Origin: a virus | Virus record (IMG/VR): IMGVR_UViG_3300025769_000006 | Direction: 5' to 3' (one strand) | Length of the DNA stretch: 64,000 nt | In this document: positions 1 to 64,000 of the stretch, piece by piece | Position numbering within the stretch: position 1 is the stretch's first letter | Layout of the letters: every line of letters begins with the position of its first letter | Translations under genes and position numbers: made by a program | Notes under the pieces: generated by a model | Database searches by the model: none | Told to the model about the DNA's origin: nothing | What the model saw: the letters and a program-made list of their open reading frames with translations, nothing else

Positions 1-15
1 TAGATATTGTAATTA

Positions 16-738
16 ATGGAAAAACAAATAGATCGCCGAGTGTGTATAGCAAACACACTATATGGAATACGATCTATGAATATTATAAATATTATTATGA
101 AAAACAGTTATCACAACGCAAATGAAGCATATGAAGCTTTGTTGAATGAAGTTGTAATTCACGGCGTAGACTTTGATAATACAAAAGCTTTATTTAATTG
201 TGGTTTTTATATTTTAGATCCACAAGACAATTATATATCAAACAAACAACGTAATTGGAGTTTAAAGTATGCAGAAGCAGAATGGCAATGGTATTTATCT
301 GGCGATCCAAATATTAATAAATTAGGCGAGCTATATGGTAAAATACCACCAATATGGAAACGTATGGCTGATGAGCATGGCAATGTTAATTCAAACTATG
401 GTTATCAGTGGAAACGTAAAGCTCAAATAGATTATGTTTGCGCTAAATTAAAGACAAACAAAAAAACAAGACACGCCGCAATATCTATTTACGATGGCAA
501 AGAATATGATAAATACAAAACAGATACTCCTTGCACTTATGCTATTCAATTTACAATTATAGGTAATCAACTGTGTATGTCTGTCTATATGCGTTCTAAT
601 GACATCTGGTACGGTTTCTGTAATGATCAGTATCAATTCTCATCATTGCAAAAAATGATTGCAGAGAGGCTGAATTTACAAATAGGTTGGTATTATCACC
701 ACGCGCATAATATGCACCTATATAACGACAAACTATAA
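16..738 (+). CDS. ThyA-fold pyrimidine-nucleotide hydroxymethylase/methylase; motif pattern closest to T4 gp42 dCMP hydroxymethylase
   Basis: Motifs EAEWQWY and VNSNYGYQW, the catalytic Cys context DTPCTYAIQF, and MRSNDIWYGFCNDQYQF, which aligns with the thymidylate synthase RS-D---G---N segment. Asp replaces Asn at the base-specificity position. The real start may be an internal Met (97). Confidence 0.75.
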   Translation: MEKQIDRRVCIANTLYGIRSMNIINIIMKNSYHNANEAYEALLNEVVIHGVDFDNTKALFNCGFYILDPQDNYISNKQRNWSLKYAEAEWQWYLSGDPNINKLGELYGKIPPIWKRMADEHGNVNSNYGYQWKRKAQIDYVCAKLKTNKKTRHAAISIYDGKEYDKYKTDTPCTYAIQFTIIGNQLCMSVYMRSNDIWYGFCNDQYQFSSLQKMIAERLNLQIGWYYHHAHNMHLYNDKL

Positions 739-742
739 ATTT

Positions 743-1516
743 ATGTATTATATTTATCATATTCCGGGTAAAAAGATAGGCGTTACACGTAATCTTAACA
801 CTAGAGTTACCCTTATACAAGGCTATAAGGAGGGTGAGTATGAAGTTCTTGAACGGTCAGAAGATATAGATTATATATCAGACCGTGAAATAGAACTTCA
901 AAAGTCTTATGGCTATAAAACTGATCTTCACAAATACAATAAACTAAAACCTTTATTAAATAAAATGAAAATAAATTCTACAGAACAAACATCAACTTTT
1001 CCTTGTCCATTAAATAAATTAAAAGGTAGATTAATGGATAATATTGGTTTAAAATGGAAAACAACACACGGAGACTTTAATATAACAAAACAAACTATTA
1101 ACTGGATAGTAGCAAATGCTAAAGCATCTATGTTTGATAATGAAAGATGTTTTATTTATAATAAAGCTTTTTATGAATGTTTTTTAAATCCAGATCATAA
1201 TCCCTCAGGTGATCCTGAAATATCAAGATTTAATTTAATAAGAGAATGGGCTGACAGTAGAGGCATAACTAGCAAAGGTAACTCACATACTCAGTACGTT
1301 AAACTAATGGAAGAAGCTGGCGAACTAGCAGAAGCAATATTAAAAAAAGATAGAAAAGAAATATACGACGCAATAGGCGATATGATAGTTGTATTAACAA
1401 ATCTAGCTACATTAGAAGATATGAAAATTGAAGACTGTATAGATTATGCTTACAATGAGATATCTAAAAGAAAAGGTAAAATGATTAATGGAACATTTGT
1501 AAAAAATACATTATAA
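743..1516 (+). CDS. Fusion-like protein: GIY-YIG-like N-terminus plus MazG-like (all-alpha) NTP pyrophosphohydrolase C-terminus
   Basis: N-terminus YYIYHIPGKKIGVTRNLNTR...REIELQ resembles the GIY-x10-YIG-x-NL-x2-R...E pattern. C-terminus LMEEAGELAEAILKKDRKEIYDAIGDMIVVL is the MazG EEXXE...D signature. Confidence 0.6.
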   Translation: MYYIYHIPGKKIGVTRNLNTRVTLIQGYKEGEYEVLERSEDIDYISDREIELQKSYGYKTDLHKYNKLKPLLNKMKINSTEQTSTFPCPLNKLKGRLMDNIGLKWKTTHGDFNITKQTINWIVANAKASMFDNERCFIYNKAFYECFLNPDHNPSGDPEISRFNLIREWADSRGITSKGNSHTQYVKLMEEAGELAEAILKKDRKEIYDAIGDMIVVLTNLATLEDMKIEDCIDYAYNEISKRKGKMINGTFVKNTL

Positions 1517-1830
1517 TGAAGATAAACACTAAAGATGAAATAGTATTATCAGTACTAAAAAAAATGGATCAACGTAGTATTATTGGTCAACAAAAATACG
1601 GAGCTACAATGATGCAAGAAATCGAAGGTCAAGAAAAAGATCTTAATCGTTTCTTGGTTGATGTGCAAGAAGAGTTAATGGATGCTTTATTGTATATTGA
1701 AGCTGCGAAACGTTGTTTACAAGATGAGATTGAAGAGTGTATGATTAATAGAATAAACGTTGTAGGTCAAAATGGTAACGATGGTTTACACTATCATGAT
1801 ATAGAAATAAATGAAGCGGAGACCTTATAA
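1516..1830 (+). CDS. Small helical protein, tentatively a MazG-like/dNTP pyrophosphohydrolase-like domain
   Basis: QKYGATMM...FLVDVQEELMDALLYIEAAK has the acidic-helix pattern of small phage NTP-PPase domains. Start overlaps the upstream stop (ATAATG). Confidence 0.35.
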   Translation: MKINTKDEIVLSVLKKMDQRSIIGQQKYGATMMQEIEGQEKDLNRFLVDVQEELMDALLYIEAAKRCLQDEIEECMINRINVVGQNGNDGLHYHDIEINEAETL

Positions 1831-2269
1831 ACGAAAGAAAAAACGCGGACCTGTACAGTCAAAAAAAGTGTCGTATGATGGTATTAATTTTGCTTCAGGC
1901 CTTGAGCGTTACATGTACATGGCTTTAAAGAAAAATAAAATTAAAGCTAAATACGAAGGAGAGACTTTTGTTTTATTAGCAGGTTTTCATTTTGAAAACG
2001 AGGTTTATGAAAGATGTAGTAATGGTAAGGGTGATTATAAAAACAGAGGTTGTAAACGTATATTACCTATTAAATACACTCCTGATTTCATTGGTGATGA
2101 TTTTATAATAGAAACAAAAGGTAGAGCTAATGAGTCCTTTCCAATGCGTTGGAAATTATTTAAAAGACTTGTTATGAATCAGTTTCCTAATTACACATTA
2201 TATAAACCACAAAATCAAAAAGAATGCGACGAAACAATAAGCATAATCCTTTCGAAGCGAAAAGGATAG
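1811..2269 (+). CDS. PD-(D/E)XK nuclease (DUF1064 / T7 endonuclease I-like junction resolvase candidate)
   Basis: Basic N-terminus, FASGLERYMYMAL, then YTPDF...IIETKG, which is the D...E-x-K core. Confidence 0.5.
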   Translation: MKRRPYKRKKKRGPVQSKKVSYDGINFASGLERYMYMALKKNKIKAKYEGETFVLLAGFHFENEVYERCSNGKGDYKNRGCKRILPIKYTPDFIGDDFIIETKGRANESFPMRWKLFKRLVMNQFPNYTLYKPQNQKECDETISIILSKRKG

Positions 2270-2397
2270 CTAGACAAAAATATGCTGAGCGTCAAATTGA
2301 GAAATGGTGTAATTGGAGTTGGGAGATGCGAGGTAAAATAAAATACAAAGAACTAGTAGAATTACAAAAAGAATATAAAATTAAAGTATATGGATAA
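2224..2397 (+). CDS. Small hypothetical protein (57 aa; below the ORF-track cutoff)
   Basis: Hand translation gives MRRNNKHNPFEAKRIARQKYAERQIEKWCNWSWEMRGKIKYKELVELQKEYKIKVYG. It fills an otherwise non-coding gap on the coding strand. Confidence 0.3.
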   Translation: MRRNNKHNPFEAKRIARQKYAERQIEKWCNWSWEMRGKIKYKELVELQKEYKIKVYG

Positions 2398-2539
2398 TAA
2401 TAATAATATTTCTTGGTCTTTAGAAGTTGGCTTTTACCCAGGCATTCTATTTGGATTAAGAACTTATGATGAAGAAGAAAGAGTTTCATGGGTTTTATAT
2501 ATACCTTTTATTGATTTATGTTTAACAATTTATAAGTAA
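2390..2539 (+). CDS. Small hypothetical protein (49 aa)
   Basis: Hand translation gives MDNNNNISWSLEVGFYPGILFGLRTYDEEERVSWVLYIPFIDLCLTIYK. Its stop overlaps the nrdB start as TAATG. Confidence 0.3.
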   Translation: MDNNNNISWSLEVGFYPGILFGLRTYDEEERVSWVLYIPFIDLCLTIYK

Positions 2540-3507
2540 TGGGTTTATTTGATGAGCGCGTAGCGTATAAACCATTTGAATACCCTGAATATTATACAGA
2601 GGGTTGGTTAAAGCAAGCACAAGCATTTTGGTTACATACTGAAATCTCAATGCAAAGTGATATTAAAGATTGGAAAGAGAAATTAAATGAAAAAGAGAAA
2701 AACTTGGTTGGAAACATACTACTCGGCTTCGCACAAACTGAATGTGCGGTGTCGGATTATTGGACGCAGAAGGTTGTCGGGTGGTTTCCTAAACACGAAA
2801 TACAACAGATGGCAATGATGTTTGGATCTCAAGAAACAGTTCACGCTGTTGCTTATAGTTATTTAAACGAAACACTAGGATTAGAAGATTATGAAGCATT
2901 TTTACACGAACCAGCAACGGCTGCTAGATTTGATAATTTGGTTGCTTACGACGGTAATAATCCTGTTGGTATTGCGAAAAGCTTGGCTGTATTTTCAGCC
3001 TTCGCTGAAGGAGTTAGTTTGTATAGTGCTTTTGCAGTGCTTTATAGTTTTCAGCTTCGAAATTTACTTAAAGGTATCGGGCAACAAATGAAGTGGTCTG
3101 TAAGAGATGAGTCTTTACACAGTAAAATGGGCTGTAAACTTTTTCGAGATATGTGCAATGAAAACGATCAATTACTGCATTTATGTCGAGAAGATATAAT
3201 AAAAGCTGCAGAAAACATGGTATCACTTGAAACTAAATACATTAGAAAAATGTTTGAAGCTGGAGATATAGATGGTATAAAAGCAAATGATTTAATACAT
3301 TTTATAAAAAAGAGAGCAAATGAAAAACTGGTTGAACTTGGTTACATTGATCTTGGCTCGTACTTCGCGTATGACAAAGATGCAGCGTCTAATCTTGATT
3401 GGTTCTATCATCTTACCGGCGGGGTCACTCATACTGATTTTTTCGCAATACGGCCGACGGATTATTCGAAGGCTAACGAAGGCGAAGACTTTGACGACAT
3501 TTGGTAA
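2539..3507 (+). CDS. nrdB: Ribonucleotide reductase class I beta (R2) subunit
   Basis: Ferritin-like di-iron motifs: SQETVHAVAYSY, FAEGVSLYSAFA and VRDESLHS. Length 322 aa and adjacent to the alpha subunit. Confidence 0.95.
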   Translation: MGLFDERVAYKPFEYPEYYTEGWLKQAQAFWLHTEISMQSDIKDWKEKLNEKEKNLVGNILLGFAQTECAVSDYWTQKVVGWFPKHEIQQMAMMFGSQETVHAVAYSYLNETLGLEDYEAFLHEPATAARFDNLVAYDGNNPVGIAKSLAVFSAFAEGVSLYSAFAVLYSFQLRNLLKGIGQQMKWSVRDESLHSKMGCKLFRDMCNENDQLLHLCREDIIKAAENMVSLETKYIRKMFEAGDIDGIKANDLIHFIKKRANEKLVELGYIDLGSYFAYDKDAASNLDWFYHLTGGVTHTDFFAIRPTDYSKANEGEDFDDIW

Positions 3508-3542
3508 TATAGTAACTGAACAAGAAATATACGAAGAGCTTT

Positions 3543-3773
3543 ATGAAAGAAAGTAAGTTAATAGAAATGAAAAACAAAATAGATGCTCAAAGTAGAATAA
3601 TGCAGCATCTATTAAATGAATTAAGTAACATAAGGGATCTTGCTATAGGTACTTTAGAAACATTAAAATTAATACCTGGATATGATGATGCAATTGAAAA
3701 AATTAAAAAGGATATTACTGAGAAATCTAGTAAGACAAAAAAGACTGAGTCCTTGGAAAAGATTAGCAACTAG
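3543..3773 (+). CDS. Hypothetical coiled-coil protein
   Basis: 76-aa ORF between nrdB and nrdA on the coding strand, charged and helical. Confidence 0.45.
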   Translation: MKESKLIEMKNKIDAQSRIMQHLLNELSNIRDLAIGTLETLKLIPGYDDAIEKIKKDITEKSSKTKKTESLEKISN

Positions 3774-3783
3774 ATCTGGTTAT

Positions 3784-3951
3784 ATGGGCAGTGGTTTTTT
3801 AATAGCTGCTCAATGGACTATAGAGCCTAAACTTTATATAGTTGGCTTTATATTAGTAATGATACAAACAGCTTCAAGAAAACAATGGAATCTTGTAGCA
3901 TTAAACATGAATGGATTAATAGCATGGATAAAACACTTAACAATTATATAA
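3784..3951 (+). CDS. Small membrane protein (internal-Met version of the 3682..3951 ORF)
   Basis: MGSGFLIAAQWTIEPKLYIVGFILVMIQTASRKQWNLVALNMNGLIAWIKHL contains two hydrophobic segments. The start follows the stop of the previous ORF. Confidence 0.4.
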   Translation: MGSGFLIAAQWTIEPKLYIVGFILVMIQTASRKQWNLVALNMNGLIAWIKHLTII

Positions 3952-5673
3952 ATGTGGAATAATGAATGGAAAAAAGGAGAAGACTATCCAAGGTGGGGAG
4001 ACACGGATGTTTACAAAAAAACTATCTCAGGAGGATATTTACTTGCTGGAGAATCTCCTAAGCAAGCGTATGAAAGAGTATCAAAAACGGTCGCAAGAAG
4101 GTTATACAAACCGGAAATGGCAGAAAGATTCTTTGAATATATTTGGAATGGTTGGCTTTGCCTTGCTAGTCCTGTTCTTAGTAACACTGGGACTGATAGA
4201 GGTCTTCCTATAAGTTGTTTTGGTATAGACGTCGCGGACAGCATACAAGATATAGGGCATAAAAATTTAGAGATGATGCTACTCGCTAAGCACGGCGGTG
4301 GAGTTGGCATTGGCATTAACATGATTAGACCCGCCGGCGCTAAAATAACAGGGAATGGAACATCAGATGGAGTCGTACCCTTCTGCAAAATATATGACTC
4401 AACAATTCTTGCAACTAATCAAGGATCTGTCAGACGAGGAGCTGCTTCAGTTAACATTAACATTGAGCACGACGATTTTGAAGAATGGCTTGAAATTAGA
4501 GAGCCAAAGGGAGACGTTAACAGACAGTCGCTTAATCTACATCAATGCGCAGTTGTTGGTGACAAGTTTATGCGTAAGCTTGAACAAGGAGATACGGACG
4601 CTAGAAATAGATGGAGTAAATTACTTAGAAAAAGAAAAGCAACTGGAGAACCGTATATATTATTTAAAGGAAACACTAACAAAAGAAATCCAAAAGCATA
4701 TAAAGAAAACGGTTTAAAAGTACATATGACAAATATATGTTCTGAGATCACGTTGCACACTGATGAAAACCATAGTTTTGTTTGCTGTTTATCATCATTA
4801 AATTTAGCTAAATATGAAGAATGGAAAGGTACAAATCTTATATACGACGCCACTTGGTTTCTTGATGGCGTTATGGAGGAATTTATTCAAAGAGCAAAAG
4901 GACTTAGAGGTTTTGAAAACGCGGTTCGTAGTGCTACAAAAGGAAGAGCACTCGGGTTGGGTGTACTCGGATGGCACACGTATCTCCAAGAAAACGGAGT
5001 ACCTTTTGAAGGTCTACTTGCTCAGTTTGAAACTAGGAAAATATTTTCGCAAATTAAAATTGAAAGTGAAAGAGCTTCCAGGGATCTTGCTGAAATTTAT
5101 GGCGAGCCTTTGTGGTGTGTTGGTACTGGTGTGCGCAATACTCACCTTCGCGCTATTGCTCCCACTGTATCTAATAGTAAGCTTTCGGGCAATGTATCTC
5201 CGGGTATTGAGCCGTGGGCGGCAAACGTATTTACAGAGCAATCTGCTAAAGGAACGTTTATAAGAAAAAATCCTACATTATTAAAACTATTAAGAAAACT
5301 TAAAATAAATAACAATGAAACTTGGGACAAAATTTTGGCAGATGGTGGTAGTGTTCAAGGTTTATCTGAGCTTGACGGGATTGTGGTTGGGCCTCATGAT
5401 ATACCGGCTAAAGAAGTATTTAAAACTTTCAAGGAAATAAATCAGTTAGAGTTGGTTAATCAAGCTGGTATACGTCAGCAATATATAGATCAATCTGTTA
5501 GTTTAAATCTAGCTTTTCCTAGTGTTGCTAAACCTAAATGGATTAATCAAGTTCATATGCAGGCTTGGAAAAATGGTATTAAAACCTTATATTACACAAG
5601 GACAGAGTCAGTGCTAAGAGGAGATATAGCACAACAAGCAATGAGCGAAGATTGTTTGGCTTGTGATGGCTAA
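3952..5673 (+). CDS. nrdA: Ribonucleotide reductase class I alpha (R1) subunit, short form without an ATP-cone
   Basis: LPISCFG, NICSEITL, CCLSSLNL and GLGVLGWH active-site motifs, plus the C-terminal Cys pair CLACDG. Confidence 0.95.
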   Translation: MWNNEWKKGEDYPRWGDTDVYKKTISGGYLLAGESPKQAYERVSKTVARRLYKPEMAERFFEYIWNGWLCLASPVLSNTGTDRGLPISCFGIDVADSIQDIGHKNLEMMLLAKHGGGVGIGINMIRPAGAKITGNGTSDGVVPFCKIYDSTILATNQGSVRRGAASVNINIEHDDFEEWLEIREPKGDVNRQSLNLHQCAVVGDKFMRKLEQGDTDARNRWSKLLRKRKATGEPYILFKGNTNKRNPKAYKENGLKVHMTNICSEITLHTDENHSFVCCLSSLNLAKYEEWKGTNLIYDATWFLDGVMEEFIQRAKGLRGFENAVRSATKGRALGLGVLGWHTYLQENGVPFEGLLAQFETRKIFSQIKIESERASRDLAEIYGEPLWCVGTGVRNTHLRAIAPTVSNSKLSGNVSPGIEPWAANVFTEQSAKGTFIRKNPTLLKLLRKLKINNNETWDKILADGGSVQGLSELDGIVVGPHDIPAKEVFKTFKEINQLELVNQAGIRQQYIDQSVSLNLAFPSVAKPKWINQVHMQAWKNGIKTLYYTRTESVLRGDIAQQAMSEDCLACDG

Positions 5674-5746
5674 AGGCTAAAAGTTATGACTTTTTTATAC
5701 ATACAATAACTAATGTGTATAAAAAATTGAATAATCTATACATATT

Positions 5747-5780
5747 AAAAAAGGGGACCTCATTTGAGATCCCCTTTCTT
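5747..5780. terminator. Bidirectional intrinsic terminator between convergent modules
   Basis: AAAAGGGGACCTC-ATTT-GAGATCCCCTTT: about a 12-bp stem with one mismatch, an A-run upstream and a T-run downstream. It lies between the nrdA stop (+) and the 5816 stop (-). Confidence 0.7.
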
Positions 5781-5815
5781 GGTTACAGGAACTTTTGGGT
5801 ATGGTACGCCCATTT

Positions 5816-6052
5816 TTATTTTGTTCCTTTTTTTCTACCTTTTCTAGTTTTACCAGCTAAAGCATCATCAATGTCTCCTATTTGATTTCCAACTTCTTTA
5901 ATAGCATCTGCAACATCTTTTAACTCTTGAGTAGTTAACTTGTATCTTCTCTTTATTTCTTTTAAAGTTGCTATAGCTTTTTCATCTATGCTTGTTTTAC
6001 TCCAAAGTAAATTCCAAACATCTATCCAGTATTGTTTTGTTAATTTCCACAT
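5816..6052 (-). CDS. Hypothetical protein, last gene of the lysis-proximal cassette
   Basis: 78-aa ORF with a Trp-rich N-terminus and a basic tail (GKTRKGRKKGTK). Its start is coupled to the upstream stop (TAATATG). Confidence 0.5.
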   Translation of the reverse strand: MWKLTKQYWIDVWNLLWSKTSIDEKAIATLKEIKRRYKLTTQELKDVADAIKEVGNQIGDIDDALAGKTRKGRKKGTK

Positions 6053-6053
6053 A

Positions 6054-6209
6054 TTATTTATTTTTTTTTAGTTTAATCCATTTATCTAGAGTGTAACCTA
6101 TTGTTACCAATAATAATATTATCTTTAAACCCATTTCAATATTTGTAAAGGTTGTAACACCTAAGGTTGAAGCATTTATAACGTAAAGTTTTATTTGTTG
6201 AAAATCCAT
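6054..6209 (-). CDS. Small single-pass membrane protein (holin/lysis accessory candidate)
   Basis: Hand translation gives MDFQQIKLYVINASTLGVTTFTNIEMGLKIILLLVTIGYTLDKWIKLKKNK. It has a TM segment and a basic tail and lies directly downstream of the endolysin. Confidence 0.4.
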   Translation of the reverse strand: MDFQQIKLYVINASTLGVTTFTNIEMGLKIILLLVTIGYTLDKWIKLKKNK

Positions 6210-6217
6210 TTTTTATT

Positions 6218-6574
6218 TTAATAATAAGTCCAAATTAAGTTTTGTGATTTGTTTTCGTCTATGTCTACGTGTATAAAACTACTACCTACACCTATTCTTT
6301 TAAATCCAACCTCAATAAAAGCATTTACCATGTCAAATCTATCTTTAGATGTTTTACAGCTTATGTCTGCAGCGATGCCTAGCATATGAGAAGAGTTTTT
6401 AACCCCACCAATCTTAACATTATGTTCTTTTGTTCTATAACCCGAATTCACGCGCATGGGTCTACCGTATATTTCTCTTGCTTTATCTAACATTTCTAAG
6501 AAACATTGATCCATTATCTTACCACTACCTGGCAAACCTGGACAATCAAATTCTTCTATTTTAAAGTGTTTCAT
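6218..6574 (-). CDS. Peptidase M15 family (zinc D-Ala-D-Ala carboxypeptidase-like) endolysin
   Basis: SGYRTKEHNVKIGGVKNSSHMLGIAADI ... FIHVD supplies the H-x6-D and distal His zinc ligands. Confidence 0.85.
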   Translation of the reverse strand: MKHFKIEEFDCPGLPGSGKIMDQCFLEMLDKAREIYGRPMRVNSGYRTKEHNVKIGGVKNSSHMLGIAADISCKTSKDRFDMVNAFIEVGFKRIGVGSSFIHVDIDENKSQNLIWTYY

Positions 6575-6578
6575 ATTT

Positions 6579-9500
6579 TTATAAATTTATATCTATATCT
6601 AAGTTTAAATCTATATTTAAGTCATTTAATTCTCCACCAAAATCTAAACCAAAAGGATTGTTTATATTGTTGTTATTTTGGTATTGATCTTCGTCTAAAT
6701 CTAAATTCCATTTACTATAACCAAAGAAGAAAGCAATTCTTTGCCATGTTTCATATTGACTATCTAACACGGCTGCTGCATTTTCTGCTTTTATCATTAG
6801 CCTATCAAGCGGTATATTTAAAGTTGCAGATGTTAAAGTTGTAAGAGCCTCTAAAGCGTAAGGATTTTTTATTGGATCCCAACCCCAATAATCAAAGTAT
6901 TCTGACTTATAACTATAAGACTGATAAGCTTTAGCTAATTTTCTAGCCTTAATACCTATAGGTGCAGAAACATTTAAAGCTTCTATAACTAGTTGATATT
7001 CTTTTCCTCTACCACGTCTTGGTCCTTGACTAAGCTCGTAAGCTTTTAGCGAAACATTTTTGACAGCAGCAATATAAGCTCCATACAAACCAGCTCCTCT
7101 TATTAAAGTATCTAGCATACTATTGGCAGCTCTAGTTTTACTTTGCGTATAATCTACATATCTTTCATCATCATCGTCCCACATTCTAAATAAAGCGTTT
7201 TGCAAGAAATTAAATATAAAATTTTGAATAGCCGCATAATAAACTATTTTAGAAACATTACCAGTAAAACTACCTCTATTTTTTGCAATATTTAAAGCTG
7301 CAGTTTTTATTATTCTAGCGTATTGTAGTGGTGTGTTTTGAAATGCCAAAAGCAATCTACCTTTAACAGATGCTTGGTTTTGAGAGATTTTAGATGGATC
7401 TGCTGACTGTTGACTTATTTCAGCTGTTTCGTAAAACTCTAACATAGCTCTTTTTTCGGCTTCTGCTCTATCAACTCCTTTTTTAACTAAATCATTTATT
7501 CTATTTCTATAAAAAGTAGTTCCACCTAATGTTATTGCTAAGCTATCAGCGGCTCTTGTTGGTATAAAACCTTTTTTAAGAGCCCAAAATATTAAACCTT
7601 TTGTTTTTTGTGCCCATGTTTTATTATTAGGACTATTCAAAACATCTACAAACTCCGCTTCTTGTAAATCACTTAATAAACCAGATCTTCTATCTTTTAA
7701 ATAAGGAGAGTTCCAAAGTGTTTTAAAATCTTTAACCATTTGTGGAACATTTAATATAGCTTTACCAGCAGCTAAAGGATTATTAAATGTCATATTAATA
7801 AAGTTTGTAGCTGATATTGTTTGCAGTAAAGCAGATCTCATGTTGAAAAACATAGTAACACCTACAGAACCATTAAGCCAGTCAACCCAACCTCTAGTTG
7901 CTTTATCTAAACCTTTAGGTTTGTTTGTACCGGTTTGCATTCTACCTAAAACATCTGTTAGAGCATCAACATAAGGAGTACCATAAGCGGCTTGTAATTT
8001 AGCCATTGTTTCTTTGTTAAATATCAAATCAACATTTTGCTTCCATCTTTGTAAATATTTAGCTCTATTTAGTTTAGTTAATATAGATTGAACGTCTGAA
8101 AGTATGTTACCATCAACCCATTGTTGAGGTGGTTCTATATATCCATTAGGTTGTTTAGCTAATAATGATATTTGTTGAGCTAATTTTCTTAACTTTGGAT
8201 TTGTTCGAACTACTTCAGATAAATTAAATATATCTTTAGATTCTAAATCTGGTATTTGATATCCAGCTTTTTTCCATAAATAAACTCTTATAGCTTGATC
8301 GTTACTAAAACCAGAATAACTAGAATCTTCTCTTAGTAGTTTTTTTGTTTGCTTATCAAATAAGTTTTTCCAATCTCTATGTGCTGAGTTTCTAGCATTT
8401 ATTAAATCTAAGTTGCCTTCTGAATAAGGTTTTATTATATTTTCTGTTACCCAATCTACTTGTTGCTCTCCTTTTTTACCTCTACCTGAAGCAACCATAA
8501 GCATTAAACCTAAAAAATCAGAATCTGCAGGTGGTAAATATATTTTTTTAGAAATATTCTTAGCCATCTGCTCTGCTCTTGCTTTAGAAAAAGTTTCTTC
8601 TACAGCAATGCCAGTATTTTCTTCAATTATTTGATTAAACGCTGTATTTAAATTATTACTATAATTTTTATTATTTTCTAAAGAAAATTTAGTAACATCT
8701 AAAACGCCTTTTGTTATTTTACCTTTTTTATTGTTAGCGTTTTTAAATTCAAATTCATTATATCCTTGAGATATTTTATCTATTAAATAATAAGAAACTG
8801 CTTTATCGTTCATCTTACCTAAGTCAGGAACTTTAAATTTGTTTCTTTTTTGGCTAAACTTAGAAACTTGTCTAGATGCTTGATCCATTATTCTAGCTGT
8901 AAAAAACTGCTGATTAGGATCATTAGAATATGTAAGATAAGAATTTAGCTTAGCATTGTTTCTAGTTCCATTGCTCATGCTAAATTTAACTTTATCAGAT
9001 TTTCCTTTAGCAAAGTTGTTTATTACCTTGTTTCTTGTATTTATATTTTGTAAATCGTTGTATAAGTTTACATTTCTTTTAGATATTTCATTTAAGAAAG
9101 CATCGTTTCTTAAAGAGTTTCTAGCTTCTTGAAGAACTAAAACATCTCCAAATAATTCCATTAAAGCTGTTCTTCTATCAAAATAAGCTGTAGCCCAAAG
9201 TTTATTGCCTGTTCTACTTAATTCAACTGGTAGTAATTTTTTTAATAAAACGTTAGGATTTTTACTATAAGTTCTTATTATTCTAGTTGCTTCATCTACA
9301 CCAAAATAACTCTGTAAAAAAGTAACAACATTTATATCTTTTGTTTTCTGCGGCCTACCTTGATCATCTGTGGTTTTTAATCTTGGTGGAACTTTCTTTA
9401 TAGCATAGGTGGACTCACCGGTGACTGGATCAATTGGATTGTTTATGACTTCCCATATAGTTTTCCAGTTGTTAAACATAAATGAATCTAGATCTGTGCT

Positions 9501-12500
9501 ATTTTTAAACGTCATTCTTCTTGAGAGAGTTTGAGATAATATAGCTAATTTTTCTTTAAAATTTCTAAAATCTAAAGTTTCTATGTTTGGTGCTGATAAT
9601 ATTTCTCTTCTAATTTCAGCGGCAATAATTGCAGCTGGGTTTATTTCTTGAGAATATGCTTTATATGTTTTTATAAAACCTCCAGAAGCAACACTATATG
9701 TTTTAAAAGATTTTAATTCTTTTAACTCTTTTGCTTCCTCGTCTGTTAATCTTTCTTTAGCTTCAAGCTCTAAACCTCTTTTTAAATCTCTTTTTTCTTG
9801 CTCTAATTGTTTTTTAATAGCTGGATCTGTAACTGACTTTAGCTTTTTATTTACAGCTATAGAAGGATCATCTGCATTTAAAGCAAAATCACCACCAACT
9901 GGCACGCCTTCTATTAATATAGGATCACCGTCGCTGTTAGAAAATCCAAACGTAGGATCTTTTAACAAAGTTATTAATTCATCTTGATTTTTTTCAAACT
10001 CTTCTTTTTGTTCTTGAACATTAGTTTCATTTGATGTTTCAATAGAAGTTGCTCTTTCATCTATTTCGTCTGTAAACTTTTGACTAGTAACATTACCTGT
10101 TTTAAGGGCTTGTTTCATTTTGTTTCTTAATTGACTGTTTATCCAGCCATTAAGATTGTTGTTTTCTAATATAGTTTCACCCTCAGAATTTTTATATCCT
10201 TTTTCGTCTAGCTTGTTTAAAGTGCTATTTATTTCAGAAGAAGAAAATCCTTTTTGTTTAAGTTTTTCTCTTTTCTTTTCTCTAAGCTCTAAAAATTCTT
10301 TATTAAAATTTCTAATATGTGGTATTAATGCTATAGAAGTTTCAGCAATCATATCTTCAACACTATAATCAGGTAAATTTCCATATAAAACAGATGCCTT
10401 ATCTAGTATAGGTTTTTCATACTCATTTAATATATCGTATAAAACGTTATCAACACCTGATGATTTACCCCAAATATTTTTATTATAAAAAGAATTTACT
10501 TTTAATTTAAATTCTTCTGAACTTGTTCTTTTCTTTGGTTTTAAAGAAAACTTTTCATCAAAATTAAAATTATCTTCTATGTCTTGTATTTCATCAAGAG
10601 TTGGTTCTCTATCTAAAACAGGCTCTTGTGGTGCTTCTTTTTTATTTTTATCAACAAACTCTTGAGACTCTCTTTCTAAAGCTTTTGTGTCTATTTGAGC
10701 TCCTTTTTCAGCTACTTCAATTAAAGCCTTGTTTTTATCTGCTGTAAGTATTCTTGAATTTATACTAGTATTGTAATCTTTTATAAAATTATAAACATCT
10801 CTAGCAGAATTAAATTTTATATTTTTAAAACCTAAAAACTGTAGAACCTGTCTTATTGTATCTGCTATTTTTGTAAAAGTATCTGCTTCATAAGTTACTG
10901 CACCAACTGTTATAGCGTCAGAATAAAGTGTTAAAACCTCTTCCCATTGATTTCCAACAGCTTCTGATACTTTTCTATCATACTCTTGTTTAGTTATAAC
11001 TCCAGATTTTAAATCAGCATCAAAACCTTTTATCATGTCGTTGTAAAATGCAATATAACTAGTAAAGTCTTTTAAGAACTCATCTGGTAAAGCTTTTTCA
11101 AGAGACTCATTAGAATCTAGCTTATCTTGTATTTTCATTACTTCAGCTAAAAGAGATTTACCTAATAACACTTGAGCTTCAGGGTTGTTTCTTATAGTCT
11201 CATACATTACACCATGTAAAAACTCATGCTCTTTTACAGTAACTTTACCGTCTTTAGAGGCTTTTTCGTTGTTTATAACTATATATTGCTGATCACCTCT
11301 TTGTATTGTAGTTCCATATTTTTGAGCTGTTGAAGTTGCTTTTGCTTTTGTATAGCCTAGTTCTTCAACTAAAAAGTTAACAAGATCTTCAGTTGAATCA
11401 AACTCGTTCCATGATATATTTTTAAACTTACCTTTTTTTATAGCTTTTTGTATAATTCCACTTTTTCTTTTTGTTATATCATTATAGTAAGCTGTTTTTA
11501 TTTTTTCATCTAAAGCAGCTATTCTAGCGTCTGTTTCTGAGTGAAAAGATGGATCTTCTGTTTTTCTTTGTTGTCTGAGTCTACCAACTTCATTAACGTC
11601 TCCTAGTATTTGACTAGCAGCTTCAGCTGATAAATCTTGAGGCATTCTGTTTATATTGTTATTAAAAGCATTTATTTCTTCTAATACTTGATCAGCCTCT
11701 TGTTGAGTGTATATACCTTGATTTACTTGTTTTGCTAATAAACTTTTTACATCTTCTTTTTTATAAGCTAAGTAGCTTAAGTTGTTAAATCTATCTACAG
11801 CTGACATACCTAACATCTGCCTAGCCGTTTGCTTTGCTAGATTAAGTGTTACACCAGCGCCTGGCATAATTGCGCCTGCAAAGAAAGAAAGAATCGTAGT
11901 ATCAAGAAAGTCTTGCATACTCATTGTGTCCTTAAGTATTTTCTTTCCAGCTATTTCATTTACATTTTTGTTTACAGCAAATACTTCACCTATTTGTTGT
12001 ACATTTTCTTGAAAAACTTCTTTTAAACCTTCCCCACCTAAATTAACAAGTGTTCCAAGTTTTCCACTTCTAAAATAATCTATAAAAGAGTTTTTTCCTT
12101 TTTTAGTATATTCTCTTAGCGCGTTTCCTACAAAGTTTTTTGTAGTTAATTTACCAAATATAGCGTCAGTAGCTTTTGTCTGTGGAGAAATAGGAGCTGT
12201 TAAAGCGTATAATATACCTGTTTGTATAGAAGCAATAGTAGCAAGTTCCGAGGCTTCTGCATCGTTTATTCCCATTTGTCTAGCTTGAGCTAGTGTTTGT
12301 TCATAACCTCTAGAAAATCCCATAGTGCCTTGTGCTATAATAGCATCTGCCATAGATCTTTTTATTGGAATAGATTTTAAAAAGCTTCTAGTTTTACCTA
12401 GTATTCCCATACCATTAGTAAAACCACCGACAGCTCTAATACCGTTGCCCATGCCTCTAGTCATAGCTATTTGCACAAATAAATCTCCCAACACGTTAGC

Positions 12501-13940
12501 TCCAGAATCAAAAGCACCTAAAACGCTAAATGCTCTATCTTTAGTACCTCTTTCTCTAGCCTCTTTTCTTATTTGATCTGCTTTTTCTTGTGTTAAAAAG
12601 TTTGTAGCATCTAAAGATCTTGTTTTGTCTAATATTCTACCATCTTTTGTTACTAAGTAAATAGTGTTAGTTTCTGCATCTACTATAGAATTACCTATAC
12701 CATTTACAAAACGACCAGGACCGGTATAATGTTTCCACTTACCTTCCATGCCTAATTTTTCTAAAGCAATTTCTTCTCTTATAGATTCGGAAACACCTTC
12801 AAAATAATCACCTGGTAATATACCATAAAAAGACGCACTAAGCTCTTCTATTCTATCACTAAATCCGTTCCAACCATTTCCTCCAACATTTAAAAGAAAT
12901 TGACCTGCGCTAATATTTCCATCAGATTTCAAGAGTTTTTGATACTCCATATTATCTCTTTCGTCTGCTTCTTGCATTTTAGCAGATATAATTGGAAACT
13001 CTTTTCTAACGTAAGATTCGTATTGGTTTAATTTTATATTTTCAGGAGATATTTGAAATTTTTTATTAATAGAATTTGGATCTATACCAGTTTCAGATTG
13101 AAACATTAATTTTTGTTGCTTAATGTCTCTTTGTATTTGTTCGTTTAAATATAAATTAAAATATTTTAGTTTTCTTCTTTCGTAAGCAAGTTCAGGATCA
13201 TAAGCATTTCCATAAGATTTTTTATCCATGTCAAGCTCTAAAAATCTTTTTAAATCTTCGTCATATCCTTTGTTTCTCATAAATCCAGCAAAATCAACTT
13301 GATTCATGTTGTCTAGATAAACATCTCCATATACGTCATTAACAAAGTTATCTTGAGGATCAAATTCTTCGTATATATACGGTTGATTTAATTTTTGAAT
13401 ATCTATGTAAGTTTGTATTTCATCTTTACCTTTACTTTGAAAAGTAGCAATTCTACTTTTTGCTTTATCTCTTTCATATTTAGGTATAGGATTTATAGTA
13501 GACAAACCTAGTGGATCATCTTTATAACCAGCTTTTATAAGGTCTTCTTCACTTATAAAATTATTATCTACAGCTAATTGTATGTTTTCATCTTCAAATA
13601 AACCAAATTGGTTTTGCTTGAGTAGACTTTCTTTGTCAAATCTATTAATAGATTCTCCTACTTGAGATTTTAGATTTTCATCTACGTTTGGATTAAAATA
13701 CTCAAAATTATTTATATCTAAGCTACCTGGAGATACCGATAAAGTATTTTCCGAAATTAAATCCCCATCTTGACTCGGTGCGAACATGTTGTTTGAAGGC
13801 ATCGCATTTGCACCCGCTGCAACACCCTCCACTTTTTTTAATTTTGCACCTGGGTTTTCAGACAAGAAAATTATTTTTTGTTGTTCTGGATAATTAGTCA
13901 AATCAACTTCTTCTCCATTTGGTAAAATATATATTTCCAT
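6579..13940 (-). CDS. Giant (2453 aa) virion-associated, polyvalent-type protein with an HExxH motif
   Basis: Uninterrupted 7.4-kb ORF at the distal end of the structural block. It has an internal VTVKEHEFLHGVMYE zincin-like motif, long coiled/charged linkers and a D/N-rich repetitive C-terminus (LDLDED...NIDLNLDIDINL). Confidence 0.6.
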   Translation of the reverse strand: MEIYILPNGEEVDLTNYPEQQKIIFLSENPGAKLKKVEGVAAGANAMPSNNMFAPSQDGDLISENTLSVSPGSLDINNFEYFNPNVDENLKSQVGESINRFDKESLLKQNQFGLFEDENIQLAVDNNFISEEDLIKAGYKDDPLGLSTINPIPKYERDKAKSRIATFQSKGKDEIQTYIDIQKLNQPYIYEEFDPQDNFVNDVYGDVYLDNMNQVDFAGFMRNKGYDEDLKRFLELDMDKKSYGNAYDPELAYERRKLKYFNLYLNEQIQRDIKQQKLMFQSETGIDPNSINKKFQISPENIKLNQYESYVRKEFPIISAKMQEADERDNMEYQKLLKSDGNISAGQFLLNVGGNGWNGFSDRIEELSASFYGILPGDYFEGVSESIREEIALEKLGMEGKWKHYTGPGRFVNGIGNSIVDAETNTIYLVTKDGRILDKTRSLDATNFLTQEKADQIRKEARERGTKDRAFSVLGAFDSGANVLGDLFVQIAMTRGMGNGIRAVGGFTNGMGILGKTRSFLKSIPIKRSMADAIIAQGTMGFSRGYEQTLAQARQMGINDAEASELATIASIQTGILYALTAPISPQTKATDAIFGKLTTKNFVGNALREYTKKGKNSFIDYFRSGKLGTLVNLGGEGLKEVFQENVQQIGEVFAVNKNVNEIAGKKILKDTMSMQDFLDTTILSFFAGAIMPGAGVTLNLAKQTARQMLGMSAVDRFNNLSYLAYKKEDVKSLLAKQVNQGIYTQQEADQVLEEINAFNNNINRMPQDLSAEAASQILGDVNEVGRLRQQRKTEDPSFHSETDARIAALDEKIKTAYYNDITKRKSGIIQKAIKKGKFKNISWNEFDSTEDLVNFLVEELGYTKAKATSTAQKYGTTIQRGDQQYIVINNEKASKDGKVTVKEHEFLHGVMYETIRNNPEAQVLLGKSLLAEVMKIQDKLDSNESLEKALPDEFLKDFTSYIAFYNDMIKGFDADLKSGVITKQEYDRKVSEAVGNQWEEVLTLYSDAITVGAVTYEADTFTKIADTIRQVLQFLGFKNIKFNSARDVYNFIKDYNTSINSRILTADKNKALIEVAEKGAQIDTKALERESQEFVDKNKKEAPQEPVLDREPTLDEIQDIEDNFNFDEKFSLKPKKRTSSEEFKLKVNSFYNKNIWGKSSGVDNVLYDILNEYEKPILDKASVLYGNLPDYSVEDMIAETSIALIPHIRNFNKEFLELREKKREKLKQKGFSSSEINSTLNKLDEKGYKNSEGETILENNNLNGWINSQLRNKMKQALKTGNVTSQKFTDEIDERATSIETSNETNVQEQKEEFEKNQDELITLLKDPTFGFSNSDGDPILIEGVPVGGDFALNADDPSIAVNKKLKSVTDPAIKKQLEQEKRDLKRGLELEAKERLTDEEAKELKELKSFKTYSVASGGFIKTYKAYSQEINPAAIIAAEIRREILSAPNIETLDFRNFKEKLAILSQTLSRRMTFKNSTDLDSFMFNNWKTIWEVINNPIDPVTGESTYAIKKVPPRLKTTDDQGRPQKTKDINVVTFLQSYFGVDEATRIIRTYSKNPNVLLKKLLPVELSRTGNKLWATAYFDRRTALMELFGDVLVLQEARNSLRNDAFLNEISKRNVNLYNDLQNINTRNKVINNFAKGKSDKVKFSMSNGTRNNAKLNSYLTYSNDPNQQFFTARIMDQASRQVSKFSQKRNKFKVPDLGKMNDKAVSYYLIDKISQGYNEFEFKNANNKKGKITKGVLDVTKFSLENNKNYSNNLNTAFNQIIEENTGIAVEETFSKARAEQMAKNISKKIYLPPADSDFLGLMLMVASGRGKKGEQQVDWVTENIIKPYSEGNLDLINARNSAHRDWKNLFDKQTKKLLREDSSYSGFSNDQAIRVYLWKKAGYQIPDLESKDIFNLSEVVRTNPKLRKLAQQISLLAKQPNGYIEPPQQWVDGNILSDVQSILTKLNRAKYLQRWKQNVDLIFNKETMAKLQAAYGTPYVDALTDVLGRMQTGTNKPKGLDKATRGWVDWLNGSVGVTMFFNMRSALLQTISATNFINMTFNNPLAAGKAILNVPQMVKDFKTLWNSPYLKDRRSGLLSDLQEAEFVDVLNSPNNKTWAQKTKGLIFWALKKGFIPTRAADSLAITLGGTTFYRNRINDLVKKGVDRAEAEKRAMLEFYETAEISQQSADPSKISQNQASVKGRLLLAFQNTPLQYARIIKTAALNIAKNRGSFTGNVSKIVYYAAIQNFIFNFLQNALFRMWDDDDERYVDYTQSKTRAANSMLDTLIRGAGLYGAYIAAVKNVSLKAYELSQGPRRGRGKEYQLVIEALNVSAPIGIKARKLAKAYQSYSYKSEYFDYWGWDPIKNPYALEALTTLTSATLNIPLDRLMIKAENAAAVLDSQYETWQRIAFFFGYSKWNLDLDEDQYQNNNNINNPFGLDFGGELNDLNIDLNLDIDINL

Positions 13941-13945
13941 TTATT

Positions 13946-15661
13946 TTATTTTAATGCTTTTTCCATTCTTTTAACATACTCAGTGTCTGTCTCACCTTCT
14001 TTTTTTGGATTAGAATTCATCCAATCTATTTTTCTAGCTCTAGTCATTAATATTGTTTCATTTTCTATAGCTTTTCTTTCTGACTGTGTAGTATTATCTA
14101 AAGCAAATTTTAATCTATCAACAGCTGAATCAAAATTATAATCACCAGCATAAACAGGCTTGCTATTTATTATTTTATAAAGACCATCTTTTGGAGCTAG
14201 TTTTTCAAATACTTCTCTAGGATCCATACCTTTATCTTGATAATAATCTTTATTTGATTTTGAGTTTGCAACTTTCTTATTATGCTCATTGTCTAACCAA
14301 AAATCATAAATTTCGTCTTTAGGCATATATCTACCTTTTGGTCCTTCAATTTTAAACATATTGTCTAATACAACCTTAGTTGGATTATCTCCACCAAGTA
14401 TTATATTGTTGTAATATTGAGCTCTATAACCTATATTAGGTGTTACTTGTTTTTTAGTTTCTGGTTGTATTATACTTTTGCTTCCAGATTTATACCATCT
14501 TCCTTGTTCATCTTGAACTAAACCTGTTGTTGTTGATTGTATCAACTGGTTAAACAATGCTTCTTTGTATTGTTCTTCTGTAGGTTGAACATTTTGATAA
14601 TCATTCTCAATGCCTTCATTAAGCTTTTTTAAATCTATATTCCAACCATTAGCAGCTTGTTGAACATTAGTATTAACGCCTTTTACTTTAGCTGTTAATA
14701 TAGATTCTAGATCTTGTCTTACTAAATCTAAATTTAGATATTGTCTTATTTCTTCTGTTTTTTTAGAACTTTTACTACCTTCGTAATTTATTCTATCTCT
14801 AAATATAACTTGATCACTCCAGTATTTATCTGCATACTGTCCATTTGCTAGTAAAACACCTAAACCATTACCTGCTTTCGTTCTATCAGCAGGCTTCATC
14901 ATTTCTAAAGATTCATTTACAAGTTGAGGTACAGAAGATATAAAAGAAAAATTATCACCTTCATTAACATTTGCATTCCACGCTCTAGCACTTATGTATT
15001 TTTCTCTATAATCACCTTCAACAAGTTTACCATCTTGCATTCTTCTAGGTTCATATCCAGAAACTTTTACCATTATATCATTTTTATCTTGATCATAGAC
15101 CATTTCAAAGTCAGCATTACTATATATACCACCTAAAGCATTTACTAGAAATTGATTATTTGCTATGTCTTCTGGAGTGTCTCCTAATATTGTTATTTTA
15201 CTACCTATTTTAGTCGCGTTTTCTTTCCAATACTGACCAGTTGCTACAAAACTTTTTGTTGTTTCGCTTGTTAAGTTTAATAAGTCGTAATAATCTTGTA
15301 TAGCTTTTTTTGCTGAGTTTCTTTTTTCTTGATCTCCAAATTGAGTTTTCAAATATATTTGAGCTTGAGTAGCTATATCGATTCTATCGTTTAATGTTTT
15401 CATCAACTCGTCTTGTATTGCAGATGTTTTTGGAGCTGTAGCTAATTTATTCATTTGCTCTAAATTCCACACATCAGCATCACCTTGTACGCGCTGCATT
15501 TTTTCTATTAATCTTTGCTCTTCAGCTCTTTTTCTTTCTTGTTCTGCTTCTAGTTCTTTTCTACGTTTTTCATCTATAGCGGATTGTTTTTGAAATCCTT
15601 CAAGATAAGCAGAAGCTGGATCTATACCGGTATATAATTGTCTTGGATTTTCGTAACTCAT
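13946..15661 (-). CDS. Structural/internal virion protein (hypothetical)
   Basis: 571-aa ORF in the structural block with an N-terminal coiled coil (EKRRKELEAEQERKRAEEQRLIEKMQ). Confidence 0.5.
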   Translation of the reverse strand: MSYENPRQLYTGIDPASAYLEGFQKQSAIDEKRRKELEAEQERKRAEEQRLIEKMQRVQGDADVWNLEQMNKLATAPKTSAIQDELMKTLNDRIDIATQAQIYLKTQFGDQEKRNSAKKAIQDYYDLLNLTSETTKSFVATGQYWKENATKIGSKITILGDTPEDIANNQFLVNALGGIYSNADFEMVYDQDKNDIMVKVSGYEPRRMQDGKLVEGDYREKYISARAWNANVNEGDNFSFISSVPQLVNESLEMMKPADRTKAGNGLGVLLANGQYADKYWSDQVIFRDRINYEGSKSSKKTEEIRQYLNLDLVRQDLESILTAKVKGVNTNVQQAANGWNIDLKKLNEGIENDYQNVQPTEEQYKEALFNQLIQSTTTGLVQDEQGRWYKSGSKSIIQPETKKQVTPNIGYRAQYYNNIILGGDNPTKVVLDNMFKIEGPKGRYMPKDEIYDFWLDNEHNKKVANSKSNKDYYQDKGMDPREVFEKLAPKDGLYKIINSKPVYAGDYNFDSAVDRLKFALDNTTQSERKAIENETILMTRARKIDWMNSNPKKEGETDTEYVKRMEKALK

Positions 15662-15670
15662 ATTATTTTT

Positions 15671-16363
15671 TTATTTTGACATTATACTTCCAACTCCGCC
15701 TATGACGTTCGTTATACCACCTAAAACAGCACCGTCTCTAGCACCTTGAGCTCTCGCGTAGCTAGATTGAGCTTGTTGTGCTTGTGCGTTAGCAATGTCT
15801 AATTGTCCAGCTTTTCTGTTCAACTGTTGATTTTCTCTTGTTTCTTGTGCTGAGAAGGTAAACTGTTTACCCATAACTTCGGCATTTTGAAGTCTTTGAG
15901 CTTCTTGCATTTTAAGCATTTGATACTGTTGCTCTCCTTTAGCATATAACTGTTGATTTTTAGCTTCTTGCATTTCTAAACTAGCAGAAATTTGTTTTTT
16001 ACTTTGCAAAGCGGCTTGAGCTAAAGCGGTTGCACCACCAGCAGATGCACCCGTTGCCCTTAAGGTATCTAACGTATTGGCCAGTGATATTTCCGCTTGC
16101 TCTGCCTGAAATTCAGCTGCTTGAGTAGCAACGCCCAAATTAGCATATGTATTACTAATGTTACCGCTAGTATCAGTTACATTAGCATAAGGATTTATTA
16201 TAGGTTGTCTGCTATTTTCTAAAGCCTCTAGTTCTGCCTCTAGACGTCTTTTTTCTGCCATAGCGTCATTTCTAGCACCTTGTGCTCTTTTCTTAGCCTG
16301 GTTAGCTCCTATAGCACCTCCGATGCCTTGAACTATACCGCCTATTGCTGCTGCTGCTCCCAT
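15671..16363 (-). CDS. Gly/Ala/Gln-rich internal virion protein (hypothetical)
   Basis: Gly-rich hydrophobic termini (MGAAAAIGGIVQGIGGAIG ... VLGGITNVIGGVGSIMSK) flank a Q/A-rich coiled coil. Confidence 0.5.
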   Translation of the reverse strand: MGAAAAIGGIVQGIGGAIGANQAKKRAQGARNDAMAEKRRLEAELEALENSRQPIINPYANVTDTSGNISNTYANLGVATQAAEFQAEQAEISLANTLDTLRATGASAGGATALAQAALQSKKQISASLEMQEAKNQQLYAKGEQQYQMLKMQEAQRLQNAEVMGKQFTFSAQETRENQQLNRKAGQLDIANAQAQQAQSSYARAQGARDGAVLGGITNVIGGVGSIMSK

Positions 16364-16366
16364 TTA

Positions 16367-16771
16367 TTATTTGTTTTTATATACTATATAGTGTTTTTTA
16401 TCTGCAACACTATAGTTTAATTTTTTTAATTTATTAAGAACTGAATCATAAGGCGTTGTACACCAAACAGCTTCTGCTCCATTTTTTAACGAAGACTCTA
16501 CTGCCTCGTCTATTAGTTTCATTAAAACTTCTTCTCTGTCTTTTCTCCTATAAAAAGGATCTGCTATTAAGAAGTCGCAATACCAAACAAGAGAATTTGT
16601 AGTATATATAAAAGTACATGCTACTATTTTATTGTCTACAAAAACCGCTAAACAATATTTTTTTTCTTGTGGTAATAATTTTATATTTAAATCTATTTTA
16701 TTATGGTGTTTAAACCATTTGTTTATTTTATTAAAATATAAATTTAAATCTATATTTTTTATTTCTATCAT
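16367..16771 (-). CDS. GNAT-like acetyltransferase-fold protein (tentative)
   Basis: 134 aa. The beta-strand run followed by IADPFYRRKDREEVLMKLIDEAVESSLKNGAEAVW resembles the GNAT motif A region but lacks the canonical glycines. Confidence 0.35.
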   Translation of the reverse strand: MIEIKNIDLNLYFNKINKWFKHHNKIDLNIKLLPQEKKYCLAVFVDNKIVACTFIYTTNSLVWYCDFLIADPFYRRKDREEVLMKLIDEAVESSLKNGAEAVWCTTPYDSVLNKLKKLNYSVADKKHYIVYKNK

Positions 16772-16780
16772 TAAATAATG

Positions 16781-18052
16781 TTAATATGAAGACTCTTTAT
16801 AATTTGTTGATATAGCGAACAACTCACTTTTGTCTTGTGCATTACTGCATGTAAAAGTTACTTCTGCAGTATATCCTTTTATTCCTGAAATAGAATTACC
16901 AAAAACAATTTCGCCTTGTGAAAAAGCTGTTGAGTTTACTAAATTAGCAAAATACTTATCTTCTTTTCTTTTAAATTCATTTTTAAATAACTGATCGTCT
17001 AGTTCAGTGATTGTTGTAGGCATAACATACACGGCAACAGGTAAAGCTGAATCACCAGAATTTGTTGATATACTAGTCATAGCCCAATTATTGCCACCTT
17101 CGTAATTAATAGTTTGAAAGTTTTTAATTAATGAAGGTTGAGAATTAAATATAGTTTTAACGCTAGCGTCATATTGTGTTCCGTAAAAATTAGCTCTAGG
17201 TAGATTACTTCTATAGTGTTGATATATACCTCCTTCGCTTGTTGTGTAAAAATTATTTTGCACACTAACCACATTGTTAGGGCTATAGCTATATCTACTA
17301 GTCCAACCTTGAACTTGTTCATCAAAACTAAGTGTTTGAACTGGAGTTCCTGATGCTGCAGATTGCAGCGATAATGTATAGCACTTATTATGTATATCCC
17401 AACCTCCAATAGAAAGTCCACCGCTTAAAGTTGCGAAATTATCTCTAAAATAATCATACATACCATAAGCTGATATTTCTGTTATACCGTCTTGCGATAA
17501 TCTAAGTACAGCGCCTTGATTAGAGTCTGTAAAATATTTTCTATAACCATACACCGCAAAGCTTTCAGGGTTTTTTGATATACCAAATTCACCAGCATAT
17601 GGCGTTATAGCTCCAATAACAACATTTGAAGCTGTTTGTATAGGTTGACCTTCTTGCGTATATATAGCGTCTTTATCTATAAGAGCTCTGTTAACTTTAT
17701 TTTCTTGGAATATAATTAAATTAGTATCTTCAGCGTAAAGCTTTTGTACAGTACCTTTTTGGGGGTCAACAGTTCTAGTTATTTCTTCACCAGATGGAAA
17801 TTGATTGGTTTGATTCACACCTGTTCTAGAGTTTAATATACCTGAATATATTAAAGAATTACCAAGTTCTTCTTGTAAATTATCTTCAGCTCTTAAATAA
17901 GCTCTAGGTGATAAACCCGTTTGAACGTTATTATAACCACCTCTAATTCTAGCTTCTTCTATGTACCAGTTGTAAATAGGTGAAACATCTCCTTGTATTA
18001 TTTTTTTCAAAACAAAGGTATTGTAGTATTTTACTGGTGTTTTTACTGCCAT
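16781..18052 (-). CDS. Tail/structural protein (hypothetical)
   Basis: 423-aa ORF immediately downstream of the 1681-aa tail protein. Confidence 0.5.
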   Translation of the reverse strand: MAVKTPVKYYNTFVLKKIIQGDVSPIYNWYIEEARIRGGYNNVQTGLSPRAYLRAEDNLQEELGNSLIYSGILNSRTGVNQTNQFPSGEEITRTVDPQKGTVQKLYAEDTNLIIFQENKVNRALIDKDAIYTQEGQPIQTASNVVIGAITPYAGEFGISKNPESFAVYGYRKYFTDSNQGAVLRLSQDGITEISAYGMYDYFRDNFATLSGGLSIGGWDIHNKCYTLSLQSAASGTPVQTLSFDEQVQGWTSRYSYSPNNVVSVQNNFYTTSEGGIYQHYRSNLPRANFYGTQYDASVKTIFNSQPSLIKNFQTINYEGGNNWAMTSISTNSGDSALPVAVYVMPTTITELDDQLFKNEFKRKEDKYFANLVNSTAFSQGEIVFGNSISGIKGYTAEVTFTCSNAQDKSELFAISTNYKESSY

Positions 18053-18093
18053 ACTATAGTATAATTACTTGTTTATTTTATTAATTACTTAAA

Positions 18094-21000
18094 TTAAGGA
18101 CCAATAAATTGACCCGCAGAATCAGACATACCTATTGTTGGATATTTACTAACTTGACCATTAGAGCCAACATACATTGGAGGATCAAGAGTTACAGAGG
18201 TTAAAGACGAAGACGTTGGAGGTTGATTACCAGGATTTCCAAAATAATAAGGTGGCGAAGGCATGTTTGCGTTTGTTGTATTGTTCCATACTAAATTAAA
18301 ATCACCAGTAGCACCATTTGCATTTGCTCTAAAACCCATATTAACCATAGCGCAAGCTGAAAAGTCGTAAGAACCATAAGAACCACCACTAGATCTCATA
18401 CCTGGTCTTAATCCTGCAGCCACTGCTAAATCAAAATTTGTTTGTGTCATTCCTCCTGAAGCAGCCGTGAAAGGTTGTAAGCCACCAACTATTATCCATT
18501 GATAAGGTCCAGCGGCATCACCTGTTGAACCTGGACCATTTGGCGGTGGTGGATAATAGTTATTGCTAAAATTACTAACAGCCGCTGGAACAGAATTACC
18601 AGTGCTTATTCCAAAGCTATTACCTTGACTGTCGGTAAAATTAGTACTATTGTCACCGTATCTAGGATCTGAATTTGGATATAAAGGATATTGAAATGTT
18701 GATCGTTTTGTTGCGCCGTTTGTATTTCTTATTGAACAGTAAGCATATATGTACACAGGTTGATCAGTCCAGTTTTGCATTTGATAATAACCATCTTTTG
18801 TTGATGTTCCTTGAATTGTTGTTCCTGATAAAACAGGTTGGAATTCAGAATCTGAATTACTGTATTTAGCTATTATAACTTGACCAAAGTATGTTGTAAC
18901 GCCAACGCTATATGTTATTTTAGCAGCATAAGCACTGTCTACAGTTGTATTATAAGCTTGTAAACTATCTTTTAAAGACATGTTTATTTCGTAAGAATAG
19001 TTGGGTTCATTTAAAGGACCTGGATTTTGACCGTTAGAACCTAATTGACCACTTAGATTAAAACCAATCCATTCGTCAGCTCCAGATCCACCAGCTTGAC
19101 CTTCTTGAAAAGTAGGCCAATCTGCTGAAGACTGATAAGTAGATACCCAATCACTTACAGAAGGTGTCGTTGCAGTTGTTACCTCAACTGTATTACCAGT
19201 TGTAGCGTTTGTTTTTGTGATGTTAACAACTTGCCAACCAGACTGAAGACTACTAGATAAAAACTCTCTACCTGTAGGATCAGAGTCATTATATGGTGCA
19301 TTAAACTGTCTAGCTGAACCATTTCTTCCTCTAGGTGAATTTCCTGAGGTTACTATAGTTGTGCTCGTAGTAAGAACAGATCCAGTTCTATCTACTATAG
19401 GATTTTGAACAATAGGAACAACATTTTCTAATTGGACTATGAAAGACTGATCTACTTGTGTTCCGTCGAGTTGAGCTAAAGTTAAAGTAAATTGAAACTT
19501 ACCTCTAGTTGCTACATCATAATTAGGCTCTTGAGAAGATCCAGCATAAAATCTATCGTTTGTTTTAACTATATAACTACCTGTTGAACCACCTGGCTCA
19601 ATAACAAACCTGCTAGCTTGTGGAATAGTCGTGTCTAAATTGCCATTAGCATCGTGAGCAAAAACGGTGTAACTAACGAGTGTTGTATTTGCTAAGTTTA
19701 CTCCATTTGCAACTGGAAATATATCACTAGTTATAGCTGTTCCAGAGGCCATTGATTCTATAAAAGAAACTGTAAAACTATTTAAACCAGTTATATTGTT
19801 ACTAGTATTCTGTATAGACAGATTCAAATCAGATATTTTATCAGACGTAGAAGACTCATAAAATATTTCTAATGGTGATATATATGGAGCTGTTTCGTAA
19901 ATAGCTAACCCCATATTTGGTGGATAAGGATAATTACCTGTAAAGTTTATATCGTCAGGTTGAGTATAAGACTGCTCACCTAATCCAACGGCTTTTTGGG
20001 TTGATATTTTAGCTAAAACAGGTTTTGTATCAAAACTATATATAGCGTATTTATTTATAAATCCTGGACCTGTATTATCGCTTAAACCAGGATATAAATC
20101 ATTTATACCTCCGACTAAATTAACTTGATCAGCGGCGGATTCTGGATCAACTTGCTTATTAAATGTTTCATAAGTAACTGTTGTTGATTCAACACCTGGT
20201 ATATTTGTAACTCTAGGCCACATAGAAACATCGCTTGTAAACTGATTTTGATTTGGTCCTACATCTTCTAAATTTCTAGGAATTTTATTAATGTTGTCAG
20301 TTATTAAAACAATATTAGCAACTTCGTTTTGCTCTAAAGTTTCTTCGTCTATTGGATAACCATTTACAATACCTGGAAGAAAAACATTATAATAGTCTTG
20401 TTGCTGTTGTTTTACAGCGGTTTTGTACACAAAAAATCCATTTGGATTAATATCATATGTAGCGTAAACATTTAAACCTGTCTTAGCAGGTAGTCCAGTT
20501 GTTGCGCTGCCTGGTGAATTGTCAAAAACATAATCTAAACTAACTTCCTCTTTTGTAAAAAACTCTACAGCTCTAACGCCATTAGCGTCACTTATAGGTG
20601 TAACACTAGTTATTTCTGTATAATCTATGTATAAGCCATTTAATTTTTTACCAGGCGCATAATATTGAGAATAAGTAGTTGGCCAATCTGGAAATAAAGG
20701 TCTATTTGTACTTGAAGCAGCCCCAGTACTGTATTTATATCTCCTATCAGATGTGTATAATATTTCTACTTTTACAACTTGAGGCGCAGTTATAGCCGTG
20801 TTTAGTGTAACTCTTAAATAATTAGAATTATCAGATATTGTATATTCAGTAGATTCTATTAACTTAAAACCATTGTTATAGTCAATATATACATTAAACG
20901 TGTTGGATGAGTCAGTAGCGTCTGCGTATGTAAAATAACTATCAAATGTAGTACCAGCGTTTGTGCTTGTGAATTTAAAATATTGAGTTGAAAGAGGTAT

Positions 21001-23139
21001 AAAAGTTGGATATAAAGCACTTGGTGGTTGTGTGGATTCAGTATCTACTTCATAATAATTACCTTTGGCATAAACACCTGGATATCCTGATATACCTATG
21101 TCACCTTCTGGTATTTGTTGTAAGTAATTTAAAACTAAATTATCGCCATGCCACAGCGGTAAGTCATTTGCGAATCCAACATCTTTATAGTCATTAAAAT
21201 AATTAGAGCCAGGTCTAGGATCTCCATTTTCATCTAAAACTCCATCAAAATTAGAAAGCACTATGTCTGTTTGTCTACCATACCTATCAGCTAATATTAT
21301 ACCAACTTGATAATTTCTGTTTTGCTTTATATGGTGTTGAGGATATTCTATAAATTGTTGGGCAGATTTCTGATCAACACCTACGTAATAATCTAAACCA
21401 TTAGGTGCACTATAACCTTCTAAATAATTTCCATATATTATTCTATTTCCAGCTGTTTCTTGTGCTAAAGCTTTAACAGGAACTTTATCAAAAACCCTAG
21501 TAGATTGCACTGCTGGAAGAGTTTTTATAGGTATAGTCGACTCGTAAGAGTATTGATATATATTAGTATTGTTTAAACTCGCTATAAAATTAGAATCAAC
21601 CTTAACTGTCTCTATAACTTGATAAGCTTGAGTGTCTGATTGTTTAAATATTATATCTATAGCTTTTATTTTGTAATTGTTGATTATATCTATACAAGGC
21701 AACTCTATGTTTAAAACAGCATTGTTTATAGAGTTTTGCATAAACTCAACTATGGTTGTTATAAAAGCTTCGTTTTCATCTTCGTTTACAAATTCACCTT
21801 CTTGATAAGGTATAAAAACATCTTGGCTAAAAGGTGATATTATAGAATATTCGTTGTCATCAAATTTAAATCTATATGCAAATCTTACAAATCTTTCTGT
21901 TAAAAAATCTGGATCACCGTTCCACCCAGTATAGTTATCATTTCTTAAAACTCTAACAGAGTAACCTCTTATTGTGCTAGCGGTTAATGTTGTATCTATG
22001 GTGTTACTTGCTTGAAAATCAACAAAGGGCGCGCTACCAGCGGTAATAGCATCACTGGTCCAAAAACCTGCTCTTGCTGTCAAATCAGTAAAACCATCAG
22101 GATATGTACTAGTTCCTTGTCGCATACCGCCTGGTAATATGTTCGTACCTAATAAATTAGTACCAGCAACATAACCAGTTGTTTGGTCGTCCCACAGAAA
22201 AGGACTTTTATAAAGACTACCTGTTGTTCCTCCGGCTGAAATTATGTTATTCCAGTCTTGAACCGATGGTATTCTATGACCTATTGGTGCTAAACCTCTA
22301 GCGTCCATAACGGCCCATTTATTATAAAGAAGTCCGTAAGTAACACCGTTTCCATTATAATTAGCATAATAACACCAAGCACCTTTTTGATCTGTATCAG
22401 CTTGTTGCCAGTCTATTAAAGTTCTAGCCTCTGTTATTTCGTCTCCATTTCTGTACTTCTTTACGGCTAAGTTGCTTTGAGATATTTTATAAGTACCAAT
22501 CTCTACAACTTGTGGGTCAGCAGCGTCTGACATTGTAGATGGATATAGAGGATCTATTAAATCTACAAATCTTTGCTCTGCTTGAGCTCTTAAATTTAAA
22601 AAATGTGGAGGTGTGTAAGGTGCAAATTTAGCTACAGATATTTGATCTTCGTTAAAATAGTAACTAGGATCAGCTGTTGCTGTGTCTACGTTTATTTTTC
22701 TAGGTTGATTTCTATTGTCTGTGAAAAAAAGTTGGTTTTCTATAAGACTTATACCATGAATTAAGTGTGTTTGCGAAAAATTAAGAAAATAACCGCTAAC
22801 TATAGTAGTATCTGAGTTTGAAAGAGTATTTAAAAAACCTATAGTACATATTGCACCTGAGTTTATATTAGGTCTACTTTGTGAATTCCAATTTGTTCTA
22901 AAATAATAAAGCCTATTGTTAGCTTCGTCAGCATAAGTACCTATTATTTTATGTCCAGTTTCAGAAGATCTACCAGTAGTTCCATTACCGATAACAACCT
23001 CTAAAGCTCCAACATCACTACCTTCTGATCTAGATACAGCTACATTTAAAGCGTCTCTATATTCGTTATTTGGAATTAATCTTTCATCTAAGTCTTTGTT
23101 CATTTTAGACTTGATGAAACTATTCTTAGCTTCTGCCAT
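18094..23139 (-). CDS. Large tail/adsorption-apparatus protein with an embedded FISUMP (Fibrobacter succinogenes major paralogous) domain
   Basis: 1681 aa. Residues about 216-401 (nt about 21937-22494) read NLAVKKYRNGDEI..W..AWCYY..YGLLYNKWAV..LAPIGHRIPSVQDWNNI..LPGGMR..AGFWTS..GYSVRVLRND, which matches the FISUMP signature. Confidence 0.7.
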   Translation of the reverse strand: MAEAKNSFIKSKMNKDLDERLIPNNEYRDALNVAVSRSEGSDVGALEVVIGNGTTGRSSETGHKIIGTYADEANNRLYYFRTNWNSQSRPNINSGAICTIGFLNTLSNSDTTIVSGYFLNFSQTHLIHGISLIENQLFFTDNRNQPRKINVDTATADPSYYFNEDQISVAKFAPYTPPHFLNLRAQAEQRFVDLIDPLYPSTMSDAADPQVVEIGTYKISQSNLAVKKYRNGDEITEARTLIDWQQADTDQKGAWCYYANYNGNGVTYGLLYNKWAVMDARGLAPIGHRIPSVQDWNNIISAGGTTGSLYKSPFLWDDQTTGYVAGTNLLGTNILPGGMRQGTSTYPDGFTDLTARAGFWTSDAITAGSAPFVDFQASNTIDTTLTASTIRGYSVRVLRNDNYTGWNGDPDFLTERFVRFAYRFKFDDNEYSIISPFSQDVFIPYQEGEFVNEDENEAFITTIVEFMQNSINNAVLNIELPCIDIINNYKIKAIDIIFKQSDTQAYQVIETVKVDSNFIASLNNTNIYQYSYESTIPIKTLPAVQSTRVFDKVPVKALAQETAGNRIIYGNYLEGYSAPNGLDYYVGVDQKSAQQFIEYPQHHIKQNRNYQVGIILADRYGRQTDIVLSNFDGVLDENGDPRPGSNYFNDYKDVGFANDLPLWHGDNLVLNYLQQIPEGDIGISGYPGVYAKGNYYEVDTESTQPPSALYPTFIPLSTQYFKFTSTNAGTTFDSYFTYADATDSSNTFNVYIDYNNGFKLIESTEYTISDNSNYLRVTLNTAITAPQVVKVEILYTSDRRYKYSTGAASSTNRPLFPDWPTTYSQYYAPGKKLNGLYIDYTEITSVTPISDANGVRAVEFFTKEEVSLDYVFDNSPGSATTGLPAKTGLNVYATYDINPNGFFVYKTAVKQQQQDYYNVFLPGIVNGYPIDEETLEQNEVANIVLITDNINKIPRNLEDVGPNQNQFTSDVSMWPRVTNIPGVESTTVTYETFNKQVDPESAADQVNLVGGINDLYPGLSDNTGPGFINKYAIYSFDTKPVLAKISTQKAVGLGEQSYTQPDDINFTGNYPYPPNMGLAIYETAPYISPLEIFYESSTSDKISDLNLSIQNTSNNITGLNSFTVSFIESMASGTAITSDIFPVANGVNLANTTLVSYTVFAHDANGNLDTTIPQASRFVIEPGGSTGSYIVKTNDRFYAGSSQEPNYDVATRGKFQFTLTLAQLDGTQVDQSFIVQLENVVPIVQNPIVDRTGSVLTTSTTIVTSGNSPRGRNGSARQFNAPYNDSDPTGREFLSSSLQSGWQVVNITKTNATTGNTVEVTTATTPSVSDWVSTYQSSADWPTFQEGQAGGSGADEWIGFNLSGQLGSNGQNPGPLNEPNYSYEINMSLKDSLQAYNTTVDSAYAAKITYSVGVTTYFGQVIIAKYSNSDSEFQPVLSGTTIQGTSTKDGYYQMQNWTDQPVYIYAYCSIRNTNGATKRSTFQYPLYPNSDPRYGDNSTNFTDSQGNSFGISTGNSVPAAVSNFSNNYYPPPPNGPGSTGDAAGPYQWIIVGGLQPFTAASGGMTQTNFDLAVAAGLRPGMRSSGGSYGSYDFSACAMVNMGFRANANGATGDFNLVWNNTTNANMPSPPYYFGNPGNQPPTSSSLTSVTLDPPMYVGSNGQVSKYPTIGMSDSAGQFIGP

Positions 23140-23142
23140 GTA

Positions 23143-24411
23143 TTAGTTTTTTATCCATTTAGATTTACCTCTCATAACTTGCGTTATTTCGTCAAGCTTA
23201 ATATTAGATAATCTTATTTTAGCATTTCTCAGTTTAGATATCTTATCTTTTCTTAGTCTTTGCACGACGTATTCTGGTTGGTTTATTCTTCCAGATATTA
23301 AAGAATATAATATAGCCGCATACATAGCGTCTTCAGCAAGCTTGGGAACTCTACTGTCTAAATCGTAAGCTAAACCATCTGATACATACTCAAATACAAT
23401 TAACTTTCCTACAAGGTTACTAGAAAATGATAATTTATTTTCTCTTTCATTTATGTTAAACCAACCGTTACCTTGTGCTGCTTGTGGCTCTAAACCATAT
23501 CTTTGGCCATATCCATAACCATCTGTTATGCCCCAACCATACCCATATCCATACCAGTCATTTGCTGTAAAATCACCTCCCATGTTAACAGCACCATCTA
23601 CTAAATTGTCGTCAGCATTGTGCCATCTTTCTTGCGTTATTGAAGTTCCTTCTAGGTCGTTTCCAAAATTATCTTGAGTTGGTATGCCAGAAGAATCCTG
23701 CAACTGTGTGTAATATGGACTAATAGTAATATTGTTGGTTGGATATATAATATGCTTAACACCTAAATCATCTATCCAAGAACATCTAACATAATTGACG
23801 TAATCCTGAGGAATAACTAATGTTAAATTGTGAGGTATTGTTAATTCAGAAGATTTAATACTTTTTAGTGTATCATAACTAAATTCTTGCATTGCTCTTT
23901 TTGCAAAAAATATAATATCACTTCTTTTTGCATTTGGAAGCAATTTGTCTTTACCAACATAACCTACTTGAAAATTATTTATTATGTCATTTAGTTTTAC
24001 ATATTGATAACTTCCATAATTATCGTCAGTTGCTTGACCATATGCTTTTTCTGCTTCTGTTTGACCATACTTTCCTCCTGTAAGTATTTTCAACTGAACA
24101 ACAACGTATGCGTTAGCGCCTGGTGCTGCTATTAGTTTTATTGTTTTATTGTCAGAACTTAACGACATATCTGTCAACCACTCTGTATAAGACCCAGCTA
24201 AACCTGTTTGACTTGTATAAACTTTAAAATTATTTAAACTATAGTTTGGATTACTAGAATTCCAATCACCTAAATATAAGTCAGTATCAAAAGTTGTAAC
24301 AAACTCTTGATTTGTTGTGTTAGTTGAATTTGCTCTAAAACCTTGTGCTCCTTGATAATACTGTTGAGCTGTTTCGTTTATTAATCCGTTATTTGGTGGT
24401 AATATAGCCAT
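23143..24411 (-). CDS. Tail/structural protein (hypothetical)
   Basis: 422-aa ORF in the tail block with a G/Y-rich patch (DWYGYGYGWGITDGYGYGQRYG). Confidence 0.5.
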   Translation of the reverse strand: MAILPPNNGLINETAQQYYQGAQGFRANSTNTTNQEFVTTFDTDLYLGDWNSSNPNYSLNNFKVYTSQTGLAGSYTEWLTDMSLSSDNKTIKLIAAPGANAYVVVQLKILTGGKYGQTEAEKAYGQATDDNYGSYQYVKLNDIINNFQVGYVGKDKLLPNAKRSDIIFFAKRAMQEFSYDTLKSIKSSELTIPHNLTLVIPQDYVNYVRCSWIDDLGVKHIIYPTNNITISPYYTQLQDSSGIPTQDNFGNDLEGTSITQERWHNADDNLVDGAVNMGGDFTANDWYGYGYGWGITDGYGYGQRYGLEPQAAQGNGWFNINERENKLSFSSNLVGKLIVFEYVSDGLAYDLDSRVPKLAEDAMYAAILYSLISGRINQPEYVVQRLRKDKISKLRNAKIRLSNIKLDEITQVMRGKSKWIKN

Positions 24412-24417
24412 GTTCTA

Positions 24418-25362
24418 TTAAGTTCTTTCGTTTTGTTCTTCTTTTTGTATTTCCGCAGAAGCAGCTTGTATAATCATAGGATCTTTTATTACAACTCCAG
24501 CATATTTTAATATTTGTAATATAACGCTTGTTTGCTCTGTTGGATCTAATTCAAAATCAACAGAAGTAGATGGATCCCATACATAGTAGCCTGCTGTAGA
24601 GTCAAAATTCCAAACAACATCAGCTGGTTTTCTTATATAAGTTGCTTGAACACTACTACTTACTGTTTGAGGATATATTATTATTTGGCTGTTTTCATAA
24701 ACAAAAACAGGAAAATATTCTGAAGGTTTAGTTATTGGTGATAAATTCATTAAAGCTAACTCGTTTCTTTCAACCATTTCTACAGCCTTATCTTCTTTAT
24801 ACAAAACCGTGCCTAGTTTGTAAAAATCAATAGGATATAAAACTATTCTAATAGTATTACCTGCGGCCAACGCGCCCGCTGTTAACTGTAAAGCTCCACC
24901 GGTTATTGTATAATTAGAATAAGCAACTCCAGGTGAACCTGTAGGTTGTTCCAGTGTTACAACTACGTTACTTGTTTCTACTTGGGCTTGAGTTATTGTT
25001 GTTAAAGGATATGATGTTGCATTTAGTATAGTTGCAAAAGTTTGGGAACCTGTTGAAACCCCTGAAGAGTTTGGTGGGGTAAAATATCCTGGTGATGTAC
25101 CTACAGGCGCGGTATATCCGCATGAACCTATAGTTTTAAATTTATCTAATTTTTCTTGAACTGTTTTGTAGCGATCACCATATTCACTGTCATTTTGAGG
25201 AACACGCATTTGCTGATTTATAGTATCAAAATAACCATCAACTATATCTAATTGAACTTGAGTTGCAAGTTTATTAAATTCATTTGGTGTTAAATAACCT
25301 CTTTGCTCTTTGTTAATGATTAACAAGACTGTTTTATAAACTTGATCTACGTTTATCGCCAT
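24418..25362 (-). CDS. Structural protein (hypothetical, head-tail or tail)
   Basis: 314-aa ORF in the structural block. Confidence 0.5.
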   Translation of the reverse strand: MAINVDQVYKTVLLIINKEQRGYLTPNEFNKLATQVQLDIVDGYFDTINQQMRVPQNDSEYGDRYKTVQEKLDKFKTIGSCGYTAPVGTSPGYFTPPNSSGVSTGSQTFATILNATSYPLTTITQAQVETSNVVVTLEQPTGSPGVAYSNYTITGGALQLTAGALAAGNTIRIVLYPIDFYKLGTVLYKEDKAVEMVERNELALMNLSPITKPSEYFPVFVYENSQIIIYPQTVSSSVQATYIRKPADVVWNFDSTAGYYVWDPSTSVDFELDPTEQTSVILQILKYAGVVIKDPMIIQAASAEIQKEEQNERT

Positions 25363-25390
25363 TTTTATTTTTTTATTATAATATACTAAA

Positions 25391-25409
25391 GCGCCACGAT
25401 TAGTGGCAC
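25391..25409 (-). terminator. Short hairpin downstream of the 25432 gene
   Basis: GCGCCAC-GATTA-GTGGCAC (one mismatch) in the 69-nt gap. A weak candidate. Confidence 0.3.
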
Positions 25410-25431
25410 TCCAATATATTAGTATTACATG

Positions 25432-26187
25432 TTATTTAAGTTTTTTCTCTATAGACTTAAATATTTCTACTCCTTCATCTGTTTTGAAAAAAGCAGCCAT
25501 TGCAGAGTAAGGATTTTCATCAAAAGGAACATTCATTAGTTTCTTTCCATTAGAAGCCCAGGTAAAATATCTTTGATCTTGAGATAGGTCTATTATATTT
25601 GCTTCTACAGCTTTAACAGCAAAGTTTCTTAATTGAACGTTTTCATCGTTAACTAATTCAATAAATAAATCTGGATTTGATCTAGCAAATATTAATAAAT
25701 CTCTTTTAAGTTCTTTAGAACTCATCTTTGTAACTTTAGATCCTATTTCAACTCTCATTATAGCTTCTGCCATATCAATGTCAATATTTCTAGCTGCATT
25801 GAGAGCATCAACTTGAAGATTTAATAAATCTAATTCATCAACAGCAACTTCAACAGGATCAAATTCAAAAAAACTTTTACCTTTTAAAGGGTGATAAAGT
25901 GAAAGAAGCTTTTGTAAATTTTGTTTTTCTTTTGGCACCATTAAAACACCGTCTTTAAAAATAATATGACCTAAAGTAGCTTCACCTTTTTGTTCGTCTA
26001 CGAAACAAGAGTCTTGATTTGTAGCGTATCTAATCTCTCTTTGTTTTCCGCTTTCTTGATCAAAGTACAGTAAAGCGTGTTTTTTTGTGTGTTTAGAAGG
26101 TATTGTATAAGTTAATGGTTCCATTCCATTTTTTAATATATATCTTCTATCTTTTATTTCCCAATTTTTTTTATTTTCTTTTTTCAT
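25432..26187 (-). CDS. Hypothetical protein directly downstream of the capsid gene
   Basis: 251-aa ORF bracketed by hairpins on both sides. Confidence 0.5.
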   Translation of the reverse strand: MKKENKKNWEIKDRRYILKNGMEPLTYTIPSKHTKKHALLYFDQESGKQREIRYATNQDSCFVDEQKGEATLGHIIFKDGVLMVPKEKQNLQKLLSLYHPLKGKSFFEFDPVEVAVDELDLLNLQVDALNAARNIDIDMAEAIMRVEIGSKVTKMSSKELKRDLLIFARSNPDLFIELVNDENVQLRNFAVKAVEANIIDLSQDQRYFTWASNGKKLMNVPFDENPYSAMAAFFKTDEGVEIFKSIEKKLK

Positions 26188-26221
26188 AATATAATATAAT
26201 TAAATAGTTAAGAGTAAGAGT

Positions 26222-26246
26222 TACCCCTGAAGATTTATCAGGGGTA
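26222..26246 (-). terminator. Intrinsic terminator/attenuator after the major capsid gene
   Basis: Perfect 9-bp stem TACCCCTGA / TCAGGGGTA with a 7-nt loop, 16 nt past the capsid stop and flanked by T/A runs. Confidence 0.65.
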
Positions 26247-26261
26247 AAACTTACAGGATTT

Positions 26262-27704
26262 TTACAATCCTTTAAATAATACAAAGTTGTTAGCAGCTTG
26301 TGTTACTAAACATCTTTCAGATAGGAAGTTTACTTCCATAGCATCTAAATCAGATGTAAAAGCTCCACCAGCAGAACCAGTCAACCATGACTTCATACGT
26401 CTATCATCTCCTTGAGAAGCTCTGTATCGTACGTGCAAGAATGGACGACGGATATTTGTTCCTAAGATTTGATCATAAACTGTAGATGTTCCAGCAGGAA
26501 TTAAAACACCTTCAATTGAAGATGGTCCTGTAAGAGCACCACGAGTTGAAGCATCATTTAAGTATTTCCAGTCTGTTTTATAGAAATCATAAGATCCTCT
26601 ACGGAAACCGCTAAATCCAAGATTTAAAGCCATATCTTCAGAGTTTTCAAATAATCCATAAGCAGTACCGCCTTGAGCACCTCCAGAGATTGCAGATAGC
26701 ATGTCATCGAAATCCAAAGCAGTTTGTCTTTGTAAAAATAACATGTTTTCTTCAATAGCACCTTGAGTATCTAGGTTTTTAAGAATAGCGTCAAAAGAAT
26801 CAATTCCAGCAGCAGCAGTAAAACCAGTGTTTACGTTACCTCTTTCTTCGATTGCAGCAAAAAGACCTTGAGTACCAGCTATGCCAGTAATAGCAGATCC
26901 TGTGGCTACTTTTTCACCTTCAACTAATGACATTTCTAGGTAATCTTCAAAACGTAGTCTTGTTTCAGACTCAGCTTTTAAGTACCATAAATATCCAGAT
27001 GTTCCATCTTCAGTAGCAACTTCAACCCATCCAATTTGAGCCATATCAGAACCATTTACAACGTATTTGTTTCTGATTATGATTGGTGAATTATTATATT
27101 GAGTAAACTGAGGATCAACACTAATATATCCATCTGTTTGGTTAGCAGCGTTGTAGTTAGGTGTAACAGATCCTTTTCCATATTCAGAACCATATACAAA
27201 TACTTTTACAGTACCAGTTAGTCCTGCAGCAGCTAAAGTAGCAGCAGTGTATGGTAAAGCTGTAATCTGTCCAACACCAGCTCCACCAGGAACAGTAGTG
27301 CTAACATAACATTTTGCTTCGTTTCCAAAGTTATCTAAAACTACAACTGTTGCGCCAACAGAAATAACGTTGATTACATCAGCAGGAGTTCCAGTAAAAT
27401 TGATAACATTGCTAGCTCCATAAGCAGGAGTTAAGTCTTCATAAGCAATATGTAGTCTGTTTTGCTCAGACCATATAACTTGATCAGATGTCATTGGCAT
27501 TTCAGCGCCAACCATTCTTAAAAAGCCAGATAACGTACGGTTTCCGTAACGCTCTACTTCTTGTTCATATACTTCAGGTAGATATTGTTGTGCAAAATCT
27601 ACGAAGTTAGCGCCTGTTGAATCAGTCCACTGTAAGTAGTTACTGTTAAGCACTTCTTGTTTTTGAGATGGGATTAAGCTCCCAAATTGAGGTTGTAAAC
27701 TCAT
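26262..27704 (-). CDS. Major capsid protein (by position)
   Basis: 480-aa ORF in the order TerL-portal-scaffold-this gene, followed by a strong hairpin, as expected for a very highly expressed gene. Confidence 0.7.
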   Translation of the reverse strand: MSLQPQFGSLIPSQKQEVLNSNYLQWTDSTGANFVDFAQQYLPEVYEQEVERYGNRTLSGFLRMVGAEMPMTSDQVIWSEQNRLHIAYEDLTPAYGASNVINFTGTPADVINVISVGATVVVLDNFGNEAKCYVSTTVPGGAGVGQITALPYTAATLAAAGLTGTVKVFVYGSEYGKGSVTPNYNAANQTDGYISVDPQFTQYNNSPIIIRNKYVVNGSDMAQIGWVEVATEDGTSGYLWYLKAESETRLRFEDYLEMSLVEGEKVATGSAITGIAGTQGLFAAIEERGNVNTGFTAAAGIDSFDAILKNLDTQGAIEENMLFLQRQTALDFDDMLSAISGGAQGGTAYGLFENSEDMALNLGFSGFRRGSYDFYKTDWKYLNDASTRGALTGPSSIEGVLIPAGTSTVYDQILGTNIRRPFLHVRYRASQGDDRRMKSWLTGSAGGAFTSDLDAMEVNFLSERCLVTQAANNFVLFKGL

Positions 27705-27720
27705 AATTTTTTAAAGTTTT

Positions 27721-28929
27721 TTAGTTAAATTTTTTTCTTCTTATTTTAAGTTTTGAAGAATCAGCACCACTTATAGCTTTAACTTTTAATCCGTTAACAA
27801 AAACATTTCCATTAGTACCTTCTTGTCTTGGTTCTGTAGTTATGTTTTTTGACTTAGCAACGACATCTTTTACAGCATCGGCTTTGCCTTGTTCATAAAA
27901 GTGTTTAGCTATTGTATCTGCGTTTCTAGCAGCATACATGGCTTTGTGGTAACCCTTTGGATTAATTAGTTCATTATTTTCATTTAAGAACGTCTTAACA
28001 AAATCTGTAATGTCTAATTGGTTTTTAACAACATCATTAGGATTTTTAATTCCGTATCTAAAGTTTTTATCTCCTAAGTTAAAATCGAAACCTTCGAAAT
28101 TTTCATTAAAAGTATCTTTAGTTACTTTTTCAAAAGCTTGACGCTGTTGAGTTACTTTTTGTTGATCTTCATTGTATCTATTAAAAAAGTCCATTGCTTT
28201 TTGTTGGTCTTCATTAACTGATGATTTCAACTTGATTTCATCATAGTATTTATTTTTCAAACCTTCTAAAAAGCTTTTGGCTTTTCCAATTTCTTCTTTA
28301 TATGCTAGTTTCTTTTTTCTAACATCTTTTTCGTCATCTAGTTCTTCATCATATGAAAAATTATCTTCTAATAAAAAATTAACTTCTTCATATTCTAAGT
28401 GTGGACGAGTATTTCTGTAATATTCTCTGAGTAAAGTGTTGTTGTCTATATTGTCATAATTAGCGTTTAATCTAACATAATCCTCTATAGTAGCCCCTGG
28501 CATTTCTTCCATAAAAGAAACTAATTTTTCAATGTTTTCAGGTAGTTTTTTTCCTAACACCTTTTCATCTCTTATTGCTTCTTTTACTTCTTGTTCAACT
28601 TTTTTTGTTTCTTCTTCTACTTTCTGCACTTCTTTAATAGGACTTTCAATGGGCTTTTCGTCTCCTTGTCCCACTTCTTGCAGTCCCACCTCGGGTCTTT
28701 CTTCGCGTAGCACGCTGCTCTCTGTTTCTGATTTTTGAACGGCATTTTCTTCTTGTTTTACTTTACTCAAATCAACCTTTACTGGTTCTTCTTTTTTAGC
28801 AACAGCTGCAAAATCTATTTTTATTGTTTCTTCTGGAGCTGATAATTTTTTAGGTGTTTTTCTTTTTTGTTTTAACTTAAAGTCACCTTCCTGTTTAACA
28901 GGTTCATTTGTTTTTGTTTCTTCTGACAT
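27721..28929 (-). CDS. Scaffolding protein (by position and composition)
   Basis: 402 aa, strongly charged with a K/E-rich helical N-terminal half, between portal and capsid. Confidence 0.6.
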   Translation of the reverse strand: MSEETKTNEPVKQEGDFKLKQKRKTPKKLSAPEETIKIDFAAVAKKEEPVKVDLSKVKQEENAVQKSETESSVLREERPEVGLQEVGQGDEKPIESPIKEVQKVEEETKKVEQEVKEAIRDEKVLGKKLPENIEKLVSFMEEMPGATIEDYVRLNANYDNIDNNTLLREYYRNTRPHLEYEEVNFLLEDNFSYDEELDDEKDVRKKKLAYKEEIGKAKSFLEGLKNKYYDEIKLKSSVNEDQQKAMDFFNRYNEDQQKVTQQRQAFEKVTKDTFNENFEGFDFNLGDKNFRYGIKNPNDVVKNQLDITDFVKTFLNENNELINPKGYHKAMYAARNADTIAKHFYEQGKADAVKDVVAKSKNITTEPRQEGTNGNVFVNGLKVKAISGADSSKLKIRRKKFN

Positions 28930-28962
28930 AATATAATATAATTAAAAAAATTGATAATTGTT

Positions 28963-31377
28963 TTATCTAGGATCAAATTGCTCTAATCCAAAACCTCCTA
29001 AATTGTCAAATCCTGCTGATTCAAAATCTTGAGGTAGTGTGTTGTTTTGTCTTTGATTTATTAGCTTTGACTCTTGAGTTCCTTGCATCTTTATTCTATT
29101 GTCTTTTCTATCTTCTATCTCTTGTTCTTTAGTTGTTTCAGCTCTAGATTTTATTTGTGCAAGCTGCATGTTGTAACTAAACTCTTCAGCCATTAAACCT
29201 TTTTTTATTTCTGCTTCTTGAAGCATTTTTTGCATTTCAAGTTGCATTTTAGAAGTTTCTATTTGTATAGTTGTTTCGGCTAAAGCTTGTTGTTTTTGCA
29301 TTTCTGCAGTTATAGCAGCTTCTGAAGCTTGAGCGTTAGCCTGCGCTTGAGCCTGAATATTAGCTTGTTGATTTGCTTGATCTTGTCTAGCTTTTGCTTT
29401 TCTTTTTTGTTTTAACAGAGCGTTTGCTAGTTTTATATTTTTTACTTGTCTAATGTCTATGGCATCATCTAAATCTATTCCACCTGACTGTAAAGCTATT
29501 TGTATGTTTTGCTCTAATTGAGCTTTAGCTTCTTCGTCTGGTTCTAATTCTAAGAATATTCCAAAATCTTGTAGATTTTTTTCTTGCAACTCCTCTAGTG
29601 TACCAGTATTGTACGATGATATAGAATCTATTAAAGCAGCTCTAGTTAACGGATATTCTAAAGCATCAGCTATTCTTAGCGCTATGTTTTCACAAGTTCT
29701 TAAAGTTAGATATAAACCACCTTGCATAACATGTCTTAGCGCTGTGTTTGAGTTTGCTGCAGCTAATTTCTGTAAACCTACAAGCGCATCTTTACTAGGC
29801 GTGCTAGCATCAGACGCTTCATTCAGACCTGTTACGTCGCGTATCATTTGTAAATAATACTGATATGTTTGTATTAAACTTTGTATTTTAGCACCACCAT
29901 TACTAGTTTGAAGTTCTTGAATAGGAACTTTACCTCTATTCAAATCACCATCTTGTGTCATAGATCTTCCAACTATAGAACCAGTTTGAAAATACATATT
30001 TAAAGCTTCAGAAGCGTTGTAGTTTGTGCCATTACCAAGATCAACCTCAGCTAAACCATCTACATCAACAAAAACCCCGTCTGGTACCATTCTAGATAGT
30101 ACTTGTTGTAGTTTTAAATGAGTAAGTTGTATTATGTCCGCAAAACCTGTTATTCTACTAACTGTAGACTCTATCATTCCTTTATACATTCTAGGAGCGC
30201 ATATAGAATAATTCATGTTAACTTTAGTTAGATTTGAATTTGGTCGCGTCATGTTTTCAGACATTTTCCACTCTAACATCATTTCATGTCCTAATATTTT
30301 AGCGCCAGTATATAAAACCTCTATACTTCTACCCACTCTTTCAAAGTTATCGTTTGGTTGTGGATTAAAAGTATCTGGCTTTTCTAATGCTTTTTCAAGA
30401 CCTTGATCAGTTTGTTTTATTTTAAATATTTGATTACTGTAAGTTTTGTATTCAAAATATAAAACTTGAACTTGATTATACGAATCTTGTTGCGCATAAA
30501 AGTTTCTAGTATAATTAGCGTCTCCAGGAAATTTTTCAATTTTTTCTAATTCAGCATCTGATAAACCAGGAAATTGCTTTTTTAATTCAACTAAACTTAT
30601 TGATTTAACTTCTCCAGCGTAATATATATCATCAAAATTTGGATCTTCTGTATAAGAATAAACTAAATTAGCAGGATCTACGTAGTTAACTGTAACGCCA
30701 TTAGCCAAATTAAAATCAGTTTTTACAGCTCCTATTCCTATTATAGTTAAATCTTGTATTAATCTCTTTTTTATTAAATCATATTTATTATAAGCTAAAA
30801 CATTTTCAATAGCCTCTTCTTCGGCTATTTCTATTGACTGTTTGTAGCTTAATTGCATGTGTAAGTCCAACTCCTGTTGAGTTTCAGGCAAATTGTCTGT
30901 GTCATTAGTGTTAAAGAAATTCATGCCTGTGGCTTGATTTGTAGCTTCAATTATTTCTTTAGCATACATATCACGCATTATAGCGTCTGCATATTTTGTT
31001 CTTTTCTTTAATGACTCTGGATCTTGAGCAAAAGCTTTAATATCAAATATTTTTTGCGACATTCCATTTACTATAATATCAACAAATTTTGGTATTATTG
31101 GAACAGGTTTCCAGTCTAAGTTTAAGTAAGATAAATCGCCATTGACAGCTAATTCATCTTTATATTTTTGAACAGGTTGTTCGCCTCTTGCGTAGAGTCT
31201 TAATCTGTGAAAGTTTAACCAACTATTTTGATATCTATTACCTAAACCCCCTCTATCTCCAGAAAACCACTCTCCTTCAATAGCTCTACCCACGGCGTAA
31301 CCATAATCATAACTTTGCTTTTCTTCATCAGATACAACCTGACTAGGAAACGAACCTGCGTAATTAGTGTAAATCAT
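28963..31377 (-). CDS. Portal protein (by position and size)
   Basis: 804-aa ORF whose start abuts the terminase stop. The C-terminus is Q/A-rich and low-complexity (QANQQANIQAQAQANAQAS). Confidence 0.7.
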   Translation of the reverse strand: MIYTNYAGSFPSQVVSDEEKQSYDYGYAVGRAIEGEWFSGDRGGLGNRYQNSWLNFHRLRLYARGEQPVQKYKDELAVNGDLSYLNLDWKPVPIIPKFVDIIVNGMSQKIFDIKAFAQDPESLKKRTKYADAIMRDMYAKEIIEATNQATGMNFFNTNDTDNLPETQQELDLHMQLSYKQSIEIAEEEAIENVLAYNKYDLIKKRLIQDLTIIGIGAVKTDFNLANGVTVNYVDPANLVYSYTEDPNFDDIYYAGEVKSISLVELKKQFPGLSDAELEKIEKFPGDANYTRNFYAQQDSYNQVQVLYFEYKTYSNQIFKIKQTDQGLEKALEKPDTFNPQPNDNFERVGRSIEVLYTGAKILGHEMMLEWKMSENMTRPNSNLTKVNMNYSICAPRMYKGMIESTVSRITGFADIIQLTHLKLQQVLSRMVPDGVFVDVDGLAEVDLGNGTNYNASEALNMYFQTGSIVGRSMTQDGDLNRGKVPIQELQTSNGGAKIQSLIQTYQYYLQMIRDVTGLNEASDASTPSKDALVGLQKLAAANSNTALRHVMQGGLYLTLRTCENIALRIADALEYPLTRAALIDSISSYNTGTLEELQEKNLQDFGIFLELEPDEEAKAQLEQNIQIALQSGGIDLDDAIDIRQVKNIKLANALLKQKRKAKARQDQANQQANIQAQAQANAQASEAAITAEMQKQQALAETTIQIETSKMQLEMQKMLQEAEIKKGLMAEEFSYNMQLAQIKSRAETTKEQEIEDRKDNRIKMQGTQESKLINQRQNNTLPQDFESAGFDNLGGFGLEQFDPR

Positions 31378-33588
31378 TTATCTTATTATTTTTGAACTAA
31401 ATCCTTTATTATCGTATTTTTTAAAACCTAAATTTTTAACTTCTACTTTTCTTTTAAATACAGGTGTATATAGGTTTTTGTTGCAGGCCATTATAGCTAA
31501 ACCTGAACTTATGGAAGCATCATGCTTTGTTCTATTATTTATATCAAATCTCGACCAATCTTCTAATGTTTTTTGAAAATACATATCACCATATTTTTCC
31601 CCTAAATTACCAACATAAGTTTCTATATAAGATTCTATAGCTGCGGCGTGGGCTTGTTTTATGTCTTGGCTAGAATTAGGTATACCACCTATTTCTCTTT
31701 CTGTAACTGACAACTTCATATATACTTTATCCGGTCTATTCATAGAGTAACCTCTATAACCTCTTCTTTTGAAATGGTATAATAATCTTGGTTTATTATT
31801 TTCAGCTAATATTGGCATACCATAAAATATACAAGCCATAAGTACATCTTCAAAAAATATTTCAGCTGTTTGAGGTCTAGCTATATATTCTAAAAAAAAC
31901 ATACTATTTGGTGCATCTTCCATTGAAAATTTAGTTAAACCGTGTAGTGAACCGTTTGAACCTCTAGAATCTACCGTACCTGATATATCATATGGGTCAC
32001 AGCCAAAAGCACCAATATGCTCATTTCCTGGATATTTAATACCGTTTTTATTTATTACTACGTTTTGTAATCTTACAGGAGGTACCCAAGATATGTTAAA
32101 TCTTCCATTTTTATTAGGAACAAATAAAACTTTACTGTCTTTAATTCCATTTTGCCATTGAAAAGATCCTTTGGTAATAAGCAATTCGTTTTTAACGTCT
32201 TGATTAAAATCTATTTGCTCATATATTTTTGTTAAATTAAATAAAGACTGTTTTGCCTCATCTCTAAAGGCGTGTTGTTCAGTTCTTGGAAACTGTCTAT
32301 AAAATTCGTTTAAAGCATCTTGATCTTTTTTTAATCCATCAACTTCATTTTGCCAATACTCTAATACACCTATTTTTATTTTTTTTCCGTGCGGACCTTG
32401 CGTATCTTTATTTGGAGTTTCGAAGACAGGTAAGCCATAAGAATCAATGTAGCCTTCGTAGTTCCATTCCATAGGTATGAACAAAGAATATAATCCTGAG
32501 CGAGTCTCTCCATTGGCGTTTCTTTCTCTGACATCTGAATCATTATATAGTTTTTTAAAATTACTACCACCTTTATCTAAAGCATTAGATGTTGATCCCA
32601 TCATGCATTTACCTATAATTCTTCCACCTAATCTTAAACAAGTTTTTGTAACTCTCCAGTTATTTAATATGTTATTAGGTTTTTCCCACTTACCACTTTC
32701 ATCGTGGACAAGTAGTTTTAATTTTTCACCATCATAAGAGTTATCACCAGTATTTTTCCAATCTATTGTTGTGTCAAGCCCGTCAAGTTCTTGAACTTTT
32801 TGGTTTGTTTCAAGTTTTCTTCTTGTGTATTTTGTTGCTGGTACTCTATAGGCAAGCTCTGTTTTTGGCCTGTCCATACCGTCCTGGATGGGTTTGAAAA
32901 AGAACGGGTAGTTGACTGATATTGGTACGACTTTGTCTGTGAACATTTTCTTAGCATCGGGACCAGATTTGGACAAGATACCATACCGTGCATCTGACGT
33001 AATTGTTGCCATATTAACGGTTTCTGCTGAAGACATAAAAGAAAATCCGGAGCGTCTGTTTTTAAGATAACACATTCCATAACATCGTGAGTCTGCTTTA
33101 CAAGCTTCCCAGAAAATGTAGAATAATCTATTTGATTCCCTAAAGTCTGGCTGCCCAACGTCAATTTTGCTCCACTGCAAGTACATAAAGTGAGTACCAG
33201 TAATGTAAGTAGCCACGCTCTTATTATAGAACCAAAAGCCTTGTTCTCTTTTATTAAATTCATTATCAATGTAATCATACCATTTTTCTTTAAAATCTAA
33301 AGGATATTGCTCCCAATCAAAAACTGATTTTATTTTTTTTAATTCTTTTGGATATTCAGTATATTCCCACGTGTTAGAATCAAAAGAATAAACATTGTTT
33401 GATTTAGGTAAAGCAATTTTTAGATTTTGTATTTCATATATTTCTCCAACAGTACCGTCTTTACTTATAACTACGACATCGTGTTCATCATTATAACCAT
33501 ACTCCCATTTTTTATACCTATTCATTCTTTTGAGAACTTTAGGTTTAATATGGTCTTTTAAAACTTTATACAAACTTTGCTCGTGCAT
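31378..33588 (-). CDS. terL: Terminase large subunit
   Basis: CYLKNRRSGFSF (Walker A-like) and KLLVHDESGKW (Walker B/coupling). 736 aa, immediately upstream of the portal. Confidence 0.8.
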   Translation of the reverse strand: MHEQSLYKVLKDHIKPKVLKRMNRYKKWEYGYNDEHDVVVISKDGTVGEIYEIQNLKIALPKSNNVYSFDSNTWEYTEYPKELKKIKSVFDWEQYPLDFKEKWYDYIDNEFNKREQGFWFYNKSVATYITGTHFMYLQWSKIDVGQPDFRESNRLFYIFWEACKADSRCYGMCYLKNRRSGFSFMSSAETVNMATITSDARYGILSKSGPDAKKMFTDKVVPISVNYPFFFKPIQDGMDRPKTELAYRVPATKYTRRKLETNQKVQELDGLDTTIDWKNTGDNSYDGEKLKLLVHDESGKWEKPNNILNNWRVTKTCLRLGGRIIGKCMMGSTSNALDKGGSNFKKLYNDSDVRERNANGETRSGLYSLFIPMEWNYEGYIDSYGLPVFETPNKDTQGPHGKKIKIGVLEYWQNEVDGLKKDQDALNEFYRQFPRTEQHAFRDEAKQSLFNLTKIYEQIDFNQDVKNELLITKGSFQWQNGIKDSKVLFVPNKNGRFNISWVPPVRLQNVVINKNGIKYPGNEHIGAFGCDPYDISGTVDSRGSNGSLHGLTKFSMEDAPNSMFFLEYIARPQTAEIFFEDVLMACIFYGMPILAENNKPRLLYHFKRRGYRGYSMNRPDKVYMKLSVTEREIGGIPNSSQDIKQAHAAAIESYIETYVGNLGEKYGDMYFQKTLEDWSRFDINNRTKHDASISSGLAIMACNKNLYTPVFKRKVEVKNLGFKKYDNKGFSSKIIR

Positions 33589-33863
33589 TACTTAGCTCTT
33601 CCTTCTGCAAAACCACTAAAAGATTTTTCTTCTTTTATTTCTTTTGGTTTTTCGTTTAACAAGTTTTCTTCTTCTTCAATGCGACTTAAAATTTCAAAAG
33701 CATCAAATATAGCTAATTTTTTAGTTGCAGCCGCGTTTTTTAAACGATCAGCAGATATATCATCATCTGAATCAACAATAGCTTCTTTAGCTACTTTTAT
33801 TAATTCTTCAACTGCTTTTTGACCAGCTTGGATTATATTCTTCTTCGTCTCCTTTGTATTCAT
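33588..33863 (-). CDS. Small acidic helical protein upstream of terL (small-terminase candidate by position only)
   Basis: 91-aa ORF whose stop overlaps the terL start. Confidence 0.3.
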   Translation of the reverse strand: MNTKETKKNIIQAGQKAVEELIKVAKEAIVDSDDDISADRLKNAAATKKLAIFDAFEILSRIEEEENLLNEKPKEIKEEKSFSGFAEGRAK

Positions 33864-34413
33864 ATTTAATTACAATATCATTTGATTTCATGCAGTATAG
33901 TCTTTTATTTTCAACTAAAAACTCCCATTCACCGTCCGGTTTATAACCAACAAGGTCTCCTTCGTTTATTTCTAGCGATTCTAAGGACTTATTTCCGTAT
34001 TTTAATATACCAATAAGCTTTCGCTCTTTATCAGTTACTAGATGGTTATTATTTTTTATTGGTTGTATAAAACATCTTTCACCAAAAGAGTTGTAACCAC
34101 TTTTATTTTTGTATAAATAAATTTGGTCTATTGAGCAGAAATATAAATCATCTTTAAAGTAAGATCTTGATTTTTTCTTTTTGCCTTTCATGTCGTAAAA
34201 TGTTCTAAAAACATTTTGATGAACAATAACTGTGTCACCTTTTTTTATTGGCGTTTTAAAAGCTTTAGGTGTTTCTATTACTTCTGCAAACCTGTTCACA
34301 AACTTCCAACTTTCAATTTTACTATTTAATATTAACTTTTTTTTGTCAATATTAATTTCATTATTGTAAGTTTCACCTATAGGTTTTACAATAAAATCAT
34401 ACAGACTTTTCAT
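33808..34413 (-). CDS. Hypothetical protein
   Basis: 201-aa ORF on the coding strand of the late block. Confidence 0.5.
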   Translation of the reverse strand: MKSLYDFIVKPIGETYNNEINIDKKKLILNSKIESWKFVNRFAEVIETPKAFKTPIKKGDTVIVHQNVFRTFYDMKGKKKKSRSYFKDDLYFCSIDQIYLYKNKSGYNSFGERCFIQPIKNNNHLVTDKERKLIGILKYGNKSLESLEINEGDLVGYKPDGEWEFLVENKRLYCMKSNDIVIKYEYKGDEEEYNPSWSKSS

Positions 34414-34640
34414 TAGTATTCTAAATCATACTCAACTGATATAGCCATGTTAGAATTAAATTTCTTCCATGGCAATACCTCGTTGTTCTTTTTTATGTGT
34501 ATGTTGTAAGAATTATCAAATTCATCTAATAATATATGTGATATCTCGTGACCACCATAAACTATTTGACCAACAGAATAATGCATTGCGTCATTTTTAT
34601 AATCAGAACCAATGCTTATTTTTCTTATATTACTCGTCAT
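34413..34640 (-). CDS. Hypothetical protein
   Basis: 75-aa ORF with coupled start/stop overlaps on both sides. Confidence 0.45.
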   Translation of the reverse strand: MTSNIRKISIGSDYKNDAMHYSVGQIVYGGHEISHILLDEFDNSYNIHIKKNNEVLPWKKFNSNMAISVEYDLEY

Positions 34641-34881
34641 TTTCTTTTTCTATTGGTGTTATAACGCCTGTCGATAAATCTATATTAATAGAACCATATT
34701 CATTTTCTAGTTCTTTTTTAGTAGATTCAATTTCATCACTGAGTATTTTTACTCTAGAATGTAAATTCATTTTTTGAACATCTAAAATACCTAAACTTTT
34801 AAGCATTTCACCTATATCAGATTGCTGCTTATTTAGTAATTCTAATTGTTCTTTTTTGAGTTTTTTAACTTTTTTAGCCAT
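34630..34881 (-). CDS. Hypothetical coiled-coil protein
   Basis: 83-aa ORF, K/E-rich. Confidence 0.45.
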   Translation of the reverse strand: MAKKVKKLKKEQLELLNKQQSDIGEMLKSLGILDVQKMNLHSRVKILSDEIESTKKELENEYGSINIDLSTGVITPIEKENDE

Positions 34882-34907
34882 AATTTGATTTAATTTAATT
34901 TAAAAAT

Positions 34908-34924
34908 GTATAGATTTTCTATAC
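34908..34924 (-). terminator. AT-rich hairpin after the 34926 gene
   Basis: GTATAGA-TTT-TCTATAC, a 7-bp perfect stem directly after the stop and followed on the transcribed strand by ATTTTTA. Confidence 0.35.
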
Positions 34925-34925
34925 T

Positions 34926-35237
34926 TTATTTTCCTGCTACAAGATCGGTTGCCGTAGTAGCGTTAGACAAGACGTAATCAACAACCACAGGAAACCACTC
35001 TCCTTGCGGTACATTTTTAAACGTAATTGCTTGAGCTAAACCAGGTAAACCAGAACCACTAGATCCAACAGATCCAGCGGGAATTACTTGAAGGTCTTTA
35101 TTAGTTCCAGTGCTCGTTCCTACATATATAATTGATCCATTTAATGAATTTGCCGCGGTTAAAGAAGCTGCAGCAACTGGTGTTACAGTTTTTATGTCGT
35201 TAGTTATAAAATCAGGTTGATTTCCGTATTGTCCCAT
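34926..35237 (-). CDS. Hypothetical Gly/Ser/Thr/Ala-rich protein
   Basis: 103-aa ORF followed by a hairpin. Confidence 0.5.
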   Translation of the reverse strand: MGQYGNQPDFITNDIKTVTPVAAASLTAANSLNGSIIYVGTSTGTNKDLQVIPAGSVGSSGSGLPGLAQAITFKNVPQGEWFPVVVDYVLSNATTATDLVAGK

Positions 35238-35240
35238 TAT

Positions 35241-35642
35241 TTAATCTTTTTTGTTTGTTATTTTTTTTGCTTTTTCCCAAGTTCTACCCACAAAGTAAGC
35301 TCCATAGACTGTAACAAGAAGAGTTTGAAATATTGGGATATACTCTTCTGCTATTTTAAATTCACCTATATTACCATGAAAAAAAGCACAAGCTGTAAAT
35401 ATTACTGTTAGGTATATTAAGACCATAGGGCGTATATTTTTAGATAGTTTACTATCTGACGCCATGTCTGCTTGCCACCTTGCTGTAACTTGCTCTTGTG
35501 CTTCTTTGTCGGCTTTTTCTAATATTTCTGTAATAAGGCGCTGAGCTTCAAGCTTTTCCTCTTTAGTTGTTGTAAGATTATCTAAAACCTCGCCAACTTC
35601 TTTTATGACGGAACCTGTAAGCCATTGCCAAATTTTTTTCAT
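35241..35642 (-). CDS. Holin-like protein (3TM holin / DUF3154-like)
   Basis: N-terminal amphipathic helix, then ARWQADMASDSKLSKNIRPMVLIYLTVIFTACAFF and a further hydrophobic segment. The W-x-x-D...S-x-L-x-x-x-RP motif is typical of that holin family. Confidence 0.55.
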   Translation of the reverse strand: MKKIWQWLTGSVIKEVGEVLDNLTTTKEEKLEAQRLITEILEKADKEAQEQVTARWQADMASDSKLSKNIRPMVLIYLTVIFTACAFFHGNIGEFKIAEEYIPIFQTLLVTVYGAYFVGRTWEKAKKITNKKD

Positions 35643-36037
35643 TATATTTCTTTTCTTTTATAATAGTATGTAAAATTATAATCTCCTTTAAAAACAACTT
35701 TTAATTTGTTTTCTTCTACTAACTCATATGTTGTTTCAAAATAAGCGCTTTCGTTTTGATTATACCAATATAAAATAATTCCTTTTAATTTACCGTTTTC
35801 TTTACCGGTATATCTTATTGGTAAATATTTATATGATTTTGTTTTACAATTGTAATAATCTAAGGTTTCAACTTCTTTGTATTGCCAAAAAACTAGTTTT
35901 TTTTGAGCTTTATTAAAATATATTCTAAGATTTATTTCTGATTTTTCAGTAACCCAATGACCTTTGAATTTATTATAATCTTGAGCTTTTACACTAAAAA
36001 AACAAAATAATAATAAAATTAATAATATTTTTTTCAT
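35642..36037 (-). CDS. Secreted protein with a signal peptide (hypothetical)
   Basis: MKKILLILLLFCFFSVKAQ signal sequence. 131 aa. Confidence 0.55.
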   Translation of the reverse strand: MKKILLILLLFCFFSVKAQDYNKFKGHWVTEKSEINLRIYFNKAQKKLVFWQYKEVETLDYYNCKTKSYKYLPIRYTGKENGKLKGIILYWYNQNESAYFETTYELVEENKLKVVFKGDYNFTYYYKRKEI

Positions 36038-36087
36038 ATAATTATATTTAATAGTTATATTTATATAATTACATGTTTTATAATTAT

Positions 36088-37614
36088 TTACGCAAAAGAA
36101 CCAAAATCATCAGATTCAAAAAGTTTATTCATTTTTAACTCATCAAATCTAGTTTTTCCAGGATTTTTTTTATTATTAGAGGCAACTGTGTTTAAAGCAT
36201 CTATTAAACTATCTTGATCAAACGTTCTATAAAACTCAGTTTGCTCTAAGTTATTTTCTTTTATTCTTTTTTCTAGCTTTTCTTTGTCAAACTGCTCTCC
36301 AGGTTCCATATTCAAAGCTCTTCTAAATTGATGAAAATTATTGTAAAGCTCTCCATATTGGGTAAAATAATCTTTTAGTTGTGTTGTTGGACCTGCTTTT
36401 AATCTTAGTTTAGATCTTAAATAAGGGTCCATAGCGTGATCTCTACCTGACTTATGTAATATTTCATGCTCACCAACATTAACACCACTTAGTAATGCTC
36501 TATTGTATTCATCTTCACCTCCGTAATTATCGTAAGAAAGATCTCTACCTACGCCTGGTATAAGCTGTTCATTTATTATAATATCACCAGTAGAAGAAAT
36601 TGAACCACCTCCACCAAATCCACTTCTAGGGTTTAAAAGGTTTCTTAAATCACTATTTAAAACATCAGATTTAGCTTGACCGTAGTTACCCGTAGACATT
36701 ACCTTTGGTTGTATTCCTAAATTGCTAACCATTCTATTTATAGATATATCCATGTCCATTTCACTAGCTAATTCACCTGCTTTTTCTACATTTTCGCCAA
36801 ACATTTGAGAGTTTAAATCGTCACCATATCTAACATTTTTTCTGTTAAAATCAACAGGTAATGAACCTAGTTTTTGAGCTTGCTGTGGATATCTTTCTCT
36901 AGTTACTGGGTGATTAGCCCAATCTAAAGCTTGTTGCGCAGATTGTATTAAATATTGATTAGCAGGATCTTCCATGTCTAAACCACTATTTTCTAATTTA
37001 TTTTGAAAATATTTTTCTTTTTCCTCTTGGCTCATTCCGTATAAAGATAATTCAATGTTTGGATCTTCGACATTAAATCTTTGATCCGTATAACCAATAG
37101 CGTATTCCATATCTGGAGACCAACTTTGATCTTGTAAATTAGAAAGTTCATAACCAGTACTTACATATGGATTTCTTGGTTTACTTCTGTCAGAAACATA
37201 ATCTTTATCTTTAGTTTCATCTTTTTTAAGACCATAGTAAGCTTGGGTAGGTGTTAAACCAAATTGACCACTAAACGCATAAGATTCTAATTCTTCATTA
37301 CTAGCATTTGGGTTTTTCTTTTTTAACTCATCTAGTATGTAGTTTCTATAATCTTCAGTCATTCTCTGCCTTTCGCTGTATCTTTTTTTTGCTTCTTCAG
37401 CTTCTGGCTTTAAACTTAATTTTTTACCTTCAACATCCCTTAAATCTTCTTTTAGAATAAACTTAGGCTTATTAACTCTAGTATTATCTACTTGAACGTT
37501 TGGTCTTCTTTTGTCTGTTGGATTGATTGGGTGTTGAGTACCATCATGAAACTTTATAGGGCTGTTGTTTACACCACCTTTTAAATTCTTAAAATAACCT
37601 TTTTTTAATCCCAT
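36088..37614 (-). CDS. HExxH (zincin-like) protein with an N-terminal SPIK motif
   Basis: VNVGEHEILHKSGRDH motif near residue 395. N-terminus GGVNNSPIKFHDG. 508 aa. Confidence 0.5.
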   Translation of the reverse strand: MGLKKGYFKNLKGGVNNSPIKFHDGTQHPINPTDKRRPNVQVDNTRVNKPKFILKEDLRDVEGKKLSLKPEAEEAKKRYSERQRMTEDYRNYILDELKKKNPNASNEELESYAFSGQFGLTPTQAYYGLKKDETKDKDYVSDRSKPRNPYVSTGYELSNLQDQSWSPDMEYAIGYTDQRFNVEDPNIELSLYGMSQEEKEKYFQNKLENSGLDMEDPANQYLIQSAQQALDWANHPVTRERYPQQAQKLGSLPVDFNRKNVRYGDDLNSQMFGENVEKAGELASEMDMDISINRMVSNLGIQPKVMSTGNYGQAKSDVLNSDLRNLLNPRSGFGGGGSISSTGDIIINEQLIPGVGRDLSYDNYGGEDEYNRALLSGVNVGEHEILHKSGRDHAMDPYLRSKLRLKAGPTTQLKDYFTQYGELYNNFHQFRRALNMEPGEQFDKEKLEKRIKENNLEQTEFYRTFDQDSLIDALNTVASNNKKNPGKTRFDELKMNKLFESDDFGSFA

Positions 37615-37616
37615 AA

Positions 37617-38084
37617 CTAAGCATTTTTAGTTTTATCGTAAGCTTCTTTTTCCCAAGGTAAATTTTTAGCTCCTTCGTTCATTTGAGATCTAGGATATTT
37701 TTTACCTTCCCAATAAACATTATCATCATCATAAGCAAGTCGACGATCTTTTATTTGCTTAATATGAATCATTTCATGATCTATAACGTCTTGTTTTTGC
37801 TTTAGGTCTGTTATGTCTTTGTTTATAAGTATAGTACCATTATTAGTAGCCATACCTAAAGTATCATCACCCATATCGACATGCATTATAGGTGTATTGT
37901 ATTCTTCTTTAATATATGGAGACCCTTTCATTTTAAAACCCATTTTTAAAGGAGAAGTTCTTTTCTTTTTAGCTGCTTTTAATGAAGCGTCATTTCCAGT
38001 TCCAGAGCCAGATCTTTTTCTTGCTTTATTCCAGTTTTCGCTGTGCATTAAAGAACTCCAACAGTGTTTTATAGGTGAACCCAT
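37617..38084 (-). CDS. Small DUF4157-like zincin protein with SP[IL]K motifs
   Basis: GMATNNGTILINKD...VIDHEMIHIKQ fits the DUF4157 pattern (short beta region followed by HExxHxxQ). N-terminus MGSPIKHCWSS, plus TSPLKMGFKMKGSPYIK. Confidence 0.55.
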   Translation of the reverse strand: MGSPIKHCWSSLMHSENWNKARKRSGSGTGNDASLKAAKKKRTSPLKMGFKMKGSPYIKEEYNTPIMHVDMGDDTLGMATNNGTILINKDITDLKQKQDVIDHEMIHIKQIKDRRLAYDDDNVYWEGKKYPRSQMNEGAKNLPWEKEAYDKTKNA

Positions 38085-38106
38085 ATATTGTTTTTTTATA
38101 AATAAA

Positions 38107-38130
38107 CCCCGCGACTATTAAGCCGCGAGG
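38107..38130 (-). terminator. Intrinsic terminator after the 137-aa Ala-rich protein gene
   Basis: On the transcribed strand: CCUCGCGGC-UUAAUA-GUCGCGGGG (9 pairs including 2 G:U), followed by UUUAUUUAU. Confidence 0.6.
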
Positions 38131-38154
38131 ATATATTTAATTGTTGATTAATTT

Positions 38155-38568
38155 TTATACGTCGTCAACAGTTCCAACGGACCAAGTTGACCAGTACATT
38201 TGCTTTGGTGTAGCAGCTTGATCTTTTCCTAATTGAGCTGTAGATACAACTCCACCTGGATTAGCAGTCATAGCTGAAAAGATAGCTTTGTCTGGAGCGT
38301 AAGCACCGTCTGTAATAGTTGGTACTCCAGCACTTCCATCTTTTGTTGTTGTAACTGTAGCTGTTAAAACTCTTGCAGAGATACCTGCAGAAGCGGCATC
38401 TACTCCAAAACCACCAGCAGCAGCAGTTAAAACTGCAGTTACAACACCTGTTGAAGCATTGTAAGATACATCTCCAATGTGGTCAACATTGATTAATTTT
38501 GTACCTTGAGTTAGTAAAGCAGCTGCATCAGCAGTGTTTACCACGTTAAATTTAATGAATTTTGCCAT
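38155..38568 (-). CDS. Ala/Thr/Gly-rich small protein, probably abundant (structural or decoration candidate)
   Basis: 137 aa, with its own (CAAAA)n leader upstream and a GC-rich terminator downstream. Confidence 0.5.
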   Translation of the reverse strand: MAKFIKFNVVNTADAAALLTQGTKLINVDHIGDVSYNASTGVVTAVLTAAAGGFGVDAASAGISARVLTATVTTTKDGSAGVPTITDGAYAPDKAIFSAMTANPGGVVSTAQLGKDQAATPKQMYWSTWSVGTVDDV

Positions 38569-38628
38569 TTTGTTTTGTTTTGTTTTTGTTAATGATTTGT
38601 TTGACTTGGGTTTTACAGTTCCCTACTG

Positions 38629-39087
38629 TTATCCTTTTAATCCAAATTCAAGTCCTTTGTCAACTTTCATTTTTAAAGCGTGAATCTTTTTAAGCATGAT
38701 AGGATCTCCTTTCATCATAGCTGGATCATTAGCATCACCCATTGCGTTATAAGCTCCAGACATGTCTTTAATGTCGTCTGAATCAGCTAAGTTTTTTATA
38801 GGCATTGTTTTGCCGTCTACTTCCATTGTTGTTGCATCTGGATTTTTCTTTAATGTTTCAGCTTTTATAAAGCCTAAGTTTTTAGGAGCGTGATCCATTT
38901 TGGCAGCTGGTTCTCCGTACATTTTAGCGACGCAATGTTTTTTAGCCGGATGACTATGCTTGTCATGCTCACTGTTTTCTAAATAATGTAGTCTAGCGTT
39001 TGCAGTAAGATCTTTGTTATAAGCTTCTCTAGCATCATATTTTTGCCCCGAAGAATATCTCGGGTGATTTCCTGAATAATTTCCCAT
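38629..39087 (-). CDS. Hypothetical His/Lys/Met-rich protein
   Basis: 152-aa ORF with a (CAAAA)-type leader. Confidence 0.5.
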   Translation of the reverse strand: MGNYSGNHPRYSSGQKYDAREAYNKDLTANARLHYLENSEHDKHSHPAKKHCVAKMYGEPAAKMDHAPKNLGFIKAETLKKNPDATTMEVDGKTMPIKNLADSDDIKDMSGAYNAMGDANDPAMMKGDPIMLKKIHALKMKVDKGLEFGLKG

Positions 39088-39112
39088 TTTGTTTATGTTT
39101 TGTTTTGTATTG

Positions 39113-39457
39113 TTATTGTTTGAGTTTTTCTACTGCGTTTTTTGCAATACCAAATAACCCACCAGTTGCAGCGTCTGCAAGTTTAAATTTATTTTTATTT
39201 ACAAATTTTTTAGCAGTGCTAGCAAAATCGCTTACTTTTTCTCCAAAAGTTTTTGGTATTGTATTATCATATTTCCAGTCTAATTTGTCGTAAACATCTC
39301 TTCTACCTTTACTTCCTGGAGGATTGTTTGTTAACATTTGACTTTTAATAGCGTCTACACCTCTTTTTTGTAGATCGCTTGATGATACTTGTATTGAAGA
39401 CCCATCGTCTTGCAATATATTTTTTTTGTCGTGATTATTTTTAATTGGTGATGGCAT
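39113..39457 (-). CDS. Small basic protein starting MPSPIK (internal-Met version of 39113..39556)
   Basis: Starting at MPSPIKNNHDKK removes the overlap with the upstream gene and matches the N-termini of its neighbours. Confidence 0.5.
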   Translation of the reverse strand: MPSPIKNNHDKKNILQDDGSSIQVSSSDLQKRGVDAIKSQMLTNNPPGSKGRRDVYDKLDWKYDNTIPKTFGEKVSDFASTAKKFVNKNKFKLADAATGGLFGIAKNAVEKLKQ

Positions 39458-39467
39458 AATTTTTATT

Positions 39468-39773
39468 TTAACATTTCCAGCGTCTACGCGCTGCTTTACC
39501 TCTTTCGCCCGTCCAACCTTTGGATCTAGCGCAGAATGATTTTCTTCTTTTAGCATCTTTGCTGCCAGGTTTTACTTTACCTGTCACAGCTGTTTTAAGT
39601 TTACTACCAGGGTTTTTCTTTCTATATTCTTTAACGCCTTTTTCTGTCATACCAGCGCCTTCTTTAGTAGTTCTAAAATTTCTACCTTTACCCTTAGTAG
39701 TTTTTCTTGGCTCGTTTTTATGTAACGGTGATTCTATTGATGATGATTCTTTTATTCTTTTTAACCAAGTCAT
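39468..39773 (-). CDS. Small very basic protein with SPLHK and KRRKSFCAR motifs (internal-Met version of 39468..39839)
   Basis: Starting at MTWLKR places the ATG 1 nt after the upstream stop. The C-terminus is DAKRRKSFCARSKGW...RRRWKC. Confidence 0.5.
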   Translation of the reverse strand: MTWLKRIKESSSIESPLHKNEPRKTTKGKGRNFRTTKEGAGMTEKGVKEYRKKNPGSKLKTAVTGKVKPGSKDAKRRKSFCARSKGWTGERGKAARRRWKC

Positions 39774-39774
39774 A

Positions 39775-40146
39775 TTATTCTCCGCATTTTTTTGATGGAT
39801 CATCAACTCTTCTCCAGTCTTCTTTTTCAAACCAGTCACGTAATGTAGCTCCTTTTTTACGAGCGCCTTTTACATTAGTCTTTGATGATCTTTTATATTT
39901 ACCTTTAGCACCAGCGGCTTTTTTAGAGTTAACTAGCTTTTGTCTTTGCTCTTTACTCATGCTTCTTATTTTAGAAGCTGGTAAACAAGTTTTAGTTGTA
40001 CCGCCACCTTTTTGTTTTTTCTTTTTAACTGGCGAGTTTTTTTTACAACTGCCTTTACTATACGGATCTTTACCTTCTACTGCAGAATAACCAGACCAAC
40101 ATCTTTTTAAGACAGGTGAATTAAAAGGTTGCTTATATCCTTGCAT
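39775..40146 (-). CDS. Small very basic protein with SPVLKRCWSGY and SPVKKKK motifs
   Basis: 123 aa, Lys-rich. Its start overlaps the upstream stop as TAATG. Confidence 0.55.
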   Translation of the reverse strand: MQGYKQPFNSPVLKRCWSGYSAVEGKDPYSKGSCKKNSPVKKKKQKGGGTTKTCLPASKIRSMSKEQRQKLVNSKKAAGAKGKYKRSSKTNVKGARKKGATLRDWFEKEDWRRVDDPSKKCGE

Positions 40147-40301
40147 TATTTTTTCTTTTTACCACCAAATTTACTAGGACCTCCAGCTTTTGTGCAACGC
40201 ACTCCCCAGCCAGAAGCATAAGCGCTTGGCCATACTTTAAATTTTCTTTTAGCAGCAGATTTACAAGCTGAACTTATTTTCTTTATTGGTGAAATTGGCA
40301 T
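40146..40301 (-). CDS. Small basic protein (51 aa) starting MPISPIKK
   Basis: Hand translation gives MPISPIKKISSACKSAAKRKFKVWPSAYASGWGVRCTKAGGPSKFGGKKKK. TAATG overlaps at both ends. Below the ORF-track cutoff. Confidence 0.5.
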   Translation of the reverse strand: MPISPIKKISSACKSAAKRKFKVWPSAYASGWGVRCTKAGGPSKFGGKKKK

Positions 40302-40507
40302 TATCCTAGTTTTGCTCTTTTAGTAATTGGCATACCAGCTCCACACTCACATGGTGCTTTTGAAACTTCAAGTCCATATATACCACTGCTTGATCCTTTA
40401 CCCATTGGGAAACCTGTTTTGTCTAGAGGTCCGTCCCATATAGCGTTTTCACCAATTTGGCCGTCTAATTTTGGGTTACTTTTTATTTTTTCAATATCGT
40501 GATTCAT
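40301..40507 (-). CDS. Hypothetical small protein
   Basis: 68-aa ORF, Gly-rich. Confidence 0.45.
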   Translation of the reverse strand: MNHDIEKIKSNPKLDGQIGENAIWDGPLDKTGFPMGKGSSSGIYGLEVSKAPCECGAGMPITKRAKLG

Positions 40508-40512
40508 AATTT

Positions 40513-41613
40513 TTAGTTTTTACCTTTAAATATATTAATAGATCTTAAGAAATTACCAACACCAGTACCTTGACCTGTTTGTCTGTCTTGCCAGTTATCT
40601 CTTCTTCTTGTTATTCTAGCTGCCTTGTTTAGTTGCCCTTTGTCTTTAGCATCTTTAATTCTACTTTCGAAAGTTTGTTTATCTCTTTTAAAAGTTCCCC
40701 AAAAAGGGTCTTTGTATGGGTTTGTTACTTTAATATCTAAATTTTTATCTAAAAAAGAATAACCGCTATTATTATTGTCATTTCCACCTGTGTTTATATT
40801 TACATTTGTTCCAGGAGATGTTGATGAAGTTCCTTTAGGGTTAGAATAACTACCACTAGTATTGCCACCAGTGTTTCTTGTTGGTAAACCCGGTAAAGAT
40901 AAACTTGATCCAGTCTTACCAGTATCTCTCATATAATTAGTTTTACCACTCATATCTGATTCACCAAGAGACATAGTGTTTTTTAATTGATCAACTGCAC
41001 TATAAACTTTAGATGGATCAATATTAGTTTTTAGAGCTACTGGGCTAGGTCTATTCACAGATGCCGTTCGCTCTGCTAGATCACCATAAATATTACTAGC
41101 AGCATTTATAGCTCCCATTGAAAAAGTATTACCTTGAGGTTGTTGTGCCATAGCATTATTAGCCATTCCAAATTGGGGATTGTTGTTTGTGTTATTTGTA
41201 TTCATAGTTTCATTTGAAATTACTGGTTGACCTGCTGTTCCGTATGTTTGTAATTGTTGTTGTTGGTCTTGATATCTTTTTTTATTTTGAAATTTTAAAT
41301 AATCCATACCTTGTTTGTCTCTGTCAGAAACATATCTATCATCATATCTTAAATTATCAGGCAATTGCCAACTTTCATAAGCACCAACAATATTATCACC
41401 CATGCCATTAGCCCAAACTTGTTTTTCAACAGGTTTTTCCATATCGCCAGTTCCTTTACCTATGGCTTTTAAATAAGATTCTTTTTGCCACCATGGAGTA
41501 CCATCATTGAAACCACCTGGCTCAAAAGAAGCTTTTGTTCTAGCCTCGTTTGTGTCAACGTAGTTTTGTAGGTTCTCATTTCTGGAGTAAAGTCTGTTAG
41601 ATTTAAAACTCAT
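40513..41613 (-). CDS. N/Q/G/S/T-rich low-complexity protein (internal-Met version of 40513..41640)
   Basis: Starting at MSFKSNRLY lies 1 nt after the upstream stop. It has long polar low-complexity tracts. Confidence 0.5.
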   Translation of the reverse strand: MSFKSNRLYSRNENLQNYVDTNEARTKASFEPGGFNDGTPWWQKESYLKAIGKGTGDMEKPVEKQVWANGMGDNIVGAYESWQLPDNLRYDDRYVSDRDKQGMDYLKFQNKKRYQDQQQQLQTYGTAGQPVISNETMNTNNTNNNPQFGMANNAMAQQPQGNTFSMGAINAASNIYGDLAERTASVNRPSPVALKTNIDPSKVYSAVDQLKNTMSLGESDMSGKTNYMRDTGKTGSSLSLPGLPTRNTGGNTSGSYSNPKGTSSTSPGTNVNINTGGNDNNNSGYSFLDKNLDIKVTNPYKDPFWGTFKRDKQTFESRIKDAKDKGQLNKAARITRRRDNWQDRQTGQGTGVGNFLRSINIFKGKN

Positions 41614-41614
41614 T

Positions 41615-42061
41615 TTATCTATTTTTATCTTTATTAACATCGTATATAGACCTTGTTAAAACTTTATCTATATAACTGTTACCTTTTATGATGTTGTTTC
41701 TTCTTTTGCTAGTAGGTATATCTTCTTCCCCTAACATTATTTTATATATCCTAATTATAAGTTGTTTAAATTTAAAAGAAACTTTATATATATTATATTT
41801 TTGTGTTGTTCTGTTTCTATGCCTCCAAACAACTATCCAGTTTTCTTTTATTAATTTATTCCACCTTCTGTTGTTCCAACTGTAAGAATATGTACCTTTT
41901 ATAAAATCTTTTTTTGTAAAATAATTTACGGCGTCTAGATATATTAAAAGTTCTAATTCAGCGTCAGTTAAGCCGTTGTTTTTGCAAGCCCATTTGCGTA
42001 TTATACGGTAATGTTTTAACAGATTCAATTCTTTAATATCTTCTGCGTCTAGCTTTCTCAT
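41615..42061 (-). CDS. Hypothetical basic protein (possible DNA-binding)
   Basis: 148-aa ORF, W/R/K-rich, directly downstream of groES. Confidence 0.45.
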   Translation of the reverse strand: MRKLDAEDIKELNLLKHYRIIRKWACKNNGLTDAELELLIYLDAVNYFTKKDFIKGTYSYSWNNRRWNKLIKENWIVVWRHRNRTTQKYNIYKVSFKFKQLIIRIYKIMLGEEDIPTSKRRNNIIKGNSYIDKVLTRSIYDVNKDKNR

Positions 42062-42318
42062 ACAACAACGACCACGTCTTGTGACTTTATAACGTGATAT
42101 ATATTTTTTTCAAACTCTATTTTATGACCAGCGTGTCTATCAAAAAATATTTCATCATTTTCTTTAACACCATCAACTTCATTTCCAACTGATATTACTA
42201 GTGCTCTTCTGTATCTTAAATCATTTTTTTGATTTTCAGAAAGAAGTAAACCACCTTTTGTTTCTGTAGTTCCTTCTTTTTTGACTAATATTATTAAGTT
42301 TCTACCTATTGCTTTCAT
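42058..42318 (-). CDS. groES: Co-chaperonin GroES/Hsp10 homologue
   Basis: RNLIILVKKEGTTETKGGLLL (mobile-loop region), RRALVISVGNEV and VKENDEIFFDRHAGHKI align with the GroES pattern. 86 aa. Confidence 0.8.
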   Translation of the reverse strand: MKAIGRNLIILVKKEGTTETKGGLLLSENQKNDLRYRRALVISVGNEVDGVKENDEIFFDRHAGHKIEFEKNIYHVIKSQDVVVVV

Positions 42319-43858
42319 TTATTCTAACGTTATTTATTACACAATTAGTAGAAAGTATAGTAGTTGCTACAGAAGCCGCATTTTTTAATGCACTTTTAGT
42401 AACTAATAGTGGATCTATAATTCCACTTTTAATCATATTAACCATTTTTCCTGTAACCACGTCGTAACCTTGACCCTTTTTATAAGGATAATCTAAGTTA
42501 TCAACACCTGCATTAGAAAGAATAGTTCTATAAGGTGCGGTTATAGCACTTAACAACAGTCGTTCGCCTAATGAATAAGCTTTAACTTTTTGAGAAGCGT
42601 TTAGAAGCGCAATACCACCACCTGGAACAATACCTTCTTTAACAGCGGCTTTTGTAGCACAGATAGCGTCTTCCACTCTATCCATTTTTTCTTTAAGTTC
42701 TATTTCAGAATTAGCTCCAACTTTTACTACAGATATCCTAGATGAAAGCATTGCTAATCTTTTTTCTAAACTTATTACTTGATCAGGTATTTTACAAGTT
42801 ATAAGCTTTTTTTCTATATCTTTGATTATCTCAGCACATTCATGGCTTTGCTCTTTAAACTGTAATATAGTATCTGTTTGGCTGGTTATAGACTTAAAAC
42901 ATGTACCTAGATGATCTATTTCTATTAAATCCATATCATCACCTAAATCTTCGTTTATTAACGTCGCTCCTGTTAGCAAAGAAAGATCATCAAACATTTG
43001 TTTTCTATTTACACCTAACACAGGTGCATCTATAACATTAACTTTTATATTTCCTTTTGTTTTATTCATTGCTAATGCTGATAAAACCTCAGGACTTAAA
43101 TCTGCTATTATTAAAAGTGATTTATTGTTTTTTATAACATATTCTAAAACACTTTGTATCTGTCTTATGTTTTCAACATTATTTTCTACTAATAAAACAA
43201 GAGGGTTGTTTAACTCTGCAGTCTTTTTAATTTTATTAGTAACAAAATGAGGACTTGTTAGACCTTTAAAATATTGAGAACCTTCTATTGTTTCTATTTC
43301 TGTTTTACCAGAATCAGATTGTTCCATTATAACTACACCTGTATTTTTTACATTTTCAAATGCTTTACCTATTAACTCTCCTAACTCTTTATCATTGTTT
43401 GTTGATATAGTAGCTATTTGTTTTATCATTTCATCTTTAACAGGTAAAGATATTTTATTTAAATAATCAACAACTCTATTAACAGATTTATTTATATCTT
43501 CTTTTAGCTCTCTTACACTAAGTTCTGATTTAACTTTATTTGCTTCATAAAGTATTGAGTGAGCTAAAACAGTAGCTGTGGTAGTGCCATCACCCGCTTC
43601 TTTAACAGTTTTTTTTGCGGCTTGTTTTAACAAGTTGCAACCTAAATTTTCTACCGGATCTATTAACACTACGCTTTCAGCAACTGTTACACCATCTTTT
43701 GTTATTGTTGGATTTCCATATTGATCTTCTAGCAAAACACAGCTACCACCAGCGCCGAGCGTTGAACTAACCGCGTTTGCTAACTTGTCAATACCATTAA
43801 AAACTTTATTCCTAGCATCGTCTCCAAAACTAAGATTTTTAACTATCTTGTCTGACAT
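42302..43858 (-). CDS. groEL: Chaperonin GroEL/Hsp60 homologue
   Basis: FGDDARNKVFNGIDKLANAVSSTLGAGG, ITKDGVTVAESV, AGDGTTTATVLAHSI and IVPGGGIALL. 518 aa, with no C-terminal GGM tail. Confidence 0.95.
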   Translation of the reverse strand: MSDKIVKNLSFGDDARNKVFNGIDKLANAVSSTLGAGGSCVLLEDQYGNPTITKDGVTVAESVVLIDPVENLGCNLLKQAAKKTVKEAGDGTTTATVLAHSILYEANKVKSELSVRELKEDINKSVNRVVDYLNKISLPVKDEMIKQIATISTNNDKELGELIGKAFENVKNTGVVIMEQSDSGKTEIETIEGSQYFKGLTSPHFVTNKIKKTAELNNPLVLLVENNVENIRQIQSVLEYVIKNNKSLLIIADLSPEVLSALAMNKTKGNIKVNVIDAPVLGVNRKQMFDDLSLLTGATLINEDLGDDMDLIEIDHLGTCFKSITSQTDTILQFKEQSHECAEIIKDIEKKLITCKIPDQVISLEKRLAMLSSRISVVKVGANSEIELKEKMDRVEDAICATKAAVKEGIVPGGGIALLNASQKVKAYSLGERLLLSAITAPYRTILSNAGVDNLDYPYKKGQGYDVVTGKMVNMIKSGIIDPLLVTKSALKNAASVATTILSTNCVINNVRINESNR

Positions 43859-43883
43859 TTTATTTAATTAAATTATATTTATT

Positions 43884-44204
43884 TTATTTAAAAGTTTTAA
43901 TTACTTTTGGTCCTTTTAAAAACTCTATTTTTTTTGAATAATGATCAACAGATCCATCTATAGCAGCTTCAGCTCCTTCTATAGTTTCTCTTCTAGTTAC
44001 ATCATGCCACTTTTCACAGCAAGTGTCTTTTTCTGGATTACAATCACATTCAACATCTTTGTATTCTGTTTGATAAAATCCATTTGGTAGTTGAACAATT
44101 CTCCAGTTTTTCTTTTTAGCTAAATGCTTCCAAAGTTTTATTTGGTTTTCGGATGCTTGTGGTTGACTACTCCACGTATTAGTCTTGTAATAAAAATACG
44201 TCAT
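43884..44204 (-). CDS. Hypothetical Cys-containing protein
   Basis: 106-aa ORF containing CDCNPEKDTCCEKWH. Confidence 0.45.
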   Translation of the reverse strand: MTYFYYKTNTWSSQPQASENQIKLWKHLAKKKNWRIVQLPNGFYQTEYKDVECDCNPEKDTCCEKWHDVTRRETIEGAEAAIDGSVDHYSKKIEFLKGPKVIKTFK

Positions 44205-44286
44205 TGGTATTGGTTTTAATTATTATTTGGTTGTTACTCTTTCCCGAGTAGGGTATATCTATATTATTACTTGTTTTTAGTAATTT

Positions 44287-44811
44287 TTACTTATCTGGGT
44301 TGAATCTATATGTTGCGTCTCCTATTGCTATTTCTAGTTGATTGGTTTTCCCGTTAAATGTTATAGACTTTATGTTATCTAAATGACTGTTTCCATTAGT
44401 ACCGTTTTTTCCGTCAGCTCCTGCTGGCCCTTGTGGCCCTGTGGCACCTGTTGCACCTGTTGCACCTGTTGCACCAGTATCTCCTTTTGGTCCTTGAGGT
44501 CCAGTGCTACCCGTATCTCCTTTTTCACCTTTAGAAGCAGCGCTTGAAGAGTCTTTACCAAAAGCGTCTTTTACAAACGCATGCAACTCTTCTAGATCTT
44601 GCCTCATGTTTTCTATTTCTTTTAAAAGATATATTGATTTAGAATAATTATCGTGATCATTTAAAAGTTCTGTTATATCTGACACTGCTGATATTTCTGA
44701 GGCTACTTCAGATGGAACAACAATTTCTCCATTAGAATCTTTATAAGCTCTAGCAGTATCTCCGCTTTTATAAAGTTTTTTAGTTCTTATATTATCGTTT
44801 ATATTAGCCAT
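44287..44811 (-). CDS. Collagen-like (Gly-X-Y) tail fibre protein (internal-Met version of 44287..44832)
   Basis: [46 protein letters not shown]. Starting at MANINDN lies 1 nt after the upstream stop. Confidence 0.75.
44443..44476. repeat. Tandem 9-bp repeat inside the collagen-like gene
   Basis: GCACCTGTT repeated about 3.7 times, encoding (GAT)n on the minus strand. Confidence 0.8.
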
Positions 44812-44812
44812 A

Positions 44813-47419
44813 TTACGTAATATTATATTCAATTATTATAGTTATAGCAATACCGCCCATTGTTTTACTCGCGGTACCGAAAGCATCTGTTGTTTGATAC
44901 AAAATACCTATTAAATCTCCGGCGCTAAAAGTGAAATCACTATTACCAAAATCACGATATGCAGTCATACTAGTTGTCGCGGAATTAGCCACAGTAGCAG
45001 CATATACTGTTCCAGACAAAGTACCATTTATTTCTTTCTTAAAATTAACACCTGTTGCAGTTGGAGTACTACCTCCAGAGTGTCTTAAATACACTTTTTT
45101 AATTCTGCCATCGTAAGCAGCAGTCATTCTATTATAATATTCAGCAGTAGCCGCTGTACTTGTTGAATTATATGGAATGTAATAATAATTAGTAGATTCT
45201 AATTTTTCAACAGCTATAGTAGCAACAGTTTGTTTAAGATAACCTTTATAGGCATCTGTAGTTGCTGATGCTTTTATACTTCCATTAACTTCTAGCTTTT
45301 CGCTTGGAGATTGATCACCTATACCTACATTACCACTTGTTGCTATAGACATTACGGTTCCAACGCCCACAATAAAGTTTAATTGCTTTGTTGCATTAGT
45401 CAAGCCCTTAGACTGTATTACATTAGCAGTGTTACCAGCTAACAAGGATAAACTTCCTTGAGATCCACTGGTTGTTCTTTCTACCCAAACACCTGCGTTA
45501 CTACCACCAGCAACATGTAATTTATAGTTAGGCGTGTTTGTTCCAATACCAACAGTACCACTTTGTCTTACTATTAAAGCGTTTGATCTTGATGATGTGC
45601 TAGTTCCATTACCTACTGAAAACAAACAATCATAACCAAAATCATTAAATTTACCAACTGTAAATTGATTAGAAGATAAAGCTGAAGTAGCGTTTGTTGG
45701 TGTTACTGTTCCTTCTCCAAATGCAAACTGATTATCTCCATTACTAGCTGTTGCTCCAGAGCCATAAGCAATACCAAATTCACTAAAGTTTTGAGATTCT
45801 TTACCACCAGTAAAACTCCAATTAGCACCAGAAGCTTGATTGTTTTGGCCAACTAGCAAAGACCAATTAGCACTGCCTGGACAAGTGTTGTTTCCGCCTC
45901 CTACTACCATTCCTTCGTTGCTAGCTAAATCATTTGTAGCGCCGCCAACTAAATTAGCAGCTCCATTAACTGTATGCTCAAAACCTCCAACTAAGTTTTC
46001 AGTTCCAGCAATATCGTGTAATCTTCCAAACCCTGCGCTATGACCTCCAGTAATATCAACATCGGCGCCAAAAGCAAAAGCATTTGGAGCGCCAGCTAAA
46101 GTAGTAGGGCCGCCACCCGCAAAACTAGAAGCACCTGAAGCTGTAGTTTGATTTCCTATTGCAAAACTTTCTTCACCTGAAGCCGTTGTTTCAAATCCAA
46201 ATGCAGCTGATTCACCACCACTAGCTGTACTACCTCCACCAGAAGCAAATGAATTACCACCAGAAGCAGTTGTTAATGCGCCAATAGAAAAAGATGCTCC
46301 GCCGCTAGCTAAAGTGTCATAACCAAAAGCGGCTGAGATATCACCAGTGGCTTCAGTTAAATGACCTGCTGCAAAAGATCTTTGTCCAGAAGGTGTATTT
46401 CCATCATTAGCAGCAAAAGCATAATCATTAGTACCTATAGTGTGATTTTCTCCACAATAAAAACTTTTTGTAGATGTAGCTGTAGCAACTGTGGCACCTT
46501 TATTTACAATGCTAAAATATCTATTAGCATGGTCATAGTAAAGACCATTTTCTCCATATGTAACTGTATCATCTGTAAATATAATTCTAGAATATCCTCC
46601 ACCTGTACCGTCTGTAAAAATATTAATATCAGAAGCCGGCGGATTCCCAGAAAGTTCAGATGATGCTTTGCTTTGAACTCTTAGCACTTCAGAATCTGGA
46701 GCCGTAAAAGAAGCAGTTATACCTCCTTTCATTAGATGCAAAAGCTGTTTAGGGCTGGAGGTATTAATTCCAACCCTATTGTTTGGCTCATCTACATAAA
46801 CAGTATTTGAAGCTATTGTGTTTCCATCACCAATCCATATTCTACCGGTTGGCAGGTTAGGCACGTCGTTTGATCTCAATATTGCTGAAACAACAATGTT
46901 ACCATCTGATGACGTACTAACTCTACCTACTTGGCCTACGTTTTGTATTAAATTAGTAGATCCAGTTGGTTTAGTTAAAGTAAGTCCTCCACCTGGCTTT
47001 ACGTATATAGTATCGTTTTCTGTAGGTGTTGCACCGTCTATTGGTGAAGTTATTAAGTTTTTAAGTTTACCATTTACAGTTGCAGTACCTTCTCCGTTGT
47101 TGGCCAGGTCTTGAGTGAGTAAACCAACACAAGGCATTTTAGCTGAGTTGCTGGCATTAGCCAAAGCAACCTCTAGTCTATCACTAGCGCCAACGCTACC
47201 TACTATATATACTGGGTCACCTTTAGATAAAGCCGATCCGTGTACATTTTTAACAAGTATTTCAGTTCTTTCCGCCGAACCAGAGTTCAATGTTGATTGG
47301 TCTACAAAGCTAAGCTGCCCTGCCCCGTCTGTTGTTATTATCTGATTTGCGGTACCATCTGCGCTAGGCAGTGTGTACTCGTCATTAACCGTTACATTGT
47401 TTAAAAATCTTATTGACAT
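44813..47419 (-). CDS. Tail fibre/spike with YadA-head-like (Hep_Hag-type) repeats
   Basis: [82 protein letters not shown] is a degenerate repeat of about 14 aa of the S-x-A-x-G type. Confidence 0.7.
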
Positions 47420-47440
47420 TTAATTTAATTTAATTTATTA

Positions 47441-49732
47441 TTATCCTACATATGTAAGTAATACTTCGTAAGCTGAATCAGCAGGTGTTCCTACAAAAGC
47501 TATATCTAAATCAGCAGAAGATCTTGTGACGTCTGCGTATACTGTTTGACCAGCAGCAGTTATAACTTCACACTTAACATCTAAAGCTACTGCACCAGAT
47601 CCAAAGACAGAAGCATTTGATACATCTAATGTAAATGTTCTTATACCACCAGCATCAGCTTTTGAGACGTAAGCTAATGCGCTATTCAACACTATTCTTT
47701 TTCCTAAAGCACCAGTATCTGTTGGTGTCACCCAAGTACCGTCACCTCGTAAGAAAGTTGTAGCAGAACCACCAGCCGGAACGTGACCTATATTGCTACC
47801 ACCGTCGTATGCCATTGATTGTACTAAAACATTACCTGTAGTTGGGTTAACGACTATTGGAGTTCCTGAAGAAGTACCCGGCGTTGTTTCATCAACACTA
47901 GTTACAGCACCTGTTGTATCTGTCCATGGAACGTTAACAACAAGCTTGTCACTACTGTTAATTTGAATAGGATATGTTCTACTAGCTGTTGTTGAAGCTG
48001 TATTAGCCGCAACCGTTTGAGCAGTATAAGAAATAAGATCAGCTCTAAATATTGTTCCGTTCAGGTTAACACCTTGATCTGCTGTATAAGTTGTGTTTGT
48101 GTCTGTCCAAGGAACATTTACAAGCATTTGGTCAGAAGCATTTAGCTGAACTTTGTATGACCTTCCAGCTGTACTTGATGCGGTATTTCCTGCTACAGTT
48201 TGAGTTGTGTCAGTTCCTAGTTTTACTAAACCTAAAACACTTGAAGTTGCCGTGCTATATTGAGTATTTGTTGGTGTTACCCACGTTCCATCACCACGTA
48301 AGAATGTAGTTGAAGCGCCACCACTTGGGACAATACCCAATGTAGAACCACCACCGTATATATCAGCAGAAACAAAACCATTTGATGTAACGCTAAAATG
48401 TGCTGAGTTAAAACCAGCAACACCTTTATCTGTTGCGCCGTCTGTAGCACCTTCACCAGCAACATTAGCGTCTTGTATAACTACAGTATAATCACTAATT
48501 GCTGGATTTGAATTTGCTGCAATATCAGTATTAGCATAAATCATATCACCAGGTTCTAGCGTTTCTGTAAAGAAAGCAGTACCTGCGACTGTTACAGCAA
48601 AGAAATCACCTAAATCTAAAGCGATGTTACTTGCTCCATCTAATGAACCATTTCCAGCGCCTAAGTCTGTAGTTAAACCTGTGTTTGCGTTATAACCACC
48701 TTTGAATAAACCTACGCCTGCTATTAAGCCTTGTACTTGACCTAAGTTTACAGCATCGTTGTTAGCGGTACCATTAGCCAAGTTGTTTATTTGGCCACTA
48801 GTCATATTTAAAGTTCCATTGACTGTTGCGTCTACACTAACCGTAAGATCACCTGCTATTGTAACGTCATCTACTAAATCAAATTCTATTGTATCGTTTG
48901 TAGAACCAGTCACTTTTACAGTTGTACTAGTTCCTTGCATGTTAACTATATCAGTACTACTATCACTTCCAGTTAAAACAATGTCAGGATTATTACCGTT
49001 AGTTGTGGGTAATGTATAAGTTGTATTGCTTCCAGCCGGTACTAAATCAAGAATATCTTGTATTTCATATTCTTTTACAATATTATCTGTAAGATCTTCA
49101 GCTATAAATTTATCTCCTGCAACTAAAGTTGTTCCATCTGTTGCTGAGTCAATAATGTTATTAGCGCCGGAATAATCAACAGCAACATCATTGGTGTTAA
49201 CTTGTATACCAGCTCCAGCACCTATATTAAACGTAATAGTTTCATTAGATGCTTGATTTAAAGTAAAAGCGCCTCCATCAGCCAAACCACTTCCAGCGGT
49301 TAATGTAATTGTAGCATCACTAGGAGTAGCGGGTGCAGATCCAGCTGTAACAGAAATAACATGGCCTTGTGCGTTTGTTTGTATAGAAGAAGGATAAGCA
49401 TATGTACCTGCTGTTCCGTAATCGTCATGATCAATAGTTATTGTATCACCTGACATACTTCCTGTCAAAGCAGTTCCTCCGTTTATTGTTAATGTATCTC
49501 CATCACTTATAACAGAAGAACCAGTGTTACTAGCTGCTGTAAAACTATAAGAAGCTCCAATGTCTATCCAGCCAGCCGCCGTGTATAATCTTACTACATC
49601 GGATGCGGTGTTATAATATACTCTACCTTCGTATAAACCAGAACTAGGATCTGATGCTATATTTTCTAATCTCAGTTTTTGTGATTGAGCACCTGAGCTA
49701 TACTCTACGTTGTTTACAAATAAAATTGCCAT
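47441..49732 (-). CDS. Tail fibre protein with duplicated FLRGDGTWVTPT modules
   Basis: GGASTTFLRGDGTWVTPTNT and GGSATTFLRGDGTWVTPTDT, plus the duplicated LVNVPWTDT / VVNVPWTDT. 763 aa, rich in G/T/S/A. Confidence 0.75.
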   Translation of the reverse strand: MAILFVNNVEYSSGAQSQKLRLENIASDPSSGLYEGRVYYNTASDVVRLYTAAGWIDIGASYSFTAASNTGSSVISDGDTLTINGGTALTGSMSGDTITIDHDDYGTAGTYAYPSSIQTNAQGHVISVTAGSAPATPSDATITLTAGSGLADGGAFTLNQASNETITFNIGAGAGIQVNTNDVAVDYSGANNIIDSATDGTTLVAGDKFIAEDLTDNIVKEYEIQDILDLVPAGSNTTYTLPTTNGNNPDIVLTGSDSSTDIVNMQGTSTTVKVTGSTNDTIEFDLVDDVTIAGDLTVSVDATVNGTLNMTSGQINNLANGTANNDAVNLGQVQGLIAGVGLFKGGYNANTGLTTDLGAGNGSLDGASNIALDLGDFFAVTVAGTAFFTETLEPGDMIYANTDIAANSNPAISDYTVVIQDANVAGEGATDGATDKGVAGFNSAHFSVTSNGFVSADIYGGGSTLGIVPSGGASTTFLRGDGTWVTPTNTQYSTATSSVLGLVKLGTDTTQTVAGNTASSTAGRSYKVQLNASDQMLVNVPWTDTNTTYTADQGVNLNGTIFRADLISYTAQTVAANTASTTASRTYPIQINSSDKLVVNVPWTDTTGAVTSVDETTPGTSSGTPIVVNPTTGNVLVQSMAYDGGSNIGHVPAGGSATTFLRGDGTWVTPTDTGALGKRIVLNSALAYVSKADAGGIRTFTLDVSNASVFGSGAVALDVKCEVITAAGQTVYADVTRSSADLDIAFVGTPADSAYEVLLTYVG

Positions 49733-49738
49733 GTTATG

Positions 49739-50428
49739 TTAGTTTAAAAATGCTTTGCCTGCAAATGCGGCTCCAAATGTTATTGTTAAGTTGTTATTAT
49801 CTATATATTCTATTTGACCTCCTAATACAGAGGTGTCTCCCGTGTCTACAACTGTTGCAGAAGGGAATTTTCCTAAATTATGTTGTATTGTCCAAGTTGC
49901 TGATGGCGATCCTTGGGTAAAATTAAATGTTTTATCTCCTGTATTAGAAGATATTGTAAAAGCAGCAAAATCGTAATTTTTGTTTAAAACTACGTTACCA
50001 TTACCGCCAATGTTTGTTAATACTAAATCGTAAACATTACTACCTGTTAAGGTGTAAGAGTCAATTGTATAATGCCCAAATTCATCTATTTTATTTTGTT
50101 CGCTTATTAGTATATTGTTGCTTACTAAATATTGAACAAACGCGGCTGTCTCTTGGCCGGATACATCAGTTCCAGAAATACTTAAAGTAGTAAAACTGCT
50201 TAAAGAATCTCCATTATTTGGACCTGAAAATTCTCCTGTCTGTGTAGGACCAGCTGAAAATTTAAAAACCATTTGCCCTGATACAGATATCTTCCCTTTT
50301 ATATTAAGGTATTTAGCTACTGCTTCAGCGGTAAATTGTTTAGTAAGTCTATTAGAAGACTCAGTACCTATCCACGCATCTTTATCATCGATGTTGTTGT
50401 CATAGGTATAGGTGCTTATCCTTGCCAT
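49739..50428 (-). CDS. Tail-associated protein (hypothetical)
   Basis: 229-aa ORF upstream of the fibres. Confidence 0.5.
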   Translation of the reverse strand: MARISTYTYDNNIDDKDAWIGTESSNRLTKQFTAEAVAKYLNIKGKISVSGQMVFKFSAGPTQTGEFSGPNNGDSLSSFTTLSISGTDVSGQETAAFVQYLVSNNILISEQNKIDEFGHYTIDSYTLTGSNVYDLVLTNIGGNGNVVLNKNYDFAAFTISSNTGDKTFNFTQGSPSATWTIQHNLGKFPSATVVDTGDTSVLGGQIEYIDNNNLTITFGAAFAGKAFLN

Positions 50429-50431
50429 TTA

Positions 50432-50914
50432 TTATTCAAATGTTTTTATTTCTACAAAAAACTGATATTCATTAGAAGCTGCGTTGTTTACATCAAAAGA
50501 CCAAAAACCTATTGTTTGATTTGTTTTTGGCGCTGCAAAAATAGTTCTTAGTGTCTGAACCGCAGGTGGATCCCATGTGACGCGTGGTGTTACTAGTATT
50601 TGAGTTTTATTAGAATTGTACAGCACATTAGGTGATTGAGTGCTTAAATATGATAAACCTGTTACATCCATTCCAACTGTAGGTGTAAATCCTAAGTCAT
50701 TATATAAAACAACCATTGTCGGAGCATTGACACCTGTTTGAGTGATTAATGCAGAAAAAGATTTATAACCTTTGCTTATTAACCTTGAAACATCTGATAT
50801 TGAAAAGTTTGAAGTTATAGGTTTTTCTTCAGTATCAGGTCTAGCGGTTTTAGTTCCTACTAACAAGTCTGAGTTTTTTGGTGTGTTTGTTGGATATGCA
50901 CTTAAATTTGCCAT
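50432..50914 (-). CDS. Tail-associated protein (hypothetical)
   Basis: 160-aa ORF. Confidence 0.5.
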   Translation of the reverse strand: MANLSAYPTNTPKNSDLLVGTKTARPDTEEKPITSNFSISDVSRLISKGYKSFSALITQTGVNAPTMVVLYNDLGFTPTVGMDVTGLSYLSTQSPNVLYNSNKTQILVTPRVTWDPPAVQTLRTIFAAPKTNQTIGFWSFDVNNAASNEYQFFVEIKTFE

Positions 50915-50917
50915 TTT

Positions 50918-51154
50918 TTATGATTTTCTTGTTCCTTTACCGTAATTACCTCTATTTTGTTTTACACTAACAAATCTCTGCTTAGTATGGTCGTAATCTT
51001 TGTCTAATAACCAGTTTTTACCATGATTTTTTTCTGCTTTTCTTCTTTTTCTTTGATTTTCAGCTTTTTTACGCTTTCTGTCGTCTGTTTTTGCGTACTC
51101 AAGATCTCTCTTGGCCTTGTCTCTTCTTGCTTTTGCGCTTAATTTTTGAGCCAT
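50918..51154 (-). CDS. Highly basic small protein, first gene of the leftward block
   Basis: 78 aa, R/K-rich (KARRDKAKRD...RKRKKAENQRKRRKAEK). Confidence 0.5.
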   Translation of the reverse strand: MAQKLSAKARRDKAKRDLEYAKTDDRKRKKAENQRKRRKAEKNHGKNWLLDKDYDHTKQRFVSVKQNRGNYGKGTRKS

Positions 51155-51483
51155 TGTAGTTTGTTTTCGTATATTATATATACTTACATGGTTTTTAGTG
51201 TTTTTACCTGTAAATTGACTGACAATAGGTACTTACTTATATACTTAGGTACCCTTATGTCACATAAAATAAAAAAATGTCACAAATAGAGGGCTATGGT
51301 GTTACTACTAGTTTTTCAAAAAGTTTTTCGAAAAGCAAAATCGTTTCATTTTACCGGGTCCGCCCAATTTCTAGGGTTTTAGGTTTAACGTTTCAAGCCA
51401 TTGTTTGATTTTCCACCAGCTTTTTAGCTTTTTTTTCAGCACCTACTCACGGACTTGCGAGTGATTTACATTATAGAACCACT

Positions 51484-51517
51484 CACGGAGTTACTCGTGT
51501 GCTTAACAGATAATATA
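51484..51517 (+). promoter_or_regulatory. Phage promoter-like motif copy 1 (CACGGA-N19-GATAATATA)
   Basis: CACGGAGTTACTCGTGTGCTTAACAGATAATATA, 40 nt upstream of the ATG at 51557. An extra CACGGACTTG half-site lies at 51448. Confidence 0.7.
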
Positions 51518-51556
51518 TTCGAAGTTTAAAACTAATATTAATTAAATTAAATTCCT

Positions 51557-51796
51557 ATGTCAAAAGTAAATCAAATTACTACAAAAAGATTTGTAATCAG
51601 AAAATCCTTAATTGGTACAAACACAGTGATTACATTCACTAACAAGAACAAAGAAGTATGTAAGTACAATCATGACTTAGTCTACAATCAACTAAAAGAA
51701 AAGTTCGACGCTATGCCATGCTTCAACAAGTACAACAGTTATACAAACTCTAACAATCTACCAAAGTTTGTAAGAGACCTTGAGAAAATAGTATAA
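51557..51796 (+). CDS. Early small protein, paralogue A
   Basis: 79 aa. 64 of 79 positions are identical to the 52299..52538 product by hand alignment. Confidence 0.65.
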   Translation: MSKVNQITTKRFVIRKSLIGTNTVITFTNKNKEVCKYNHDLVYNQLKEKFDAMPCFNKYNSYTNSNNLPKFVRDLEKIV

Positions 51797-51856
51797 CACT
51801 AATGACCTAAGCAAGTCACTAAACTGCTTTATTTTTTAATTGTTTTATTATCTACT

Positions 51857-51890
51857 CACGGACTTGCTAGCGTATAATTTGGATAATATA
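51857..51890 (+). promoter_or_regulatory. Promoter-like motif copy 2
   Basis: CACGGACTTGCTAGCGTATAATTTGGATAATATA, upstream of the ATG at 51922. Confidence 0.7.
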
Positions 51891-51921
51891 ACCAAATAAT
51901 AATAATTTAAAATTTAAAACT

Positions 51922-52092
51922 ATGTTTATAATAAACAAAAACCAAATTAAATTAACAACTAATTTATTAACAAACAAACACATCAACATCCAATTTTTAA
52001 ACAACAAATTAATAATTAAATCAAATCCATCAAACACAAACATCCAAAAATTACTCGACCGCAATTACATTACTTATAAATTAACTAAATAA
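51922..52092 (+). CDS. Small N/K/I-rich ORF (56 aa) behind promoter copy 2
   Basis: Hand translation gives MFIINKNQIKLTTNLLTNKHINIQFLNNKLIIKSNPSNTNIQKLLDRNYITYKLTK. Low complexity. NQIKLTT faintly echoes the paralogue N-termini. Confidence 0.3.
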   Translation: MFIINKNQIKLTTNLLTNKHINIQFLNNKLIIKSNPSNTNIQKLLDRNYITYKLTK

Positions 52093-52228
52093 AACTAAAC
52101 CCCCAAATCTACTTTAACCTACTAATACATACTAAGCATAACAAGCCTGATTTTGAAATAGGATCGGAAGAGTAGACTCCGTCCTACACCATACTTATGT
52201 ATTCTTTTTTTGCTGCATGCCGCACTCG

Positions 52229-52262
52229 CACGGACTTGCGCGTTAAGTTGTCAGATAATATA
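52229..52262 (+). promoter_or_regulatory. Promoter-like motif copy 3
   Basis: CACGGACTTGCGCGTTAAGTTGTCAGATAATATA, upstream of the ATG at 52299. Confidence 0.7.
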
Positions 52263-52298
52263 ACTGTAAGCAACGAAGCTTATATTAAACTTTATACT

Positions 52299-52538
52299 AT
52301 GCAAAAAGCACAAAAACTCACAACAAAGCGATTTGTTATTCGCAAGTCATTAATTGGTAAAAATGTAGTAATTACTTTTACTAACAAAAACAAGGAAAAA
52401 TGCACTTATAATCATGACCTTGTTTACGAGCAACTCAAAGAGCGATTTGAAGCTATGCCTTGCTTCGCTAAATATAGCTCTTATACTAATTCTAATAACT
52501 TACCTAAATTTGTAAGAGACTTAGATAAAATAGTCTAA
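52299..52538 (+). CDS. Early small protein, paralogue B (internal-Met version of 52197..52538)
   Basis: Same 79-aa length as paralogue A. The longer ORF-track start lies upstream of promoter copy 3. Confidence 0.65.
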   Translation: MQKAQKLTTKRFVIRKSLIGKNVVITFTNKNKEKCTYNHDLVYEQLKERFEAMPCFAKYSSYTNSNNLPKFVRDLDKIV

Positions 52539-52618
52539 TACTTCATACTGACATTAGCTAGTTACTTATATACTTAATTAGCTTTTGTCAGTATTTTTTT
52601 AACCGATGCAAATTCTCG

Positions 52619-52652
52619 CACGGACTTGTGTCAAAAAACTACAGATAATATA
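52619..52652 (+). promoter_or_regulatory. Promoter-like motif copy 4
   Basis: CACGGACTTGTGTCAAAAAACTACAGATAATATA, upstream of the ATG at 52746. Confidence 0.7.
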
Positions 52653-52745
52653 TCCGAGATTATTATTATACTGTACTCATATAGATACAGTGCATTATAC
52701 CTCAGCACTATTTTTATTTACTAAACAAAGTAACACCTTTAAACT

Positions 52746-52874
52746 ATGCAAAGAATAGAGATTATAGCGGCAATAGACGAGTTAAACCAATACTTAAATG
52801 GTAATGTATTTACTAGTAGTATAGTAGAGACATTAGAAAACTTAGCAGAAAAACTTAAAAATCAAACTATATGA
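52746..52874 (+). CDS. Small hypothetical protein (42 aa)
   Basis: Hand translation gives MQRIEIIAAIDELNQYLNGNVFTSSIVETLENLAEKLKNQTI. ATGA overlap with the next gene. Confidence 0.35.
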   Translation: MQRIEIIAAIDELNQYLNGNVFTSSIVETLENLAEKLKNQTI

Positions 52875-53122
52875 GTAAAATGACTATGAAGGATCTATGC
52901 GAGTATTCTTCAAAACAAAGAAAACTTCGTGCCGCGGAGCATAGACGCGAGCACCACCACGACGGTTTATGCAGTGGACTTACTCAGTCGGAGTATAATA
53001 GAATGACTGTAAGACAAAAGACTAGTTTCTCAAAAGCTAGAAAGTTCACTCATAACCGTATGTGGAAAAGCACACACACTAAATTTGACTTAAAACAACT
53101 AAAACTAATAAGTAAATCTTAA
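52871..53122 (+). CDS. Hypothetical basic protein
   Basis: 83-aa ORF. Confidence 0.5.
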   Translation: MSKMTMKDLCEYSSKQRKLRAAEHRREHHHDGLCSGLTQSEYNRMTVRQKTSFSKARKFTHNRMWKSTHTKFDLKQLKLISKS

Positions 53123-53124
53123 TT

Positions 53125-53295
53125 ATGAAAAGAAAATTTATTCACTATGTAATTGCTAGACTTACAGATATTGCTATAAAAGCATTTATAGTATCGCTAG
53201 CGACAATAGCTATAGGAGGTATAGCGTTCTTTATCTTCATGATGATAACAGGACAAGTAGATTATGGTAACACCTCGTTTGGAATCTACGGATAA
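53125..53295 (+). CDS. Small membrane protein (56 aa)
   Basis: Hand translation gives MKRKFIHYVIARLTDIAIKAFIVSLATIAIGGIAFFIFMMITGQVDYGNTSFGIYG. Confidence 0.4.
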   Translation: MKRKFIHYVIARLTDIAIKAFIVSLATIAIGGIAFFIFMMITGQVDYGNTSFGIYG

Positions 53296-53298
53296 CTA

Positions 53299-53332
53299 CA
53301 CTGACTTATATATATACAGTGCAGATAATATA
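53299..53332 (+). promoter_or_regulatory. Promoter-like motif copy 5 (CACTGA variant)
   Basis: CACTGACTTATATATATACAGTGCAGATAATATA, upstream of the ATG at 53363. Confidence 0.65.
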
Positions 53333-53362
53333 TTAAAATGTTCAACTAAATAATAAATAACT

Positions 53363-53620
53363 ATGCAAGTAAAAACTATTAAATTCTTAAACAAGTCAAC
53401 TATTCTACTTAACAAAGTAAAATACAAAGGTTATCCTGTTGGCGAGCTACCTAAAAAGTTTGCTTTTATCTACAACGAAGAAGAAGACAAAGAAGGTATT
53501 AAAGAATGGTTCAACTACAAAGGTTTAACCTATGTACAAGTAAAAGAGTCTATTTGGAGTCAAATAGCAAAAGACAACGAGCAAATGAATATAGAAATGC
53601 TATTTAAAACTATGAATTAA
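53363..53620 (+). CDS. Hypothetical protein
   Basis: 85-aa ORF behind promoter copy 5. Confidence 0.5.
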   Translation: MQVKTIKFLNKSTILLNKVKYKGYPVGELPKKFAFIYNEEEDKEGIKEWFNYKGLTYVQVKESIWSQIAKDNEQMNIEMLFKTMN

Positions 53621-53621
53621 T

Positions 53622-53768
53622 ATGAGTATAACTAAAATCTTAGATACACTAGCACAAGAGTGGTACGGCGAGTTTGGCTTTGCCACTTGCAGCTTACAAG
53701 AACAAGACGCAATAGTAAAATATGCTTATGAGCAAAGCGTTCACAGAATAAATAATACTAATAAATAA
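53622..53768 (+). CDS. Small hypothetical protein (48 aa)
   Basis: Hand translation gives MSITKILDTLAQEWYGEFGFATCSLQEQDAIVKYAYEQSVHRINNTNK. Confidence 0.35.
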   Translation: MSITKILDTLAQEWYGEFGFATCSLQEQDAIVKYAYEQSVHRINNTNK

Positions 53769-53775
53769 TATAACT

Positions 53776-54207
53776 ATGACAAACTATCAAAAAGAGCAAT
53801 TTCTGCTTGAAGAACAGTTCGTAAAGCGTTTGCTTATCGACTACGGAATCAGAGAAGTAACAACACAGAGGCAGGCTAAAAATGAAACTCGTGAGTTTGA
53901 GTTTCCTGTACCTGCATATACTAAACAAAGACTTAAGTGGCATGCTAAACGAAGCGACATAAAAGATTTACCAAGACTACGCATCGCTTGTTTCAAATCA
54001 GGTTATGTACGCAAGCAAAACGGTGCAGACAGAGCGTATCAACTAAATCCTGTTTACGAGCAAAATTATAGATGCGTATGGCAAAGAGACAACGGTGAAC
54101 TATATGTTTCATCAGGTGTAAATAAAGCTCGCGCGCTTATATATTCTCCAATAACTAGACTAAACTTTATGCTACAATATTATCTTAGAAACTATGCAAA
54201 CAATTAA
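53776..54207 (+). CDS. Hypothetical protein
   Basis: 143-aa ORF. Confidence 0.55.
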   Translation: MTNYQKEQFLLEEQFVKRLLIDYGIREVTTQRQAKNETREFEFPVPAYTKQRLKWHAKRSDIKDLPRLRIACFKSGYVRKQNGADRAYQLNPVYEQNYRCVWQRDNGELYVSSGVNKARALIYSPITRLNFMLQYYLRNYANN

Positions 54208-54352
54208 AACTAAAAATATGAGAACACTTAAATTAACAGAAAACGATTGCACGTTTGTACACTATGTACTACGCATGTATGCTCAACAAACACCTGGATT
54301 AGATCAAGAAGACAAAGAAGAAATATACGAAGTTGCAGCTAAATTTAAATAA
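54194..54352 (+). CDS. Small hypothetical protein (52 aa)
   Basis: Hand translation gives MQTIKTKNMRTLKLTENDCTFVHYVLRMYAQQTPGLDQEDKEEIYEVAAKFK. Confidence 0.35.
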   Translation: MQTIKTKNMRTLKLTENDCTFVHYVLRMYAQQTPGLDQEDKEEIYEVAAKFK

Positions 54353-54353
54353 T

Positions 54354-54506
54354 ATGAGTAAAGAAAAATATAGAATAATATACAGAAACACTTATTACGG
54401 TGATGAAGAGATAGATACAGCAGAAACTAAAGTAGAAGCTATTTGTTTAACTGGTGAATACAGAAAAGCTTTTCGCTCAGGTAATGTATACTTTAAAAGA
54501 ATATGA
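54354..54506 (+). CDS. Small hypothetical protein (50 aa)
   Basis: Hand translation gives MSKEKYRIIYRNTYYGDEEIDTAETKVEAICLTGEYRKAFRSGNVYFKRI. ATGA overlap with the next gene. Confidence 0.35.
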   Translation: MSKEKYRIIYRNTYYGDEEIDTAETKVEAICLTGEYRKAFRSGNVYFKRI

Positions 54507-54727
54507 CTATTAATATAGAATATAACGACCACAATTACGAAGTTTACTTTGATGTAATACTTGGGTCTCACGGTGATTATTTTAATCCACCTGAACCACC
54601 TGAAATACATATACACTCTGTTGTAGATGAAGATGGTAATGAAGTTCAAGATTATAGCGTAATAAACTATGCTGACGAAGAAATATATTATAAGTTAAGT
54701 GATGGCTATTTTGACTACACGGACTAA
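54503..54727 (+). CDS. Small acidic protein
   Basis: 74-aa ORF, D/E/Y-rich. Confidence 0.5.
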   Translation: MTINIEYNDHNYEVYFDVILGSHGDYFNPPEPPEIHIHSVVDEDGNEVQDYSVINYADEEIYYKLSDGYFDYTD

Positions 54728-54751
54728 ATATAAATCACTACAGATAATATA
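54718..54751 (+). promoter_or_regulatory. Promoter-like motif copy 6
   Basis: CACGGACTAAATATAAATCACTACAGATAATATA. The upstream half lies inside the 3' end of the 54503..54727 ORF. Confidence 0.7.
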
Positions 54752-54774
54752 TGTGAATAACAAAAAAACAAACT

Positions 54775-54969
54775 ATGTATTGTAAATGTAAACCAAATAC
54801 TAAAATACCCGAAGCTCGAGTAGCTTTAGGTTATAAGACATGTGTTGATTGTTCTACTGCTGAGCAATATAGTTATGTACCAATAATCAACCATAAAACT
54901 GGCAATACTATTCAAATAGTAAGTCAATCACTCTCCGCCGCGGTGCATAGGTCGTGGCGGCGTAAATAG
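54775..54969 (+). CDS. C4 zinc-finger protein, TraR/DksA-like (tentative)
   Basis: CKC-x20-CVDC arrangement in a 64-aa protein (MYCKCKPNTKIPEARVALGYKTCVDCS). Confidence 0.4.
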   Translation: MYCKCKPNTKIPEARVALGYKTCVDCSTAEQYSYVPIINHKTGNTIQIVSQSLSAAVHRSWRRK

Positions 54970-55101
54970 ATAATCTAGAAGCTTAAGACATAGCTAGATA
55001 TCTACAGCTAGACGAGTAGCTTAATTAGGTGTGTATGTGGCGACGACTATCGACGGATATATGTGATCATACGGAAGTGTATTACACACACATAAGTGAA
55101 T

Positions 55102-55199
55102 AGCTAGCGGCAACTAGGTATGGATGCAACAGGAGTTATTAAATTAACCAGAGTTCATTACTACTGACGAGTATGAGGGTTCGATTCCCTCGCTAGTTA
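55102..55199 (+). ncRNA. tRNA-like element 1 (canonical T-arm plus acceptor-type helix; no canonical cloverleaf found by eye)
   Basis: T-arm GAGGG-TTCGATT-CCCTC (55175-55191). The 3' strand GCTAGTT (55192-55198) pairs with AGCTAGC (55102-55108; 7 pairs, one G:T) or AACTAGG (55112-55118; 6 of 7). Length 88-98 nt. Confidence 0.45.
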
Positions 55200-55289
55200 C
55201 AAAGCAGCAGGCCGGTATGCTGCTCCCTTACAGGAAACATGTGCTATAAAGCACCAAGCCTTTTAGGTTGAAAACAAGTAAGGGAATAT

Positions 55290-55396
55290 GGGCGTGAAAT
55301 GGTTAGACTACAAAATAGGTGGGCGAATGCCGTAAAGATACCGCGAGGAGCGGTACCTAAATTGTAGTAACGCAGGTTCGATTCCTGCCACGTCCA
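55290..55396 (+). ncRNA. tRNA-like element 2 with G3:U70 and A73 (alanine/tmRNA-type acceptor)
   Basis: GGGCGTG (55290-55296) pairs with CACGTCC (55389-55395) with a G:T at the third pair, and the discriminator is A. T-arm GCAGG-TTCGATT-CCTGC (55372-55388). GGTTAGAC is a D-loop-like segment. There is a 7-bp helix ACTACAA/TTGTAGT (55307-13/55362-68) and an internal hairpin TACCGC-GAGGA-GCGGTA. At 107 nt it is too long for a normal tRNA. Confidence 0.45.
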
Positions 55397-55416
55397 CTAA
55401 TTTTAAATAAACAACT

Positions 55417-55578
55417 ATGAAATACCTTTATGAACAACTAGACGAATTGTTAAACACTATTAAGTATGCAGAAGCATCGGGAAATGAAGACGCAGATTAC
55501 TTAAAAAACGATTACTTTATAGACGTTTTAGAAGCATGTAGAGAAATTGTAGAATACACATCAGAAGAAAAAGAATAA
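55417..55578 (+). CDS. Small acidic protein (53 aa)
   Basis: Hand translation gives MKYLYEQLDELLNTIKYAEASGNEDADYLKNDYFIDVLEACREIVEYTSEEKE. Confidence 0.4.
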   Translation: MKYLYEQLDELLNTIKYAEASGNEDADYLKNDYFIDVLEACREIVEYTSEEKE

Positions 55579-55581
55579 ATT

Positions 55582-55776
55582 ATGCCAAACATGAGTTACT
55601 GCCGGTTTGAAAACACGGTAATGGATATGAGAGATTGTATAAACGCTATAGAAGATGGCGAGTGCGATTCACTAAGCAGCTACGAAGTAAGAGCTCTTAA
55701 ACAATTTAAGGAAATGGGCGAAGAAATTAGTCGCCTTGATATAGACATTGATTTAATACTTGAAAGATATGTATAG
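55582..55776 (+). CDS. Hypothetical small protein (MSYCRFENT-type N-terminus)
   Basis: 64-aa ORF. Confidence 0.5.
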   Translation: MPNMSYCRFENTVMDMRDCINAIEDGECDSLSSYEVRALKQFKEMGEEISRLDIDIDLILERYV

Positions 55777-55873
55777 CAACTGCTGCGGAGCTGAACCTAG
55801 TTATTTAAGCGATAGCTTATGTGGTCAATGTCTTGAACATGCAGACTTTGACGACTACACGGAGGAAATATAA
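55769..55873 (+). CDS. Tiny Cys-rich ORF (34 aa), uncertain
   Basis: Hand translation gives MYSNCCGAEPSYLSDSLCGQCLEHADFDDYTEEI. Its 3' end carries the CACGGA half of promoter copy 7. Confidence 0.25.
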   Translation: MYSNCCGAEPSYLSDSLCGQCLEHADFDDYTEEI

Positions 55874-55891
55874 ATACTAATAGATAATATA
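55858..55891 (+). promoter_or_regulatory. Promoter-like motif copy 7
   Basis: CACGGAGGAAATATAAATACTAATAGATAATATA, upstream of the ATG at 55905. Confidence 0.7.
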
Positions 55892-55904
55892 ATAAATTAA
55901 AAAC

Positions 55905-56156
55905 ATGAAAAGACTAACAGTTTATCAAAGACTAAAACCTGAAATCAAAGAAGCTTTGCATTCAGAAGGAAACAAAAAGTACCAAACGTCTGTAGATTAT
56001 TTAGTTGAAAAGCTAAGTGAAGCTACATTTTACAGTGATCTATCTATTAGCACGATTAGTTCACTTTACACTTTTACACACTTAGAGCTCGTTAAAACAT
56101 CTGTATGGGATTTTAAGTATGGCGAAAACATATTAATATCTAAAGATTATGAGTGA
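55905..56156 (+). CDS. Hypothetical protein
   Basis: 83-aa ORF behind promoter copy 7. Confidence 0.5.
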   Translation: MKRLTVYQRLKPEIKEALHSEGNKKYQTSVDYLVEKLSEATFYSDLSISTISSLYTFTHLELVKTSVWDFKYGENILISKDYE

Positions 56157-56385
56157 TACAATTAAAAAGCAAAATACCATGTGTATTTTTGTGCTAGACT
56201 TTTTAGATGGTAAAGCATATAAATATGACATTAGCGCGTTATGTAATGACGGAAACTGGTCAAGTCCGGGTAATTGGAACCCCGACAGTGAAAGCTGTGA
56301 AGCTTTTCTGATCGGCGCAGGTCATAGTATAGGAAATATAGAATGGATGGTAACTAATAATAATGAAATAGAATATGGCAACTAA
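56149..56385 (+). CDS. Hypothetical protein
   Basis: 78-aa ORF, coupled by overlap. Confidence 0.5.
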   Translation: MSDTIKKQNTMCIFVLDFLDGKAYKYDISALCNDGNWSSPGNWNPDSESCEAFLIGAGHSIGNIEWMVTNNNEIEYGN

Positions 56386-56830
56386 AATTTTAACACAAGA
56401 ACTAATTAAACAAACCTTAGAAGACAAAGGTTATCCAATGACACACGATGAAGGCATGACTTACGAGTTTATGCTTAAAAAAGTATGCGAATACTACGAT
56501 GCAGAGATCGGCGAAGACTGGAATGATAATGCAGATTTCTTTATATATTCAGAAACAACAGCTGATGGTTATGAAGTATATATTGCTACAAATAATTCAA
56601 GTAGTCCTAGTATAAACGAAGATGTTTACTACTATGACAGCGATCTACACGAAAGATTAGAAGACGCATTAATTGATGGCGCTAGAATTTATGTAGATTA
56701 TTTGCAAGATAATTATGTACACGAAGCAGCTGAATCTGCTTATGACTATTTATACGAAAGACTAATTGAAGAAACAGAAAACGAATTAATAGACGAAGGT
56801 TATGAGTACGAAAATCAAGAAGAAGAATAA
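56375..56830 (+). CDS. Strongly acidic protein (possible DNA mimic/anti-restriction type; speculative)
   Basis: 151 aa with dense D/E/Y content and a tail of ENELIDEGYEYENQEEE. Confidence 0.5.
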   Translation: MATKILTQELIKQTLEDKGYPMTHDEGMTYEFMLKKVCEYYDAEIGEDWNDNADFFIYSETTADGYEVYIATNNSSSPSINEDVYYYDSDLHERLEDALIDGARIYVDYLQDNYVHEAAESAYDYLYERLIEETENELIDEGYEYENQEEE

Positions 56831-56835
56831 TTATT

Positions 56836-56991
56836 ATGGATAAAATAGAAAAATACGTAAGAGATAAATACCCTAAAAAGTTTAAAAATAAACCGGTATT
56901 AGTTAAAGAAACAAGTGGTATATACTTTGTATCAACACACAAAGATGAATCGCCTATAATATTAAGTAAAAAAACACTGGATAAATTATGA
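56836..56991 (+). CDS. Small hypothetical protein (51 aa)
   Basis: Hand translation gives MDKIEKYVRDKYPKKFKNKPVLVKETSGIYFVSTHKDESPIILSKKTLDKL. ATGA overlap with the next gene. Confidence 0.35.
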   Translation: MDKIEKYVRDKYPKKFKNKPVLVKETSGIYFVSTHKDESPIILSKKTLDKL

Positions 56992-57182
56992 AAGTTAAAC
57001 AATTTATAGAAAACAAAAACAAAATGCTTGATCGAGGTATTGTAGCAACGCCTGGAGACAGAGATAGATTAGAGTTGTTTGCTAACGCGAACAATGGAAG
57101 CAACGACTTTTTATTAATGCAAATGGCTATTAACTTTGGTTATAAGATGGCTTTAGAAGATGTAGAGGAGGTATTATTATGA
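56988..57182 (+). CDS. Hypothetical protein
   Basis: 64-aa ORF. Confidence 0.5.
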   Translation: MKVKQFIENKNKMLDRGIVATPGDRDRLELFANANNGSNDFLLMQMAINFGYKMALEDVEEVLL

Positions 57183-57448
57183 AAATAAAAGTAAAACCAA
57201 TGTATGGTAATTCCAACAGATCAATTCCTAATCAGTATCAGATTATAACGCCTAAAGGTGTATATTTTCAAAGTTACAACAGTATAATAGCTTACAAGCC
57301 TTATTATGGTAAAATAGAATTAGATGAATATTATTGGGATTATTCAAGAACAACAGGTAAATATCGCAATATGTTTCTCAATGAATTCATAGATGAAACA
57401 AGAGAAAAAATTAAATCAGGTAAATATAAATTAACAAACTTAAACTAA
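57179..57448 (+). CDS. Hypothetical protein
   Basis: 89-aa ORF containing YYWDYSRTTGKYRNMFL. Confidence 0.5.
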   Translation: MKIKVKPMYGNSNRSIPNQYQIITPKGVYFQSYNSIIAYKPYYGKIELDEYYWDYSRTTGKYRNMFLNEFIDETREKIKSGKYKLTNLN

Positions 57449-57531
57449 GTGAAAAATAATATAGATAAAAGTCAAATATTTTCTATTTTATTTTTAATGC
57501 TCTTATGCTACTTATGTTTTATAGTTAAAAA

Positions 57532-58083
57532 ATGGTCAATGGGTTTATTATGACAGACAATAGCACACTAAACAAATTGTTTAAAGAACATATAGAAGAT
57601 ATAAACAAGTTTATATATTCTAAAGTAAAAGATATACATTTAACTAAAGATCTATCTCAAGAAACTTTAATAAAACTTACAAAAGCTTTACGTAAAAAAA
57701 ACTATGAAGATCAGGGTAAATTTAAATCTTTTGCATTATGTGTGGCTAATAATATTATAGTAGATTATTATAGAAAAAAGAAACGTAGACCTAAAATGAA
57801 AAGATCTGAAACTTATGATATATTTTCTAAAATAAAATATGAAGAATTAAATAAAGAAGAATATATTATAAAAGAACAGATGTTAAAAGAAGTTAAACAA
57901 CTGCTTAATAAAATACCTAAAAAACTTAGACAAGTATTAATATTAAGGTTTTATAGTAAAATGACTTTTAGGCAAATAGCTAAAGAAACAAACACAAAAA
58001 TTAATACTGTTCAAGGTAGATTTAGATACGGAATGGATAGACTAAAACAATTACACGGACTTAACGAGTTATTAAATAGATAA
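57532..58083 (+). CDS. RNA polymerase sigma factor, ECF-like (sigma-70 regions 2 and 4)
   Basis: Region 2-like LSQETLIKLTKAL...FKSFALCVANNIIVDYYRKKKRR. Region 4 HTH LPKKLRQVLILRFYSKMTFRQIAKETNTKINTVQGRFRYGMDRLK. Confidence 0.8.
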   Translation: MVNGFIMTDNSTLNKLFKEHIEDINKFIYSKVKDIHLTKDLSQETLIKLTKALRKKNYEDQGKFKSFALCVANNIIVDYYRKKKRRPKMKRSETYDIFSKIKYEELNKEEYIIKEQMLKEVKQLLNKIPKKLRQVLILRFYSKMTFRQIAKETNTKINTVQGRFRYGMDRLKQLHGLNELLNR

Positions 58084-58087
58084 TATA
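58054..58087 (+). promoter_or_regulatory. Promoter-like motif copy 8, embedded in the 3' end of the sigma-factor gene
   Basis: CACGGACTTAACGAGTTATTAAATAGATAATATA. Its last A is the A of the ATG at 58087. Confidence 0.6.
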
Positions 58088-58368
58088 TGACAGAAGAACA
58101 AATGAATAGATTAGCTGATATTATTGTAGATAAAATAATAGAGCGACAACAACAATATGACAAGGAATTTAAAGAAGAATTAAAAGAGTTAGCTCAACAA
58201 AATCCAGATCTAGAATTTGGAACAATAACTCAAAAAGAATTAATAGAAGAAGAATTAAATAATCTTTATCAAGATCTAAAAGAGTTAGAAGAAAAAGAAG
58301 ATTATGCAGCAGCTTCAAGATTATTAATAATCATAGAAAAATATAAAAAGAAATACAACATTAAGTAA
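58087..58368 (+). CDS. Acidic coiled-coil protein
   Basis: 93-aa ORF. The real start may be the second Met (58102), given the embedded promoter-like motif. Confidence 0.5.
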   Translation: MTEEQMNRLADIIVDKIIERQQQYDKEFKEELKELAQQNPDLEFGTITQKELIEEELNNLYQDLKELEEKEDYAAASRLLIIIEKYKKKYNIK

Positions 58369-58388
58369 TGTGTATAGCATAACCACAT

Positions 58389-58586
58389 ATGTATATGATT
58401 AGATTTATAAAATTCACAATAGTCTGGATCAGTCAAAATCTTGCAATACCTTTTTGGGTTGTAGGTCATGTTCACTTATCAATATCAGACTATAAAGATA
58501 TACACGAGATAATAGCTAGTATAGGTATGAATATAATAGTCTTTACTGGTTTTATTATAGATTTTAAACAACAAGATAAACTATGA
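58389..58586 (+). CDS. Small membrane protein
   Basis: 65 aa with two hydrophobic segments. Confidence 0.45.
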   Translation: MYMIRFIKFTIVWISQNLAIPFWVVGHVHLSISDYKDIHEIIASIGMNIIVFTGFIIDFKQQDKL

Positions 58587-59071
58587 ACATATTTTATTTA
58601 CATAGAGACCCAGTTAAAGCTGCGCGAATACAATACAATAAGCACGTGGTTAAAATGATCTTAGAATCAGCCCAAATGCTTTGTACGGCGCATCATTGTT
58701 ATGGGGATGCGGAACAAAAATATAACGTACCTTATAAGCAAGCACATTTAAACCACCCTTCAACAATATGGGCCAGAAGGTCAAGAACAACTTATATGTG
58801 GTTATATGACCATATGATTGCGCTTGGTAAAGAGTATACAAAAAGATATGGTAAAGAACATCTTACGATTGCTAAGTGTAGAGATTTTTTGTCTACACCA
58901 CCTAGACATATACAAGGTAATGAATGGACTGAACCACCACAGTGTATGCCAGATGAATACAAAGTTGAAGGTAATAGTGTTGAGGCATATTGGAATTATT
59001 ATGAAGGCGAAAAACATAGTGTAGCAAATACAAATGAACAAAAAATATATAGATCATGCTTAAACTTTTAA
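58583..59071 (+). CDS. Conserved hypothetical protein (MNIFYL-x-DP...KHVVKMILESAQML type)
   Basis: 162-aa ORF. I recognise the N-terminal pattern as recurrent in phage and large-virus proteins but cannot assign a function. Confidence 0.55.
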   Translation: MNIFYLHRDPVKAARIQYNKHVVKMILESAQMLCTAHHCYGDAEQKYNVPYKQAHLNHPSTIWARRSRTTYMWLYDHMIALGKEYTKRYGKEHLTIAKCRDFLSTPPRHIQGNEWTEPPQCMPDEYKVEGNSVEAYWNYYEGEKHSVANTNEQKIYRSCLNF

Positions 59072-59394
59072 CAACAATAGTAGTAACAGCTACAATATAC
59101 CATGCTGATCCTGCTCAATGTAATGCTGATTATCTTACAACAGCTTCTCTTAAAACTATAAACGAAAAAAATCCTCAAGGTCATAGATGGATAGCTGTTT
59201 CAAGAGATTTAGAAAAACACGGTTTTGTTTTTGGAACAAAGGTTTGTGTTGAGAATGCAGGTAATTTTGATGGAGTATGGACTGTTGAAGATCGAATGAA
59301 CAAAAGATGGAAAAACCGCATAGATTTTCTTGTGAACAAAGATGTAAAAGGCGGTAAATGGAATAAAGTTAAATTAACAATAATATATGAGTAG
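59056..59394 (+). CDS. 3D-domain (MltA/RlpA-like double-psi beta-barrel) protein with a hydrophobic N-terminus
   Basis: ATIYHADPAQC...TTAS...IAVSRDL...FGTKVCVENAGNFDGVWTVEDRMNKRWKNRIDFLV fits the 3D-domain pattern with conserved Asp residues. Confidence 0.55.
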   Translation: MLKLLTTIVVTATIYHADPAQCNADYLTTASLKTINEKNPQGHRWIAVSRDLEKHGFVFGTKVCVENAGNFDGVWTVEDRMNKRWKNRIDFLVNKDVKGGKWNKVKLTIIYE

Positions 59395-59512
59395 ATATAA
59401 AATATACAAGCATTTAATGCTTACGGATGTTTTTGGTGTTAAAACCAAAATTAAAAATTTTGTAAAACCTAGGCAGACAAAAGCCTATAATAATAAGAAA
59501 GTAAGAGGCTAA
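59387..59512 (+). CDS. Small basic ORF (41 aa), uncertain
   Basis: Hand translation gives MSRYKIYKHLMLTDVFGVKTKIKNFVKPRQTKAYNNKKVRG. TAATG overlap with the next gene. Confidence 0.3.
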   Translation: MSRYKIYKHLMLTDVFGVKTKIKNFVKPRQTKAYNNKKVRG

Positions 59513-60156
59513 TGTCACGTGAAAGAAATATAAAATGGTTAAATGATAGGCATGTTATATACAGGAAAGATCCTGTTAACGATGCGCCAACTATAGAAAC
59601 CAAGCATTATAAATACTATGAAGATGGTACGCACGAGTGTTATCACTTGTTTAATAGCAAGGCTAAGATTACTACGTACAAATCTTTAAAGTGGCATTTT
59701 TATGTTTTGTATTTTCTTAACCAAGACAGACCTGAAGGTTTGCTGCCAACTAGTATTTACGAGTTTATAGCAGATAAAGAAAATGGCTTTGTAACATTTT
59801 TTATTAGTGATAAAAAGCTAAACGAAATGATTGAAGACGTGTTCAATGATGGCGGTGAACCACCTTTAAATAAGAAACGTAAGATAATATTTAAAGACTA
59901 TAGCGGTTTATCTTTTGATCAAAAAATGAGTATTGTAGGTAAATTAATTGGAAGATCAAAACGTGTAAATGAAGAAGCTATATATGAATGTATGCTAGAT
60001 TTAATTTATTATGGTAAAAAAATAACTTGGAGTAAAGTTGCAGTTTTGTTAAACTGTTCAGAAAGAACTGTAATAAGAAATATTAATAACGAATTAAAAA
60101 AAGAAAAAGAAATATTAAATGAAGAAATACAACATACAGAATTATATAAGATATAA
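59512..60156 (+). CDS. Hypothetical protein with a C-terminal HTH
   Basis: KITWSKVAVLLNCSERTVIRNINNELKKE resembles a resolvase or sigma region-4-type HTH. Confidence 0.5.
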   Translation: MSRERNIKWLNDRHVIYRKDPVNDAPTIETKHYKYYEDGTHECYHLFNSKAKITTYKSLKWHFYVLYFLNQDRPEGLLPTSIYEFIADKENGFVTFFISDKKLNEMIEDVFNDGGEPPLNKKRKIIFKDYSGLSFDQKMSIVGKLIGRSKRVNEEAIYECMLDLIYYGKKITWSKVAVLLNCSERTVIRNINNELKKEKEILNEEIQHTELYKI

Positions 60157-60871
60157 GGAAGATATTAAATCTTCAATGCCACCTCAAAAATTTTACGATT
60201 ACTACACGAGAGATGAATTAGTTGTTAAATTTATACCTCTTGTTGAAGCCATGGCTAGAAAACAATCAACATCACAACAAGCTGTTGGTGTTTTAACAAT
60301 AATGGATCTATTTCAAATTGGCAGTTTAGCTTTAGTAAAGGCAGTTGATAAATTAGACTGGGAAAGATTAATTGATTCAGAAGATATTGAAAAAACATTA
60401 AAAAGCTTTTTTAGTAAAAGAATAAAAGGTGCTATTAGAAGAAAAATAGATTCATTAAGAGGTAATATAAGAATACCAGAACATAAAATTAATGAAATAC
60501 GTAAAAACCCTAAAGACAAAAAAATGGTTGCTATGTTTTTTAATTCTATGTTTTTAAGTATAGACGCACAGCCTGTTAACGACGAAGAAAATATGATAAA
60601 TCAAATAGCAGACAAGTCAGAACCATATAACATACAAATACTTAACATGTATTTAAAGAGTTTAATGAAAAAACATTTAACAGGCATTGAGTATGAGGTT
60701 TTAAGATTGTCTTATGGACTAGATTGTGAAAAACATTCTGCTAACTATATAGCAGGTAAATTAGGCATAAGAGGTGTTAGCGCATATGTGCGTGTTTCAG
60801 AATTAAAAAAACAAGCTGTACAAAAATTAATAGACAGCGTTGATCACTCGCAAGTGCTTGACTTTCTGTAA
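60119..60871 (+). CDS. Sigma-70 family sigma factor (regions 2-4 recognisable)
   Basis: RIKGAIRRKIDSLRGNIRIPEHKINEIRK parallels the sigma-70 WIRQAI...IRIPVH segment. C-terminus LTGIEYEVLRLSYGLDCEKHSANYIAGKLGIRGVSAYVRVSELKKQAVQKL is a region 4.2 HTH. The start may be the Met at 60176. Confidence 0.75.
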   Translation: MKKYNIQNYIRYKEDIKSSMPPQKFYDYYTRDELVVKFIPLVEAMARKQSTSQQAVGVLTIMDLFQIGSLALVKAVDKLDWERLIDSEDIEKTLKSFFSKRIKGAIRRKIDSLRGNIRIPEHKINEIRKNPKDKKMVAMFFNSMFLSIDAQPVNDEENMINQIADKSEPYNIQILNMYLKSLMKKHLTGIEYEVLRLSYGLDCEKHSANYIAGKLGIRGVSAYVRVSELKKQAVQKLIDSVDHSQVLDFL

Positions 60872-60881
60872 GTTACGACTA

Positions 60882-60915
60882 CACGGAATTAAAACAAAAC
60901 GTAAAAGATAATATA
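60882..60915 (+). promoter_or_regulatory. Promoter-like motif copy 9
   Basis: CACGGAATTAAAACAAAACGTAAAAGATAATATA, upstream of the erf ATG at 60957. Confidence 0.7.
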
Positions 60916-60956
60916 AACATGTAATTATAATAATAAGCAATTTAAATAAAAAACGA

Positions 60957-61505
60957 ATGAACATAAACGAAAAATTAGCTACAATCCAAACAAAGTTTAA
61001 ATCAAAGAAAAGTAGATTTAACTCCTTCGGCAAATATTACTTCAGATCAGCCGAAGATATTCTCGAAGCAACAAAACCCTTTTTATTAGAATTAGGAGTA
61101 TCAGTAACAATTGATGAACAATTGATAGATGTAAGTAATATACCTATAATTTGCTCAACAGCTACAATAAGTGACGGTAAAGAATCAATACACGCGTCAG
61201 CTTTAGTTGGAGTTGATTTAAACCAAAAAGGTATGCAAACACCTCAACAGTTTGGCTCTGCTTCTAGCTACGGTAAAAAATACGCATTGGGTAATTTATT
61301 TTTAATAGATGACACACAGGATTCAGACGCATCAAATACCCACGGTAAAACACAAAAAGCTAAAACTAAAAACACTATAACCTCTAAAAAAGATCCAGCA
61401 TACGAAAAAGCGGTTCAATACCTAGCATCAGGTGGTAAATTAGAAGCTATTAAGTCAAAATATAATCTTTCTAAAGAAATAGAAGGAGCGTTAAATACTT
61501 TATAA
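60957..61505 (+). CDS. erf: ERF-family single-strand annealing protein
   Basis: FNSFGKYYFRSAEDILEATKPFLLELGV ... QQFGSASSYGKKYALGNLFLIDDTQDSD matches the ERF core pattern. Confidence 0.75.
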   Translation: MNINEKLATIQTKFKSKKSRFNSFGKYYFRSAEDILEATKPFLLELGVSVTIDEQLIDVSNIPIICSTATISDGKESIHASALVGVDLNQKGMQTPQQFGSASSYGKKYALGNLFLIDDTQDSDASNTHGKTQKAKTKNTITSKKDPAYEKAVQYLASGGKLEAIKSKYNLSKEIEGALNTL

Positions 61506-62236
61506 TGACAGAAAAACAAGTTATAAAAAAACTAAAAGATGATAAACATTATTACGGGGATTTTGGTAAAAAATATCTCAGTAATTCTGATATAAGCAAG
61601 CTTTTAACAAACCCACTTAGTCTTAGAGAAGAACAAAAACAAATACCAGCTTTTTTAATAGGTGGTTATTTTCATACTGCTATATTAGAACCAGATAAAC
61701 TTAAAAAGTTTAAAATAATAGATGCTACAACAAGAAACACTAAGTTGTATAAAGAAATATCTGGTGGCGAAATGTGTTTGTTAAAAAGCGAAGTTGACAA
61801 ACTAGAACTAATGATAGATAAAATGCTAAGCAACAAAGCTTGCGTTGATCTTATAAGAGGTATAAATATTGAATATGAAAAACCTGGCATAACAGAGTTA
61901 GAAGGTTTAAAATGGAAAGGCAAAGCTGATATTGTTAATCACGATGAAAGATTAATAGTAGATTTAAAAACAACAGCTGATCTTCACAAATTTAGATATT
62001 CAGCTTCTAAATATAATTACGACAGTCAAGCTTATATTTATCAACATCTATTTGGATATGAATTAATATTTATAGCAATAGATAAAACCACGCATCAAAT
62101 AGGTATTTTTGATTGCTCACCTGATTTTTTATTGCGTGGTAGAGACAAAGTACAAAGAGCAGTTGAACAATATAAATTATTTTATGAATCAGAGGATTTT
62201 GATCCTCAACAATATTTTATTAATCAAACTTTATAA
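61505..62236 (+). CDS. PD-(D/E)XK exonuclease, RecE C-terminal/DUF3799-like
   Basis: GGYFHTAILEPDKLKKF and GKADIVNHDERLIVDLKTT (the D...D-x-K core). Confidence 0.7.
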   Translation: MTEKQVIKKLKDDKHYYGDFGKKYLSNSDISKLLTNPLSLREEQKQIPAFLIGGYFHTAILEPDKLKKFKIIDATTRNTKLYKEISGGEMCLLKSEVDKLELMIDKMLSNKACVDLIRGINIEYEKPGITELEGLKWKGKADIVNHDERLIVDLKTTADLHKFRYSASKYNYDSQAYIYQHLFGYELIFIAIDKTTHQIGIFDCSPDFLLRGRDKVQRAVEQYKLFYESEDFDPQQYFINQTL

Positions 62237-62238
62237 TT

Positions 62239-62550
62239 ATGGCAAGTATAATTAAAGCAAGTATCAATTTAAGCAATATTGATAAATCAAAAGTTATTGA
62301 AGGTAAAAAAGGTAAATATCTTCCTATAGTAATAACTTTAAATGATGACGTAGATCAATTTGGAAACCAAGGACCAATTGTTATAAGTCAAACAAAAGAA
62401 GAAAGAGAAAGTAAAGCAGCTAAAACTTATTTAGGTAATGTTCAAGTAGTTTGGACAAATGGAGAAAATGTTGCCGCTGCACCTAGAGCAGATCAACCTA
62501 AAGCCGCTGAATTTGTAGCTGAAGCAGGCGATGATGATCTACCGTTTTAA
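62239..62550 (+). CDS. Small ssDNA-binding-type protein with an SSB-like acidic tail
   Basis: 103 aa ending in EAGDDDLPF, the counterpart of the bacterial SSB DDDIPF tip. It sits in the recombination module. Confidence 0.6.
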   Translation: MASIIKASINLSNIDKSKVIEGKKGKYLPIVITLNDDVDQFGNQGPIVISQTKEERESKAAKTYLGNVQVVWTNGENVAAAPRADQPKAAEFVAEAGDDDLPF

Positions 62551-62559
62551 TTAAATTAA

Positions 62560-64000
62560 ATGCAAGTAGAAGATAAAGAGATTAATGGATTTTTGATTGA
62601 TGAGTTCAATCAACATGGTCTAGAAGTTGGTAAAACACAAGGCGTATGTCCTGATTCTACCAAATGTAGACAACCCAAGAACCACAAGAAAAAATGTGCT
62701 TCATATGATTGGGAACGTGGTCTCGGTACTTGCCACAACTGTAATAAATCATTTCAATTACACACTTATCAGCGTAAAGGTAAAGCTGAAAAAGAATACG
62801 TAAAACCACCAGGTCCTCCTAATTCTAAAGAATATCCTGAGTTTTTAAGTGATAAAGTAATTGAATGGTTTAAAGCAAGAGGCATAGGAACTCAAACTTT
62901 AATTGATTTAGAAATTAGCGAAGGTCCTGAGTATATGCCACAAACCGGTAAAACCGAGAATGTAATAAAGTTTAATTATTTTATGGGCGGTGAATTAACT
63001 AATATTAAATACCGCGATGGAAGAAAAAACTTTAAATTATATAAGGGTGCTGAAAAAGTGTTCTACAATATAGACAGCATAGTAGGCTATGAGTATTGCG
63101 TTATAGTTGAAGGTGAAATGGACGTGCTAGCCTTACATGAAGCAGGTATTGAAAATGCAATATCTGTTCCTAATGGTGCTACACTTAATACTAACAATTT
63201 AGATTATTTAGACAATTGTATAGATTATTTCGAAGACAAAGAAAAAGTTATTTTAGCAGTAGATTCAGACGAAGCTGGTCAAGCATTACAAGCTGAATTA
63301 ATTAGAAGGCTAGGATCTGAGGTTTGTTATTTAGCTACATTTGATGATTGTAAAGATGCTAATGAATATTTAATAAAGTATGGAACAGAAAAACTGGCAG
63401 AGCGTATTGGCAGGTCAAAACCGGTACCACTTGAAAATGTCACGACATTTAGGGACATTGAAGACGAAGTCACGGACTTTGTTCGTAACGGGTTTAAACC
63501 TGGATATCAAATTGGTCTTCAGAATTTTGATGACATCTTTTCAACTTATACTGGTCAATTTATTACTGTTACTGGTATTCCGTCTAGCGGGAAGTCAGAT
63601 TTCGTCGATCAAATGGTTGTTGGATATAACCAAAACTATGGCTGGAAAACGGCGTTCGCTAGTCCGGAAAATGTACCGACATACCTTCACGCACACAAGT
63701 TAATGCGAAAAGTTTGGCAAGGTATGCCTTCGTCTTCAGATATCGGCGGTAGCAAATGGAATCAAGTTGCAGATCACTGTAATACAAATTTTTTTCACAT
63801 TGATATGGAGCGTTATACTTTAGAATCTGTATTAAAGAAAGGTGCTGAGCTAGTTAAACGTAAAGGTATTAAATGTTTAGTTATTGATCCTTTTAATAAA
63901 GTTAGAGACGTTGACTGTAAAACTGAAGATGTTAATCGTTATACAATGGAATACTTAACTAAAATAGAAACATTCGCAAAGAAGTTTGATGTATTAGTAT
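62560..64000 (+). CDS. Bifunctional primase-helicase (T7 gp4-like), 3'-truncated by the window end
   Basis: Hand translation gives a zinc finger (CPDSTKC...CHNC), TOPRIM motifs (CVIVEGEMDVLAL, LAVDSDEAGQ) and a DnaB-type Walker A (VTGIPSSGKS). There is no stop before 64000, which is why it is absent from the ORF track. Confidence 0.85.
   Translation, partial: MQVEDKEINGFLIDEFNQHGLEVGKTQGVCPDSTKCRQPKNHKKKCASYDWERGLGTCHNCNKSFQLHTYQRKGKAEKEYVKPPGPPNSKEYPEFLSDKVIEWFKARGIGTQTLIDLEISEGPEYMPQTGKTENVIKFNYFMGGELTNIKYRDGRKNFKLYKGAEKVFYNIDSIVGYEYCVIVEGEMDVLALHEAGIENAISVPNGATLNTNNLDYLDNCIDYFEDKEKVILAVDSDEAGQALQAELIRRLGSEVCYLATFDDCKDANEYLIKYGTEKLAERIGRSKPVPLENVTTFRDIEDEVTDFVRNGFKPGYQIGLQNFDDIFSTYTGQFITVTGIPSSGKSDFVDQMVVGYNQNYGWKTAFASPENVPTYLHAHKLMRKVWQGMPSSSDIGGSKWNQVADHCNTNFFHIDMERYTLESVLKKGAELVKRKGIKCLVIDPFNKVRDVDCKTEDVNRYTMEYLTKIETFAKKFDVLV

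Follow-up and report, generated by a model that had tools for sequence, protein, structure and literature searches.

A predicted dCMP hydroxymethylase gene adjoining a MazG-type gene suggests a cytosine modification pathway in a marine phage lineage

The first genes of a viral DNA (IMG/VR record IMGVR_UViG_3300025769_000006; 64,000 nucleotides, referred to in its entirety as the window) encode a protein of the thymidylate synthase (TS) fold and a MazG-type pyrophosphohydrolase. The locus raises the question of whether these proteins serve ordinary dTMP synthesis or provide a modified cytosine for the phage DNA. An initial annotation favored the latter, a ThyA-fold enzyme acting on dCMP in a hydroxymethyl-dC-type pathway, and this core reading is supported by the diagnostic residues of the enzyme and by the gene clusters in which its homologs occur. 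The genes at issue are the following.

97–738, + strand: ORF1, predicted dCMP hydroxymethylase with a ThyA fold, 213 aa from the probable start
743–1516, + strand: ORF2, three-part protein of 257 aa
1516–1830, + strand: ORF3, helical protein of 104 aa, function not recognized

The phage lineage

Comparison with related circular genomes indicates that the window is an almost complete circular genome of ≈64.4 kb. For the comparison of gene order, these genomes were chosen through ORF1 homologs at ≈80% identity. The initial annotation had expected further pathway components upstream; because the window is nearly the whole genome, nothing further lies in that direction, and the related circular genomes carry other genes there, namely those for a primase-helicase, an exonuclease, ERF, and a ligase. 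That this phage lineage is very common in the sea is clear from circular contigs of 63 to 65 kb and from near-identical homologs, which number in the thousands in the ENA, JGI, and Tara data. A megablast search of the first 6 kb against phages returned no match, no cultured isolate of the lineage was found in the phage collection, and a product identical to that of ORF1 is not on record in the databases. Our search of the literature for modified cytosine in comparable phages, flavobacterial or marine, found nothing specific.

Gene boundaries and fold of ORF1

The longest reading frame of ORF1 spans 16–738 on the + strand (240 aa), but translation probably begins at the ATG at nt 97. Related genomes have an upstream gene of 81 aa whose homolog here reads in another frame through nt 125, and ORF1 homologs are mostly 213 to 223 aa long; the start at nt 16 is therefore probably over-extended. 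The TS fold assigned in the initial annotation is borne out by a match to Pfam Thymidylat_synt (PF00303; E = 2e-26, 93 bits against a cut-off of 24) and by matches to four PHROG thymidylate synthase families. The profile comparison recommended at that stage recovers the fold, with scores that fall far below every NCBIfam TS cut-off (108–427 bits): the best NCBIfam TS model gives 74.8 bits against a cut-off of 327, and TIGR03284 gives 52.9 bits against 108. Among PDB sequences, the top match is the CMP hydroxymethylase MilA (2.8e-18), and the T4 dCMP hydroxymethylase (dCH) is also among the matches (1.3e-13). ORF1 scores 73 bits against E. coli ThyA and 62 bits against T4 gp42, and a neighbor-joining tree is star-like and uninformative. 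Since neither overall similarity nor the tree discriminates among the subfamilies, the assignment of ORF1 rests on its signature residues and on the genomic context of its relatives. The gene has a dN/dS of 0.11.

Signature residues of ORF1

ORF1 contains MRSNDIWYGFCND, the final Asp of which (nt 625–627) aligns with Asn177 of E. coli ThyA. HMMER alignments to PDB chains and our MAFFT alignments agree on this point, as the initial annotation had proposed in placing an Asp at the specificity Asn position. The T4 motif given there was also correct, in that a T4-type gp42 (552 bits to PDB 1b49) reads NMRSNDVVFGFRND. Beyond this position, the diagnostic features comprise an Asp at −3 from the catalytic Cys, a Ser-x-Tyr motif, Asp169, Ser167/Arg126, and an absent C-terminal tail. 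The relevant positions in ORF1 (+ strand) are as follows.

nt 280–282: equivalent of E. coli Glu58 (T4 E60), general acid
nt 391–393 and 397–399: Ser and Tyr, respectively (T4 S94/Y96)
nt 469–471: equivalent of Arg126
nt 523–525: Asp at −3 from the Cys (equivalent of L143; T4 D145)
nt 532–534: catalytic Cys (E. coli C146, T4 C148)
nt 592–597: equivalents of Arg166/Ser167
nt 601–603: equivalent of Asp169
nt 625–627: Asp at the equivalent of Asn177 (T4 D179), in GFCND, determinant of specificity for cytosine
nt 715–723: equivalents of His207/Tyr209

We took the criteria for diagnostic residues from published work (PMC6400193, PMC13326640, PMC5175136, PMC8670742), and in our alignment the resulting signature rules classified seven of seven reference enzymes correctly. 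At positions −3, 169, and 177, the controls read D/D/D in T4 gp42 and in the enzyme of phage VPE25, N/D/D in XP12 (a 5mC phage, whose enzyme has a full tail and DHFR next door), E/N/D in RB69 gp48 (5hoC), D/D/N in the dUMP hydroxymethylases of SPO1 and ViI, and L/D/N in the E. coli and T2 thymidylate synthases. The Asp at −3, which lies in the context KTD-TP-C in ORF1, directs the reaction toward hydroxymethyl rather than methyl by activating the substrate water (PMC6400193, PMC13326640). It is present in all 122 close homologs and in 118 of 120 representatives of 50%-identity clusters; Asp169 is kept in ORF1 and in 121 of the 122. The signature as a whole is invariant among the close homologs, save for one or two exceptions at single positions, and occurs in 118 to 119 of the 120 representatives. 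As judged from its sequence, no element of the signature published for folate-dependent dCMP hydroxymethylases is missing from ORF1.

An ordinary thymidylate synthase that converts dUMP to dTMP is the function suggested by the databases, which call the ORF1 homologs "thymidylate synthase", and the top PDB match might instead point to a MilA-like CMP (ribo) hydroxymethylase; we regard this pair of readings as very improbable. Where ThyA has Asn177, His147, Leu143, a tail, and an equivalog-level score, ORF1 has Asp, Thr (positions 146/147 are Cys/Thr), Asp, and no tail, and it scores 75 bits against equivalog cut-offs of at least 108. In addition, a homolog with 47% identity coexists with ThyX. 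As to MilA, the residues that permit ribose are Ala176 and Lys133, and the CMP-preferring MilA and BcmA carry this Ala and Lys (PMC5175136). ORF1 has Ser and Arg in their place (YMRSND and KKTRHA, as against ymrAnd and pdsKra in MilA) and so retains both determinants of deoxyribose, Ser167 and Arg126.

In its fold, its Asp177, and the acidic character of position −3, ORF1 resembles the flavin-dependent 5-hydroxy-dCMP synthases of the RB69 gp48 / DLP3 gp80 type (PMC13326640). The diagnostic substitution of these synthases, however, is D169N (PMC13326640), and it is absent here, ORF1 reading RSND where RB69 gp48 reads RSQN in the same alignment; the retention of Asp169 thus argues against this class. 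The genome also has no arabinose or NDP-sugar gene cluster, and we consider a synthase of this kind highly unlikely.

A dCMP methyltransferase of the XP12 type, in which reductive methyl transfer would lead to 5-methylcytosine in DNA, has somewhat more to recommend it but is still improbable. Asp177 is found in XP12 as well, and the N177D mutation converts TS to a methylase of dCMP (work cited in PMC8670742 and PMC13326640). The Ser-x-Tyr motif, NSNYG in ORF1 and identical in T4, also occurs in XP12, so this feature alone is not discriminating. The residue at −3 points the other way, being Asp in ORF1, Asn in XP12, and Leu in TS, and the D145N variant of the T4 enzyme is inactive for hydroxymethylation (PMC6400193). 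ORF1 likewise lacks the TS-type C-terminal tail that seals the site for hydride transfer: four residues follow its Tyr209 equivalent, compared with 28 in T4 gp42, 55 in E. coli TS, and 61 in XP12. Finally, the XP12 gene adjoins genes for DHFR and dCMP deaminase, and DHFR was not found among the ORFs searched in the present genome. With Asp177 present, Asp at −3, and both the tail and DHFR missing, ORF1 departs from the XP12 pattern, although that pattern is drawn from one characterized phage and its criteria are soft.

The MazG domain of ORF2

ORF2 begins 5 nt after ORF1 and has three parts.

nt 743–997, + strand: residues 1–85, lineage-specific, fold not recognized, with a faint GIY-YIG-clan hint
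residues 86–160, + strand: middle domain, common to some phage MazG-like proteins
nt ≈1220–1513, + strand: residues ≈160–257, MazG-type all-alpha NTP pyrophosphohydrolase domain with EEAGELAEA...DAIGD

The clear MazG-type domain that had been reported directly downstream of ORF1 is confirmed here by Pfam (MazG PF03819, 8.4e-8, 32.8 bits against a cut-off of 22; PRA-PH PF01503, 1.3e-5, 26 bits against 21.3), by PHROG (MazG-like, 7e-33), and by structure prediction. Its metal-binding motif, of the EExxE...D/ExxD type, reads KLMEEAGELAEA...DAIGD. In the AF2 model, the pLDDT is ≈82–94 over residues 160–240, and Foldseek matches this domain with a probability of 1.0 and a TMt of 0.6–0.73 to 1vmg, 2gta, 7ody, and 7mu5, which include MazG, S-2L MazZ, and DCTPP1 structures. 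The dN/dS of ORF2 is 0.22–0.33.

MazG domains of this type are widespread in Paenibacillus, Staphylococcus, and Streptococcus phages without known DNA modification, and for this reason the substrate is not readable from homology. The domain may be a dCTP (possibly also dUTP) pyrophosphatase, a proposal based on its adjacency to ORF1 and on the conservation of that adjacency. The same wide distribution would suit a generic house-cleaning enzyme unrelated to ORF1. Against this, the adjacency of TS-like and MazG genes is kept across a divergence to 42% identity: at locus L018, a 42%-identical TS-like gene is followed after 2 nt by a MazG gene 70% identical to the ORF2 domain. The adjacency also fits a published statistical association with modified contigs, in that viral contigs with modified cytosine tend to carry TS domains together with PRA-PH (PF01503) domains (PMC8670742).

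The N-terminus of ORF2 has the pattern YxYxI..K.IGVT..R...E. Its only GIY-YIG support is a sub-threshold match (E = 0.096) to MUG113, a member of the GIY-YIG clan; PDB searches gave no match, and BLAST gave no similarity to a GIY-YIG ORF of locus L016. The AF2 pLDDT is below 50 in this region.

ORF3 and the search for companion enzymes

The initial annotation had tentatively assigned a second MazG domain to ORF3, which is not detectably MazG-like by sequence or structure searches. There is no MazG-clan Pfam match at E up to 1 and none in NCBIfam or the PHROGs, hhalign gives a probability of 0.2% against the ORF2 family, a PDB profile search has no match at E up to 10, and AF2 predicts one long helix (pTM 0.39), an uninformative model. 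The alignment is shallow (Neff about 1), so these results mean a lack of support rather than a disproof. ORF3 always follows ORF2 in the related genomes, with a mean column identity of 94% among 25 homologs and a dN/dS of 0.08, and is only a possible member of a modification pathway.

Among all ORFs of at least 100 aa and the two giant ORFs, we found no dNMP kinase (Pfam and PHROG scans and a P-loop regular expression), no DNA polymerase, no glycosyl- or carbamoyl-transferase, no DHFR, and no dCMP deaminase. Many early ORFs carry no annotation.

These observations bear on a further alternative, which we consider unlikely, in which ORF1 does make 5hm-dCMP but the base in the virion is further derivatized, or replacement is only partial, or the ORF1/ORF2 pair acts mainly on the nucleotide pool, with the MazG domain perhaps serving the house-cleaning role discussed above. 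Partial replacement would be in keeping with the lack of a recognizable kinase, polymerase, or transferase in any ORF of at least 100 aa. Derivatization could be the work of unrecognized proteins such as ORF3, the N-terminal domains of ORF2, or small early ORFs; ORF3 is extremely conserved, always linked, and of no known fold, and the unannotated early ORFs offer additional candidates. Relatives of ORF1 also lie beside genes for a SAM methyltransferase, deaminase, carbamoyltransferase, or glucosyltransferase. The conserved adjacency described above and strong purifying selection on all three genes count against this alternative, the selection arguing for a working pathway.

Comparison with characterized systems

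T4 pairs its dCMP hydroxymethylase gp42 with the gp56 dCTPase, and ORF1 is likewise partnered with an all-alpha NTP pyrophosphatase. ORF1 and gp42 (PDB 1b5e, 6a9a) have the same fold, are identical at NSNYG and MRSND..GF.ND, and have no TS-type C-terminal tail; ORF1 has equivalents of T4 E60, S94, Y96, R123, D145, C148, T149, R168, S169, D171, D179, H216, and Y218. Identity is about 32% over 143 residues. ORF1 is 33 aa shorter, has four rather than 28 residues after HxY, and is ≈30 residues shorter at the C-terminus; T4 R124, R177, and R220 are replaced by His (the Arg127 equivalent), Cys, and Asp, respectively. In T4, Arg177 and Arg220 contact the folate or its waters (PMC6400193). The shorter C-terminus and these replacements count against the assignment of ORF1 as a dCMP hydroxymethylase. 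Unlike T4, the present genome has no gp1-type dNMP kinase, DNA polymerase of its own, or glucosyltransferases.

The nearest cultured homolog is p32 of Bacteroides phage BF486P2 (44% identity, 226 aa), which has the same short form as ORF1. Its cluster also includes dut and genes for a carbamoyltransferase and a kinase-like AAA_28 protein, in agreement with the 5-carbamoyloxymethyl-C system described in PMC8670742. BF486P2 differs in that there are two TS-like paralogs and that a trimeric dUTPase stands in place of MazG. Both paralogs are D/D/D, and the one closest to ORF1 lies further from the carbamoyltransferase, on which basis enzymes of the ORF1-like subgroup may not have the function of the classical dCH. 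The MetaGPA contigs (eLife 2021, PMC8670742) also resemble the present locus, with a TS homolog in which position 177 is Asp and position 147 is not His, and which adjoins a PF01503/PF03819 pyrophosphohydrolase. In contrast to the MetaGPA and BF486P2 networks, the present genome is without a carbamoyltransferase, deaminase, or kinase.

The DNA of Enterococcus phage VPE25 resists bisulfite conversion and is cytosine-modified (PMC4999554). The VPE25/VFW cytosine-modification cluster (PMC4999554) contains a D/D/D TS-like gene 36.5% identical to ORF1 that adjoins a dNTP pyrophosphatase-type gene. It differs in that the enzyme has 281 aa with a C-terminal extension and the partner belongs to the trimeric dUTPase family. 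VPE25 also encodes its own Pol III alpha, a beta-glucosyltransferase, and another gene related to sugars. Both of the nearest cultured homologs lie in clusters that decorate 5hmC (PMC4999554, PMC8670742).

For ORF2, the structural matches MazZ of cyanophage S-2L (7ody), which operates with PurZ, and mammalian DCTPP1 (7mu5; 2oig with 5-methyl-dCTP) offer a parallel. In these systems, a small MazG-fold enzyme supplies a base-modifying enzyme with its monophosphate substrate and eliminates the canonical dNTP that would compete, as is predicted for ORF2. MazZ and DCTPP1 differ from ORF2 in the bases and partner enzymes involved, and ORF2 has about 160 extra N-terminal residues.

Proposed pathway and its implications

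The signature of ORF1 and the adjoining nucleotide pyrophosphatase together suggest that the phage DNA probably carries a modified cytosine. We favor, with moderate confidence, a pathway in which ORF1 acts as a CH2-THF-dependent dCMP hydroxymethylase fed by the ORF2 MazG domain, with host kinases and the host replisome downstream. Modeled on T4 gp42, the Cys at nt 532–534 would attack C6 of dCMP while the Asp at nt 625–627 reads and protonates the N3/N4 face of cytosine. The Glu58 equivalent would open CH2-THF, the Ser-x-Tyr pair would position the water that removes the C5 proton, and the Asp at −3 would activate water for attack on the exocyclic methylene. Without a sealing C-terminal tail, hydration would outcompete hydride transfer, yielding 5hm-dCMP and THF rather than DHF; that DHFR was not found fits a reaction that releases THF. 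The MazG domain would most likely hydrolyze dCTP, and perhaps also dUTP, to the monophosphate, thereby feeding ORF1 and depleting the competing canonical dCTP. Since neither a dNMP kinase nor a DNA polymerase is recognizable in the genome, phosphorylation of 5hm-dCMP to the triphosphate would fall to host kinases, and its incorporation to the host replisome. The missing kinase counts against the scheme, as T4 and RB69 need one for efficient incorporation (PMC13326640). The analyses above show the fold, the signature residues, purifying selection, the conserved pairing of the genes, and the context of homologs; from these we infer the catalytic activity, the MazG substrate, incorporation into virion DNA, and the extent of replacement.

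The chemistry, the signature residues, and the pairing with a pyrophosphatase have all been published, and the locus adds another instance of a strategy familiar from phages rather than a new kind of system. If the pathway operates as proposed, 5-hydroxymethylcytosine or a derivative of it is present in the DNA of a very common marine phage lineage, which would shape evasion of the restriction and CRISPR defenses of Flavobacteriia-type hosts and could distort both the sequencing of marine viromes and methylation surveys. ORF1 would also be a minimal natural hydroxymethylase (213 aa, tail-less) for studying hydration versus hydride transfer, and the phage a test case for bulk base replacement without a phage dNMP kinase and DNA polymerase.

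A more speculative extension, to which we give little weight, is that abundant uncultured marine podophages of ≈64 kb and Bacteroidota type replace cytosine by means of a minimal two-gene kit, comprising a MazG fusion protein and a tail-less dCMP hydroxymethylase that at 213 aa would be the shortest known, and drawing on host kinases and replisome. Alternatively within this extension, ORF3 and the N-terminal domains of ORF2 might supply a new kinase or transferase, giving an undescribed cytosine derivative. Either version would mean that a sizeable fraction of ocean viral DNA has a non-canonical cytosine that is handled differently by standard virome methods, among them bisulfite treatment, restriction, and some library preparations and polymerases.

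Genes downstream of the locus

The genes that follow ORF3 appear to have more general roles.

1811–2269, + strand: ORF4, DUF1064 / Holliday-junction-resolvase-like nuclease, conserved neighbor
2539–3507, + strand: ribonucleotide reductase (RNR) small subunit, general dNDP supply
3952–5673, + strand: RNR large subunit, general dNDP supply

ORF4 probably belongs to replication or recombination rather than to the modification pathway. The initial annotation had counted the RNR genes toward a nucleotide-modification module; genes for the small and large subunits do follow, but their role is generic dNTP supply and not specific to such a module. Both are 88–89% identical to genes of locus L002 that carry Pfam RNR matches.

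Operon at the window start and extent of the genome

The window, from an uncultured marine phage, opens with a tight operon whose genes include a ThyA-fold gene (ORF1), a MazG fusion gene (ORF2), and both ribonucleotide reductase (RNR) subunits:

16..738, + strand: ORF1, as the longest ORF
743..1516, + strand: ORF2
743..997, + strand: ORF2 residues 1–85, a strongly conserved, lineage-specific N-terminal domain
1516..1830, + strand: ORF3
1811..2269, + strand: ORF4, followed by small ORFs
2539..3507, + strand: RNR small subunit
3952..5673, + strand: RNR large subunit

ORF1 likely begins at the ATG at nt 97, which would give a protein of 213 aa. Ahead of the TS-like gene, and overlapping its start, related circular genomes have an 81-aa gene; the counterpart of this gene in the window (...IWNTIYEYYKYYYEKQ...) lies in a different frame from ORF1 and is open to nt 125. 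Because of this overlap, and because ORF1 homologs are mostly 213–223 aa, we favor nt 97 over the start at nt 16 used in the initial annotation, which is probably wrong.

Four related genomes (L002–L005) are collinear with the window, at 69–89% amino-acid identity, and share the order ligase, ERF, DUF3799 exonuclease, primase-helicase, 81-aa ORF, TS-like, MazG-fusion, 98-aa ORF, DUF1064, RNR small, and RNR large. The window starts within the 81-aa ORF and ends within the primase-helicase, and therefore misses only ≈400 nt of a ≈64.4-kb genome. The lineage is an abundant marine one without a cultured member, and the window covers nearly all of its circular genome. Metagenomes from the sea and elsewhere, Tara among them, contain thousands of close homologs of each of ORF1, ORF2, and ORF3, several of them on circular contigs 63–65 kb long. 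The kinases or glycosyltransferases that had been envisaged upstream of the window find no place there, as only those ≈400 nt lie outside it. The portal protein is 42–51% identical to portals of Flavobacterium, Cellulophaga, Maribacter, and Tenacibaculum podophages, and the G+C content of the window is 32.5%.

Diagnostic residues of ORF1

ORF1 matches the Pfam Thymidylat_synt profile (E = 2e-26, 93 bits) and four thymidylate synthase families in PHROG, a set of phage protein families, and scores under the NCBIfam thymidylate synthase equivalog cut-offs (75 bits vs the 108–427 required). Of the proteins with solved structures, it matches the CMP 5-hydroxymethylase MilA best (2.8e-18), followed by bacterial thymidylate synthases and T4 deoxycytidylate hydroxymethylase (dCH, gp42; 1.3e-13). 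The segment MRSNDIWYGFCND is found in ORF1, and its final Asp falls at the alignment position of Asn177 in E. coli ThyA and of an Asp in MilA, which bears out the earlier reading of an Asp at the specificity position of a ThyA-fold protein. Since overall similarity is not decisive, with 73 bits to E. coli ThyA vs 62 to T4 gp42 and a star-like neighbor-joining tree, the subfamily was called from diagnostic residues.

The residue rules are experimentally established in the literature, and each was checked on reference enzymes in our own alignment (E. coli ThyA numbering unless T4 is named). At position 177, Asn specifies uracil and Asp cytosine (Graves 1992 and others, cited in PMC8670742, PMC6400193, and PMC13326640). 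The residue three places ahead of the catalytic Cys (position 143) is Leu in methyl-transferring TS enzymes and Asp or Glu in hydroxymethylases; its T4 counterpart, D145, serves to activate the water substrate, and the D145N change abolishes activity, and a Ser-x-Tyr (T4 S94/Y96) is a diagnostic feature as well (PMC6400193). Position 169 separates folate-dependent enzymes, which have Asp, from a newly found flavin-dependent class of 5-hydroxy-dCMP synthases (for example, RB69 gp48 and DLP3 gp80), which has Asn (PMC13326640). Ser at position 167 and Arg at position 126′ go with deoxyribose, their places being taken by Ala and Lys in the CMP-preferring MilA and BcmA (PMC5175136). Position 147 ranks second in discriminating modified from unmodified contigs in the MetaGPA metavirome study (PMC8670742).

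Residues at position −3 from the catalytic Cys, position 169, and position 177
T4-type gp42 (552 bits to PDB 1b49, numbering verified): D, D, D
VPE25: D, D, D
XP12 (5mC phage): N, D, D
RB69 gp48: E, N, D
SPO1-type gp29 and ViI-type dUMP hydroxymethylases: D, D, N
T2 and E. coli TS: L, D, N
ORF1: D, D, D

Every rule proved correct on all reference-enzyme rows. In addition to D/D/D, ORF1 has NSNYG, the same as T4, together with Thr147, Ser167, Arg126, Glu58, and His207/Tyr209. The C-terminal tail seals the TS site for hydride transfer and is missing from T4 dCH (PMC6400193); in ORF1, only four residues follow Tyr209. By every published criterion, ORF1 is strongly predicted from its sequence to be a folate-dependent, deoxyribo-specific, cytosine-specific hydroxymethylase. 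This signature does not vary across 122 close homologs apart from one or two exceptions, is present in 118–119 of the 120 sequences that represent 50%-identity clusters from an exhaustive HMMER search, and is accompanied by a dN/dS of 0.11 for ORF1, indicating purifying selection.

Gene context of ORF1 homologs

The gene surroundings of ORF1 homologs are of the kind seen in cytosine-modification modules and not in dTMP synthesis. Among cultured phages, the closest homolog (44% identity, 226 aa) is that of Bacteroides phage BF486P2 (L001, OP172667.1), in which a cluster at 6641..12669 comprises a carbamoyltransferase (611 aa, Carbam_trans_N and _C, 1e-34), an AAA_28 kinase-like protein, two TS-like paralogs that both bear the D/D/D signature, and dut. 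The first two are among the genes labelled "hypothetical." This combination is the one linked by MetaGPA to 5-carbamoyloxymethylcytosine (PMC8670742), and this cultured gut phage thus appears to carry an unannotated cluster for that base. The next nearest homolog, in Enterococcus phages VPE25 and VFW (36.5% identity), adjoins a dUTPase-family gene and a beta-glucosyltransferase, and the DNA of these phages is resistant to bisulfite conversion and restriction (PMC4999554).

Remoter metagenomic homologs (42–53% identity) adjoin a dCMP deaminase, dUTPase, ThyX, a thymidylate-kinase-like gene, or SAM methyltransferases. Two unrelated phage contigs of metagenomic origin (L013, 6724..9117; L016, 6046..8639) have a short TS-like gene 47–53% identical to ORF1 in the company of a dUTPase, a dCMP/MafB19-type deaminase, and a SAM methyltransferase of class I, with ThyX fragments in one contig. 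Given the methyltransferase, 5hmC could be derivatized further in these phages.

The MazG domain of ORF2 and the conserved ORF3

ORF2 has three parts (residues 1–85, 86–160, and ≈160–257), the last of which is a bona fide MazG domain. It matches Pfam MazG and PRA-PH above cut-off, carries the motif KLMEEAGELAEA...DAIGD, is modeled by AF2 with pLDDT 82–94, and is matched by Foldseek with probability 1.0 to MazG proteins, S-2L MazZ, and human/mouse DCTPP1; this agreement confirms the clear MazG-type domain proposed downstream of ORF1. The middle part is common to some phage MazG-like proteins. For residues 1–85, AF2 pLDDT is <50 and the best hint is a sub-threshold match (E = 0.096) to MUG113, a family in the GIY-YIG clan; by eye, their pattern (YxYHIPGKKIGVT..R...E) resembles GIY-YIG.

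We tie the MazG domain to ORF1 because PF01503 pyrophosphohydrolase domains co-occur with TS homologs on cytosine-modified contigs in MetaGPA (PMC8670742) and because, in locus L018, a TS-like gene that shares only 42% identity with ORF1 has, 2 nt downstream, a MazG 70% identical to the ORF2 domain, which is stand-alone there whereas in ORF2 it is fused to the N-terminal domain. The same MazG type is frequent in Paenibacillus, Staphylococcus, and Streptococcus phages without known DNA modification, so dCTPase is a putative assignment, made by analogy with T4 gp56 and S-2L MazZ.

ORF3 had tentatively been read as a second MazG, a suggestion that we do not retain: Pfam and NCBIfam profile searches and a PDB search returned no match, hhalign against the ORF2 family gave a probability of 0.2%, and the AF2 model is a single long helix (pTM 0.39). 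It matches, weakly, two PHROG families of unknown function. Conservation is nonetheless highest in ORF3 among ORF1–ORF3 (mean column identity 94% over 25 homologs, dN/dS 0.08). A 177-aa metagenomic protein, P0435, joins ORF3 to a MazG segment, probably through read-through or frameshift.

Proposed pathway

The gene inventory covered all ORFs of at least 100 aa and the two giant virion proteins, using Pfam and/or PHROGs plus a P-loop scan. It recovered terminase, portal, virion proteins, a GroEL-like chaperonin, two sigma-factor-like proteins, holin, an M15 peptidase, ERF, DUF3799, and primase-helicase; within this set, no dNMP kinase, DNA polymerase, DHFR, dCMP deaminase, glycosyltransferase, or carbamoyltransferase was found. 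That DHFR is missing is consistent with a hydroxymethylase, because such an enzyme returns THF; in XP12, in contrast, DHFR adjoins the enzyme.

In the pathway that we propose, the ORF2 MazG domain would convert dCTP to dCMP + PPi, and ORF1, as its residues strongly predict, would convert dCMP + CH2-THF + H2O to 5hm-dCMP + THF. Host kinases might then make 5hm-dCTP, a less certain step, for incorporation presumably by the host replisome with priming by the phage primase-helicase; extra decoration by unrecognized proteins is conceivable but unsupported. The main weakness of this full pathway is that the inventory has no kinase and no polymerase: E. coli expressing a TS homolog alone shows trace incorporation only, and robust incorporation needs the cognate dNMP kinase (PMC13326640).

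Overall, the predicted module is cytosine hydroxymethylation of the T4 gp42/MetaGPA type, a kind of system already known, in an unusually minimal new case from an abundant uncultured marine lineage for which our literature search found no report of cytosine modification. Its interest lies in how bulk replacement might be achieved when the phage supplies neither kinase nor polymerase, and in the roles of ORF3 and the ORF2 N-terminal domains.

Other genes of the phage

Further genes in the window are as follows:

6218..6574, − strand: Peptidase_M15_3 endolysin (2e-17)
6579..13940, − strand: 2453-aa ORF, no Pfam match
16781..18052, − strand: 423-aa protein, crAss-virus muzzle protein C-terminal domain (7e-9)
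18094..23139, − strand: 1681-aa protein, Fib_succ_major domain (4e-22)
35241..35642, − strand: 3-TM holin (GTA_holin_3TM, 2e-6)
42302..43858, − strand: full-length GroEL-type chaperonin (Cpn60_TCP1, 8e-56), within the structural/late block
57532..58083, + strand: sigma-70-family protein (Sigma70_r2 and r4, 8e-11), early region
58583..59394, + strand: 162-aa protein (phrog_624 "DNA binding protein," 3e-50) and 112-aa ORF
60119..60871, + strand: second sigma-70-family protein (PHROG RNA polymerase sigma factor family, 3e-17), early region

The two sigma-70-family proteins suggest staged redirection of host RNA polymerase by the phage, and the muzzle domain points tentatively to a structural connection with crAss-like phages. 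The 162-aa protein also has a weak match to Pyr_excise, a pyrimidine-dimer glycosylase family. At the matching site, related genomes encode an ATP-dependent DNA ligase (275 aa; L002, 3905..4732) that the window lacks there, an early-region module swap of ligase for the 162-aa protein and 112-aa ORF. The endolysin of the relatives is Amidase_2, vs Peptidase_M15_3 in the window.

Follow-up and report, generated by a model that had tools for sequence, protein, structure and literature searches.

The window, a stretch of 64,000 viral nucleotides (IMG/VR record IMGVR_UViG_3300025769_000006), carries on its minus strand a cluster of small genes upstream of the terminase and near a holin, six of which encode proteins with the peptide SP[ILV]K or a close variant of it. 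The cluster and its surroundings comprise the following features, in window coordinates:

35241..35642, minus strand, three-TM holin two genes downstream of W508 (Pfam GTA_holin_3TM, 28.6 bits, cutoff 24.8)
36088..37614, minus strand, W508, 508 aa, slightly acidic, with a C-terminal HEILH region
37617..38084, minus strand, W155, a fusion protein of 155 residues
38107..38130, minus strand, terminator-like intrinsic hairpin between W137 and W155 (10 pairs, 7 of them G-C, then a T-run)
38155..38568, minus strand, W137, 137 aa, Ala/Thr-rich and non-basic, with an A/C-rich leader upstream and the terminator downstream
38629..39087, minus strand, W152, 152 aa, without SP-hydrophobic-K
39113..39457, minus strand, W115, 114 aa from the internal Met (MPSPIKNN), starting 10 nt past the W102 stop
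39468..39773, minus strand, W102, 101 aa, DUF6321 (Pfam 44.7 bits, cutoff 28.5)
39775..40146, minus strand, W123, 123 aa, with two motif copies
40146..40301, minus strand, W51, 51 aa, with 14 K/R, zero acidic residues and a net charge of +14
40301..40507, minus strand, W68, 68 aa, part of the coupled chain, without the SP motif, its stop overlapping the W51 start (TAATG)
40513..41613, minus strand, W375, sharing an M-[AGS]-F-K start, without an N-terminal SP motif

As originally predicted, the genes from 39113 to 40507 are chained: at 40301 and 40146 stop and start overlap as TAATG, and elsewhere the genes lie 1 nt apart (39774) or 10 nt apart (39458-39467). A strong intrinsic terminator at 38130-38107 separates two transcription units in the cluster. 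The overlaps between raw ORFs measure 65-89 nt, and the proposal that internal Met starts clear them is backed by orthologue starts: the true start of W102 is MTWL, 1 nt past the W123 stop, and its L005 orthologue likewise has MTWL directly after the upstream stop, while W115 orthologues (86-89% identical) begin MPSPI[KR]. The true start of W375 is likely MSFKSNRLY at 41613, 1 nt past the upstream stop. W137, which is probably highly expressed, is outside the motif set. W152 has an A/C-rich leader without G, contains xP-hydrophobic-K relatives of the motif (TMPIKN, GDPIMLKK) and is tied by BLAST to the supercluster of small basic proteins described below.

All nine motif peptides quoted in the original prediction were found on the minus strand at the genes named there. 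SPIK occurs at residue 18 of W508 (nt 37552-37563), at residue 3 of W115 counted from the internal Met (nt 39440-39451) and at residues 4-7 of W51 (nt 40281-40292), where it is followed by K-I-S-x-x-C-K...KFKVWPSAYASGW, the N-terminal third of the DUF5872 profile (17.7 bits, under the 27.5-bit cutoff). W155 has three copies, namely SPIK at residue 3 (nt 38067-38078), SPLK at residue 44 (nt 37944-37955) and SPYIK at residue 55 (nt 37908-37922), the last of which appears in orthologues as G-[A/S/P]-P-Y, so its Ser is not conserved. In W123, SPVLK at residue 10 (nt 40105-40119) precedes a CWSGY...KGSC hairpin and SPVK at residue 38 (nt 40024-40035) precedes KQKGGGTTKTCLP...ATLRDWFEKEDWRRVDDPSKKCGE, whereas W102 carries SPLHK at residue 15 (nt 39717-39731) ahead of NEPRKTTKGKGRNF. 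Across the nine cluster proteins (1,409 residues), SP[ILV]K has 6 occurrences where shuffles average 0.09, and the looser SP[ILVFMAY]x0-2[KR] has 9 where they average 0.65; at least six copies of the former were reached in 0 of 2000 composition-preserving shuffles. Among the other 50 window ORFs taken as genes (16,974 aa), both patterns stand at background (1 seen vs 0.49 expected, and 6 vs 3.7), and the motif is therefore commoner in the cluster than this composition would give. Its Ser codons vary among copies (TCA, TCT, TCG, AGC), which places the constraint on the peptide rather than on a signal in DNA or RNA. An artefact, whether of chance or composition, of a nucleotide-level signal, or of one long gene split by frameshift errors in A-runs, might be suspected in so lysine-rich and A-rich a region with overlapping raw ORFs. 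Such an origin is extremely improbable and is refuted by the shuffles, the varied Ser codons, the disappearance of the overlaps with internal Met starts and the identical gene boundaries in independent JGI, TARA and ENA assemblies.

The proteins that carry the motif are diverse. The claim that most of them are very basic holds for W102, W123 and W51 (K+R 27-33%), but not for W155 and W115 (18%) or W508 (K+R 14% vs D+E 16%). W155 joins a disordered basic CW unit (residues 1-47, from SPIKHCW to KKRTSPLK) to an HExxH mini-zincin (residues 48-155), whose own start, MGFKMKGSPY, is kept as an internal Met; most homologues of the zincin are stand-alone proteins of 101-105 aa, and H103, E104, H107, Q110, E137, E145 and E147 are invariant in alignment A2. 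The W155 CW unit is related to residues 10-36 of W123, which accounts for the K-(H/R)-CWS extension correctly noticed in two proteins, and CW units with the motif prefix stand in tandem in the proteins P0021 and P0038. AF2 models of W155 reach pLDDT 70-81 at roughly residues 62-130 and fall below 50 across nearly all of residues 1-61; Foldseek returned minigluzincins and IrrE from the PDB (E 0.3-1.3) and, from BFVD, phage proteins labelled SprT-like (E 1.5e-3 to 4e-2). In the W123 model both motifs fall in linkers of low confidence that precede or follow small structured elements, and a fold match to it was absent from the PDB. Motif segments are thus probably disordered linkers beside small structured elements in these two models, which are of low to moderate confidence. 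PDB sequence searches gave only compositional matches to ribosomal proteins (E > 0.07), and W508 had zero matches in Pfam, PHROG and NCBIfam.

Conservation of the motif extends to hundreds of related uncultured phages from independent marine metagenomes, including orthologues in the W123, WPSAYASG, W115 and W508 families. The full prefix reads [S/T/N]-P-hydrophobic-x-K/R, often after M-A-F-K-x-K (M-A/G-F/Y-K-x-K), and lies directly upstream of about 20 unrelated mini-modules, either as stand-alone genes or fused inside longer proteins; these include WPSAYASGW (DUF5872-like), the CWxGY hairpin, DUF6321 and the mini-zincin of about 100 residues. The original view of a shared N-terminal tag therefore stands as regards its presence in unrelated proteins, but the motif is also internal, at fixed spacing upstream of modules in fusions, and it seems N-terminal here because most modules in this phage are separate, translationally coupled genes. 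Examples are the HIKPS-SPL-KCWKGY junction, which joins a PAP2 phosphatase to a CWxGY unit, and the junctions QN-SPL-KKISGPCK, KKD-SPL-KRKDPLVG and HGK-SPL-TKEYRGVL. Altogether, 105 of 225 internal boundaries carry the motif vs about 40 for random positions, counts over loci being inflated by shared ancestry. The motif is thus real, conserved and located at module boundaries.

Within families, P11, S38 and P39 of W123, which has 1636 homologues in metagenomes, hardly vary (alignments A1 and A3; 22 and 47 sequences). Among 128 diverse WPSAYASG representatives, 52 have SP-hydrophobic and 9 T/NP-hydrophobic, the spacing before K-I-S-x-x-C-K being fixed. Orthologues swap Ser for Asn or Thr and Pro for Ala; the exchanges of Ser, between turn-formers, are seen in NNPLSCWKGY and in KNPINITEKAYEK vs KSPVNIKEKAYEK. 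These substitutions speak against an obligatory phospho-site as a form of the Ser-Pro modification site first suggested. Among the ORFs scanned, a protein kinase was not detected. A BLAST supercluster of 318 proteins is linked through fusion proteins; P0369 unites WPSAYASG and CWxGY units in a single protein, and PHROGs 727 and 3477 hold both modules in the gene order of the window. Compared with the relatives L013 and L014, the motif-bearing proteins are 86-98% identical (W51, 92-94%), whereas W375, W137 and W68 are at 40-64% (W68 64%, W375 only 40%). The modules are mosaic, and strong purifying selection acts on the proteins that bear the motif. W508 presents a further pattern: its first 26 residues, MGLKKGYFKNLKGGVNNSPIKFHDGT, hardly vary among homologues only 31-40% identical overall (A4), in which G381, H383, E384 and H387 are also invariant, and they are retained on wholly different bodies in L010, L013, L014 and L049. 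Retention of one N-terminus on swapped bodies is the pattern expected of a portable N-terminal functional peptide.

Our tentative preference is to regard the motif as a selected turn or linker heading polyanion-binding, probably DNA-binding, mini-proteins. SP[ILV]K is the core of a longer peptide at the N-terminal edge of a wide variety of mini-modules, which an uncultured marine phage lineage, probably infecting Flavobacteriia, shuffles among small, presumably late accessory proteins; the six window proteins are composed of such modules, each with the motif at its head, namely the WPSAYASGW helix module, the CWxGY hairpin, DUF6321, the HExxH mini-zincin and a larger HExxH protein. An SPXX/SPKK-type Ser/Asn-Pro turn would begin a flexible basic arm that assists each module in binding a polyanion, DNA being the most probable one, and there the zincin domains may act on bound proteins. 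The K+R content of 27-33% in W51, W123 and W102 leans towards DNA. W102 is 76% identical to gp22 of Pelagibacter phage HTVC028P and 54-73% identical to cyanophage proteins, and the former similarity, with a SAR11 phage, suggests that hosts as different as these share the target. Against a role on DNA, W508 and W115 lack a basic character, the gene neighbours in several phage lineages are lysis genes and not replication or packaging genes, and nucleic-acid binding was not found in experiments or annotated homologues for DUF6321, DUF5872 and CWxGY.

The lysis neighbourhood itself offers a rival explanation, rather unlikely in our estimation, in which the small basic proteins, once the holin has fired, would target the envelope, be it outer membrane, lipid or peptidoglycan, and the motif would be a linker; the precedent is gp28 of phage phiKT, a cationic disruptin that takes the place of spanins (bioRxiv 10.1101/515445). 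Motif genes lie inside or adjoining the lysis cassette in most relatives and pelagiphages: the relatives' order runs from a TM/holin-like gene through DUF6321-like, WPSAYASG and CWxGY to a Peptidase_M15 endolysin, DUF6321 sits among endolysin and TM proteins in pelagiphages HTVC010P and HTVC028P, and phage C75C1 has a similar arrangement. T7 spanin genes occupy the position just before TerL, and the T7-like cyanophage S-TIP28 has DUF6321 immediately before that gene. The nearby three-TM holin, the lipid-phosphatase-like PAP2 domain joined to CWxGY and the size and charge of W51 point the same way. However, the window has at least five such genes where one would suffice, its M15 endolysin-like gene (6218-6574) lies about 30 kb from the cluster, and zero signal peptides or TM segments occur among the proteins. 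The DUF5872 family is also found in viruses of eukaryotic algae, hosts without an outer membrane, and the conserved Cys and Trp, the 70-98% identity within the lineage and the DUF6321 match to the SAR11 phage are unlike fast-evolving antimicrobial-type peptides. An addressing or processing tag, with M-A-F-K...S-P-hydrophobic-K recognised by a common partner (procapsid interior, portal or a phage HExxH protein) so as to load or mature a variable set of small proteins, would have precedents in T4 internal proteins, with their capsid-targeting sequence, and in adenovirus, with its processed basic core proteins; it is unlikely. Of 906 proteins, 54 begin with M[AGS][FYL]K, roughly 18 times what the tripeptide background predicts, and apart from three isolated single matches this signature is confined to the supercluster and the W508 and W375 families. 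The constancy of the W508 N-terminus on diverged and swapped bodies is easier to reconcile with a recognition tag than with a simple turn, fusion junctions are the expected place for a cleavage site, the cluster encodes two HExxH proteins, and a crAss-type muzzle domain and giant proteins in the phage suggest ejected cargo. Yet stand-alone genes keep the motif at fixed spacing, where cleavage would take off merely 2-10 residues, the mini-zincin lies within 6 kb in only about 13 of 80 related loci, the genes are outside the head/tail block in most relatives, and virion proteomics was found for zero homologues. The capsid-targeting or processing signal first proposed also fares poorly in that a prohead protease family was not detected among the head-gene products and other ORFs scanned, and in that most relatives have lysis neighbours.

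Passive inheritance of a prefix without its own function, in which a single ancestral N-terminal piece was joined again and again to new C-terminal parts by recombination and persists only as a structural cap that does no harm, is quite unlikely. Extensive mosaicism, tandem prefixed CW units and the occurrence without prefix of distant DUF6321 (pelagiphages, cyanophages) and distant WPSAYASG (KDACYHKVK type) are what it would lead one to expect, but the motif persists where flanking linker residues vary freely, is encoded by differing codons and is retained in some 20 unrelated contexts, and its carriers are the most conserved proteins of the cluster.

For the preferred turn or linker heading polyanion-binding proteins, two known systems serve for comparison. 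The Spartan/Wss1 (SprT-like) family is DNA-dependent and cleaves DNA-bound proteins, and the likeness of the W155 zincin to phage proteins labelled SprT-like was counted as leaning to DNA. In histone H1 and sperm H2B, S/T-P-x-K units of the basic tails make contact with DNA (PMC9903204, PMC6615755); the canonical SPKK has a basic third residue, whereas the third residue of the window motif is hydrophobic in every copy.

The SP[ILV]K motif is strongly enriched in the small-protein cluster, and the enrichment is local to it. All peptides quoted in the original prediction were found in the window, and the nine cluster proteins (1,409 aa) contain six exact copies against 0.09 expected from residue shuffles, a count reached in 0/2000 shuffles; a looser form of the pattern occurs nine times against 0.65 expected. 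The rest of the window (16,974 residues) holds one exact copy (0.49 expected) and six loose ones (3.7 expected). Since the Ser codons differ between copies (TCA, TCT, TCG, and AGC), the constraint acts on the peptide, and a DNA- or RNA-level signal is ruled out. An additional copy, GSPYIK, is present in W155 as reported, but its Ser is not conserved in orthologues. The principal features of the cluster are as follows.

40146-40301, minus strand: W51
39775-40146, minus strand: W123
39468-39773, minus strand: W102
38155-38568, minus strand: W137, 137 aa, Ala/Thr-rich, with an A/C-rich leader without G
38107-38130, minus strand: terminator-like strong hairpin 3' of W137
37617-38084, minus strand: W155
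36088-37614, minus strand: W508

The gene chain is as originally described, with two TAATG overlaps and gaps of 1 and 10 nt, and the proposed internal Met starts match the gene boundaries of independent assemblies. This agreement rules out a frameshift or assembly artefact, and artefact was rejected as an explanation of the pattern. The strong terminator after W137 divides the cluster; W137 itself is probably very highly expressed and possibly structural. The description of most of these proteins as very basic holds for W102, W123, and W51 only, W508 being slightly acidic.

Comparison with the diverged relatives L013 and L014 gave identities to the window of 98% for W123, 92-94% for W51, 87% for W155, and 86-88% for W115, all of which bear the motif, versus 64% for W68, 53% for W137, and 40% for W375, which lack it. 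In W508 the body is replaced and only the 28-residue head is retained. Such values indicate unusually strong selection on the motif-bearing proteins, and the motif itself is kept in orthologues of every motif-bearing family across the related phage loci compared.

Analysis of 80 related IMG/VR loci and four metagenome-assembly loci revealed that the motif is a selected peptide heading shuffled mini-modules. The notion of a strictly N-terminal tag had to be abandoned, as many conserved copies are internal or lie at fusion junctions; the motif looks N-terminal in the window because the modules are separate coupled genes there. Its spacing upstream of each module is fixed, for example S-P-hydrophobic-x-(x)-K-I-S-x-x-C-K before WPSAYASGW, and the WPSAYASG spacing is the same for modules at gene starts and for those inside 100-350-aa proteins. 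The WPSAYASG family was sampled as 150 representatives from a 1.84-billion-protein library; P0347 and P0371 from this search are unrelated repeat proteins and were discarded. A second motif site in W123 has a median position of 38 (62 loci), and junction copies include ...PS-SPL-KCWKGY, which joins a PAP2 phosphatase to a CWxGY unit. Of 225 inferred internal boundaries, 105 carry the motif versus ~40 for random positions, a rough comparison that homology and some truncated gene calls inflate, and about 20 unrelated downstream sequences are headed by the prefix. Fusions of a PAP2-superfamily domain through an SPL linker to a CWxGY/KQKGGG protein were seen in L048 (290 aa, from 5470), L021 (4173), L024 (5449), and L026 (20), and PAP2-like stand-alone proteins of ~180 aa occur in 19 related loci.

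Proteins starting with M-[AGS]-[FYL]-K number 54 among the 906 proteins of the loci, ~18 times the tripeptide background, and nearly all come from the small-basic supercluster or the W508 and W375 families, with MAFKMKGSPYKK, MAYKLKHSPIKK, and MGLKKGYFKNLKGGVNNSPIKF as typical heads. Within the motif, Ser can be replaced by Asn or Thr, and Pro occasionally by Ala. Distant DUF6321/WPSAYASG proteins, from pelagiphages, cyanophages, and others, lack the prefix, which therefore belongs to this gene pool and not to the domains. Extreme low-complexity K/M/P proteins were also observed in L032 (142 aa, from 2880), L034 (280 aa, 7547), and L084 (97 aa, 5678); examples are tandem KDPMKMK repeats and K/A/M-rich proteins resembling histone H1.

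Pfam, PHROGs, and NCBIfam yielded no functional name for any cluster protein, and PDB sequence searches returned compositional matches only. By profile score, W102 belongs clearly to DUF6321 (PF19846), the 123-aa ORF that contains it (39468-39839) reaching 44.7 bits against a cutoff of 28.5 (E 2.2e-11). W51 holds the K-V-W-P-S-A-Y-A-S-G signature of DUF5872 (PF19197) as KFKVWPSAYASGW, a form common to 193 representative clusters; its profile score of 17.7 bits is below the 27.5 cutoff, with positions 6-41 of 116 aligned, and the WPSAYASG signature corresponds to the first third of that domain. W123 did not match the DUF5872 profile; it ends with L-R-D-W-F...C-G, a piece known from the rest of that domain. 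More than 1600 homologue clusters of W123 exist in marine metagenomes, with the consensus SPL-x-CWxGYERVPGT..SKGSC.K.SSPx..KQKGGGTTKTCLP...ATLRDWFEKEDWRRVDDPSKKCGE; Foldseek found no match for its model. In W123 (39775-40146, minus strand) TCLP..SMSKEQRQ precedes LRDWF..W..V....CG, while in phage C75C1 (L009, 3111-3347) the order is reversed, WRDQNWVRIG..GPCG..RCLP..SLSQSQR, which looks like a circular permutation or the remnant of a tandem duplication.

W155 is a fusion. Residues 1-47 form a disordered basic unit (SPIKHCW...KKRTSPLK) of a type that elsewhere heads W123-type proteins (P0021, P0038), and residues 48-155 form a predicted mini-zincin, whose homologues are mostly stand-alone proteins of 101-105 aa and which retains its own initiator, MGFKMKG. 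H103, E104, H107, Q110, E137, E145, and E147 of this part are invariant, the HExxH over 31 sequences. The AF2 model, of moderate confidence (pLDDT 70-81), places strands at 66-88, followed by a helix at 94-112 with the HExxH. The top PDB matches in Foldseek are jannalysin, selecase, and IrrE, all weak (E 0.3-1.3), and BFVD returned phage proteins labelled SprT-like (E 1.5e-3 to 4e-2), with no match in Pfam or NCBIfam, including SprT-like PF10263, at E <= 0.1. An HExxH region is also present in W508, where G381, H383, E384, and H387 are invariant, and this protein has no family match in Pfam, PHROGs, or NCBIfam.

The window has a low GC content (~32%), and its minus strand carries one long gene block that also codes for virion structural proteins and for giant proteins of 1681 and 2453 aa. 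The features that define the setting of the cluster are listed here.

1-5673, plus strand: nucleotide-metabolism block (thymidylate synthase, MazG-like pyrophosphohydrolase, DUF1064, ribonucleotide reductase small and large subunits)
6218-6574, minus strand: M15-type endolysin match, 118-aa ORF directly after the 2453-aa protein, 51% identity to relatives' endolysin
16781-18052, minus strand: crAss muzzle C-terminal domain protein (PF25729, 36.4 bits)
28963-31377, minus strand: portal
31378-33588, minus strand: large terminase (TerL)
35241-35642, minus strand: holin (Pfam GTA_holin_3TM)
42058-42318, minus strand: GroES, 86 aa
42302-43858, minus strand: GroEL, 518 aa
44287-44832, minus strand: collagen triple-helix repeat protein, 181 aa
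57532-58083, plus strand: sigma-70/ECF-like factor in the oppositely oriented, perhaps early, block
60119-60871, plus strand: sigma-70/ECF-like, weak region-2 match (17.7 bits, below cutoff)
60957-61505, near the sigma factors: ERF recombinase
61505-62236, near the sigma factors: PDDEXK-like nuclease

The muzzle protein together with the 1681- and 2453-aa proteins points to a crAss-like organization of tail and cargo in a marine flavophage relative. TerL shares 63% identity with that of an uncultured spring-water podophage and ~45% with those of Flavobacterium 'elemo' phages; Cellulophaga, Tenacibaculum, and Maribacter phages are among the weaker matches. These matches make a host within Flavobacteriia probable. 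Among 50,697 phage records, megablast of the cluster region found no match, so that no cultured phage there shares the cluster DNA, and tblastn of W155, W508, W123, and W51 gave nothing useful. MW202828, the closest relative by TerL, lacks the cluster. The GroEL/GroES pair (42058-43858), also annotated in MW202828, is separated from the downstream small-protein cluster by one gene (41615-42061); a functional tie between pair and cluster was weighed, and no evidence for it was found.

In most relatives, the small basic genes close the late operon, where their neighbours are a TM/holin-like gene, a Peptidase_M15 endolysin, and genes for a porin-like and a secreted thioredoxin-like protein. The window phage has the cassette upstream of TerL and next to the holin, with the endolysin-like gene ~30 kb off; since the relatives' small basic genes adjoin the endolysin gene, the cassette has moved in this phage. 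DUF6321 lies among lysis genes in the pelagiphages HTVC010P and HTVC028P and in phage C75C1, directly before TerL in a T7-like cyanophage, and after the capsid gene in HTVC023P. The DUF6321 module of W102 is 76% identical over 79 residues to gp22 of Pelagibacter phage HTVC028P (SAR11) and shows 54-73% identity with T7-like and T4-like cyanophage proteins, a cross-phage identity far above that of any other gene here. Given that TerL matches only phages of Flavobacteriia, the module moves between phages of different phyla, which implies recent exchange, and we infer that DUF6321 acts on something common to hosts of different phyla.

A possible explanation, which we favour tentatively, is that the motif forms a Ser/Asn-Pro turn of the SPXX/SPKK kind opening a flexible basic arm, and that this arm would help the module to dock on a polyanion. 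DUF6321-type and related modules would then bind DNA, which is favoured as the polyanion because of the composition of W51, W123, and W102, the conservation of DUF6321 across phyla, the SprT-like flavour of the attached zincin, and, as a precedent, the S/T-P-x-K motifs of histone tails (PMC9903204, PMC6615755). A lysis-related, envelope-directed role appears unlikely: it would suit the gene neighbourhood and the PAP2 fusion, but not the number and conservation of the modules or the presence of Pfam DUF5872 in viruses of eukaryotic algae as well. That the motif is a processing or addressing tag is rather unlikely, as internal copies exist and no protease of a known family was detected among the ORFs scanned, even though the W508 head is invariant and portable and the MAFK start is shared. 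A prefix without any function of its own is still less probable.

Least probable of these readings is that M-A-F-K-x-K...S-P-hydrophobic-K serves as a portable addressing or maturation peptide read by a common phage factor, which could be the SprT-like mini-zincin, the W508-type zincin, or the procapsid. If it were true, these phages would load, release, or activate an exchangeable set of tiny DNA-binding effector modules, following a logic like that of T4 capsid targeting or adenovirus core-protein processing with different parts, in a very abundant ocean phage group. Several narrower ideas found no support. A helix N-cap as a general explanation is not borne out by W155 and W123, whose motifs lie in unstructured segments. 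The suggestion of a Ser-Pro modification site, here proline-directed phosphorylation, did not hold, with no kinase in the ORFs scanned and Ser exchanged for Asn in orthologues. The Bacteroidetes O-glycosylation sequon is D-[ST]-[AILVMT], and the motif does not match it.

The domains are already catalogued as DUFs, and turns of the S/T-P-x-K kind are familiar as motifs; a literature search for DUF5872 and DUF6321 found one genome paper, which lists the name only. We found no earlier description of such a mosaic pool of mini-modules sharing one head peptide in an abundant lineage of ocean phages; it is a moderately interesting part of viral dark matter, but not a demonstrated new mechanism. These small basic proteins abound in ocean viromes, and their genes rank among the best conserved of their phages and pass between phages that infect Flavobacteriia, SAR11, and cyanobacteria. 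Their selected shared head peptide offers an experimental handle on the delivery, processing, or docking of the mini-module pool, and even as a mere structural turn the motif would still be useful as a mark of module boundaries in annotating viral dark matter.

Among known systems, the internal proteins of T4 (IPI-III, Alt) likewise have a short N-terminal peptide common to small, basic, co-located, and otherwise unrelated phage proteins. However, the phage motif is also internal, no protease family was detected between the portal and capsid genes or in the other ORFs scanned that could represent a prohead protease, and we know of no sequence resemblance to the T4 capsid-targeting sequence or cleavage consensus. 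DUF6321 and DUF5872 are small basic domains known from aquatic phages and giant viruses; here they are split over separate coupled genes and bear a lineage-specific SP-hydrophobic-K prefix, which distant members lack. The C-terminal domain of W155 resembles minimal zincins (selecase, jannalysin, and SprT-like phage proteins) in its size of ~100 residues, its invariant HExxH, carried by a long helix that follows a small sheet, and its conserved downstream Glu residues, but it has no Pfam match and weak PDB matches, and the zincin assignment is a predicted one. Disruptin gp28 of phage phiKT is a tiny, strongly cationic protein among lysis genes of a podophage without a recognised spanin, and W51 (51 aa, net charge +14) is comparable, its lysis-gene setting being provided by the holin at 35241-35642 and the relatives' adjoining endolysin. 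Unlike that single peptide, there are many conserved modules per genome here, with conserved Cys and Trp and with homologues in viruses of eukaryotes.

A further parallel is the SPKK/SPXX unit of histone H1 and sperm H2B tails, which binds the minor groove of A/T-rich DNA and in which S/T-P precedes two residues, the last or both of them basic. In both cases a Ser-Pro turn is followed by Lys, Ser is replaceable by Thr, and the motif recurs in disordered, lysine-rich stretches that flank small folded units of basic proteins; here the disordered flanks with the motif are residues 1-61 of W155 (except 32-33 and 43-45) and 1-13 and 40-51 of W123, with pLDDT below 50. Lys stands at +3 to +5 in 9/9 copies. 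At position three all nine have a hydrophobic residue (I, L, V, F, M) in place of a basic one, and hence none is a canonical SPKK/SPRK; the nearest is SPVKKKK of W123, owing to the Lys run after the motif. The phage proteins are moreover viral and of bacterial type, DNA docking by them is putative, and their motif keeps a set distance from specific modules, whereas the histone motif occurs in loose tandem arrays.

Follow-up and report, generated by a model that had tools for sequence, protein, structure and literature searches.

A tmRNA-like RNA reduced to its tRNA-like domain within a structured-RNA array of an uncultured marine podophage

Gene context of the array

The window, a 64,000-nt stretch of DNA (IMG/VR record IMGVR_UViG_3300025769_000006), comes from an uncultured marine podophage that is kin to Flavobacterium and Cellulophaga phages (Flavobacteriia), and its positions 54970-55416 form a co-oriented array of small structured RNAs in a small-ORF region, probably the early region, of the phage genome. 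An earlier note on this DNA had described the stretch as free of ORFs, GC-rich and packed with helices, and all of this, together with every coordinate it gave, agreed with the sequence: the sole frame of at least 30 aa between 54969 and 55417 was a minus-strand TTG frame of 30 aa, the G+C content was 0.42-0.475 in the array vs ~0.27-0.33 in the flanks, and 481 nt were more stable than their own shuffles (z = -3.9), with the MFE fold recovering both tRNA-like modules that the note had noticed. The 11-mer GGTTCGATTCC occurred exactly twice in the 64 kb, both times within the array, and allowing one mismatch gave four matches compared to 0.22 expected (0 of 100 shuffles reached four).

Directly upstream on the plus strand lies a Cys-rich ORF of 64 aa (54775-54969; MYCKC...KTCVDCS...HKTGNTIQIVSQ...WRRK), for which 277 relatives with the RNA array directly downstream were found in IMG/VR, the array always following this gene. 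For this protein, 111 clusters, all environmental, carried neither a Pfam domain nor a name, and the family had no match in Pfam, PHROGs or PDB sequences, nor by AlphaFold2 with Foldseek. An identity as a TraR/DksA-type zinc finger was considered and dropped, as Pfam, PHROGs and a PDB profile search returned nothing and Foldseek with the AlphaFold2 model (pLDDT 76.8) was also blank. In most relatives the TAG stop codon of this ORF is the first triplet of module 0, the first unit of the array; the window carries in between a non-conserved spacer (54970-55005) that is absent in most relatives and to which no related locus aligned. The 10-nt palindrome TAGATATCTA reported by the earlier note is indeed present in this spacer (54995-55004), and nothing points to a function for it. 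On the other side, a plus-strand ORF of 53 aa without a family (55417-55578) starts 21 nt past the discriminator of module 2, the last unit, so the array is embedded in a string of same-strand genes. The GenBank phage collection contained no relative of the locus, of the surrounding 10 kb or of the Cys-rich ORF.

Module 0, module 1 and hairpin-X

Module 0 (55006-55108, plus strand) is a third conserved scaffold, which the earlier note had not recognized as a conserved unit. It is a long irregular hairpin without a T-arm, delimited by conserved blocks in related loci and by RNAalifold, with the layout AGCUAG-ACGAG-UAGCUUA-AUUAG-(variable arm 55029-55089)-ACA-UAAGU-GAAUA-GCUAGC. As many as 31 loci shared the 5' block and 16-19 the 3' block, compared to only four that matched the arm. 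In the RNAalifold analysis, for which the frames were spliced with an artificial GAAA tip, the outer helix covaried (AU/GC; UA/AU/GC), the base of the arm showed strong covariation, and the inner helix GCUUA/UAAGU was conserved, with a G:U pair changed to G-C in two sequences and one mismatch.

Module 1 (55112-55199, plus strand) is an 88-nt non-canonical tRNA-like RNA, supported by covariation among 20 distinct homologues of 54-106 nt that have a common frame and differing arms. Its acceptor stem is AACUAG/CUAGUU with G7 unpaired and U8 present, and it is followed by a stemless D-region with GG, a variable arm (55124-55158), a mini-hairpin UACU-GACG-AGUA (55162-55173), and the first of the two perfect T-arms of the earlier note, which we located as written, GAGGG-TTCGATT-CCCTC at 55175-55191, or (U)GAGGG-UUCGAUU-CCCUC(G) at 55174-55192 in the RNA. 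The discriminator A at 55199 precedes a CAA trailer; G3:U70 is absent, position 3:70 being C:G. Pairs 3-5 of the T-stem covaried (GC/AU, AU/GC/GU and GC/UA/AU), as did pairs of the mini-hairpin (UA/CG/UG and CG/AU), with the counts anchored on the loops because MAFFT gap placement broke the register of the T-stem. Neither ARAGORN nor the Rfam tRNA model called module 1; only its T-arm matched, at 14.5 bits. A hammerhead ribozyme, prompted by CUGACGAG, was rejected: relatives have CCGACGG at this place without a GAAA partner, so the region is the covarying mini-hairpin with its GACG loop. A further non-canonical tRNA-like family was seen ~2 kb upstream in relatives.

Both the T4 species 1/2 RNAs and the YrlA/Y RNAs are small and stable, have tRNA-like ends and lie beside tRNA genes of phages or bacteria. 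Module 1 differs from them in having its own frame, marked by the AACUAG acceptor and the GACG mini-hairpin. A YrlA/Y-type identity, one of those suggested by the earlier note, was abandoned, as 54850-55500 gave no such Rfam match at E values up to 10; as regards linkage to an rsr (Ro60) gene, the neighbouring ORFs scanned gave no TROVE-domain match. GOLLD and ROOL, large ornate RNAs that accompany tRNAs in phages, were likewise rejected, as their Rfam models had no hits in the window at gathering thresholds and 11 related loci gave none at E ≤ 0.01.

Between modules 1 and 2, the 6-bp hairpin AGCAGC...GCUGCU (55203-55224) and the element closed by the 7-bp helix CCCTTAC/GTAAGGG (55225-55231/55278-55284; closed element 55225-55284) are both present as the earlier note had drawn them. 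What it had not seen is that they form one conserved unit, hairpin-X (55203-55284, plus strand), found in at least 11 loci, always 5 nt upstream of the tmRNA-like module, and maintained through compensatory changes (CCCUUAC/GUAAGGG vs CCCUCAC/GUGAGGG; AGCAGC/GCUGCU vs GGCGGC/GCCGCC). Hairpin-X had no Rfam match in the window or in related loci.

Module 2 as a TLD-only tmRNA and its relatives

Module 2, which resembles tmRNA, combines an acceptor stem and a T-arm with a stemless D-loop containing GG and a single long arm. Encoded on the plus strand, it spans 107 nt (55290-55396), the length already deduced in the earlier note, which had also read the acceptor stem, with its alanine/tmRNA identity set, correctly: the 5' strand GGGCGUG (55290-55296) forms 7 bp with CACGUCC (55389-55395; GGGCGTG/CACGTCC in the DNA), including G3:U70 (G3:T70), and the discriminator at 55396 is an A (A73). 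The 3' segment (55389-55399) ends in a CUA trailer, so that CCA is not encoded; one relative does encode CCA (L110, copy 1), and in the arrays of relatives a CUA(A) trailer is also found behind genuine tRNA-Met genes. The D-loop analogue AAAUGGUUAG (55297-55306), conserved as a block in 25-27 loci, aligned under RF00023 to tmRNA AucuGGaUUCG, which places the GG segment at the tmRNA-type position as had been proposed. The second T-arm, GCAGG-UUCGAUU-CCUGC (GCAGG-TTCGATT-CCTGC in the DNA; 55372-55388), was likewise confirmed and covaries among 54 distinct homologues. Between the two lies a long variable arm (55307-55368, from the MFE fold), which occupies the position of tmRNA helix P2 and is closed by the expected 7-bp helix ACUACAA/UUGUAGU (55307-55313/55362-55368; ACTACAA/TTGTAGT in the DNA); this encloses UAGGU/ACCUA and the hairpins GGC-GAAU-GCC and ACCGC-GAGGA-GCGGU.

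When 55290-55399 was compared with the tmRNA model RF00023, the alignment covered model positions 1-374, with 40 nt in place of 304 internal positions, and the score of 37.7 bits was the top one in the tRNA clan, above the tRNA model and below the gathering threshold of 47. Four relatives' copies, all of ~80 nt, exceeded that threshold (L062, 64.7 bits; L030, 60.8 bits; L093, 59.0 bits; L076, 53.1 bits), and these four keep the tmRNA-type irregular GAC/GGA helix base. The window has GAC...GUA at the base of the arm (G.A, then A-U, then C-G) vs the canonical GAC...GGA in the GGGGGUG subfamily of relatives. In tmRNA, the base of helix 2a, GAC/GGAC with tandem G.A/A.G pairs, is presumably the SmpB-binding site. 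The pseudoknot ring (PK1-PK4) is absent from module 2, whose arm consists of nested hairpins and leaves no room for it, and so is the mRNA-like domain, there being no conserved resume codon, tag frame or in-frame stop. Module 2 is thus TLD-only, with a tmRNA-type tRNA-like domain (TLD), a short closing helix, and the mRNA-like domain and pseudoknots gone. Among the four identities listed in the earlier note, the miniature tmRNA-like RNA was the correct one, as RF00023 aligns end to end and relatives pass its threshold.

The non-canonical nature of both tRNA-like modules held up against standard tools: ARAGORN in default mode, with or without introns allowed, called no genes in the window, Rfam gave nothing there at gathering thresholds, blastn with module 2 returned generic T-arm similarity to tRNAs and nothing more, and default ARAGORN called only one of 49 TLDs in the family. 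We consider it highly improbable that the modules are unusual tRNAs that decode despite introns or enlarged arms, or that part of a host gene for tRNA or ssrA is carried here as a phage attachment site. ARAGORN at 80% thresholds with introns did label module 1 a tRNA-Ser and module 2 a tRNA-Arg, but its relaxed calls scattered over 31 different "anticodons" across the family, which argues against ordinary or intron-containing tRNAs. Unrelated tRNA-Val genes of three MAGs carry at the 3' end the same 26-mer as module 2, but these have A3:U70 and a normal cloverleaf, and the 26-mer occurred in no isolate among 185,579 species representatives, its other matches being phage-like MAG contigs. Moreover, module 2 has both strands of its acceptor stem, and the ORFs that were scanned included no integrase.

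Compensatory changes maintain the module 2 fold. In the 54 distinct copies, every one of the 648 cells of the acceptor stem and T-arm was a standard pair, compared to 44-55% paired in slid controls; double-sided changes were seen at seven of 12 pairs (47 cells), including four of the five T-stem pairs, giving the covariation in relatives that the earlier note had made a test of its helices. In four of five whole-structure measures, none of 500 column shuffles reached the observed value; the fifth, a count of further pair types, was reached by 35 of 500. The G3:U70 pair was present in 52 of the 54, while the adjoining 4:69 was C-G, G-C or A-U, and in the two G3:C70 copies pair 1:72 and the discriminator were altered too. 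Part of the invariance of the scaffold may reflect recent common ancestry, not selection, because it is so conserved overall. A covariance model built from 24 copies retrieved 63 copies at 39.5-78.8 bits (next best ≤ 34 bits), and unconstrained folding of 49 unique sequences gave the acceptor, T-arm and central arm in 47, and a single closing arm in 39 vs 18% of arm-shuffled controls.

The TLD was present in 56 of 69 loci with enough downstream sequence, and the order of units was always module 0, module 1, TLD, tRNA. This fixed order on the coding strand, together with the fact that module 0 mostly begins, in relatives, with the stop codon of the ORF before it, and the 21 nt between the TLD and the next ORF, would suit tRNA-type punctuation, in which the modules let RNase P and RNase Z cut a polycistron and cap the 3' end of the mRNA of the Cys-rich ORF. 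A single hairpin or tRNA-like unit would suffice for that, however, the conserved G3:U70, A73 and tmRNA-type D-loop would not be required, and some relatives have two TLD copies, in tandem or 1.6-2 kb apart, all of which makes punctuation distinctly unlikely as the explanation of the array.

Reduction of tmRNA to its TLD has a phage precedent. The tmRNA of mycobacteriophage DS6A is described as "TLD only" (Mao et al. 2009, as taken up in passages of PMC4131195 and PMC11915505), and according to the same passages tmRNA in E. coli was strongly inhibited by a similar molecule, which perhaps titrates SmpB. The DS6A RNA carries no annotation in the public record; we located it at JN698994 28478-28560, where RF00023 scored 43.2 bits with 312 positions replaced by 20 nt. 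Both RNAs are phage-encoded, have G3:U70, A73 and CUA instead of CCA after the discriminator, lack a tag frame and pseudoknots, and align end to end to RF00023 with the middle deleted at scores below threshold. They differ in that DS6A is a temperate actinobacteriophage with a single reported 83-nt gene and a 20-nt insert, whereas the family here comprises 110 distinct sequences from uncultured marine podophages, has a hypervariable arm of 25-115 nt that is swapped between scaffolds, and lies within an array of structured modules and tRNAs. As judged from their alignment, which is confined to the generic TLD, the two reductions were probably independent. The tmRNAs of jakobid mitochondria and Mallomonadaceae plastids (Jacob et al. 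2004; PMC11915505) are likewise CDS-less and TLD-reduced, measuring ~65-100 nt and lacking a tag frame, and are presumed to act with SmpB, but they are vertically inherited, rely on a nucleus-encoded SmpB, and have neither a cassette arm nor an RNA array. Full-length tmRNAs, including those of mycobacteriophage Bxz1 and Melnitz-like phages (RF00023; PMC9004378), share with module 2 G3:U70, A73, the stemless GG D-loop, the T-arm and an irregular helix leaving the TLD; module 2 has no resume codon, tag ORF, stop, pseudoknots or encoded CCA, and is ~107 nt long vs ~360 nt.

Variable arms and the proposed role of the array

The interior helices behave as interchangeable cassettes, an observation that the earlier note did not make. 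The 110 unique TLDs had 102 different arms, which fell into no fewer than 65 unrelated families, on a nearly invariant frame of ~55 nt. The arm helices are kept through compensatory changes, the module 2 hairpin GGC/GCC, for instance, appearing as GGC/GCU and AGC/GCU in relatives. Five arm families were common to module-0 and TLD scaffolds, and arms were also nested within arms. The window's own module 2 arm matched only 2-6 loci; its core also occurs in the module-0 scaffold of loci L057 and L089, and locus L061 has the same module-2 arm together with other module-0 and module-1 arms, which indicates that arms reassort. No arm from the window or related loci matched an Rfam family, and a role as antisense to the phage's own genes was discarded, as only chance 10-12-mers were found. 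By eye, some cassettes looked like CRISPR repeats, SRP RNA or a glutamine riboswitch (GACGGAAGU); Rfam lent no support and we make no such claim.

The window's module 2 arm contains the frame ANAVKIPRGAVPKL that the earlier note had tentatively read as a tag ORF, and a working mini-tmRNA would accordingly add the tag (A)NAVKIPRGAVPKL, encoded at 55323-55364 and followed by two stop codons. The frame is kept in four near-identical arm variants, in which the single substitution within it is synonymous, but substitutions are equally compensatory in the hairpin (GGC/GCC, GGC/GCU and AGC/GCU). A GCN-to-stop frame of at least 4 aa was absent in 27 of 49 distinct homologues, and the others encode unrelated peptides, none with a hydrophobic, LAA-type C-terminal degron; the best tmRNA-scoring copies, of ~80 nt, have just 16 nt between the arm strands; the frame lies within stable helices with no upstream pseudoknot; and in L057 and L089 the same arm is found in a scaffold, module 0, that is not tRNA-like. 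Taken together, the tag-ORF reading did not survive, and a tag-adding mini-tmRNA is scarcely credible.

We favour, with moderate confidence, the view that the last and most conserved member of the array is a TLD-only tmRNA homologue that blocks or hijacks host ribosome rescue, interference with or hijack of host rescue being the most likely function of module 2. In the proposed mechanism, the array would be co-transcribed with its flanking genes and the tRNA-like units would be freed by RNase P, cutting at the 5' end, and by an endo- or exonuclease on the 3' side, past the discriminator. A host enzyme would then add CCA, as needed also for the true tRNA genes with a CUA trailer. Through G3:U70 and A73, module 2 could be charged by the host alanyl-tRNA synthetase (AlaRS), and its TLD would bind host SmpB; a phage-encoded SmpB was not found in the window by tblastn with E. 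coli SmpB as query, a weak test. Lacking a resume or stop codon, the RNA would leave trans-translation incomplete. It might sequester SmpB, possibly along with stalled ribosomes, and thereby block tagging and rescue by the host during infection, or it might take over the nascent chain and leave it without a degradation tag. Titration of SmpB alone leaves the conserved G3:U70 unexplained, because it needs no chargeable RNA. The variable arm would stand at the P2 position with its sequence unneeded, and the rescue mechanism does not explain the wholesale replacement of arms, which extends to other scaffolds, nor what modules 0 and 1 and hairpin-X do, which falls outside it. The sub-threshold Rfam score of the window's own copy, the non-canonical pairs at the base of its arm and the lack of an encoded CCA also weigh against this view.

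Arm replacement is the strength of a second, tentative and rather doubtful reading, natural RNA-scaffold display, in which the TLD, module 1 and module 0 frames would provide processing and stability and the arms would be the functional cargo. An equally tentative wording of it makes the locus an "RNA cassette display" whose scaffolds would secure processing and stability and might also deliver their load to SmpB or the ribosome, and whose dozens of unrelated hairpins, shuffled among scaffolds and nested in one another, would form a fast-evolving small-RNA repertoire, for example of protein-binding decoys against host factors or anti-defence RNAs. The diversity of the arms on their constant frame, their sharing between scaffolds, their nesting, their compensated helices and their independent reassortment all speak for display. 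Engineered tRNA scaffolds (PMC3753655) offer a parallel, in that a foreign structured RNA takes the place of the anticodon arm and the tRNA-like frame sees to processing and stability; these are artificial, however, and the natural arms here are putative cargo at most. Against display, the arms have no Rfam family, only chance matches to the phage genome and no known target, frequent recombination of neighbouring hairpins could shuffle neutral "stuffer" helices, and the retention of the tmRNA-type identity set would be unexplained.

It is unlikely that the modules act instead as decoys that shield host and phage tRNAs by drawing off nucleases aimed at anticodons or acceptors, or defence proteins that have SmpB-like domains. 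The presence of several non-canonical tRNA-like families (module 1, the TLD and the one ~2 kb upstream in relatives) and the prediction of defence systems with SmpB-like OB folds (CoCoNuTs, PMC10542128) would fit such a role, but modules without anticodon loops are poor bait for anticodon nucleases, no defence system is linked to the modules, and the idea is wholly indirect.

Returning to the tmRNA homologue that we favour, what is new here is a large TLD-only family in uncultured marine phages, the swapping of arms between scaffolds, and three further conserved modules. TLD-only tmRNAs, previously represented by one mycobacteriophage gene and a few organelles, are therefore a family and no oddity. 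Such RNAs are probably under-counted in viromes, given that ARAGORN is blank and that the window and DS6A copies fall below the Rfam threshold. The more than 100 sequence variants constitute a natural mutagenesis set that defines the minimal tRNA-like domain of tmRNA, and the almost complete retention of G3:U70 speaks for a role of charging, something not predicted if the RNA were purely an "SmpB sponge". The cassette arms and the three extra unclassified scaffolds hint at a modular RNA system previously undescribed. Collectively, such a conserved and strongly constrained reduction in a large phage lineage suggests that tampering with trans-translation, or exploitation of SmpB and AlaRS, is a recurrent phage strategy.

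A structured RNA locus in a phage genome segment

The window is a segment of a phage genome, with genes for a portal protein, large terminase, virion proteins and a GroEL-like chaperonin (phrog_5725, 42302-43858) on the minus strand, and genes for thymidylate synthase, MazG, ribonucleotide reductase, a PDDEXK protein and a sigma-70/ECF-like sigma factor (Pfam Sigma70_r2 and r4, 57532-58083) on the plus strand. The terminase shares 63% identity with its counterpart in an uncultured Caudoviricetes genome and about 45% with the terminases of Flavobacterium 'elemo' and Cellulophaga phages, which suggests that the host is probably a member of the Flavobacteriia. The RNA locus sits within a series of small plus-strand ORFs, directly downstream of a 64-aa Cys-rich ORF (54775-54969) with 277 relatives in IMG/VR. 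This family comprises 111 protein clusters, every one environmental, its linkage to the RNA array was invariable, and searches of Pfam, PHROGs and PDB, with sequence or with the predicted fold, found no relative.

On re-reading the window, all coordinates given for the locus in the earlier note were correct, as was its description of an ORF-free, GC-rich and helix-packed region: the sole ORF within 54969-55417 was a 30-aa minus-strand TTG frame, the G+C content was 0.42-0.475 compared to approximately 0.27-0.33 around it, and a 481-nt stretch folded at z = -3.9, with both acceptor/T-arm modules present in the MFE structure. Within the 64 kb there are exactly two occurrences of the 11-mer GGTTCGATTCC, both in the locus; with one mismatch allowed, four matches were observed against 0.22 expected, a number reached in none of 100 shuffles. 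ARAGORN called neither a tRNA nor a tmRNA anywhere in the window, a result unchanged when introns were permitted at default stringency, and Rfam gave no match in the window at gathering thresholds; standard tools therefore do not resolve the two modules as ordinary tRNAs.

Module 2 and the tRNA-like domain of tmRNA

In a permissive Rfam scan of 54850-55500, the top match was tmRNA (RF00023) at 55290-55399, which scored 37.7 bits where the gathering score is 47. The alignment to module 2 (55290-55396) extends from model position 1 to 374, with 304 internal positions replaced by 40 nt, and covers the acceptor stem, a stemless D-loop analogue (GAAAUGGUUA-GAC vs GAucuGGaUUCGAC in the tmRNA model), the base of helix 2 and the T-arm. 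As only these portions align, module 2 is the tRNA-like domain (TLD) of a tmRNA lacking the messenger part. Homologous modules in several related loci, in RNAs of only about 80 nt, exceeded the Rfam tmRNA threshold (64.7, 60.8, 59.0 and 53.1 bits), in agreement with the miniature tmRNA-like identity, one of several considered in the earlier note; this subfamily (GGGGGUGAuaUGGUUUUGAC...GGAAGACAG...) has retained GAC/GGA, the canonical helix base, with only 16 nt separating the arm strands.

Nothing similar to the locus was found in the GenBank phage collection. A pattern scan of IMG/VR recovered near-identical copies of module 2, together with one copy that had the same ends, a wholly different interior and a compensatorily replaced closing helix. 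We then fetched 80 loci out of the 277 relatives of the Cys-rich ORF, nearly all of which carried between one and three T-loops no more than a few hundred nucleotides downstream of this ORF, and scanning IMG/VR a second time with the 3' block as query yielded 88 further stretches. The TLD was found in 56 of the 69 loci with sufficient downstream sequence.

A covariance model built from 24 copies and containing only the acceptor and T-arm pairs matched 63 copies in the window and 81 loci, with scores of 39.5-78.8 bits. The next-best matches, separated by a clear gap (≤34 bits), included flanking tRNA-Met genes, module 1 and other tRNA-like elements, module 1 of the window scoring 18.8 bits. Across 54 distinct sequences, all 648 pair cells of the acceptor and T-arm were standard pairs, and double-sided changes were observed in 7 of the 12 pairs (47 cells). 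When columns were shuffled 500 times, no shuffle reached the observed value for four of the five whole-structure measures, and 35 did so for the fifth, the count of further pair types; sliding the 3' partners as a control reduced pairing to 44-55%. Unconstrained folding returned the acceptor, T-arm and central arm in 47 of 49 unique sequences, and a single arm bridging the D-loop and the T-arm in 39 of 49, compared to 18% of arm-shuffled controls.

The G3:U70 wobble was kept in 52 of the 54 distinct sequences, with the adjoining 4:69 pair being C-G, G-C or A-U. Both exceptions are second copies, in L068 and L072, in which positions 1:72, 3:70 and the discriminator change together. These TLD-like copies lie 1.6-2 kb downstream (L068 4932-5025, L072 5147-5243) and carry A1:U72, G3:C70 and a U discriminator; on the same scaffold, the joint switch looks like a change of predicted identity.

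The earlier note had tentatively proposed a peptide tag, ANAVKIPRGAVPKL, within the arm of module 2. We listed, for 49 unique sequences, all GCN-initiated frames reaching a stop. Frames of at least 4 aa were absent in 27 of the 49, the remainder encoded unrelated peptides, and no frame ended in an LAA-like degron. The ANAVKIPRGAVPKL frame was kept solely in four near-identical arm variants, whose substitutions can equally well be read as compensatory in a hairpin (GGC/GCC, GGC/GCU, AGC/GCU), and the same arm core also occurs as the module-0 arm of L057 and L089, on a scaffold that is not tRNA-like. The tag reading was hence rejected. Relaxed ARAGORN gave 31 different anticodons across the family, which rules out a decoding tRNA, and the YrlA-type identity was dismissed together with GOLLD and ROOL, as none had an Rfam match. 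The possibility of a host-gene fragment or attP was likewise rejected, since the 3' 26-mer of the TLD was present in no isolate genome among GTDB species representatives. Its occurrences were confined to phage-like MAG contigs and three tRNA-Val genes with a normal cloverleaf and A3:U70 (pair read in L101). These genes, which share the identical 26-nt block of T-arm and acceptor 3' strand, are located at L101 2649-2723, L107 7455-7529 and L108 3657-3732 in actinobacterial and planctomycete MAGs. The ORFs scanned included no integrase.

A modular array with exchangeable arms

The order of the array was constant across loci: module 0, module 1 and the TLD, often followed by a true tRNA-Met or tRNA-Gln. 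Module 0 (55006-55108), a third conserved RNA scaffold that the earlier note had overlooked, begins, in most relatives, with the stop codon of the Cys-rich ORF and forms a long hairpin: the outer helix covaries, two internal loops (ACGAGUA/GAAUw and AUUAG/ACA) are conserved, and the tip is hypervariable. Module 1 (55112-55199) consists of a 6-bp acceptor (AACUAG/CUAGUU), U8, GG, a variable arm, a mini-hairpin (UACy-GACG-rGUA) in the place of the long variable arm of class II tRNAs, a 5-6-bp T-stem and A73. This frame is common to 20 distinct homologues with unrelated arms, in which the T-stem and mini-hairpin covary; as module 1 has C3:G70, alanine identity cannot be inferred. Hairpin-X (55203-55284) unites the hairpin at 55203-55224 and the CCCUUAC...GUAAGGG element, shows compensatory changes in at least 11 loci, matched no known family and is always positioned 5 nt upstream of the TLD (loci including L022, L035, L042, L055, L058, L076, L084 and L152). 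Other recurrent free-standing cassettes occupy this position, between the Cys-rich ORF and the TLD, in L005/L061, L008, L018, L021, L022, L055, L090 and L097; examples are GUAUAAGUCAGGGyAyA..GUAAAUGACGUGCAUC and CACGrG..GCAGAGUAAUUwACUG..GCACGGUGGAAGUCCGAU, and these cassettes had no Rfam match at an E-value of 0.01 or better.

In both true tRNAs and tRNA-like units of L020-L099, the trailer after the discriminator is nearly always CUA(A/U) or CAA, not CCA, and may be a shared 3'-processing signal. True tRNA-Met genes in the arrays likewise do not encode CCA and have CUA(A) next; a CCA-less gene is therefore normal here, which implies 3' processing and CCA addition. Further groups of tRNA-like genes were observed. 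One, a non-canonical family that relatives carry roughly 2 kb upstream of the Cys-rich ORF (L072 1269-1341, L093 636-711, L046 672-739, L061 1200-1277), is characterised by AGUCAC.. or AGACAUA.. as acceptor, GUGAG as T-stem and A-CUA as trailer; it was not called by ARAGORN and has no counterpart in the window. Another, long genes in unrelated IMG/VR contigs (L003, L006, L010, L011, L016), combines an AGUCAGG acceptor with a D-arm of normal appearance (GGCGGAAUUGGUUAGACGC), carries 40-60 extra nucleotides ahead of the T-arm, and may represent class II or intron-bearing tRNAs of other phages.

Alignment of the window to related loci showed conserved frames alternating with variable arms. The pooled set contained 110 unique TLDs (67-168 nt) with 102 unique arms, falling in at least 65 families unrelated at the BLAST level. 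Five arm families occurred in both module-0 and TLD scaffolds, the window's module-0 arm being the TLD arm of L081, and arms were also nested within arms. A sub-scaffold, GACCGAGACGUGGUAA...[variable]...AACCGAGUCAUGG, a quasi-symmetric helix with conserved single-base bulges, recurs in otherwise unrelated TLD arms (e.g., L028 5580-5693). The arms showed no significant match to the rest of the phage genome and matched no Rfam family.

Known TLD-only tmRNAs and a possible function

Complete tmRNAs are carried by about 2% of phage genomes (PMC9004378), and tmRNAs without a CDS occur in mitochondria, including those of jakobids (Jacob et al. 2004, cited in PMC11915505), and in two plastids (PMC11915505). 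PMC4131195 and PMC11915505 describe a 'TLD only' tmRNA in mycobacteriophage DS6A, and a similar molecule reported to strongly inhibit tmRNA in E. coli, possibly through SmpB titration (citing Mao et al. 2009). We located the DS6A RNA, unannotated in the GenBank record, at JN698994 28478-28560, between gp33 and gp34 (DNA polymerase III). It gave the same kind of match to RF00023 as module 2 (43.2 bits, below threshold, with 312 positions replaced by 20 nt), and its end, ...CCA-CUA, has the CUA trailer in common with the window's RNA.

G3:U70 and A73 are determinants for AlaRS, SmpB binds the TLD of tmRNA, and tRNA-like ends are subject to RNase P, 3' processing and CCA addition. From its tRNA-like ends, module 2 would be released from a polycistronic transcript and CCA-tailed, after which G3:U70 and A73 predict alanylation and the TLD would be bound by host SmpB; no phage SmpB was found in the window by tblastn with E. 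coli SmpB, a weak test. Since it has neither a resume codon nor a stop, module 2 might titrate SmpB and block stalled ribosomes, thereby inhibiting host trans-translation like the similar molecule, or might accept nascent chains without adding a tag. The near-invariant G3:U70 wobble appears to favour a role that needs charging, i.e., ribosome entry, an argument weakened by the high overall conservation of the frame. This mechanism accounts neither for the wholesale turnover of arms nor for modules 0, 1 and hairpin-X, and we therefore keep, as a less likely alternative, the reading that the conserved frames are scaffolds and the arms their cargo.

The observation in the earlier note is thus borne out, and of its interpretation the tmRNA-like module 2 stands while the tag ORF falls. 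Module 2 has a conserved fold, tmRNA-type TLD features, no messenger part and a place in an array. Its function in trans-translation would follow by analogy with tmRNA. Collectively, module 2 is a new, widespread variant of the TLD-only tmRNA, a rare kind already known in phages from DS6A, and forms part of a modular array of structured RNAs that was previously undescribed.
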